A DNA stretch of 32,000 nucleotides from Thermococcus kodakarensis KOD1 (GCF_000009965.1 NC_006624.1:1050001-1082000); one strand, 5' to 3'. Positions 1-32,000 are shown, counted from the first letter of the stretch. A program made the numbers and translations. The notes: generated from the sequence alone by a model not told the origin.

Positions 1-1652
<1,652 letters not shown>

Positions 1653-1656
<4 letters not shown>

Positions 1657-1940
1657 CCAAAGGCGAAAAGCCTGTCGTCTTCACCCTTAAACACTCCGAG
1701 CCTCACTCCAGCGTCAATAAACCCGTGGGCATAATTGAGAGCGGCGAAAGCGGTCACGTAGTCGCCCTTCTCGTAGTAGTACTTGGCGTCCTCAAAATAG
1801 CTCCTCGCCATGGTTAAAAAGTCGCGGGCGACGCTCATAAGAAGGCTCTTCTCGTGGACGGCTATTTCAAGCCTCTCAAGGGCCTCTTCGGTTATTTTGA
1901 AATACTTCTGGAGCTTCTCATCCGTTATCTCGCGCCCCAC
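1653..1940 (-). CDS. Small helical protein, DUF357-like (family recalled from memory)
   Basis: 95-aa ORF overlapping the next gene's start by 4 nt. TTTATAAG TATA at ~1972-1979 on the minus strand, about 30 nt upstream of the ATG. Confidence 0.7.
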
Positions 1941-1992
1941 CGGTCTCGCCTCGTCAGACCTTTTACAAGTCTCTTATAAACCTTACTTCAAA

Positions 1993-2057
1993 GGGGGGCA
2001 GTAGGGATGTCGCCCCCCTGGGGGTCCCGACGTCATCGCAACCCAATACTCGTCGGG
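1993..2057 (-). ncRNA. Candidate structured small RNA with two adjacent GC-rich hairpins; strand and ends uncertain
   Basis: GGGGGGC(1993-1999)/GCCCCCC(2012-2018) forms a 7-bp stem. CCCGACG(2026-2032)/CGTCGGG(2051-2057) forms a 7-bp stem with an 18-nt loop containing GATGA on the minus strand. A spare TATA-like TTTTATTT (minus, 2080-2087) lies about 25 nt upstream. Both flanking genes have their own TATA boxes. Confidence 0.25.
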
Positions 2058-2145
2058 CACTTGGGGTTATCGCGCGACCAAATAAAAGGCTTGCCCATTC
2101 CAAACCCTTATAACCCCTCCAGCCCTTCTCCCACCGGTGCGAGGT

Positions 2146-2646
2146 ATGGCTGGAACAGTGAGCAGGATAGTCCACTTTGAGGATGAGGAGAAGTTTATAG
2201 ACGACATTGACTTTGCCCTTGAGCGCTTTTCATACTTGGCGAGCAGATACGGCCACAATCCCATCAAAGGCGTCGTCCTGTGGGACTACATAGCTATAGA
2301 GGACAATGAAGATGTCAAGGTCTTCCGCGTCGGCGAGTTCCCCTTCGTGGAGGGTATGCTTAAGCTCGACCTCGAAAAGATACGGACGCTTGAGGGATAC
2401 TTTGACGAGATGGAGAGCAAGTGGGACGAGCTGACGGTTGAGGAGATAAACGCCTACGTGGAAATGATGAACGAGGCATTGGGCGAGAGGAGGGTCTTTT
2501 ACGATGCATACTCCCTCGGCCTCGACAGGAACACGGCGTACATAATCATAGACATACACGCGCTCCACTACCTTGCTGGAATCCTCGAGGGCGAGGAAAA
2601 GGAGCTTTTAGATGAGGCCGCTGAAGTCCTGCTCAGGTACATTTGA
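2146..2646 (+). CDS. Hypothetical cytoplasmic protein (166 aa), no family recognised
   Basis: Long ORF. ATG at 2146 is preceded by GAGGT SD and by TTATAA at 2108-2113. The GTG at 2137 is a less likely start. Confidence 0.8.
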   Translation: MAGTVSRIVHFEDEEKFIDDIDFALERFSYLASRYGHNPIKGVVLWDYIAIEDNEDVKVFRVGEFPFVEGMLKLDLEKIRTLEGYFDEMESKWDELTVEEINAYVEMMNEALGERRVFYDAYSLGLDRNTAYIIIDIHALHYLAGILEGEEKELLDEAAEVLLRYI

Positions 2647-2706
2647 TTGCCTAATTATGTAATTACGTAATTGTTGGATTAAACAACTAAAGCTTTGGTG
2701 GTCGCC

Positions 2707-2967
2707 ATGCTGTTCAAGAAGAGGGGCGTCTTTACCGAGGAAGACGCCAAAAAAGTCGTGGAGTGGATGGGCGCCCATCCCGAGGAGAAGGAGCTCATAG
2801 TGATGGCAGAGGTCGTTGAAAACACCGCGAAGAGAAGGTTATGGGACTTTGCCAGGGCGGTGAAGCTCATGGCCGACATGACCGGTGAGGAAAGGGAAGT
2901 GAGAGTGGAAATACTTGAGGGGTTCGTCAGCGAAAAGGTAAAGGGAATTGACGTTGAGGAGCTGTGA
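2707..2967 (+). CDS. Small acidic hypothetical protein (86 aa)
   Basis: ATG at 2707 is preceded by GGTGGT SD. Its stop lies 9 nt before the queE start, so it is probably co-transcribed. Confidence 0.6.
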   Translation: MLFKKRGVFTEEDAKKVVEWMGAHPEEKELIVMAEVVENTAKRRLWDFARAVKLMADMTGEEREVRVEILEGFVSEKVKGIDVEEL

Positions 2968-2976
2968 GGTGTCAGA

Positions 2977-3738
2977 ATGAGGGTGATAATGGCCGAGGTC
3001 TTCAACAGCTGGCAGGGAGAAGGAGGGAGCGTCGAAGGCTCTGCCTTCGGAAGGAGGCAGATTTTCGTCCGCTTCGCCGGCTGCGACCTTCATTGTGCCT
3101 GGTGCGACTCAAGGGAATACATAGATGCCTCACGAGTTTCCAGCTGGAGGTACGAGGTCAAGCCCTTCACGGGGCGATTTGAATACAGGCCGAACCCAGC
3201 GAGCGTTGAAGAAGTGGTTGAAGCTGTTCTCAGGCTCGATACTGGGGATATACACTCGATAAGCTATACCGGCGGAGAGCCGACGCTCCAGGTGAAGCCT
3301 CTAATGGCCCTGATGGAGAGGATGAAAGAGCTCGGCTTCGACAACTTCCTAGAGACCCATGGCGGCCTTCCAGAGCTGATTAGAGATGTAGCACCGCTGA
3401 CGGACTACGCGAGCGTCGACATAAAGGACGAGAGCGCGAAGGCAACGGAAGACTGGAAAGGCCTCGTCCTCAGAGAAGTTGAGAGCATCAGAATCCTGAA
3501 GGAAGCTGGAGCGAAGACCTACGCAAAGCTCGTCGTTACCAGCGAGACGAAAGTAGAGAACGTTCAGTGGTACGCCTCACTTCTAAAGGGCCTCGCTCCT
3601 CTCGTCATCCAGCCGAGGGAACCCATAGAGGTTTCTCAGGCAAAGCTCATGGAGTTCTACCGTGAGGCGGCAAGGATAATGGGCAGGAAGAACGTCGGTC
3701 TCAGCTTCCAGGTTCACAAGTACCTGAACGTGCTTTGA
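2977..3738 (+). CDS. queE: 7-carboxy-7-deazaguanine synthase (radical SAM, archaeosine/queuosine precursor pathway)
   Basis: N-terminus EVFNSWQGEGGSVEGSAFGRRQIFVRFAGCDLHCAWCDS is the QueE signature with CX3CX2C. SYTGGEPTL is a SAM-binding motif. Confidence 0.88.
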   Translation: MRVIMAEVFNSWQGEGGSVEGSAFGRRQIFVRFAGCDLHCAWCDSREYIDASRVSSWRYEVKPFTGRFEYRPNPASVEEVVEAVLRLDTGDIHSISYTGGEPTLQVKPLMALMERMKELGFDNFLETHGGLPELIRDVAPLTDYASVDIKDESAKATEDWKGLVLREVESIRILKEAGAKTYAKLVVTSETKVENVQWYASLLKGLAPLVIQPREPIEVSQAKLMEFYREAARIMGRKNVGLSFQVHKYLNVL

Positions 3739-3770
3739 GAGAGTTTTTAAGGCCCCCAACCAAACCCTTC

Positions 3771-3829
3771 CGGCAATGATGAGATTGGCCTTTGGGGTCA
3801 TGGATGCCCGGGATCGACGGCCTGAGCCT
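3771..3829 (+). ncRNA. Candidate C/D-box sRNA (2'-O-methylation guide)
   Basis: Perfect C box ATGATGA at 3776-3782 and D box CTGA at 3822-3825, with a 39-nt spacing. GGC(3772-3774)/GCC(3826-3828) forms a terminal stem. TTTTTAAG TATA at 3744-3751 places the TSS at about 3772-3776. The internal D'/C' boxes are degenerate (GUCA / UGGAUG). Confidence 0.4.
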
Positions 3830-3896
3830 CCGTCAAATTTTTAAGCCCCCCTCTTTTAGTAACCTTCGGTATTCTAAAGGAGCTGGGGGTGAGAAA

Positions 3897-5219
3897 ATGC
3901 CAGTGATCGAGGAGGTGGCCACCAAGAGCTTCGAGAGGATTGGAATGCACTCCCACATAAGGGGCCTTGGCCTCGACGAGAACGGAAAGGCGAAGTTCAT
4001 GGCCGACGGAATGGTCGGACAGATAAAGGCAAGGGAAGCGGCCGGAATAGCCGTTGAGCTCATAAAGCGCGGCAAGCTCGCGGGAAAGGGAATCCTTCTC
4101 GTTGGCCCAACCGGAAGCGGTAAGACGGCGATAGCCATGGGAATCGCGAGGGAGCTCGGTGAGGACGTCCCCTTCGTCCAGATAGCGGGCAGTGAGATCT
4201 ACTCCGCGGAGGTCAACAAGACGGAGTTCCTCAAGCAGGCCATGAGGAGGGCTATAGGCGTCAGGATAAGCGAGGAGAGAAAGGTCTACGAGGGCGAGGT
4301 AAAGTCCATCGAGGTCAGGAAGACGAGGCACCCCTTCAACCCGTACGTCGAGATTCCGGAGAGCGTCATCATAACCCTCCGCACGAAGGACGACGAGAAG
4401 ACGATAAGGGCGGGAAGGGAGATAGCCTACCAGCTCATGGAGATGGGCGTCGAAGAGGGCGACGTTATCCAGATAGACGCTGAGACAGGTAGAATATCGA
4501 AGGTAGGAACCACGAAGGAGGAAGAGGGGCTCTTCTTCAAGAAAAAGGTCAACCTTCCGAGCGGGCCAGTTCTGAAAATCAAGGAGTTCACCTACACGGT
4601 CACCCTACACGACCTCGACGTTGCCAACGCCAGGGGCAACATCTTCGGTCTGCTCTTCAGCACCGGTGCGGAGATAAGCGATGAAGTGAGGCAGAGAGTT
4701 GATGAGACCGTTAAGAAGTGGATCGAGGAGGGCAGGGCCACACTCGTTCCCGGTGTTCTGTTCATAGACGAGGTTCACATGCTCGACATCGAGGCGTTCT
4801 CGTTCCTCGCCAGGGCCATGGAGAGCGAGCTCGCGCCGATACTAATCCTGGCTACCAACCGGGGCAGAACGAAAATAAGGGGCACCGACATCGAGGCGCC
4901 ACACGGAATCCCGATTGACATGCTCGACAGGCTCCTCATAATCAACACCGAGCCGTACAAGAAGGAGGAGATCAGGGAGATAGTCAAGATAAGGGCGAAG
5001 GAGGAGAAGATAGAGGTCAGCGAGGAGGCGATAGAGTACCTCGCGGAGCTTGGGGAAAAGACCAGCCTAAGGTATGCAGTCCAGCTTCTCGCACCGGCGA
5101 GCGTTTTAGCTAAGGGTGGCAGGGTCGAGAAGGAGCACGTCGAGAGGGCCAAGGAGTACTTCGCCGACATAAAGAGGAGCATCCAGTTCGTTGAGAAGCT
5201 TGAGGGCATGCTGCAGTGA
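3897..5219 (+). CDS. RuvB-like / TIP49-family AAA+ ATPase (Pontin/Reptin homologue)
   Basis: HSHIRGLGLD, Walker A GPTGSGKTAIA, Walker B LFIDEVHMLD, and an OB-like insertion domain between the Walker motifs. ATG at 3897 is preceded by GGGGGTGA SD. The upstream in-frame extension from 3792 is rejected. Confidence 0.9.
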   Translation: MPVIEEVATKSFERIGMHSHIRGLGLDENGKAKFMADGMVGQIKAREAAGIAVELIKRGKLAGKGILLVGPTGSGKTAIAMGIARELGEDVPFVQIAGSEIYSAEVNKTEFLKQAMRRAIGVRISEERKVYEGEVKSIEVRKTRHPFNPYVEIPESVIITLRTKDDEKTIRAGREIAYQLMEMGVEEGDVIQIDAETGRISKVGTTKEEEGLFFKKKVNLPSGPVLKIKEFTYTVTLHDLDVANARGNIFGLLFSTGAEISDEVRQRVDETVKKWIEEGRATLVPGVLFIDEVHMLDIEAFSFLARAMESELAPILILATNRGRTKIRGTDIEAPHGIPIDMLDRLLIINTEPYKKEEIREIVKIRAKEEKIEVSEEAIEYLAELGEKTSLRYAVQLLAPASVLAKGGRVEKEHVERAKEYFADIKRSIQFVEKLEGMLQ

Positions 5220-5302
5220 GTTTCCTCCTCTCCTTTTATGGTTTTTAGCCAGGCAGAAGAATTTTTATAAGGAGTTACGTTTTAACTCTGTCCGGTGGTA
5301 GT

Positions 5303-5608
5303 ATGAGGCGGCTCTATTACGCGCTTCCCTTCTTGCTCATCGCGACGGGTTATGTGCTCTGGAACGTCAGAATAACACCCGGAATAATAGCACTCTTCAA
5401 CTGGCTGACGTTTTTCCTGGAGCTTAGGTACGGCGGAGAATCAAAAGAAGGGGAAGAGCTTGTTACTATGAGCATAGCCGTGAGTTCTTTACTTGGGCTT
5501 GGCAAGGGTACTCTAGCGTCCATTGGTGAGTTTCTAGCGCTCTTCACATTCATACTCGAGCTTACAGCCCTGATGATTAAAGTCAGAACTCCATCAAGGG
5601 CCAGGTGA
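5303..5608 (+). CDS. Small hypothetical membrane protein (about 3 TM)
   Basis: 101-aa hydrophobic ORF. TTTTTATAAGG TATA lies about 40 nt upstream. Confidence 0.55.
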   Translation: MRRLYYALPFLLIATGYVLWNVRITPGIIALFNWLTFFLELRYGGESKEGEELVTMSIAVSSLLGLGKGTLASIGEFLALFTFILELTALMIKVRTPSRAR

Positions 5609-5650
5609 CGCCAAAAACTTTTTATGGCCTAATTGTTACTTCAGTATGAG

Positions 5651-6340
5651 ATGATAACAATGCGGACTAAAGATTGGAAGTCAATAAGCGGGACAATCCT
5701 CGTACTCATTGCGGTAGCTTTAGTGGTAATCTCGGCGGGATGTTCAAAAGGCCCGAACACCGAAAACACACCCACGAGCACGAGTGTTGAGAACACAAGT
5801 ATGTCCTCTACCCAAGACAGCACACTCATGTTGAAACTCAACGGCACGTTCTCGGGCCAGCTTAGCGTTCCAGCATCACTAGCCGAGGAAGTCAGGGAGT
5901 ACTTCGAGAAGAGCAACACCACCCTGTACTCCTTCGAAGTTGAAGTTGTGAATGATAACGGCAAGCCCCAGGCGAGCATTACACTGTATCTCCTGAAAAT
6001 CGTGCCGCCGTTTGAGCCGAAAGACTTTGAAGTTCTCATTAATGGCAAACCCGTTTCCAGAGAAACATACGTACCTGTCTACGAGGATGTTCCCGTGGTC
6101 ATTGAGTACTCTGGAAAACAGTACCCCAGACAGTTGACTGCAAAAGTCAAAGAGAAGTCCCGTGCAAGGTTCACAGCCAAAAAGTCCGAACTTGATAAGC
6201 ATCCCGGCGAGACCATTAAACTAGGAACAGTGGAGGGTTTTGCCCTGCTCGCTCACGTGAACGATGCCGGGAACTACACCTTCATAGTTAAGGGGAGAAA
6301 CGGCGAAGAGCTTGCAACAGGCGGACTTGTTGTTGGTTAA
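5651..6340 (+). CDS. Hypothetical secreted lipoprotein
   Basis: Signal peptide ending in the lipobox-like VISAGCS, a Thr/Ser-rich linker and four N-x-S/T sequons. The start could be ATG 5651 or 5660; the track start at 5633 is TTG. Confidence 0.7.
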   Translation: MITMRTKDWKSISGTILVLIAVALVVISAGCSKGPNTENTPTSTSVENTSMSSTQDSTLMLKLNGTFSGQLSVPASLAEEVREYFEKSNTTLYSFEVEVVNDNGKPQASITLYLLKIVPPFEPKDFEVLINGKPVSRETYVPVYEDVPVVIEYSGKQYPRQLTAKVKEKSRARFTAKKSELDKHPGETIKLGTVEGFALLAHVNDAGNYTFIVKGRNGEELATGGLVVG

Positions 6341-7326
6341 CCTTCCATAATTTTCTCCAGCTTCCTGCACAGGTTCAGATGGAAGAGAAACTCCCTTTGA
6401 AGCTCCCCATTCCTGAAGATAAGCTTGAGCTCGTTCAGCCTCTTCTTCCCTCCGAACTCGCCGTAAACCAGTGTCCCGTTCACCTCAACCAGCCCCAAAA
6501 CCGCCGCGAGGTTGAAGATGAGCGTCCTGAGCTGGTAGGCGGAGACCTCGTGGGTGCCGAGCCTTGCAGTTGGATATTCAAAGTAGAAGTATTCGAGACC
6601 CTCTATTCTAGCAACGTCGGTTATGGCAAGGTCGGCCGTCAGAAAGACCACCATCGCCGGGCTCATCTCGTCGTAGTGCTTGAGGGTCTTCACTATGCGC
6701 TCGTCGTTGTTGTGACCCTCTCCGTAGCGCTCAACAACGATTATCCTATCCCTCAGGGCCTCAAACTCCTTTAGGGCTATGTACGCGGCTTTTCTGGCCT
6801 TCTTCGTCCTCCTGTTGCTCAGCTCACGCAGGAGATGGCCGTTTTTGACTGTGCTCATAATCTCGTGAAGGTAGTTTGAGCGGTACTTGTAGTTCATGGC
6901 GCTCTCTATCTCGTTTTTGACGTCCTCGGCGACGACGATCTGGTATCCATCGAGGGGACGATAGTTGGATATAAAGCGGTGGTAGAATATGTTGGTGTCG
7001 GGAGAGAACACAACACCTTTTCTAAGGATACGGTACAGCTCCAGCATTTCCTTAAAGTCCTCTATGTTGTCGTACGTGATCACTCCCGAGGAGATAAACG
7101 CCTCGTAGAAGTCGGAGTATGAAGGCAGTTCTGGGTGCCTGACATGGAAGTCCCGCTTTTCAGCCTGGACTTCCAGCAGATAGCCCCTCTCTGTGGGGCT
7201 GGCTGTAAAGAGAAGCGTGCCGTAGATTGGAAAACTCACCCGGATTTTTTCCCGTTCTTGGAGGAGGTTGATGAGTATCTGAAGTTCGGGCTTTTCGATA
7301 ACCACTTCACCCGCCATTTCCGTCAC
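6337..7326 (-). CDS. PIN-domain nuclease-like protein (329 aa) with uncharacterised N- and C-terminal domains
   Basis: Canonical PIN acidic positions in context: VVFSPDTNIFY (D110), VKNEIES (E139), NNDERIVKTL (D208), VVFLTADLAITD (D232/D237). The start (7326 or 7317) overlaps the upstream gene's end. Confidence 0.75.
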   Translation of the reverse strand: MTEMAGEVVIEKPELQILINLLQEREKIRVSFPIYGTLLFTASPTERGYLLEVQAEKRDFHVRHPELPSYSDFYEAFISSGVITYDNIEDFKEMLELYRILRKGVVFSPDTNIFYHRFISNYRPLDGYQIVVAEDVKNEIESAMNYKYRSNYLHEIMSTVKNGHLLRELSNRRTKKARKAAYIALKEFEALRDRIIVVERYGEGHNNDERIVKTLKHYDEMSPAMVVFLTADLAITDVARIEGLEYFYFEYPTARLGTHEVSAYQLRTLIFNLAAVLGLVEVNGTLVYGEFGGKKRLNELKLIFRNGELQREFLFHLNLCRKLEKIMEG

Positions 7327-7780
7327 CCAGGAAGTTCTTGAGAACCTGCATGTGCGTTGGGAGCATCATGTAAGGCCTGTTCGGGAACTGGACGTCGAGA
7401 AGGGCCATGTAGAGTATCTCCCTAACGTTCGACTCCCGGCTGTGGATTATCGCGGCGGCAACCAGCGCCTTCCTCCCGGAGGTCATGTTGAGGACGATGT
7501 CGCCGTCCTTCTCCTTCAGCTTGGAGAAGAGGTTTTTCAGAACCTTATCTGCCTCCTTGAAGTCGTCATCTGGTATGACGAGGGTCTTCACTTCGGGAGA
7601 GAAGCCGTATGCCTCTGAGATCGTCTTTATTGCCTCCGTTATTTTCGGCAGGCTGTGGGAGTATCTCCTTTCGGTTACGATATAAACTTCCTTTGGGCGT
7701 TCTCCCCTCATAACGGAGGCGTAGTATGTGTTCACCAGCGCCCAGGGCGTTCTCCCGAGCAGAGCTATGTGGACGCTCAT
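7307..7780 (-). CDS. Minimal standalone CARF-like (Rossmann-type ligand sensor) protein, 157 aa
   Basis: Alternating beta/alpha pattern. Motif after strand 1 is HIALLGRTPWALVNTYY. Motif after strand 4 is DIVLNMTSGRKALVAAA, which is DxTGG[RK]-like. ATGA start/stop overlap with the upstream gene at 7777-7780. Confidence 0.6.
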   Translation of the reverse strand: MSVHIALLGRTPWALVNTYYASVMRGERPKEVYIVTERRYSHSLPKITEAIKTISEAYGFSPEVKTLVIPDDDFKEADKVLKNLFSKLKEKDGDIVLNMTSGRKALVAAAIIHSRESNVREILYMALLDVQFPNRPYMMLPTHMQVLKNFLGDGNGG

Positions 7781-8238
7781 TCGACCATCACCATCCCGTA
7801 GAGGACGCTTTCCGAGAAGTCTATCTCAACCAGTGAGCTTATCTCAATTCCAATAGCGTCTATGCTCGGCCTCACCTTCTCAGGCATCCTGCATGGCTCA
7901 CCGTGCTCAAATGGACAGTCGTCGCAGAGGTTGCAGTTGCCTGGGAAAAGGGCCATTGCGTAGAGCTTCCCCTGTTTAAAGAGCTCTGCTTCCTTCTTCA
8001 AAAGCCACAGGAGAACCTTCCTCTTCTCGTTTTCGAAGTCGTTCATATCGACCTCAAACTTCACGAGAAGGGCTTTTTTGAAGGATCTGACCCACTCTTT
8101 TGCTTCCTTCCAGTCGGGGGCGTATGGCGGACAGCTCGGCCTCTTTCCGTACATCGGACAGGTCCTGCACTTCCAGACAGGCCTCGGTGAGACGGTTATC
8201 TTCTCCGCCGGAATTTCCTTCTCCCACACCACGCGCAT
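7777..8238 (-). CDS. Cys-rich predicted metal-binding protein, DUF2284-like
   Basis: CRTCPMYGKRPSCPPY and CNLCDDCPFEHGEPC cysteine clusters. ATG at 8238; the track start at 8247 is GTG. First gene of the three-gene operon. Confidence 0.75.
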   Translation of the reverse strand: MRVVWEKEIPAEKITVSPRPVWKCRTCPMYGKRPSCPPYAPDWKEAKEWVRSFKKALLVKFEVDMNDFENEKRKVLLWLLKKEAELFKQGKLYAMALFPGNCNLCDDCPFEHGEPCRMPEKVRPSIDAIGIEISSLVEIDFSESVLYGMVMVE

Positions 8239-8439
8239 CGTGCTCACAAAAAGATGTTAGGACGAAGAAGGTTAAAACGTTTCCCCGTCGGATTTCCAAC
8301 AGTTGATTATTTCTCGGTGCAACTATCCTTTGAGATGCCACTAACTACGGAAACTTCACCCCAGCTCGACTTTGGCATATCCCTTCAGAATTTTGACCTT
8401 TTCCAAAACCTTTTTACCCTCAATGACGTAACTAAAACC

Positions 8440-8988
8440 ATGAAGAGGCCGCTCCCGTTACTGCTGGCCTTGCTGGTTGCCACTGCAGGGTGCATGTCCG
8501 AAGGGGGTGTAAAGATGGAAAAGACCCTTGAGGTGGGCTCCGTCTTCCACGACGGGGAGTTCATACCGAAGGAATACACCTGTGAGGGCGACGATACGAA
8601 CCCGCCGATTTACATCGGCAACATCCCGGCCGAGGCCAAAAGTTTGGTCATTATCGTAGATGACCCCGACGCGCCAGCTGGAACCTTTACCCACTGGATA
8701 GCCTGGAACATACCGCCCGTTGGGGAGATACCTTCATGGGTGCCTAGGAAACCCGAAACCGACGAGCCGTTCCACATCGTCCAGGGAAAGAACGACTTCG
8801 GGAGGATAGGATACAACGGCCCCTGCCCGCCGAGGGGACACGGGGTTCACCACTACCACTTCAAGGTCTACGCCCTTGACACGGAACTTAAACTCGAACC
8901 CGGCTCCTCAAGAAAAGAGTTAGAAAAGGCCATGGAAGGCCACGTGATAGCCTGGGGAGAGGTCGTTGGGCTCTACGAGAGGAAGTGA
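8440..8988 (+). CDS. PEBP/YbhB-YbcL family protein, exported lipoprotein form
   Basis: Signal peptide MKRPLPLLLALLVATAGC, then DDPDAPAGTFTHW and GYNGPCPPRGHGVHHYHFKVYALD, which are PEBP signatures. The long N-terminal extension from 8254 is rejected. Confidence 0.9.
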   Translation: MKRPLPLLLALLVATAGCMSEGGVKMEKTLEVGSVFHDGEFIPKEYTCEGDDTNPPIYIGNIPAEAKSLVIIVDDPDAPAGTFTHWIAWNIPPVGEIPSWVPRKPETDEPFHIVQGKNDFGRIGYNGPCPPRGHGVHHYHFKVYALDTELKLEPGSSRKELEKAMEGHVIAWGEVVGLYERK

Positions 8989-8991
8989 GGT

Positions 8992-9243
8992 TTACTTTTC
9001 CATAAGCTTAACCACGAGGTTTATGGCGCTCTGGAAAGCCGAGAGGAAGTTCAGCGTGAAGAATATCCAGTCGCCTATTATCCAGGAGTATATCGTCAGC
9101 AGGGTCGCCGCCGTGACGTAAATCACTATGAACTTCATGTTGAGGGGGCACTTCCTCGTTTTTACCGTTTCCCATGTCTGGGGAACCCACGCGCTCACCA
9201 GCAGGAGCATTCCAAGAAGTCCGATTATCTCTCCGCCGTTCAT
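8992..9243 (-). CDS. 3-TM PQ-loop / SemiSWEET-like membrane protein (83 aa)
   Basis: Three predicted TM helices with WVPQTWETVKTRK after TM1 (PQ motif followed by a basic loop). GGTGA SD lies 5 nt upstream of ATG 9243. Confidence 0.65.
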   Translation of the reverse strand: MNGGEIIGLLGMLLLVSAWVPQTWETVKTRKCPLNMKFIVIYVTAATLLTIYSWIIGDWIFFTLNFLSAFQSAINLVVKLMEK

Positions 9244-9343
9244 TTTTCTCACCGGGCCCAGAAAAGGAAAGCCCTAAAAAAGCCTTGTGGAGGGATTCTT
9301 GTAAAATTCATCCAGCCAAATGTGAATCTTTGAAAAAAGAAAG

Positions 9344-9808
9344 TTAAAGCTTGTTCGCGAGCCTTGAGGTCGCCCAGGTCTTAACGTCCTCATCGAGGAT
9401 GTTCTCTATTATCTCCATGGCCTGTGCAACCTCACCTTTCTCGGCCAGCTTCAGGGCAACCTCCGCCTCGACCTTTGCCCTGTTCGATAAGTCGGAAATG
9501 TACTCGGCTATTTTCAGGGCGTCGTCAACCATTCCCAGCTCAAGGAGGTCAAAGGCCAGCCCCATCAGCGTCTTGGTGCTCTCGTTCTGGCCGGTGACGT
9601 TCATAGCGGCCTCTATTGCCCTGGTGAGTGCTTTAGAATAATCCTCTCCAGCTTTGACGAGCTCGACAACAATCTGGTTCAGGGCCATTGACTTGACCTT
9701 GTTATCTGGAATCTTTTCAACGAGTTCAAGGGCCTCATCAAACCTGTGGGACTTTACGAGCTTCATGACCCCATCGTAAAGTGCCCGAGAGCGGTACCAT
9801 TCCTGCAT
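9344..9808 (-). CDS. Hypothetical all-helical repeat protein (TPR/HEAT-like)
   Basis: 154-aa ORF from ATG 9808; the track start at 9823 is TTG. It has a repeating A/L-rich helix-pair pattern. Confidence 0.65.
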   Translation of the reverse strand: MQEWYRSRALYDGVMKLVKSHRFDEALELVEKIPDNKVKSMALNQIVVELVKAGEDYSKALTRAIEAAMNVTGQNESTKTLMGLAFDLLELGMVDDALKIAEYISDLSNRAKVEAEVALKLAEKGEVAQAMEIIENILDEDVKTWATSRLANKL

Positions 9809-9865
9809 GGGAGTCCCCCACAATTATTAACGCCCAAAGTTTATAACGTCTTTCCCGAGCTAATA

Positions 9866-10462
9866 ATGGTGGTAAACGTGAAAAAAACTGGAATACTGCT
9901 GATGCTCCTGGTCTTGGTGGGGTTTGCCTCCGCCTGTCTGAGTTCTGATTCAAATACCTCCAGCCAGACGTCCACAGAATCTCCAAAATACGTGGACGTG
10001 AATGGAACGAGAATTTACCTGGATCAGATACATTTTTACATGTACGGTATGAAGACCTGTCCTCACTGCAGGCATATGAAAGAGTGGATTCCTGAAGAAT
10101 TTGGGGCAGATTCACTCACGTATTATGAGCTTGTAAATGACGAGACTAACTCAGAGCTTTTTGGACAGCTTGCACAGCTAACAGGCATAACCGGTGTTCC
10201 CGCTATCGCAATAACTTACAACGGTACTATACAGGCAATATTTGAGGGGGAGTTCAACGTCTCTGCAACACCTGAGATTGTTGCAACTGCTATGAATGCA
10301 AATGGAGTTATCCTTTTCATTGGGGGTGAATGGTATCTTTTGGCCCGGGATAATCCAAGGTCAGAGACGCTCATCGATGCCCTTCAGACGATTTTCGTAG
10401 AGCACGAAAGCGTCGATGTTCAGAGCGTTCTGACAAAGCTGAAGTCTAACTCAACGGGTTGA
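9866..10462 (+). CDS. Exported thioredoxin-fold lipoprotein with CPHC active site
   Basis: Signal peptide with lipobox (LVGFASAC), MKTCPHCRHMKEW, a cis-Pro loop TGVPAI and five sequons. The N-terminal extension from 9746 overlaps the divergent gene and is rejected. Confidence 0.8.
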   Translation: MVVNVKKTGILLMLLVLVGFASACLSSDSNTSSQTSTESPKYVDVNGTRIYLDQIHFYMYGMKTCPHCRHMKEWIPEEFGADSLTYYELVNDETNSELFGQLAQLTGITGVPAIAITYNGTIQAIFEGEFNVSATPEIVATAMNANGVILFIGGEWYLLARDNPRSETLIDALQTIFVEHESVDVQSVLTKLKSNSTG

Positions 10463-10526
10463 AACCTCTTGTTCTCAACTTTTTGTTTTAGAAATCCAGA
10501 AAAAGGACCGTTCCGAGCATACCATC

Positions 10527-11255
10527 ATGAGGGGAGAAATTAAACTGCTGTCAGTAATCCTAGTGCTGTCCTTCGGAATCAGCGCACTTGCTCTATACCT
10601 GCTGGGAATCCCCTGGTTCATCCCCCAGTTCTATGCCCTATCAATGAGCGACTCCATAAACCCCTGTACCTTTGTAATATACACAATGCTCCTGATAGCG
10701 CTGTCAGTTAGAAAAGTTGAGAAGAAGCAGCTTTACATCGTTGGCTCCGCGTTCATCCTGGCCGTCTACATCTCATACTACCTTCTCGGAGTCGGTCTCC
10801 TGTACCTTGGACAGTACATCCCCCTCTGGTTCGCGGGCTTCCTGGCAATAGCGTTTGGAGTTTACACCATTGTTACCGGTATCATGGAAAAGTCGAGGAT
10901 AGCTGACAAGAAGGGCATTAGGAAGAAGATGTTCAGTACAGAGGCAACTTTTATGAGCTCTTTCTTCCTCGGTGTCGTGGTCTCGACCACGCTACTTCCG
11001 TGCTCCGCGGGAAGTTATCTCGTCTATGCAACGATTATATCCCACGGCAGCAGGGCGCTCGCCTTCCTTCTCCTGGCCCTCTACAACGTAATTTTCGTCC
11101 TGCCGTTGGTGCTCATCCTGCTCACTATGGGAAGCATCTCGGAGAGCAAGCGCTTCTCCCAGGCCCTCGTCAGGCACAGCAGGGAGCTTTCGGTCGTCGC
11201 TGGAATACTCCTGATAGGAATTGGAGTGTGGGTTCTCATGGGGGGCTCGGTTTAG
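10527..11255 (+). CDS. ccdA: CcdA/DsbD-family transmembrane thiol-disulfide electron transporter
   Basis: Six-TM protein with the two signature intramembrane Cys motifs, SINPCTF (TM1) and LLPCSAG (TM4). Confidence 0.85.
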   Translation: MRGEIKLLSVILVLSFGISALALYLLGIPWFIPQFYALSMSDSINPCTFVIYTMLLIALSVRKVEKKQLYIVGSAFILAVYISYYLLGVGLLYLGQYIPLWFAGFLAIAFGVYTIVTGIMEKSRIADKKGIRKKMFSTEATFMSSFFLGVVVSTTLLPCSAGSYLVYATIISHGSRALAFLLLALYNVIFVLPLVLILLTMGSISESKRFSQALVRHSRELSVVAGILLIGIGVWVLMGGSV

Positions 11256-11713
11256 AACACCCTCGCGTAGCCCCACTTCCTGACACTGGTCAGTATTGAG
11301 GTCTCCGTGCTCTTTATCCCATCTATGCTCCCCAGCTTCTCGATTAAGAAGTCTTCAAGCTCCTTCAAATCCCTAACTGTGACCTGCATCAGTATGTCGT
11401 GAGCCCCCGTGGCAATACCGAGAACATCCACCTCTGGGAGCTTGCTCAGTCTCTCTACAGCCTCCTTCACCTTACCCGGCTCGGCATCGACCGCTATGAA
11501 AGCCACTATTGAATAGCCTGCCTTAAACGGGTTTATGAGGGCCGCAAACTTTCGTATAACTCCTTTTTCTACGAGCCTCTTGACCCTGAGCCTGACGGTG
11601 GATTCCGGAACTCCTATTCTCCGCGCAATCTCGGAGTAGCTCGCCCGTCCGTCCTCCTGGAGGATACGGAGTATTGACCTGTCGAGTGCATCAAGCTCTT
11701 CTGTATTCGCCAT
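11252..11713 (-). CDS. Lrp/AsnC-family transcriptional regulator
   Basis: N-terminal wHTH LDRSILRILQEDGRASYSEIARRIGVPESTVRLRVKRL and a C-terminal RAM/ACT-like domain. Confidence 0.9.
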   Translation of the reverse strand: MANTEELDALDRSILRILQEDGRASYSEIARRIGVPESTVRLRVKRLVEKGVIRKFAALINPFKAGYSIVAFIAVDAEPGKVKEAVERLSKLPEVDVLGIATGAHDILMQVTVRDLKELEDFLIEKLGSIDGIKSTETSILTSVRKWGYARVF

Positions 11714-11834
11714 TATTTGCCCACCATTTTGACTAATTTAGCATTTAGTTCATAAGTATTTCTACTAAATTCGCAATTTTTAGGCGAAAATGCTATTAGT
11801 TTCAAACGCATATAACAGTTAGGTGAGAACCGGC

Positions 11835-13166
11835 ATGACTCCTGAAGAGGTCGTTGAGAGGTATTCACAGGTCATCTCCCGGGCGTCCCACGTTACGTAC
11901 GTGCCCATTGTTCCGTCCCGGGCCGAAAACGCCCTCGTGTGGGACATTGAAGGGAGGGCATACATAGACTTCCTTGCAGATGCCGCCGTCCAGAACGTTG
12001 GACACAACAACCCCAGGGTTGTTGAGGCTGTGAAGAAAACTGCCGATAGATTGCTCCACTTCACGTTCATTTATGGGTTCCCGGTCGAGCCTCTTCTTCT
12101 CGCCGAGAAGTTAAGGGAGATAGCGCCGCTCGAGGGGGCAAAGGTCGCCTTTGGCCTGAGCGGGAGCGACGCAAACGACGGTGCGATAAAGTTCGCCAGG
12201 GCCTACACTGGCAGGCGTTCGATCATCGGATATCTTAGGAGCTATTACGGTTCCACCTACGGTGCAATGAGCGTTACAGGCCTCGACTTCGAAGTGCGCT
12301 CAAAGGTGGGACAGCTCAGCGATGTCCACTTCATACCTTTTCCAAACTGCTATCGCTGTCCGTTTGGCAAAGAACCGGGAAAATGCAGGATGGAATGCGT
12401 CTCCTTCCTAAAGGAAAAATTTGAGGGAGAAGTGCACGCCGAAGGAACTGCCGCGCTGATAGCGGAGGCAATTCAGGGCGACGCGGGAATGGTGGTGCCA
12501 CCTGAAAACTACTTCAAGAAACTCAAAAGGATACTTGATGAACACGGCATACTGCTCGTCGTTGATGAGGTTCAGAGCGGTCTGGGAAGGACTGGAAAGT
12601 GGTTCGCCATAGAGCACTTCGGCGTCGAGCCCGAGATCATAACACTCGCAAAGCCCCTGGGCGGCGGACTTCCCATAAGCGCAATAGTCGGTAGAGGGGA
12701 GATAATGGACTCGTTACCCCCACTGGGACATGCGTTCACGATGTCGGGCAACCCGGTTGCGAGCGCCGCCGCTCTGGCAGTAATCGAGGAGATAGAAGAG
12801 AAAGAGCTGCTCAAAAGGGCTCAAATACTTGGAGAGAGGGCAAAGAGAAGACTGGAGAAAATGAAAAAGAAACACGAGCTGATAGGTGATGTCCGCGGAC
12901 TGGGCCTCATGTTGGGTGTTGACCTCGTGAAGGATAGGGAAACAAAGGAAAGGGCATACGATGAGGCCAAAAAGGTTGTCTGGAGGGCCTACGAGCTGGG
13001 CCTGATTGTGGCCTTTCTCCAGGGCAACGTCCTTAGGATTGAACCACCTCTGACCATCGAGGAAGAAGTGCTTGATGAGGGATTAGACAAGCTCGAGGAG
13101 GCAATAGAGGACGTTGAAGAAGGTCGCGTACCTGATGAAGTCATTGAGAAAGTGCAGGGATGGTAA
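11835..13166 (+). CDS. Class-III PLP-dependent aminotransferase family (GABA/ornithine-AT-like; could be an amino-acid racemase of this family)
   Basis: [28 protein letters not shown] and the catalytic Lys context [19 protein letters not shown] lies upstream of ATG 11835. Confidence 0.9.
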
Positions 13167-13242
13167 TTAACAATTTCCTGTTTATTCTTACCTCATCCGA
13201 AAACTTTTTAAACAAAAACCAACACAGCCCGAGCGGGCTTTA

Positions 13243-14544
13243 ATGGAGAATGTCGAAGTTGTTGAGAAGCCGGTTCTGAAAGTTGGAATAGAGGAAAAGG
13301 TCGAGCCTGCGAAGGCTTTCGTTTTTGGGCTTCAGCACGTCCTTGCAATGTTCGGAGCCACAGTTACAGTGCCGCTGGTCGTCGGCGGAGCAGTTGGGCT
13401 CAGCGGAGACCAGATAGCCATGATGATACAGGCGGTTCTTTTAGCTATGGGCATAGCGACGCTCCTTCAGACTATCATCGGAACCCGCTACCCAATAGTC
13501 CAGGGATCGAGCTTCGCCTTCATTCCCGGGCTGATATCGATAGGTTCGACCATCGGCATGGCTGCCGTTCAAGGTGCACTGATAGTCGGCGGACTGATAG
13601 AAGGGCTTGTGGGCTGGCTCGGCATCATAGGTAAGGTCAGAAAACTTTTCACGCCGCTCGTCACTGGGGTAACAATAACCCTCATAGGCTTCAGCCTCGC
13701 CAACGTCGCGCTGATGAACTTCTTCAACGCGTACGCAGACCCGAACGGCACAAACGTCTGGAAGGCAGTGCTCGTAGCCACGGTCACGTTCCTCACGACC
13801 GTCTTCGTGGCACTCAAAGCGAAGGGAAGCCTAAAGGCCATGCCTGTGGTCGTGGGCGCGGCTGTAGGATACTTAATCAGCATTCCACTCGGGCTTACCA
13901 ACTTCAGCCTCATCGAGAGCCTTCCTATGCTCAGCATCCCCAAGCCGTTTCCATGGGGAGCGCCTGTCTTTGATACAGCTGCAATAGCCATACTGCTCTT
14001 CGCATTCATGGTCAGCATAATCGAGAGCGTCGGTGACTACCACGCCATAGCGACCGTAACGGGCGCGGAGATAACGGAGAAGCACATCGGAAGGGGCATA
14101 GGAACAGAAGGGCTGGCGTGCTCGATAGCTGGCTTTCTCGGTGCCTGCGGAACAACGAGCTATTCCGAGAATATAGGTGTAGTCGCTTTAACGAAAGTGG
14201 GTAGCAGGCACGTGGTTCAGGTTGGGGCTATAATACTGATATTCCTCTCCCTGTTCCCGAAGTTCGCGGGATTGCTCGCCTCGATGCCGGCTCCGGTGCT
14301 CGGCGGCCTGACCCTGGCACTCTACGGGATGATAAGCGTCACTGGCCTTAGGCTGATAAAGGAAAAGGTGGAGTTCACTGACAGGAACGTCCTCATTCTA
14401 GCAGCGGCGCTGATAGCGGGCCTCGGCGCACCCCAGCTCCCAGAGAGTCTGTTCCACGCTCTACCAAGAATACTCTCCAGCATACTCGAGTCCGGGATGG
14501 CCGTTGGGGCGATAACGGCGATAATTCTTGAGAGAATTCTCTAA
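13243..14544 (+). CDS. NCS2-family nucleobase (uracil/xanthine) permease
   Basis: FGLQHVLAMFGATVTVPL signature, about 12-13 TM helices and SYSENIGV. Confidence 0.9.
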   Translation: MENVEVVEKPVLKVGIEEKVEPAKAFVFGLQHVLAMFGATVTVPLVVGGAVGLSGDQIAMMIQAVLLAMGIATLLQTIIGTRYPIVQGSSFAFIPGLISIGSTIGMAAVQGALIVGGLIEGLVGWLGIIGKVRKLFTPLVTGVTITLIGFSLANVALMNFFNAYADPNGTNVWKAVLVATVTFLTTVFVALKAKGSLKAMPVVVGAAVGYLISIPLGLTNFSLIESLPMLSIPKPFPWGAPVFDTAAIAILLFAFMVSIIESVGDYHAIATVTGAEITEKHIGRGIGTEGLACSIAGFLGACGTTSYSENIGVVALTKVGSRHVVQVGAIILIFLSLFPKFAGLLASMPAPVLGGLTLALYGMISVTGLRLIKEKVEFTDRNVLILAAALIAGLGAPQLPESLFHALPRILSSILESGMAVGAITAIILERIL

Positions 14545-14547
14545 TCC

Positions 14548-14559
14548 TTTTCTTCTTTT
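14548..14559 (+). terminator. Oligo-T terminator candidate
   Basis: TTTTCTTCTTTT lies immediately after the permease stop codon. Confidence 0.4.
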
Positions 14560-14600
14560 GCATCTTTACCACTCTAAAAGCCAAAAAGGAATGAAAAACC

Positions 14601-15224
14601 TCAATAAACAACTATCCGAGTATCGTACTCTGGCTTCTGGCCTTTCGGCTCCAGTTCATCCGGAAGCTTTGAGAAGGCAATTATCTGGAATACTTGTGCT
14701 ATCAGGAGCAGAAGGACGCCAACGAGGATTATCAGGGTTATAGCGCCCCATTTGAGAAACGTTGCGACCTGGTTGAACTCCTCAACGCCGGTTATTTCGT
14801 AGGTCGCGCGCCAGGCCTGAATCTGAAGGTACACCGCCAGAATCACGACCAAAAGTATCAGAAGCACTCCAGATATCGCCATTATTAGCCCGGAGATACC
14901 CAGATGGTTGTGGATATTCCTGAAAGCTATCATTGAATTGGACACAAAAAATACGCCCACCACAAGAAGGACCAGTGCCAAAACCATTCCTATTATGATA
15001 ACGACCGTGGAGTAGAGGTAGTATCTGAATGGTCTGTCGTCATTGAGCTTGGTGCTGATGCCGTGGAGTGCCAGGAGAACAAGGATAAACCCAATGAATG
15101 AAACCAAGTTCGAGAAAGCAACAACCGGCCATGTTTTAATTGCTCCGTCACCCAAACCTCCCAGCAGAGTTAGAATCGAGCCGAGGAGGCCGAGTGTCTT
15201 TTCGGTTCTTAAATCAACGGGCAT
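14601..15224 (-). CDS. Polytopic membrane protein, DUF996-like (family recalled from memory)
   Basis: 207-aa ORF with about 6 TM helices. TTTTTAAG TATA (minus) lies about 30 nt upstream. T-tracts follow the stop. Confidence 0.7.
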   Translation of the reverse strand: MPVDLRTEKTLGLLGSILTLLGGLGDGAIKTWPVVAFSNLVSFIGFILVLLALHGISTKLNDDRPFRYYLYSTVVIIIGMVLALVLLVVGVFFVSNSMIAFRNIHNHLGISGLIMAISGVLLILLVVILAVYLQIQAWRATYEITGVEEFNQVATFLKWGAITLIILVGVLLLLIAQVFQIIAFSKLPDELEPKGQKPEYDTRIVVY

Positions 15225-15295
15225 AATACCACCGGTATTAATACGATGCTTGGCTTAAAAATACTATCGCCAGAAGTTGTAAGAATAGAGGCCGC

Positions 15296-15307
15296 GGAAA
15301 AGAAAAT
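15296..15307 (-). terminator. Oligo-T terminator candidate for the mbx operon
   Basis: The minus strand reads CCCCATTTTCTTTTCC directly after the mbxN stop. Confidence 0.4.
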
Positions 15308-15314
15308 GGGGAAG

Positions 15315-15968
15315 TCACTCCTTCTTCTCCTCAGCCTTGGGCCCTTCCTTTTTCTCCGCGGGTTTGGCCGCGGGCTTCGCCGGCGGCTTCGGCGGCCGGA
15401 GGCCGTAGCCGAGTATCTTGAACTGTATCGTTGAGCCGTCGCGGAGGTAGTAGGTTACCTCCCTCGTCTCTTTGTTGAACTTTATCCTCTCAACCGGGAA
15501 GCGGTAGTCGTTGAACTTCTCGTTGAGCTCTCTAACCTTGTCGGGGTGGATCGGGACCCAGTCGTAAAGCTCCAGATCTTCTTCAAGGCCGCCAGTGGTC
15601 AAGTAGTAGTTCTCGCTGAAGCCGAGCGCTCCCGTCGGACAGACGTCAACGCAGAACTGGCAGAAAGTACACCTGCCGTAGTCCACCTTCGGGTGAGGCC
15701 TGGTGGCGATGTGGCCGTTCACTTCTATCCAAGTCATCTCTATTGCCCTTGCCGGGCATATCTGGCCGCAGAAGTTACAGCCCACACACTTCTTCCAGTC
15801 GAGTGTGTGGAAGCCCCTGTACTTTGGTGCCGGCTCTATCTTCTCGTAGGGTATCTTTATTGTGACGGGCTTCTTGAAGAGGTACTTGATGCCCATCCAG
15901 GGCTTGATGAAGGACTTCTTGAGCTTGACCTTTTCCTCACCAACGACTCTCGCGGGCATCTTCATCAC
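15315..15968 (-). CDS. mbxN: Mbx/MBS subunit N (NuoI-like 2x[4Fe-4S] ferredoxin subunit)
   Basis: CVGCNFCGQICP and CTFCQFCVDVCP motifs. Last gene of the operon. It has a Pro/Lys/Ala-rich C-terminal tail. Confidence 0.88.
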   Translation of the reverse strand: MMKMPARVVGEEKVKLKKSFIKPWMGIKYLFKKPVTIKIPYEKIEPAPKYRGFHTLDWKKCVGCNFCGQICPARAIEMTWIEVNGHIATRPHPKVDYGRCTFCQFCVDVCPTGALGFSENYYLTTGGLEEDLELYDWVPIHPDKVRELNEKFNDYRFPVERIKFNKETREVTYYLRDGSTIQFKILGYGLRPPKPPAKPAAKPAEKKEGPKAEEKKE

Positions 15969-17158
15969 CTGTCTATGTCCGGCGGACAGTTGTCAAGGGT
16001 CTTCAATATGACCGGGACATCAGCGAGGCGCGCTCCCTTCAGGAGCTCTTCAAGTACCGTAACACCGTGGCTCTGGCTTGGCCCCCTGACGTGGACGCGG
16101 TAGGGCTTGTGTGTTCCGTCGCTGACAACGAAGGCCCCAAAGTCGCCCTTGGTGCTCTCTACGTGGGCGTAGGCCTCCCCAGCTGGAGGCTTGAACCTCG
16201 GGAGGGCCTTAAGGCGGGCGTCCTGAACCATGTAAGGCCCGCTCGGCGGCCCCATGTCGAGGAGCTGTTCGAGTATGTAGAGGTCCTGCTCCATCTCGTA
16301 CCTTCTGACGAGAACCCTCGCGAGGCTGTCCCCTTCCTTGAGGACTGGAACCTCGAAGTCGAGCTGGTCGTAGAGGTAGTACGGGTCGTCCTTCCTGACG
16401 TCGTAGGGAACGCCGACTGCTCTGAGGTTCGGCCCGGTTACCGCGTGCTTAAGGGCGAACTTCTTGTCCATAACACCGACTCCCTCAGTCCTCTCGAACA
16501 TGATGTAGTTGTCAAAGAGTATCTCGTCGAAATCCTTGAGCTTGCCCTTTAGGTACTCGACGGTGTCCCTGAGCTGGCGGAGCCACTTGTCTCCAGGTAT
16601 GTCCCTCCTCACGCCGCCTGGAACGGTGTAGATGTGGTAGACTCTGCCTCCGGTGAGTTCTTCGTACAGACGCATGAACCTCTCACGGTAGGCTGCCGCC
16701 CACTGGCCGGCGGTGTAGAGGCCTATCTCGTTTCCAAAGCCCATTATCCAGAACATCCATGCGCTGAGCCTTGCCATTTCCAAGACGACCGTCCTTATCC
16801 AGATGGCCCTCTCTGGAACCTCCCAGCCGACGATCTCGTCAACGGCCATTGAGTAGATGTTCTCTGGGACATCGCTCTCGGGAACACAGATACGGAGGAG
16901 CAGGGCGATGTTGGTGAAGTATGGCCTCTGCTCGGCGAGCTTCTCAAAACCCCTGTGGAGGAAGCCTGGATTGACTATAGCTTTCTCGACCCTGTTGCCG
17001 TCCATCTTCAGGATTATGCTGAAGTTCTCCGTTGCCATGTGCTGTGGACCAAAGAACAGCTCGTAGGTGTCCTTGTCTATCGGGTGCAGGTACATGTCGT
17101 GGGCCTTCGCCTCTTCCCTAAGCTCTCTCGGAACTTCCAAATTAGCCATGATCATCAC
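15965..17158 (-). CDS. mbxL: Mbx/MBS catalytic subunit L (NuoD / [NiFe]-large-subunit-like, Ni-site cysteines partly lost)
   Basis: Similar to group-4 hydrogenase large subunits, but the N-terminal RxCGxC is RICVPES and the C-terminal DPCxxC is DNCPPDIDR. Only one Cys remains in each pair. Confidence 0.88.
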   Translation of the reverse strand: MMIMANLEVPRELREEAKAHDMYLHPIDKDTYELFFGPQHMATENFSIILKMDGNRVEKAIVNPGFLHRGFEKLAEQRPYFTNIALLLRICVPESDVPENIYSMAVDEIVGWEVPERAIWIRTVVLEMARLSAWMFWIMGFGNEIGLYTAGQWAAAYRERFMRLYEELTGGRVYHIYTVPGGVRRDIPGDKWLRQLRDTVEYLKGKLKDFDEILFDNYIMFERTEGVGVMDKKFALKHAVTGPNLRAVGVPYDVRKDDPYYLYDQLDFEVPVLKEGDSLARVLVRRYEMEQDLYILEQLLDMGPPSGPYMVQDARLKALPRFKPPAGEAYAHVESTKGDFGAFVVSDGTHKPYRVHVRGPSQSHGVTVLEELLKGARLADVPVILKTLDNCPPDIDR

Positions 17159-17159
17159 C

Positions 17160-17756
17160 TCATATCACGTAGTTAGTCTTGCTCTCGTCATACCTATCGA
17201 AGTCCTCACCGTAGATTTCCTTCACGTAGGAGAGCATGTTGAAGTCCTTCCTGAGCGGGTGCTTCTCGTACTCCCTCGGCTCCAGGATGAACGGCCCAAG
17301 TCTCGGATTGCCCTCGAAGATTATTCCGAAGAACTCATGTGCCTCCCTCTCGTAGGTCTCAGCAACCGGCCAGATGTCCATGACCGTCGGGAGCTTCGCC
17401 TCGTCCCTTGGAACCCTTGTCTTCACGAACGCGTGAACGCTCTCGCTTACGCTCCAGAGCTGGTAGTTGACCTCGAACTGGCCCTCCTTGAGCCAGTCCA
17501 CGACGCTTATCTGCATGAGCATCTCGAACTTCTCGCTTGCTAGCTCAAGGAATTCGTGTATTCTATCCGCTGGAACGATGAACTTGATGCGTCTCTCGCG
17601 GATTACCTCTCCCTCGGCGTAGGGGGCCTTTTCAAGGAGCGCCTTCACGAGCTTTCCTTCCTTTGTGTCCGGAAGGGTCGGCTTCTCCTCCACGGTTGCC
17701 TCCTCCTGAACCTTCTCCTCGACTTTGGGCTTCTCGTTCATATCCATGCGAGCCAC
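17160..17756 (-). CDS. mbxK: Mbx/MBS subunit K (NuoC-like)
   Basis: AETYEREAHEFFGIIFEGNP, a NuoC signature. Glu/Lys-rich N-terminal extension. Confidence 0.85.
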   Translation of the reverse strand: MARMDMNEKPKVEEKVQEEATVEEKPTLPDTKEGKLVKALLEKAPYAEGEVIRERRIKFIVPADRIHEFLELASEKFEMLMQISVVDWLKEGQFEVNYQLWSVSESVHAFVKTRVPRDEAKLPTVMDIWPVAETYEREAHEFFGIIFEGNPRLGPFILEPREYEKHPLRKDFNMLSYVKEIYGEDFDRYDESKTNYVI

Positions 17757-18337
17757 CTCCTTGCATCCTTCTCACGCCATCCTTCGCCGAACAGCTCATC
17801 CTGGTTCTTCTTGTACCACTCGTAGTTCTCCTTGTACCTCTTCCAGCCGTCGGCTTCACCGTTCTCAATCTTGCGCATTATCTCCATTATTCCGTCCATG
17901 ACAGCTTCCGGCCGCGGCATGCAGCCGGCTATGGCAACGTCAATCGGTATGTACTTGTCGAGCTGTTTAACCACGTTGTAGGAGTCCCAGTAGACGCCAC
18001 CGTTTATCGGACAGGAGCCGTGGGCGAGTACGTACTTCGGATCCTGCATCATCTCGTAGGTTATGATTATCCTCTTGAGTGTCTTCGGCGTGACGTAGCC
18101 CGTGATGAGGAAGAGGTCTGCCATCCTGGGGGCTGGGTTGGGCATTATTCCGAAACGCTCGAAGTCGTACCTGGCGGTGGCTAACGGCGGCATCTCGATA
18201 CCGCCACAGCCGGTACAGAAGGCCACTATCCAGAGGCTCTTCTTTCTAGCCCACCTGAAGAGGGGCTCGAAGAGCTGGAACTCCTTCAGTTCGTAGTGTA
18301 TTACATCACCGTTCTGCATCTCGCTCATCACCATCAC
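17738..18337 (-). CDS. mbxJ: Mbx/MBS subunit J (NuoB-like [4Fe-4S] subunit)
   Basis: Cluster ligand contexts FCTGCGGIEM, HGSCPINGG and IAGCMPRPE. Confidence 0.88.
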   Translation of the reverse strand: MMVMSEMQNGDVIHYELKEFQLFEPLFRWARKKSLWIVAFCTGCGGIEMPPLATARYDFERFGIMPNPAPRMADLFLITGYVTPKTLKRIIITYEMMQDPKYVLAHGSCPINGGVYWDSYNVVKQLDKYIPIDVAIAGCMPRPEAVMDGIMEIMRKIENGEADGWKRYKENYEWYKKNQDELFGEGWREKDARRWLAWI

Positions 18338-18338
18338 C

Positions 18339-19232
18339 TCACATCGTCAGGAGGACGGCTATTATTCCGATTATCGTGGGCCACTTCCAGAAGAACTTCG
18401 CCGCTTGGTCAATGGTGAACCTCGGGTAGATGCTGGCTATGAAAATCGATATGAACAGCACTGCAATCTGCTTGATGAGGAGTTCGAGGAGGTTGCTCGC
18501 TCCACCGAGGAACAGCACAGCGAAGAACGCTGTTTCAGCAAAGAGCTGAACTGCGTGCTGGGTGAAGAGCAGTGCCGCGTGCTTTCCACCGTACTCAACC
18601 ATCGGACCCATGGAGATTTCCGCCGGTGCTGGAATGATGTCAAACGGCTCGAGACCTAGCATTGCCTGGAAGACTATGTCAAAGACTATCAGCGCTAGGA
18701 GCAGTGCTGGGACCGTTATGCTCCATCCATGGGCCTGCTGGAGAGCAACTATATCGTTCAGCTTGAAGGTTCCCCAGTGCTGGATGAGGGCTATCAGAGC
18801 TAGGCCGTATGGGAGCTGCATGGCAACCATTGTGAGGAGTCCACGCTGGACACCGACCGCTGAATACGGGTTTCCTGAGCTCATTGCACCGAGCATTATT
18901 CCGAGCATCGGGACCTCAAGGAGGTAGGCAACGACGATGAGGTCTGCGTTGGTGCTGAACAGCTGGAAGTTGGCTATTGGTATGAAGAGGAGCGCTGCTA
19001 TGCTGGCTCCGAGGGCAAACACGGGGCCGAAGTCATAGATGAAGCCGTGGCTGACGCTCTCCTTCTTGCCGAGCAGTTTAAGGGTGTCTATGATGGGCTG
19101 GTATATCGGGGGTCCAACCCTTCTCTGTATCCTCGCCATCGCCTTTCTCTCGATACCCATGAAGATGAAGCCCATGAAAGTCGCGTAGATGAGTATCCCA
19201 ATCGTCTCAAGTATGAGCTTCCAGTCTATCAT
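18339..19232 (-). CDS. mbxM: Mbx/MBS subunit M (NuoH-like membrane subunit)
   Basis: 297 aa with about 8 TM helices. RRVGPPIYQPIIDTLKLLGKK is a NuoH-type loop. Confidence 0.85.
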   Translation of the reverse strand: MIDWKLILETIGILIYATFMGFIFMGIERKAMARIQRRVGPPIYQPIIDTLKLLGKKESVSHGFIYDFGPVFALGASIAALLFIPIANFQLFSTNADLIVVAYLLEVPMLGIMLGAMSSGNPYSAVGVQRGLLTMVAMQLPYGLALIALIQHWGTFKLNDIVALQQAHGWSITVPALLLALIVFDIVFQAMLGLEPFDIIPAPAEISMGPMVEYGGKHAALLFTQHAVQLFAETAFFAVLFLGGASNLLELLIKQIAVLFISIFIASIYPRFTIDQAAKFFWKWPTIIGIIAVLLTM

Positions 19233-21083
19233 TCACAGCACCCCCCAGAGAGCCAGGATTACGAGTACTATGGCCAGATACCATGAGTAGGCCTGCACGT
19301 TCCCGTTGTAGAACCCTTCCCTCAGTGTGTCAGCGAAGTCCTCGCTGAGCTGGGCAATCCTCTCGTAGAATTTGTCGAAGCTGTACCTGAGCCAGAACGC
19401 TAAGGCTTCTTTGAGCGGAAGGTAGAAGTTCCTCCTTATGCTGAGGTTGAATTCCTCGGTTACGGGGTTACCCGACTGGTATGTGTTGGTAACCGGTATT
19501 CTCCTTGCCTTCGCGCCGTAGAGGTAGATGAGACCAGCTATGGCCAGGCCAACCACGAGCAGGAGGGCAACGGTCAGGGCGTTGTAGGTTCCGGTCTGAG
19601 TAACGAGCTTGTAGTAGTTGCCGCCCACGACCTCTCCACCGAGGGCCTTGTTGAGGTAGTTCGTGACAAGTCCCGGAGCTATTCCGAAGACGATGTTCGG
19701 GATTGCTAGTATTGCCATCGCTATGAGGAGCGGTAGCGGGGCTTCCTTCACATCTTCAAGGTCGCTGGGCCTCTGGCCGAACCACACCGCGTAGAGGAAC
19801 CTGACGACGTAGGCAAAGGCCAGCGCGCTTCCGAGGAATATGGCTCCAGCTACAAGGGGCATGTGGGCGCTGATAGCGGCCTCGTAGATTAGCCACTTGC
19901 TGGCGAAACCAGCCATCGGCGGTATTCCTGCGAGGCTGAGGACTGCTATGAGTCCCATCGCGAAGGTAAAGGGCATCTTCTCAGCTAATCCGCCGAAGTC
20001 CTTGAACTGAGTCTTGCCTGTCTGGAGGATTATAGCGGCTGTGACGAGCCAGAAGAGACCCTTGAAGACGGCGTGGCTGAGGACGTGGAAGAGACCTCCA
20101 GCGAAGCCAAGCCCCGTGCCAAGTCCGAAGGCGAGGAGGATGTAGCCAACCTGACCGACTGACGAGTACGCGAAGAGCTTCCTTATGTCCTCCTGCAGAA
20201 CGGCTAAGAAGCTGGCGACGACGACCGTTATAGCTCCTATCCACGCTATTATGTACGCAAAGGTGAGGTGGCCGTGGAAGGTTCCGAGGGCGTAGTAGAG
20301 CTTGGCACCCATCAGGATGTAGAGGAGCAGGAATCCATAGGCCCCTGCCTTGCTGAGGGCGCCGCTGAAGAAGGTCGTGTAGCTCTGGTCGGTCTCGCTG
20401 TAAGCTCCTGGTGCCCAGACGTGGAGCGGCCAGGCACCAGCCTTAACGCCGAACGCCGTGAGGAACAGAACGAAGATTAGAGCGGTCTCACCCTTGCTGA
20501 TTGAGCCGAGCATCGCGTCCATGTAGAGGGCCTGCCTTATTGAGTCAAAGTCGAGGGCCCCTGTCTTAGCGTAGATAAGCGCTATTGCCAGAAGCATAGC
20601 GTAGGCTCCGATAACGCTCAGCACGAAGTACTTGAGGGACTCGTGCCTGTTCCTCTTGAGAACCATCATGAAGCTGGCGAAGGTCATAAGCTCCCAGAGC
20701 AGGAAGAAGCTGACGAAGTCCCAGCTGAGGAAGACGCCAAGGACTCCAGTGTAGCTCATAAGGGCGAAGAGCCAGTCGTAGCCGTTCTTGCTTGTTGAGA
20801 CCATGCCGAATGCCATAGCCAGGCCGACTAGGGAAGCTATGGCGGCAAAGTACCAGTTCAGCATTCCCAGAGTGAAGGTTACCTTAAACCCGCTCACGGT
20901 CATCTGGTAAGTTATCGGGTTGTTCGGATTGTTGACGATAGTCGGGTAGAGCTTGGCGAGGAACGCCAATGGAGTGGCTGCACCGATGACTCCGATAAGC
21001 TCGCGGACTCCCTTCACGTTAATCAGCCAGGCGAGCACTCCAGCAAGGAGAGGAGTAAAGAGGATAATCGGTATTTCGTTCAT
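19233..21083 (-). CDS. mbxH': Mbx/MBS subunit H' (second MrpD/NuoL-like antiporter-type subunit)
   Basis: 616 aa, polytopic, antiporter-like with WAPGAY and FAYSSVGQVGY motifs. It abuts mbxM and overlaps mbxH by 4 nt. Confidence 0.85.
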   Translation of the reverse strand: MNEIPIILFTPLLAGVLAWLINVKGVRELIGVIGAATPLAFLAKLYPTIVNNPNNPITYQMTVSGFKVTFTLGMLNWYFAAIASLVGLAMAFGMVSTSKNGYDWLFALMSYTGVLGVFLSWDFVSFFLLWELMTFASFMMVLKRNRHESLKYFVLSVIGAYAMLLAIALIYAKTGALDFDSIRQALYMDAMLGSISKGETALIFVLFLTAFGVKAGAWPLHVWAPGAYSETDQSYTTFFSGALSKAGAYGFLLLYILMGAKLYYALGTFHGHLTFAYIIAWIGAITVVVASFLAVLQEDIRKLFAYSSVGQVGYILLAFGLGTGLGFAGGLFHVLSHAVFKGLFWLVTAAIILQTGKTQFKDFGGLAEKMPFTFAMGLIAVLSLAGIPPMAGFASKWLIYEAAISAHMPLVAGAIFLGSALAFAYVVRFLYAVWFGQRPSDLEDVKEAPLPLLIAMAILAIPNIVFGIAPGLVTNYLNKALGGEVVGGNYYKLVTQTGTYNALTVALLLVVGLAIAGLIYLYGAKARRIPVTNTYQSGNPVTEEFNLSIRRNFYLPLKEALAFWLRYSFDKFYERIAQLSEDFADTLREGFYNGNVQAYSWYLAIVLVILALWGVL

Positions 21084-22567
21084 GCTCCCACCCCCATTAG
21101 AGGAACGTTCTTGATGTAGTTGGCCACGTTAAAGATGTCCTGACCGGCCTTTTGGACGATAGTCCAGACGTCGTTCGGGTAAACGCCTATGACTATTATC
21201 AATGCAGCGAGGAAGATTGCTATGACGCCTATGGCGAAGTTCTCCCTGACCCTCTCGCCGCCTTCGACGAACCATATCGTATGGATCAGCCTGAGGTAAT
21301 AAACCGCCTCGACGACGCTGGCACCGAGGATGAGGGCGACGCTCCAGGAGTAGCCAGCCTCGACACCGGCGAGGAGTATCCTGACCTTGCTCCAGAAGAT
21401 GTTGAAGAGCGGTATTCCGACGGCGGCGAGGGAACCTATGGTGAGTGTTAAAGCCGTTAAAGGCATCCTCTTGCCGAGTCCCTGGAAGTTCTCGATGGTG
21501 GTCCCGCCGAGGGCAACGCCGACGTATCCGACCGTGAGGAAGAGAAGGGCCTTAACGATGGCGTGGTTGACCATGTGAAAGACTCCCGCGTCAACGCCTG
21601 CCTGAGTGCCGAGGGCGAGGGCAAAGGCAATCATTCCCACCTGACTGATCGAGGAGTAGGCTATCATCCTCTTGACGTCCTTCTGTCTCAGTGCCGAGAA
21701 CTCGGCAACGACTACTGTCAAGGTGGCCATTATTATGACCAGCTTAAGGACGCCGCTCCATCCGTTTGCGTTCTGGAGTATGTAGAGGAGCCTTGCTATC
21801 GCGTAGAGGCCAGCTTTGACGACGAAGGCTGAGAACATAACGGTTATCGGGTGCGGTGCGGCCTGGTAGGCATCCGGCGCCCAGGCATTGAGCGGGAACA
21901 GTTCAGCCTCGACTGCCAGGCCGAAGATTATCAGTGCGAGGCCGACCTGTGCAACAGTCGGGTCAATAGCTCCCGCAAGCTGAGCGAGGTGAGCCATGTT
22001 GAGGGTTCCAGTCGCCCCATAGATGAGGGCAACGCCGATGAGGAAGAAGCTTGAGCCTATTCCACCGAGGACGATGTACTTCATTGAGGCTTCAGCCGCT
22101 TCGCCGGTCTTGTTGTAGGCGGTGAGGGCGTAGGCAGTTATTGAGGTTATCTCCATGAAGACGAACAGGTTGAAGAGGTCTCCCGTCGCTATCATTCCCG
22201 TCGCACCGAGCATCAGCAGGAGGAAGAGCATGGCGTACTTGTCAACCGGTTCGACGGTGACTGCTCTGAAGCTGAAGAACGCCATGAAGAAGCTGATTAC
22301 TGCTATTATGAACACGAAGAGCGCCGCAAAGTGGCCGATGTAAAGGTTAATGCCGACTGGCGGCTTCCAGCCACCTGCCATGACTATTATCGGCTTCCCT
22401 GTGGAATAGACCTCGTTTGCCACCCAGCCGGCTATTGCAGTCTGGAGTGCGGTGATGAGCACTAGGTAGCCCATCACGGCCTTCCTTCCAAGTCCCTTTA
22501 TCAGCGGGACGAAGAATGCGCTGATGAGCGGTAAAGCTATGAGGAGTGAAGCGTACTGACCGTTCAT
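21080..22567 (-). CDS. mbxH: Mbx/MBS subunit H (MrpD/NuoM/N-like antiporter-type subunit)
   Basis: 495 aa, polytopic, with NAWAPDAY and IAYSSISQVG motifs. Confidence 0.85.
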   Translation of the reverse strand: MNGQYASLLIALPLISAFFVPLIKGLGRKAVMGYLVLITALQTAIAGWVANEVYSTGKPIIVMAGGWKPPVGINLYIGHFAALFVFIIAVISFFMAFFSFRAVTVEPVDKYAMLFLLLMLGATGMIATGDLFNLFVFMEITSITAYALTAYNKTGEAAEASMKYIVLGGIGSSFFLIGVALIYGATGTLNMAHLAQLAGAIDPTVAQVGLALIIFGLAVEAELFPLNAWAPDAYQAAPHPITVMFSAFVVKAGLYAIARLLYILQNANGWSGVLKLVIIMATLTVVVAEFSALRQKDVKRMIAYSSISQVGMIAFALALGTQAGVDAGVFHMVNHAIVKALLFLTVGYVGVALGGTTIENFQGLGKRMPLTALTLTIGSLAAVGIPLFNIFWSKVRILLAGVEAGYSWSVALILGASVVEAVYYLRLIHTIWFVEGGERVRENFAIGVIAIFLAALIIVIGVYPNDVWTIVQKAGQDIFNVANYIKNVPLMGVGA

Positions 22568-22908
22568 CCTCTCAACCTCCTTATTTCCTCAACGTTAAGG
22601 GTTCCGTACTTCTCATAGATCAAAATGGCAGCGCTAAGGGCCATAGCAGTTGTGGCAACACCGATAACTATTGCCGTGAGGACGAGAGCCTGCGGGATTG
22701 GGTCAACGGCCTGGTTCCACTTTATTCCCTCGCTCAGAATGGGTGCGCTCTTCCCTGAGACGTAGCCAACGCTTATCAGGAGAAGGTTGACGCCGGTCTC
22801 CATGATGCTCAGGCTGATGAGTATCTTCATGAGGTTCTTCTTGACGAGGACCCCGTAGAGGCCTATGAGGACGAGTGCTATCGCGCCGAAGTAGTAGACT
22901 GAAATCAT
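22564..22908 (-). CDS. mbxG: Mbx/MBS subunit G (MrpC/NuoK-like)
   Basis: 114 aa, 3 TM, 4-nt overlaps on both sides. Confidence 0.8.
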   Translation of the reverse strand: MISVYYFGAIALVLIGLYGVLVKKNLMKILISLSIMETGVNLLLISVGYVSGKSAPILSEGIKWNQAVDPIPQALVLTAIVIGVATTAMALSAAILIYEKYGTLNVEEIRRLRG

Positions 22909-23633
22909 TCTCTCACCTCCTCCTTGAGCATGTTGTCAACGATACCGCTGAGCTCCGTTCCGACCTTGATGCCGATTATCGTGTAGATTATCGGTATGAA
23001 GCCGCCGCTGAAGAGTCTGCCGATGTTGTCAGTGCCCCAGTGCCAGGTCTGCCATATCCAGTCGAAGAGGAAGTAGCCGCCGATTGCAAGCCCGATGAGG
23101 CCGACGAGGACGTAGCTCATTCCAGCTAGACCTTCGACCTTTTCAAAGGCCTTGTGGGGAATCTCGTAGATCGTGAACGCCATGTACAGCAGCAAGAATG
23201 CCGTGGCTATCGTCGCTCCACCTGGGAAACCTCCACCAGGGGTGAGGTGTCCGTGGATGAATATGTAGGCACCGAACATGACTATGAACGGGAAGAGAAG
23301 CTCCGCACCAGTTGTGAGGACGACGGAACCCTCGACCTTAGCTGTTCTCTCCCTCTTCTTCCTCCAGAGAAGGGCAGCGACACCAGTCGAGGCTATGAAG
23401 AGAACGGTGACCTCACCGAGGGTATCGAAACCACGGTAGTTAACGACTATCGCCGTTACCGCGTTAACGGCTCCCGTCTGTTCCTTAACGTGCTGGAGGT
23501 AGTAATGGCCAACGAGCATCTTGTCCTCGCCGAATGGGACTCCAGCGAGGCCCTGGGCCAGCCAGTAGCCAACTATCAGGAGTGTGATTATCGCGAGCGA
23601 CCTCTTGAGTATGCTCACCATCTCACCCACCAC
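22905..23633 (-). CDS. mbxF: Mbx/MBS subunit F (MrpB-like)
   Basis: 242 aa, polytopic. The start is GTG 23633 or ATG 23621 and overlaps the mbxD end. Confidence 0.8.
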   Translation of the reverse strand: MVGEMVSILKRSLAIITLLIVGYWLAQGLAGVPFGEDKMLVGHYYLQHVKEQTGAVNAVTAIVVNYRGFDTLGEVTVLFIASTGVAALLWRKKRERTAKVEGSVVLTTGAELLFPFIVMFGAYIFIHGHLTPGGGFPGGATIATAFLLLYMAFTIYEIPHKAFEKVEGLAGMSYVLVGLIGLAIGGYFLFDWIWQTWHWGTDNIGRLFSGGFIPIIYTIIGIKVGTELSGIVDNMLKEEVRE

Positions 23634-23899
23634 CCTGGCTTCTCCTCTTCCTCAGTCTCAAAGCGCTGGGTTCTCTTAACGGCGAAGATAACTATAGCGC
23701 CGCTCAGTGCGGCACCTATGGCAGCTTCGGTCATTGCCACATCGGGAGCCTGAAGCATGAAGAACAGGATCGACGCGAACAGGCTCACCGCGGCCATACC
23801 GACTGCTGCAGCAAGCAGATCCCTCCACTCAACTGCGAGTATTGCCGATATGATCATGAGGGCAACTACTATGTATTCAATACAGGTTATACAGTTCAT
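23615..23899 (-). CDS. mbxD: Mbx/MBS subunit D (small MrpA-C-terminal/DUF4040-like membrane subunit)
   Basis: 94 aa, 3 TM; assigned by its position in the operon. Confidence 0.75.
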   Translation of the reverse strand: MNCITCIEYIVVALMIISAILAVEWRDLLAAAVGMAAVSLFASILFFMLQAPDVAMTEAAIGAALSGAIVIFAVKRTQRFETEEEEKPGWWVRW

Positions 23900-24288
23900 T
23901 CCTCACCACCCTCCTTTGAGGCTTCGGTTTCGGCTTTTTCCTTGGCCTCCAGGTGCTCGCGGTACTTGTCAACCACACTGCCCTGCCAAAGCGGGATTCC
24001 GCTCTTGTAGGCTGCTCTGATAAGCGCGTGGGCGCTTATCGGGTTGGTCAGCAGAAGGAAGAGCGCTATGACGACGCTCTTGGTGAACCAAGACCACGAG
24101 AGGCCGTCGCCAACCGCCCAGAGGCCGACTCCCACCATGACGCCGAGGGATCCGAGGGTGGCGCTCTTCGTTGATGTCTGCATCCTGTTGTAAACGTCTG
24201 GCATTCTGATGAGACCCAGGGCTGAGAGGAAGTAGAAGAACGTTCCAATTAAAACCAGAGCTTCACCAAGTGCTGAGAGCACGTTCAT
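23896..24288 (-). CDS. mbxC: Mbx/MBS subunit C (MrpG-like)
   Basis: LGLIRMPDVYNRMQTSTKSATLG is an MnhG/MrpG signature. Confidence 0.82.
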   Translation of the reverse strand: MNVLSALGEALVLIGTFFYFLSALGLIRMPDVYNRMQTSTKSATLGSLGVMVGVGLWAVGDGLSWSWFTKSVVIALFLLLTNPISAHALIRAAYKSGIPLWQGSVVDKYREHLEAKEKAETEASKEGGEE

Positions 24289-24539
24289 AGACCTCCCTCC
24301 ATGTAGCGTGCGAACGCTATGACACCGCCGAAGGCCAGGATTGCATAAACCAGAGCAACGTCGAGGAAGATGATGCGCTTGTAGTAGAGCGCGAAGAGCA
24401 CCATCAGTCCCGTTGTTATCGTGGTCATGATGTCCACTGCCACCAGCCTGTCGGGGGTCGTTGGGCCGACCATGAAGCGGTACATGCTGAGCAGTGTTGC
24501 TATCGCTATGAGTGCCAGATAAACACCTATCCCTATCAT
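24285..24539 (-). CDS. mbxB: Mbx/MBS subunit B (MrpF-like)
   Basis: 84 aa, 3 TM, with GPTTPDRLVAVD, an MrpF-type motif. Confidence 0.8.
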   Translation of the reverse strand: MIGIGVYLALIAIATLLSMYRFMVGPTTPDRLVAVDIMTTITTGLMVLFALYYKRIIFLDVALVYAILAFGGVIAFARYMEGGL

Positions 24540-25069
24540 CCGAAGATCACCTTCAGGAATTTTTCAAAGGGTCTTGTGATGTTCTCGGAGGCCTTCTCAA
24601 CGTGAACCTCCTCGCTTTCAGCGTGGAGAACCTCGTCCGGAACCCATATCCAGTGGATGAAGTAGTCGTCCCCATCGACGTCGAGGGTTATCGTACCCGG
24701 CGTGAGGGTTATTGAGTTTGCCAGTGAGAGTTTCCCAGGGTTTGTTTTGAGGATGGTCTTGCAGTGAACTATCCCCGGCCTTATCGGCCTCTTGGGGTGG
24801 AGAACCCTGTAGGCAACGTCTAAGTTTGCCATGATCATCGCCCACAGGAAGTAGGGAGCGTAGGCTATCGCGTAGGCGACCCTCTTCGGATGGAGGTTCG
24901 CCAGTCCTCTCGTTGTGAATATTGGGTATGTTATCGCCGCCACTATCGCTGAGAGAACGAAGCCGAAGATAAGCTCCTGCTGGTCGAGGCTTGCCGTCAG
25001 TGCCAGCCATATTAAAAACAGGATTATCAGGGTGTATAGGTACCTGCTAATCTTACTCGCTTCCTCCAT
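24536..25069 (-). CDS. mbxA: Mbx/MBS subunit A (MrpE-like)
   Basis: 177 aa with two N-terminal TM helices and NSITLTPGT, an MrpE-type motif. GGAGGG SD lies upstream. First gene of the operon. Confidence 0.82.
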   Translation of the reverse strand: MEEASKISRYLYTLIILFLIWLALTASLDQQELIFGFVLSAIVAAITYPIFTTRGLANLHPKRVAYAIAYAPYFLWAMIMANLDVAYRVLHPKRPIRPGIVHCKTILKTNPGKLSLANSITLTPGTITLDVDGDDYFIHWIWVPDEVLHAESEEVHVEKASENITRPFEKFLKVIFG

Positions 25070-25117
25070 TCATCAACCCTCCAGAGAGTCTCAGCAGTTC
25101 TGGACTGCTAACCGAGG

Positions 25118-25177
25118 GTTTCTAACGATACCTTATAAACGTTATCTGCAAAGAACAAAGGTTTAGAACTTTTGGTT
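25118..25177 (-). promoter_or_regulatory. mbx promoter: TATA box flanked by SurR-type GTTn3AAC boxes
   Basis: GTTTAGAACTTTTGGTT at 25161-25177 is an exact GTTn3AACn5GTT. TTTATAA (minus) lies at 25134-25140. GTTTCTAAC at 25118-25126 lies between the TATA box and the expected TSS. Confidence 0.55.
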
Positions 25178-25304
25178 AAAATGGAGGTATCTAATTTGTC
25201 CAGCAGTCCAAAAAAGCGGGCATCAAAGTCCCTTCCCGTCGAAAAGCCCCAAAATCTTCTAAAAATCTTAGTAATGAGAATAGGAAAAGAAGCAGAAACT
25301 TCGA

Positions 25305-25805
25305 CTAATATATGGATATTCTCTTGACACCTTCGAGCTTGGAGAGCTCGTTTATTAAGTCTCCCGGTATGGGCCTCTCAGTGATTATCGTAAGGGTAGC
25401 CTCAGGGTAGAGTTCAGGATCTTCTGCGACTACCTGTATGATGTTTATGTCATGCTCCGCTATCTTCTGGGCTATCTTCGCGAGTATTCCCACTGCCCTC
25501 GGTTCGGGTTCTATCTCGATGACGCCGTAGCCAACGTGCCTGCCGACGTACTTCATGTGGACGGTCGGCTCGAGGTTCGTGTATATGTCCCTCAGCTCGG
25601 GAACTTTGAGAATCATTCCAACGGTCTCTTTAACGACTCTCCTGTCAACATCGAGGGCCTTGGCTATCTTGGTGTACGGGACTTCAATGTCCCCGGCCTT
25701 TATCTTCATATCATCGGAGACCCTAAGACCATACTTCAGGAGGGTTTTCGCTATGAGTTTCCTCACAGGATATTCGTCAAAGTAGTGCTCGATCCTTCCC
25801 CACAT
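25305..25805 (-). CDS. ACT-domain regulatory protein (COG2150-like, N-terminal HTH-like domain plus C-terminal ACT)
   Basis: 166 aa. The C-terminal GVIEIEPEPRAVGILAKIAQKIAEHDINIIQVVAEDPE region has a typical ACT beta-alpha-beta pattern. Confidence 0.75.
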   Translation of the reverse strand: MWGRIEHYFDEYPVRKLIAKTLLKYGLRVSDDMKIKAGDIEVPYTKIAKALDVDRRVVKETVGMILKVPELRDIYTNLEPTVHMKYVGRHVGYGVIEIEPEPRAVGILAKIAQKIAEHDINIIQVVAEDPELYPEATLTIITERPIPGDLINELSKLEGVKRISIY

Positions 25806-25963
25806 CCTGCATCACCCACTTAAGTTCACCACTATACTTTTTGCATCATTGATATTAAAATGTTTCCATGTCCGCATAATGACAATCTCAGGGGTTTAAA
25901 AATTTTGAGGATGGATAAAACCTCCATCGTCGAGTTTTTAAAAGCGGATGAAAACCCGTGGAC

Positions 25964-27223
25964 ATGATTGAAGTCTCACTGCCCCACGTGACCTTTGAAG
26001 ATGTCGGCGATAGCATAAGGCTGGTATGGAGAGAGACACTTTACGCGGACTTCGACAAAAAAGAGCTGATCAGAGTAATCAAGCGTAAGTACCGCGTAAA
26101 GCCCGAGTTAATTATAAAAGATGGGAGACTTTTCATTGACACTGATTATCCTGGAATTGAAAAGTACATTGCAATCTACATTCAGAACAATCTAGGAGCC
26201 CTTCTCAGGAACAGATACACCAAACGGAAAGTTCTTTACATCCACGAGGGCCTCGATGTCCCTCTCCTCGGCTACAACGCCTTTGGCCTGATCGACAGGG
26301 GAACTAACCTGATTCAGGTCAGGGGAGTGAGCGGCTGCAATCTCAGCTGCGTTTTCTGTTCCGTTGACGAGGGTCCCTATTCAAGAACAAGGAAGCTCGA
26401 CTACGTTGTTGACATAGACTATCTGATGAAGTGGTTTGATGAGGTTGCCCGGATAAAAGGAAAGGGCCTTGAGGCCCACCTCGACGGTCAGGGCGAACCT
26501 CTCATATATCCCTTCCGTGTAGAGCTCGTCCAGGCCCTCCGCGAGCACCCAAACGTCTCGGTTATTTCAATGCAGAGCAACGGGACGCTCCTGAACGACA
26601 AGCTGGTTGAGGAGCTGGCCGAGGCTGGCCTCGACAGGGTAAACCTCTCGATCCATTCCCTCGACCCAGACAAGGCGAAAATGCTGATGGGCAGGAAAGA
26701 CTACGATCTCCAGCACGTCCTCGACATGGCGGAGGCCCTTGTGAACGCAGGAATAGACGTTCTCATTGCACCCGTTATCATTTTCGGGGTGAACGACAAC
26801 GAGGCTGAGGCCTTCATAGAGTTCGCCAGAAAGATCGGCGCCGGAAAGCGCTGGCCCGCGCTGGGCTTCCAGAACTACGTTCCCTACAAGTTCGGTCGAA
26901 ACCCTGTCATAGCCAAGGTCAAGCCCTTCAAGGAATTCTATGCCTGGCTTAGGGCCCTTGAAGAAAAGACTGGAATGAAGCCCCTCGTTCTAAAGCCCGA
27001 ACACTTCGGGATGGAGAAGAGGGAGTTCATTCCCCTTGCATTCAGACCGGGAGAGGTCGTTAAGGCAGAGGTAGTTCTCCCAGGCAGGATAGAGGGAGAG
27101 ATGATAGCAAAAGCCAGAAACAGACTCATCGAAGTCATAAATACCAGAGCGGAAGTTGGGGACAGGATAAGGGTTAGAATAGTGAGAACCAGGCATGGAA
27201 TATACATCGGGACCCCCGTGTAG
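25964..27223 (+). CDS. Radical SAM protein (archaeal COG2100-type) with C-terminal TRAM/OB-like domain
   Basis: GVSGCNLSCVFCSVDEG (CX3CX2C) and GQGEPLIYP. The C-terminal EVVKAEVVLPGR...GDRIRVRIVRTRHGIYIGTP region is beta-rich. The start is ATG 25964 or GTG 25958. Confidence 0.85.
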   Translation: MIEVSLPHVTFEDVGDSIRLVWRETLYADFDKKELIRVIKRKYRVKPELIIKDGRLFIDTDYPGIEKYIAIYIQNNLGALLRNRYTKRKVLYIHEGLDVPLLGYNAFGLIDRGTNLIQVRGVSGCNLSCVFCSVDEGPYSRTRKLDYVVDIDYLMKWFDEVARIKGKGLEAHLDGQGEPLIYPFRVELVQALREHPNVSVISMQSNGTLLNDKLVEELAEAGLDRVNLSIHSLDPDKAKMLMGRKDYDLQHVLDMAEALVNAGIDVLIAPVIIFGVNDNEAEAFIEFARKIGAGKRWPALGFQNYVPYKFGRNPVIAKVKPFKEFYAWLRALEEKTGMKPLVLKPEHFGMEKREFIPLAFRPGEVVKAEVVLPGRIEGEMIAKARNRLIEVINTRAEVGDRIRVRIVRTRHGIYIGTPV

Positions 27224-27376
27224 TTCAAGATGCTCCAACATTCCAGACAAGATTTGTAACATTGTGAGCAATCCAAACTAATTGGGCGAACATTTGTAAA
27301 ATTTCCAATAAAATACCTTTCTAATAGCATAATCCTTAAATACGATGAAAAGTTTAACTACAATTGGGGGAGGGGA

Positions 27377-27931
27377 ATGAAAAGGGCCATAATTTCGATA
27401 GTTATGTTAATTTTGCTCATAATGGTGTACACTAACGTAATGTCTGCACTTGGTTCTATCTCCAACGTGCTCAACGGAATCACCGACCCCCTCCAAGACC
27501 CGGACAAGCTCGTCAACGGCATCAATGTGGGGAAAAACAACATGCCCCAGTTAAACCCCGCTGGCAACCAGATAGAATATCTAGCGGAGAACACACCGCT
27601 TCCAGGATCGGGGGTGTATACTGTAGATCAGATGAACGAGAGTCTCCTCAGGGAAGTCCTAGACCCAACCGACTGGTACGTGGGAAACACCTCCCTCAGC
27701 TCAGACTACGCGTACAGAGTGTACAACGACACTCTGAAGGTCGTGAAGAACTCGACCGAAACATCGAAGTCAATAATAGAGAAGTTTCTTGGGGTCTTCA
27801 AAATCGGCACAGACAACAACGAAACTCAAAATGGACTTGGACAACTACTGGAGGATGCCCTGGAAAAAGTTCAGAACATCACCGAATCAACCGAGGACTA
27901 CATCAACTCCGTATTTGGAGATAAACAGTGA
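27377..27931 (+). CDS. Hypothetical N-terminally anchored or secreted protein, sequon-rich
   Basis: N-terminal TM/signal segment IISIVMLILLIMVY, six N-x-S/T sequons in the C-terminal half, and GGGGGAGGGG SD upstream. Confidence 0.7.
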   Translation: MKRAIISIVMLILLIMVYTNVMSALGSISNVLNGITDPLQDPDKLVNGINVGKNNMPQLNPAGNQIEYLAENTPLPGSGVYTVDQMNESLLREVLDPTDWYVGNTSLSSDYAYRVYNDTLKVVKNSTETSKSIIEKFLGVFKIGTDNNETQNGLGQLLEDALEKVQNITESTEDYINSVFGDKQ

Positions 27932-28015
27932 TCGCCGTACATTACTTCCCCATCTATACTGCTTAAGAGTATTGCCATGAAAGGTTAGTTCTTGAAAAGC
28001 GATGAAAAAGAATAA

Positions 28016-29149
28016 TCAGATGAAGCGGGAGCTTTTAACTTTCAGCTCCCCTTTTTCATATAGCCCAACCAGGATTTTTGCAATCTTCTCTCCGGCTTTT
28101 CCGTCCCCGAACGGGTTAGGTGCCTTTGCCATTTTCTCATAGAAGTCTCTGTCCTCAATCAGCCTTTGCAGGTAGCGGAGAACCCTCTCCCTTTCAAGGC
28201 CCACTAAGATATTGCCCCCAGCTTTGACTGTTTCCGGCCTTTCAGTATTGTAACGGAGGGTCAGGCAGGGCACGTCGAGAATTATCGCCTCCTCCTGAAC
28301 ACCTCCCGAGTCGGTCATTACGGCGAAGGCGTTCTTCTCCAGCCTCAGAAAGTCGAGGTAACCGAGCGGTTTGGTGAGTATAAGGTTCTCTATCGAGGCA
28401 ACCCGTTCCCAGAGACCAAACCTCTTGAGCCTGCCCTCTGTCCTCGGATGGATAGGGTAAACGGCCATCATCGGAAGACTTTCGAGGATTTCAACAAGCC
28501 TGGTAAGGTTCTCCCAGCTGTCGGTGTTCTCGGCGCGGTGGGCCGTTATGAGGATGTACTCTTTGGGCTTAAGGTCAAGCCTCTCGAGGACGTCGCTCTT
28601 TTTCTCCGCCACCAGGGAGTTCTGGAGTACGGCGTCAACTATTGTATTCCCCACAACATAGACGTTTTCCGTTATGCCCTCCCGCTCGAGGTTTTTCCTG
28701 GCTTCTTCGGTCGGAGGGAACAGGACTTCGCTCGCATGGTCAGCTAGGATTCTGTTTATCTCCTCGGGCATCGTCCGATCAAAGCTCCTCAGCCCAGCCT
28801 CAACGTGGGCGACGGGTATCTTCAGCTTCACGCTCGCCAGAGCACCCGCTAGAACGGTGTTGGTGTCGCCCTGTACTAAAGTAACGTCGGGTCTCTCCTC
28901 CATCAAGACTTTCTCGATTTTAATCATGGCCTTCCCCGTCTGCTCCGCCTGAGTTCCAGAGCCTACTTCGAGGTGGTAGTCTATCGGCGGAAGCTCAAGT
29001 TCCTCAAGGAAAATCCTACTCATCTCGTAGTCGTAGTGCTGGCCGGTATGAATGAGCAACGGCTTAATTCCCATTTCAAGGAAAGCCCTTACGACGGGGG
29101 CCAGCTTGATGATTTCGGGCCTGGTCCCAAACACAAGGGCGGGTTTCAA
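28016..29149 (-). CDS. wecB: UDP-N-acetylglucosamine 2-epimerase (non-hydrolysing)
   Basis: VFGTRPEIIKLAPV, HTGQHYDYEMS and DSGGVQEE signatures. Confidence 0.92.
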   Translation of the reverse strand: MKPALVFGTRPEIIKLAPVVRAFLEMGIKPLLIHTGQHYDYEMSRIFLEELELPPIDYHLEVGSGTQAEQTGKAMIKIEKVLMEERPDVTLVQGDTNTVLAGALASVKLKIPVAHVEAGLRSFDRTMPEEINRILADHASEVLFPPTEEARKNLEREGITENVYVVGNTIVDAVLQNSLVAEKKSDVLERLDLKPKEYILITAHRAENTDSWENLTRLVEILESLPMMAVYPIHPRTEGRLKRFGLWERVASIENLILTKPLGYLDFLRLEKNAFAVMTDSGGVQEEAIILDVPCLTLRYNTERPETVKAGGNILVGLERERVLRYLQRLIEDRDFYEKMAKAPNPFGDGKAGEKIAKILVGLYEKGELKVKSSRFI

Positions 29150-30417
29150 TATTCACCCCTCCCTATGCCCTTAAAGAGGAAGCCTCTCGGAGGTTTGTCT
29201 ATGATGTGTCTGCCGTCTATCAGAATCTTCGTCCTCATAAGCTTCCCAAGCTCCTCCCAGTTGAGGTTCTTAAAGGCCGTGTGGTCAGTGGCGATAACCG
29301 CCGCGTCGGCACCCCTCAGAGCCTCCTCCAGGCTTTCAGCGCTTCCCCCAACAAACGGGTCATAGCTTCTGACTTCCCTGACGTCGTCCTTTATGGCGTC
29401 TATAAAAGCTATGGCAGGGGAGTTCCTCGTGTCGTCGCTGTTTCCCTTGTAAGCCAGCCCAAGGACGGCAACCACGGCCTCTTCAGGTGGAACGTTAAGC
29501 TGCTTAAACGCAGAAAACAGAAGGTCTTTCGTGAAGAGCGGCATTGAGTCGTTTATCTCCCTGGCGGTTCTTATGAGGCCAAAATCTTCCTTAGCCGGCC
29601 AGAGGAGAAGGTGGGGATCCTTAGGAAGGCAGTGGCCGCCGACACCGATTCCCGGAAGGTGAATGTTCACGCGCGGGTGTGTATTGGCCAGTTCTATCGC
29701 CTCAAAGACGTTTACCCCGTACTGGTGGGCGAGGAAGGCGAACTCGTTCGCCAAGGCAATGTTCACATCGCGGAAGGTGTTCTCCATGAGCTTCACGACC
29801 TCGCTAACGGTGGAACTTGTCTTGAAAGTCTGCCCCTTCACAAAGGAGCGGTAGAGCTTTTCAGCTATCTCTGAGCTCTCTGGGGTTATCCCGCCAAAGA
29901 TTCTGGAGTTATAGACAAGTTCCTTGAATATCCTGCCAGGCATAACCCTCTCGGGCGCGTGCACCATGTAGAAATCCTCGCCTGCCTTGAATCCCCTTAT
30001 CTCCTCGATGAGCTTCGCCATTTTGACAGTCGTCAGCGGGGGGACTGTGCTCTCTATCACGACAAGGGAACCCTTTTTCATCCGCTCTGCGACTGTTCTG
30101 ACCGCGCTTTCAAGGTAGCTCAGGTCGGGGGTTTTGTCTTCCTTTAGGGGGGTCTGGACGCAGATTATATAGGCGTCTTTGTTCCTTATCTCCTCAGGGT
30201 CAGAAGTCGCCCGCAGGTTGCCGCTTGAGACGGCCTTCTTCAGGAGTTCGTCTATTTCGGGCTCTATTATGTGAGCTTTTCCAGAGTTTATGCTCCTAAC
30301 AACGTCTTCTCGTATCTCATAACCAGTGACCCTAAACCCTGCATTCGCGAACATTATCGCAGTCGGCAGCCCAATGTATCCGAGCCCGATTACGGCTATT
30401 TCCTTCACATCTACCAC
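29146..30417 (-). CDS. wecC: UDP-N-acetyl-D-mannosamine dehydrogenase / nucleotide-sugar dehydrogenase
   Basis: N-terminal Rossmann IAVIGLGYIGLPTA and catalytic-Cys context GVGGHCLPKDP. It overlaps wecB by 4 nt. Confidence 0.9.
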   Translation of the reverse strand: MVDVKEIAVIGLGYIGLPTAIMFANAGFRVTGYEIREDVVRSINSGKAHIIEPEIDELLKKAVSSGNLRATSDPEEIRNKDAYIICVQTPLKEDKTPDLSYLESAVRTVAERMKKGSLVVIESTVPPLTTVKMAKLIEEIRGFKAGEDFYMVHAPERVMPGRIFKELVYNSRIFGGITPESSEIAEKLYRSFVKGQTFKTSSTVSEVVKLMENTFRDVNIALANEFAFLAHQYGVNVFEAIELANTHPRVNIHLPGIGVGGHCLPKDPHLLLWPAKEDFGLIRTAREINDSMPLFTKDLLFSAFKQLNVPPEEAVVAVLGLAYKGNSDDTRNSPAIAFIDAIKDDVREVRSYDPFVGGSAESLEEALRGADAAVIATDHTAFKNLNWEELGKLMRTKILIDGRHIIDKPPRGFLFKGIGRGEY

Positions 30418-30703
30418 CGGGGGGAGCTATCCTGGACGGAATAAAAGCCTTTTCCAGCCAACGGTTGTGAAAATGTTTTAGGGTGTGATAAGTTAGTTAG
30501 AAATGCCAGCCTCTCAAAAACCTGAGCGGATTTTGGGTGTAGTTGAAGGAAGACATTTAACAGCCAATTTCATCCAAAGAAAGGGTTAGAAAGCTTTTTC
30601 AATCAAAAGCAAGAGTTGAGGACACAGAAAAAAACGCCTTCACAACGGTTTTTTGGAAACCCTTATAATGGACAGATGCGTCCAGTTATTGGATGGTGGT
30701 AGA

Positions 30704-31807
30704 ATGAAGGTCTGGGTGGATATAACCAACGCGCCTCACGCTCACTTTTTCAAGGGCTTGATACGGGAGCTTGAGAAGTCCGGCTATGAGATTATAATCA
30801 CCACGAGGGAGTTTGACGGCCTGACCGGAATTCTCGATATGCTCGGCTTTGACTACTACGTCGTCGGGAAGCACGGAGGGGCTACTCTTGAAGGAAAACT
30901 TCTGGCAAGCTCGGAGAGGGTTTACAAACTCAGCAAGCTCATAATAGAGGAAAAGCCCGACCTGGCGATTTACAAGCACTCCGCAGAAGCTCCAAGGGTT
31001 GCATTTGGCCTCCAGGTACCCAGCATAGGCTTCATTGACAACGAGACCGCGATTGGTCAGAACAAGCTCATAGCCCCGTTCACAAAACTGCTCCTGTATC
31101 CAAGAGCTATTGATGCCTATGAGCTGATCAAGTGCGGTGCAGACCCGAACGGCATGAGGCCCGTTAACGGATTCTCCGAGCTAGCCCACCTCTACGGCTT
31201 TAAGCCCGAGAGAAAGGTTCTGAAAGAGCTTGGGGTGAAGCGCAACGGGTACATCGTTATGCGCACCGAACCCATAAAGGCCAACTACTTCAACGGCGAC
31301 ATAAAGAGCATTCTTGAGGACGTCATACCCCTTCTTCCAGACATCCCAATAGTCCTGTTCCCGAGAACTGAAGAGCAGAGGAAGCGCTTTGAGCGCTTTG
31401 ACAACGTCATAATGCCAGAAAAGCCCGTGGACAGCTTGAGCCTTCTTTACTACGCCAGACTGATGATAGGAGCAGGGGGAACGATGAACAGGGAGGCAAT
31501 AGCCCTCGGGACTCCAACGATCTCCACTTACCCTGGAAAACTGCTCGCCGTTACCAAGTGGCTCGTTGAGCTTGGGGTAAAGTTCCACTCAACGGATCCC
31601 CTGGAAGTTGCCACAGTGGCGGAAAGGATGATAGAAATGAACGGCAGTTACAGGAACTACATCCGGAGCGTTGTTTCGGGGCTTGAGAACCCAATGGAGG
31701 TAATCCTGAAGGAGATAGAAACATATGAAACCGAGGGAACTTTCCTCGTCTCATCAGAGGCCGGCAACGTTGGGAGTTATGTAAGCCTCGATAAACGCAG
31801 CGATTAA
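30704..31807 (+). CDS. DUF354-family protein (predicted GT-B-like glycosyltransferase/epimerase-like)
   Basis: MKVWVDITNAPHAHFFKGLIRELEKSGYEIIITTREF matches the DUF354 N-terminus as I remember it. TTATAA at 30663-30668 and GGTGGT SD favour ATG 30704 over the upstream starts. Confidence 0.78.
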   Translation: MKVWVDITNAPHAHFFKGLIRELEKSGYEIIITTREFDGLTGILDMLGFDYYVVGKHGGATLEGKLLASSERVYKLSKLIIEEKPDLAIYKHSAEAPRVAFGLQVPSIGFIDNETAIGQNKLIAPFTKLLLYPRAIDAYELIKCGADPNGMRPVNGFSELAHLYGFKPERKVLKELGVKRNGYIVMRTEPIKANYFNGDIKSILEDVIPLLPDIPIVLFPRTEEQRKRFERFDNVIMPEKPVDSLSLLYYARLMIGAGGTMNREAIALGTPTISTYPGKLLAVTKWLVELGVKFHSTDPLEVATVAERMIEMNGSYRNYIRSVVSGLENPMEVILKEIETYETEGTFLVSSEAGNVGSYVSLDKRSD

Positions 31808-32000
31808 GAGCATCAGCAAAACCACAATGTAAAGCCTCAAGGCCTGGAGGGCACCCTCTTTGAGGCCTTTTCCCTTATCTTCTGACTCCATAATCCTGCG
31901 GTACCAGCACATACCTGCCGCTCCGGCCAGGAGTATCGCGGGGATTTCTACAATCCCGTGTGGCACAAGGCCCAAAATGAGAGTTTTTACTGGGATTCCT
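31754..32000 (-). CDS. SpoIIM-like (DUF95) membrane protein, C-terminal part (5' end beyond the window)
   Basis: HGIVEIPAILLAGAAG and FIEAYITP motifs. The ORF is open to the window edge. Its 3' end overlaps the convergent DUF354 gene by 54 nt. Confidence 0.7.
   Translation of the reverse strand, partial: GIPVKTLILGLVPHGIVEIPAILLAGAAGMCWYRRIMESEDKGKGLKEGALQALRLYIVVLLMLLIAAFIEAYITPNVAGL

Follow-up and report, generated by a model that had tools for sequence, protein, structure and literature searches.

Nucleases under the control of a CARF sensor are known from Csm6 and Csx1 (CARF-HEPN) and from Can1, Can2 and Card1 (CARF-nuclease). Unlike the gene pair described here, these proteins are fused, CRISPR-linked, equipped with a HEPN or PD-(D/E)xK effector and supplied with a known cyclic oligoadenylate (cOA) input. 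Crn1 ring nucleases (Sso2081, Sis0455; CARF_m13) are stand-alone proteins. CARF and PIN domains are combined in the archaeal fusions of type III-A loci, PH0177 of Pyrococcus horikoshii and the proteins of Methanotorris igneus (P0372) and Methanocaldococcus villosus (P0268), which are encoded directly after csm1-csm5. Further, a distant CARF-PIN protein, SiRe_0806, has been crystallised with cA4, but a literature search found no paper on its activity. The only CARF-PIN protein for which a test was found in the literature, ST0035, showed weak binding of cA4 and no activation (PMC6546367).

Thermococcus kodakarensis KOD1 encodes a CARF protein, TK1203, and a PIN protein, TK1202, in two overlapping genes. 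The initial annotation regarded the tripartite arrangement with a DUF2284 gene as not characterised, which goes too far given the structure of SiRe_0806 with cA4, the PADLOC models for the family and the fact that TK1203 was named in the CARF census of Makarova et al. 2014. TK1203 belongs to the CARF_m1 clade, which is represented in PADLOC by PDLC01971 (CARF_m1--CARF) and PDLC01973 (CARF_m1--CARF_PIN) and corresponds to the "pfam09670_only_CARF" cluster 10 of the census. There, the locus tag of TK1203 appears alongside ten further proteins from Thermococcus and Methanoculleus, all labelled "CARF only, no_toxin"; therefore, the adjacent PIN gene was not counted as an effector in 2014. Here, we propose that TK1203 and TK1202 probably form a split CARF-PIN effector, a ligand-gated two-subunit RNase that is independent of CRISPR and follows the same logic, control of a nuclease by a CARF sensor, as Csm6, Csx1, Can1, Can2 and Card1.

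Organisation and transcription of the locus

The analysed window is a 32-kb stretch of the KOD1 genome (genome coordinate = window coordinate + 1,050,000). On its minus strand, the overlapping genes TK1204 (DUF2284), TK1203 and TK1202 follow each other, and the three ORFs were found where the initial annotation had placed them, at 7777-8247 (156 aa from a GTG), 7307-7780 (157 aa) and 6337-7326 (329 aa from a GTG). TK1204 and TK1203 share the reported ATGA overlap (7777-7780), and the TGA stop codon of TK1203 (7307-7309) lies inside the PIN ORF, by 11 nt if that ORF is counted from the ATG at 7317 and by 20 nt if counted from the GTG at 7326. The deposited proteins start at ATG 8238 (TK1204, 153 aa) and ATG 7317 (TK1202, 326 aa). 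A Shine-Dalgarno-like GGTGA, read from the sequence, is located at 7323-7327 (minus strand) in the 3' end of TK1203, 5 nt 5' of the PIN ATG. Since GTG 7326 falls within this motif (7327-7323), ATG 7317 is the likelier start of TK1202 and, therefore, the residues first numbered D110, E139, D208 and D232 are D107, E136, D205 and D229, the earlier numbering being higher by three. A second Shine-Dalgarno-like motif, GGTGATGG (7785-7792, minus strand), likewise read from the sequence, precedes the CARF ATG by 4 nt in the 3' end of TK1204 and may have a part in translational coupling.

A single transcription start site (TSS) has been mapped on this strand from TK1201 to TK1205, the primary TSS assigned to TK1204 at 8247 (genome 1058247, minus strand; TTS1058247_-, supplementary file 2 of Jaeger et al. 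2014, PMC4247193). TK1203 and TK1202 have no TSS of their own in that list. A TATA-like element, TTTTAA with GAAA before it (8269-8274, minus strand, read from the sequence), is found about 25 nt 5' of the TSS; its spacing agrees with the published site and makes it the putative promoter of the operon. The one TSS common to TK1204-TK1203-TK1202 is in line with the co-transcription first deduced from the gene overlaps: TK1203 and TK1202 are transcribed from the TK1204 promoter, each with its own Shine-Dalgarno-like site. Transcript levels amounted to 84 for TK1204, approximately 4 for TK1203 and approximately 13 for TK1202 (PMC4247193). These low levels of TK1203 and TK1202 imply that co-transcription could be read-through past an attenuator.

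TK1204 (7777-8238, minus strand, 153 aa from the ATG) is an exact match to BAD85393, and its ORF extends up to GTG 8247. The protein matches Pfam PF10050 (DUF2284) with 118.6 bits (E 2.9e-34, cut-off 25), and its translation contains the reported Cys clusters CxxC-x8-C and CxxCxxC-x7-C; TK1204 is a Cys-rich, putatively metal-binding protein. It had been counted as one part of a tripartite module, and it is conceivable that it is a true third subunit which feeds the CARF-PIN switch, perhaps by sensing redox state or metals: the trio shares one TSS in KOD1, TK1204 and TK1203 overlap by 4 nt, and the two genes are adjacent or nearly so in about 22 of 25 Thermococci loci with upstream DNA. However, we consider this very unlikely. 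Outside the Thermococci DUF2284 is adjacent in none of about 50 loci, the Pyrococcus furiosus orthologue (66% identity) stands alone with neither CARF nor PIN nearby, and in five Thermococcus loci a membrane-protein gene is inserted between the TK1204 orthologue and the CARF gene. Moreover, conservation of TK1204 far exceeds that of the genes around it (59-61% identity to homologues from bacteria), and its transcript is about 20 times as abundant as that of TK1203. TK1204 is probably a co-transcribed, lineage-specific neighbour with a function independent of CARF-PIN.

Domain structure of TK1203 and TK1202

TK1203 (7307-7780, minus strand, 157 aa) is a CARF protein without a fused effector, predicted to act as the ligand sensor of the pair. 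It matched PADLOC PDLC01971 over its full length (E 1.3e-76, profile positions 1-155 of 156), but scored below the curated cut-offs of Pfam Csa3_N (18.8 bits vs 27) and CARF_Card1 (18.3 vs 24.6), and the NCBIfam CARF models, too, matched only under theirs. The AlphaFold model (pLDDT 83) has alternating strand-helix elements and shows the Rossmann-like alpha/beta fold of CARF type that had been expected. In a Foldseek search of the PDB with this model all top 44 matches were CARF proteins (best E 7.4e-6), with Cam1, Csm6, Can2, Card1, Crn1 and Csa3 among the leading ones. The assignment of the middle protein as CARF is thus borne out by both the PADLOC and the structural matches. Both proposed CARF motifs are present, motif 1 (LLGRTPWALVNTYY, residues 7-20) after strand 1 (residues 2-8) and motif 2 (NMTSGRKA, residues 98-105) after strand 4 (residues 94-98) of the AlphaFold model, and they are the most conserved stretches of the family: G9, R10, W13, N17 and T100-S101-G102-R103-K104 are invariant in an alignment of 44 sequences and conserved across 78 loci. 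The C-terminal tail (RPYMMLPTHMQVLKNF, residues 135-150) is conserved as well, with P136, M139, P141 and Q145 invariant; AlphaFold modelled it with low confidence (pLDDT <50).

TK1202 (6337-7317, minus strand, 326 aa) is a three-domain PIN protein. An N-terminal alpha/beta linker domain (residues ~1-100) with a conserved ELQILLNLL helix is followed by the PIN core (~102-245), which contains D107, E136, D205 and D229, and by a C-terminal alpha/beta domain (~250-326). Residues 110-245 of the 329-aa ORF matched Pfam PIN_4 with 24.7 bits, above the gathering cut-off of 21.9, and the protein aligned to positions 223-461 of 465 of the PADLOC profile CARF_m1--CARF_PIN (PDLC01973; E 5.5e-18), whose N-terminal part is matched by TK1203. 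None of the four acidic residues varies in alignments of 16 and of 62 sequences. With the AlphaFold model (pLDDT 94.9) Foldseek retrieved SiRe_0806 first and then the PIN domains 3ix7, 2dok (EST1A/SMG6) and Rrp44. A PIN fold with an intact acidic tetrad, as originally read from the sequence, is therefore supported by the Pfam threshold, by invariance in 62 sequences and by structure; TK1202 is a predicted RNase effector, RNA being its presumed substrate.

The similarity of SiRe_0806 to TK1202 extends over ~330-344 alignment columns (Foldseek E 6.5e-8), but the query-normalised TM-score is only 0.53. The TK1203 model matched the same structure at rank 32, and the identity of SiRe_0806 was confirmed by sequence. 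Unlike the KOD1 pair it is fused (~417 aa), and its sequence is not significantly similar to TK1202 (hhalign probability 1.9%) and only marginally to TK1203 (57.6%).

A small upstream gene that overlaps a downstream PIN gene is also the layout of VapBC toxin-antitoxin systems. This assignment was ruled out: TK1202 has 326 aa and three domains compared to the ~130 aa of VapC, and the upstream gene encodes a CARF protein and not a DNA-binding antitoxin.

The CARF-PIN pair in other archaea

The CARF gene lies directly 5' of the PIN gene on the same strand in 78 of 80 loci, which are all of the informative ones, as the other two are without upstream DNA. The paired loci belong to at least six archaeal lineages (Thermococci, Archaeoglobi, Methanomicrobiales, Thermoplasmata, Hel- and Hadarchaeota). 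Most junctions are 4-nt overlaps; gaps of 2-6 nt are also found, and in L033 and L035 the genes are separated by ~650 nt. A fused relative of 510 aa (P0223) is colinear with TK1203 plus TK1202, its residues 5-158 matching positions 4-156 of the CARF HMM and residues 179-509 positions 5-335 of the PIN HMM (E 7.5e-110). In the fusions, the counterpart of the TK1203 tail stands immediately before the linker. The pairing of sensor and effector suspected in KOD1 is thus seen both as adjacency and as fusion, and TK1203 and TK1202 are a real two-gene module.

The TK1203 profile also retrieved the fusions of type III-A loci (E 1e-18). Like the split pair, these have the order CARF, linker domain, PIN and C-terminal domain, a T-P-G-R-K loop and a P-x-x-I-P tail; unlike it, they are single polypeptides. 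The gene for P0268 is located immediately 3' of cas10/csm1-csm5 in M. villosus. P0268 was not among the matches of the PIN HMM derived from relatives of TK1202, so the effector halves of this protein and of the split pair are distant.

Since fused homologues (~485-530 aa) exist, PIN is read in the +1 frame with respect to CARF and the annotators of KOD1 originally entered "conserved, flame shift", TK1203 and TK1202 might be taken for a fused CARF-PIN gene that has become a pseudogene by frameshift. This is hardly credible and effectively refuted by the conserved split: it is kept in 78 of 78 informative loci, in distant lineages, with intact ORFs and varied junctions, and both KOD1 genes have Shine-Dalgarno-like motifs and encode proteins that retain the conserved motifs.

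The obligate adjacency and the end-to-end fusions also argue for a sensor-effector pair and against TK1203 being a Crn1-type ring nuclease that would degrade cyclic oligoadenylates on its own, with no link to the PIN protein. Crn1 is of similar size and Sso2081/Crn1 gave the best PDB CARF sequence match, albeit a weak one (phmmer E 0.004; NCBIfam cas_Crn1 E 0.0019). T11/S11 and K104 align with the S of G-T-S-P and the K of G-G-R-K in Sso2081, which we take to be the catalytic Ser11 and Lys106. However, the cas_Crn1 score of 17.9 bits is far under the cut-off of 125, Crn1 proteins lack a PIN partner, and no producer of the substrate is known in KOD1, which leaves this explanation highly improbable.

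The family is small and patchy, with 254 clusters at 50% identity among 1.8 billion representatives, and no Pyrococcus protein was found among the 120 PIN matches listed. Outside the Thermococci the conserved third gene is not DUF2284 but a HAD phosphatase: a HAD hydrolase gene is located directly 3' of the pair in about 47 of 52 loci.

Genomic context, ligand and function

As first observed, the KOD1 pair has no CRISPR-Cas context: a search of the 32-kb window returned no CRISPR array, and none of the neighbouring genes with Pfam assignments belongs to a cas family. Further, none of the 80 related loci has a CRISPR array within 10 kb. This bears on the idea that the pair is a trans-encoded type III accessory effector, in which TK1203 senses cA3, cA4 or cA6 made by Cas10 and activates the PIN RNase. 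In favour of it, the fused relatives hold the Csm6 position of the type III-A operon, PH0177 and the M. igneus protein are marked as type III-A linked in the 2014 census, the nearest structural neighbours of the TK1203 model are CARF proteins that bind cA4 or cA6, and cA4 is the ligand in the SiRe_0806 crystal. Yet KOD1 has a single cas cluster of types I-A and I-B only (PMC3737340), and the Cas10 column of the 2014 genome table is blank for KOD1 and for Methanoculleus bourgensis. Cyclic oligoadenylate, the ligand favoured in the initial annotation, is therefore doubtful for KOD1. In addition, the strand-1 loop is an invariant G-R-[ST]-x-W in the split clade but G-[ST]-S-P in the CRISPR-linked fusions, which hints at a different ligand or binding mode. 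At least T. onnurineus has a type III-A system and, therefore, a cOA input is possible in some hosts that carry the pair. Assignment of the KOD1 pair to the type III accessory proteins was rejected, as neither a cas operon nor an array lies beside it, the literature records no Cas10 and there are two genes and not one polypeptide; the accessory-effector explanation as a whole is unlikely. Since Cas10 is missing, the pair occurs across the genus Thermococcus in conserved synteny and none of the 80 loci lies beside an array, the ligand is probably not a cyclic oligoadenylate made by Cas10, and the CARF-PIN module of T. kodakarensis is most likely independent of CRISPR.

Alternatively, the pair could be a housekeeping nuclease of RNA processing or turnover, with the CARF protein as a constitutive subunit of structural or regulatory function, a core metabolite and not an alarm signal as ligand, if any, and the HAD phosphatase, where present, in the same pathway. 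The pair occurs in every complete Thermococcus genome of the 2014 listing (Makarova et al. 2014), its synteny is kept within Thermococcus and within Methanoculleus, its conserved neighbours are housekeeping genes (TIP49, PBP, Cbf5), its expression is low and apparently constitutive, and the frequent HAD hydrolase gene points in the same direction. On the other hand, close and distant relatives are found in type III-A operons or defence-island-like loci, and the patchy distribution, with Pyrococcus missing from the PIN matches listed, does not speak for a housekeeping role. To our knowledge, no RNA-processing pathway needs such an enzyme. We regard this explanation as rather unlikely, if somewhat less so than a type III effector.

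For the split CARF-PIN effector that we prefer, the following mechanism can be envisaged. TK1203, a minimal CARF protein, most likely acts as a dimer and holds a small nucleotide in a predicted pocket to which two loops contribute, the invariant G-R-[ST]-x-W...N loop that follows strand 1 and the T-[SP]-G-R-K loop that follows strand 4. The TK1203 tail, predicted to be disordered on its own, would dock on the N-terminal linker domain of TK1202, in keeping with the position of its counterpart in the fusions. With the ligand bound, TK1203 would activate or inactivate the PIN RNase (D107/E136/D205/D229).

More tentatively, the pair, together with the HAD phosphatase in most lineages, could be a second-messenger switch of Euryarchaeota that is inherited vertically and does not depend on CRISPR. 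Through its CARF pocket, with the invariant G-R-[ST]-x-W loop specific to the clade, it would sense an endogenous nucleotide not made by Cas10 and gate an RNase that controls stress or dormancy. Candidate ligands would be c-di-AMP, an oligoadenylate, either linear or with a 2',3'-cyclic phosphate, and a nucleotide produced by an unrecognised cyclase. If this possibility holds true, the module would point to a new nucleotide signal in archaea without type III systems or, alternatively, represent CARF signalling as it was before, or became after, its association with CRISPR.

Gene arrangement and transcription

The products of TK1204 (minus strand, 7777-8238), TK1203 (7307-7780) and TK1202 (6337-7317) were found to be exact matches to BAD85393, BAD85392 and BAD85391 of T. 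kodakarensis KOD1, respectively. Subtracting 1,050,000 from a genome coordinate gives the position in the window. The initial annotation had described three minus-strand ORFs with an ATGA overlap at 7777-7780 and the stop codon of the CARF gene (7307-7309) inside the PIN ORF, and this arrangement was confirmed from the sequence. The deposited start codons are ATG 8238 for TK1204 (153 aa) and ATG 7317 for TK1202 (326 aa). Of the catalytic residues previously assigned to the PIN protein, the set itself stands but the numbers were three too high, since GTG 7326 falls within a Shine-Dalgarno-like GGTGA motif. Motifs of the GGTGAT type, read from the sequence, sit ahead of the start codons of both the CARF and the PIN gene. 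At its end, TK1202 overlaps the convergent TK1201 (5633-6340) by 4 nt (6337-6340), so that there is no space for an intergenic terminator downstream of the operon. In the TK1201 protein (229-235 aa, without Pfam match), a hydrophobic segment at the N-terminus precedes a Cys.

According to published dRNA-seq data (PMC4247193, supplements), a primary transcription start site (TSS) lies 9 nt ahead of the TK1204 ATG, at 8247, and none is listed for TK1203 and TK1202. Therefore, one transcription unit for all three genes is supported, though the transcript level drops sharply past TK1204: normalised levels amount to ~84 for TK1204, ~4 for TK1203 and ~13 for TK1202 (PMC4247193, supplements). The fall from TK1204 to TK1203 is ~20-fold in these read counts, suggesting attenuation, processing or differential stability inside the operon. 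The TSS falls exactly on the first base of GTG 8247, with which a longer, 156-aa ORF of TK1204 begins; therefore, the TK1204 mRNA could lack a leader and use this GTG as its start codon instead of the annotated ATG 8238.

TK1203 and TK1202 as a CARF-PIN pair

TK1203 matched the PADLOC model CARF_m1--CARF from end to end (E 1.3e-76) and also the N-terminal part of CARF_m1--CARF_PIN; it scores below the curated cut-offs of the Pfam and NCBIfam CARF models. Its AlphaFold model (pLDDT 83) has the expected alternation of strands and helices, and a Foldseek search of the PDB gave CARF proteins as all of the best 44 neighbours (Cam1, Csm6, Can2, Card1, Crn1/Sso2081 and Csa3). The middle protein is thus a CARF protein, as had been proposed, and the two CARF motifs indeed lie after strands 1 and 4, where they form the most conserved segments of the family. 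The assignment of TK1202 as a PIN protein with a full catalytic set held as well: it exceeds the Pfam PIN_4 threshold, and D107, E136, D205 and D229 are invariant in an alignment of 62 homologues. In the AlphaFold model (pLDDT 94.9), the PIN core is placed between two further domains, one N-terminal (alpha/beta, ~100 aa) and one C-terminal (~75 aa).

The best Foldseek neighbour of the TK1202 model was PDB entry 9jxw (9jxx with cA4), and bona fide PIN domains came next. The sequence of 9jxw/9jxx is that of the S. islandicus REY15A protein SiRe_0806, listed as 'CARF_HTH_PIN' in the 2014 CARF census (Makarova et al. 2014); the literature search returned no paper on it. Its architecture is like that of TK1203/TK1202, but hhalign against the single SiRe_0806 sequence was not significant for the PIN and marginal for the CARF protein, so that the structural match alone stands and SiRe_0806 is a distant relative of the same architecture. 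Sequence searches of the PDB gave nothing meaningful with the PIN profile and only Crn1 with P0296, a fused relative. In sum, the initial finding is real and its interpretation mostly correct at the domain level.

Homologues of the PIN protein (~325-345 aa) were found in Thermococcus, Palaeococcus, Archaeoglobi, Methanomicrobiales, MSBL1, Thermoplasmata and Hel-, Had- and Bathyarchaeota. The CARF gene is located directly upstream of the PIN gene on the same strand in 78 of 80 related loci, the other two having no upstream DNA. The junction is mostly a 4-nt overlap and at times a short gap; in two Archaeoglobi/Geoglobus loci (L033 and L035), ~650 nt lie between the genes. A search with the CARF profile in 1.8 billion representative proteins returned 254 clusters only, the majority being stand-alone proteins of ~160 aa, alongside ~11 fusions of roughly 485-565 aa and one of 701 aa. 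In the fusion P0223, residues 5-158 match the CARF HMM and residues 179-509 match the HMM of the PIN protein from end to end (E 7.5e-110), which, judged by sequence, makes it a Rosetta-stone fusion of both proteins. The proposed pairing of CARF and PIN is, therefore, upheld by adjacency and by colinear fusions. At its C-terminus, TK1203 has a conserved tail with a pLDDT below 50 in the AlphaFold model and, since the counterpart of this tail in the fusions is found immediately before the linker, it is a good candidate for the interface to the N-terminal domain of TK1202.

The annotators of the KOD1 genome remarked 'flame shift' (frame shift) on this locus, having compared it with fused homologues, for example PH0177 (485 aa) of Pyrococcus horikoshii. 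A programmed frameshift or a pseudogene was considered in view of this remark, but both were rejected: the split is maintained across loci whose junctions vary (gaps, an intervening ORF), and Shine-Dalgarno-like sites precede both genes.

DUF2284 and HAD genes at the CARF-PIN loci

TK1204 clearly belongs to DUF2284 (Pfam, E 2.9e-34) and had been taken as part of the module. Adjacency of DUF2284 and CARF is limited to Thermococci (~22 of 25 loci having upstream DNA), and DUF2284 was never found next to CARF in ~50 loci outside this group. Furthermore, the P. furiosus orthologue is stand-alone, surrounded by unrelated genes. By this phylogenetic distribution and the stand-alone Pyrococcus orthologue, membership in the module was rejected; DUF2284 is a neighbour of the CARF-PIN module and probably not a component. 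TK1204 orthologues are 59-73% identical in Pyrococcus, Thermoplasmata and bacteria, far above the conservation of CARF or PIN; those of bacteria (Hippea jasoniae and a Desulfuromonadales MAG) are 59-61% identical. Such close similarity across archaea and bacteria is unusual and points to horizontal transfer or tight constraint. Five Thermococcus loci carry, immediately ahead of CARF and in the same orientation, a gene for a ~150-aa hydrophobic membrane protein with about four predicted helices (L009:9062-9529, L012:63-503, L017:3102-3557, L018:2786-3235 and L019:4103-4576); it sits between DUF2284 and CARF in four of them, and the contig of L012 ends before any DUF2284.

Outside Thermococci, PIN is directly followed, on the same strand, by a gene encoding a HAD-superfamily hydrolase in ~47 of 52 loci (among L032-L081; for example L037:10975-11670 and L084:6128-6889). 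The hydrolase matches Pfam HAD_2 (E 1.9e-25), and the closest NCBIfam model is TIGR02253, below cut-off. In two loci of Thermococci (L027:8217-8861 and L029:3806-4468), a HAD gene is found upstream of DUF2284; there is none in the KOD1 window. Since CARF-fused HAD phosphatases were recently demonstrated to act as type III effectors (PMC12715507), the HAD hydrolase may, by analogy, be a third component of the module, and its recurrence outside Thermococci suggests that the module is wider. Between PIN and HAD, the Archaeoglobus-like loci have an additional ORF of 194 aa without Pfam match (L084:5569-6153 and L085:1524-2108), and an McrBC gene lies ~3 kb upstream in L084. In Methanoculleus frigidifontis (L038:12600-16830), ~6 kb are inserted between PIN and HAD and encode a large protein with many tandem repeats of 78-81 nt (26-27 aa); these coding repeats gave the sole k-mer match to a CRISPR array, which was rejected.

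Relation to CRISPR systems and significance

The genomic context of the related loci (~1200 neighbour genes) was judged by array detection, by clustering of conserved neighbours and, for selected loci, by precomputed Pfam calls. The window contains neither a CRISPR array nor, by Pfam calls of the neighbouring genes, a cas gene, in agreement with the initial annotation, and none of the 80 related loci has an array within 10 kb. The conserved neighbours of the split pair are housekeeping genes. The window encodes a TIP49/RuvB-like ATPase (TK1199, 3792-5219), a PEBP-family protein divergent from TK1204 (TK1205, 8335-8988) and a membrane-bound respiratory complex (15300-25100; Complex1_30kDa/49kDa, Oxidored_q6 and MnhE-like subunits), none of which is defence-related. 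KOD1 has a single cas cluster, with types I-A and I-B only (PMC3737340), and the Cas10 column of the 2014 genome table is empty for KOD1 and Methanoculleus bourgensis; the CARF gene is present in all ten Thermococcus genomes of the 2014 census.

In contrast, the more distant fused relatives are genuine accessory genes of type III-A systems: in Methanocaldococcus villosus, P0268 is encoded directly after cas10/csm1-csm5, and the 2014 census marks both PH0177 and the protein of M. igneus as linked to type III-A. The two groups also differ in the loop after strand 1, which reads G-R-[ST]-x-W, invariantly, in the split clade and the fusions closest to it and G-[ST]-S-P in the CRISPR-linked fusions. 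Taken together, the lack of arrays nearby and of cas genes in the window, the housekeeping neighbours, the absence of Cas10 from KOD1, the presence of the CARF gene in all ten Thermococcus genomes and the distinct loop point to a CRISPR-independent role of the split pair, possibly with a different ligand. The most likely mechanism, which we favour with moderate confidence, is that TK1203 and TK1202 form a two-subunit, ligand-gated PIN RNase that would work without type III CRISPR in KOD1. The literature search found biochemical data on CARF-PIN proteins for ST0035 only, which was a weak binder of cA4 and showed no activation (PMC6546367). A metagenomic fused CARF-PIN protein, P0259 (485 aa; L089:9234-11458 and L090), adjoins a PD-(D/E)xK/Cas4-like gene, with genes for DUF499, an SNF2 helicase and an 824-aa protein without Pfam match nearby; this locus looks like a defence island without recognisable Cas10.

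The tripartite arrangement with DUF2284 had been regarded as uncharacterised, and this did not hold. TK1203 is named by locus tag in the 2014 census ('pfam09670_only_CARF', cluster 10, 'no_toxin', without CRISPR type), and PADLOC, whose model naming indicates that it follows the CARF classification of 2020, provides specific CARF_m1 models for stand-alone and PIN-fused architectures; therefore, the domain assignments are not new. In the main texts found by literature search, the locus tags TK1202-TK1204 did not occur. TK1203/TK1202 is thus a split, CRISPR-unlinked form of a known, already catalogued kind. New here are the demonstration of an obligate pairing with PIN, the finding of fusions colinear with the pair, the rejection of DUF2284 as a module member, the association with HAD, the pocket signature specific to the clade and the link to a Cas10-less organism.

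Because the family is already catalogued and DUF2284 fails as third component, the practical value is lower than initially assumed. CARF sensors are understood almost wholly as receivers of cyclic oligoadenylates made by Cas10, and T. kodakarensis is genetically tractable. Since the split CARF-PIN form persists in Cas10-less genomes and its synteny is kept across the whole genus, it raises the testable question of which ligand a CARF protein senses where a type III system is absent.
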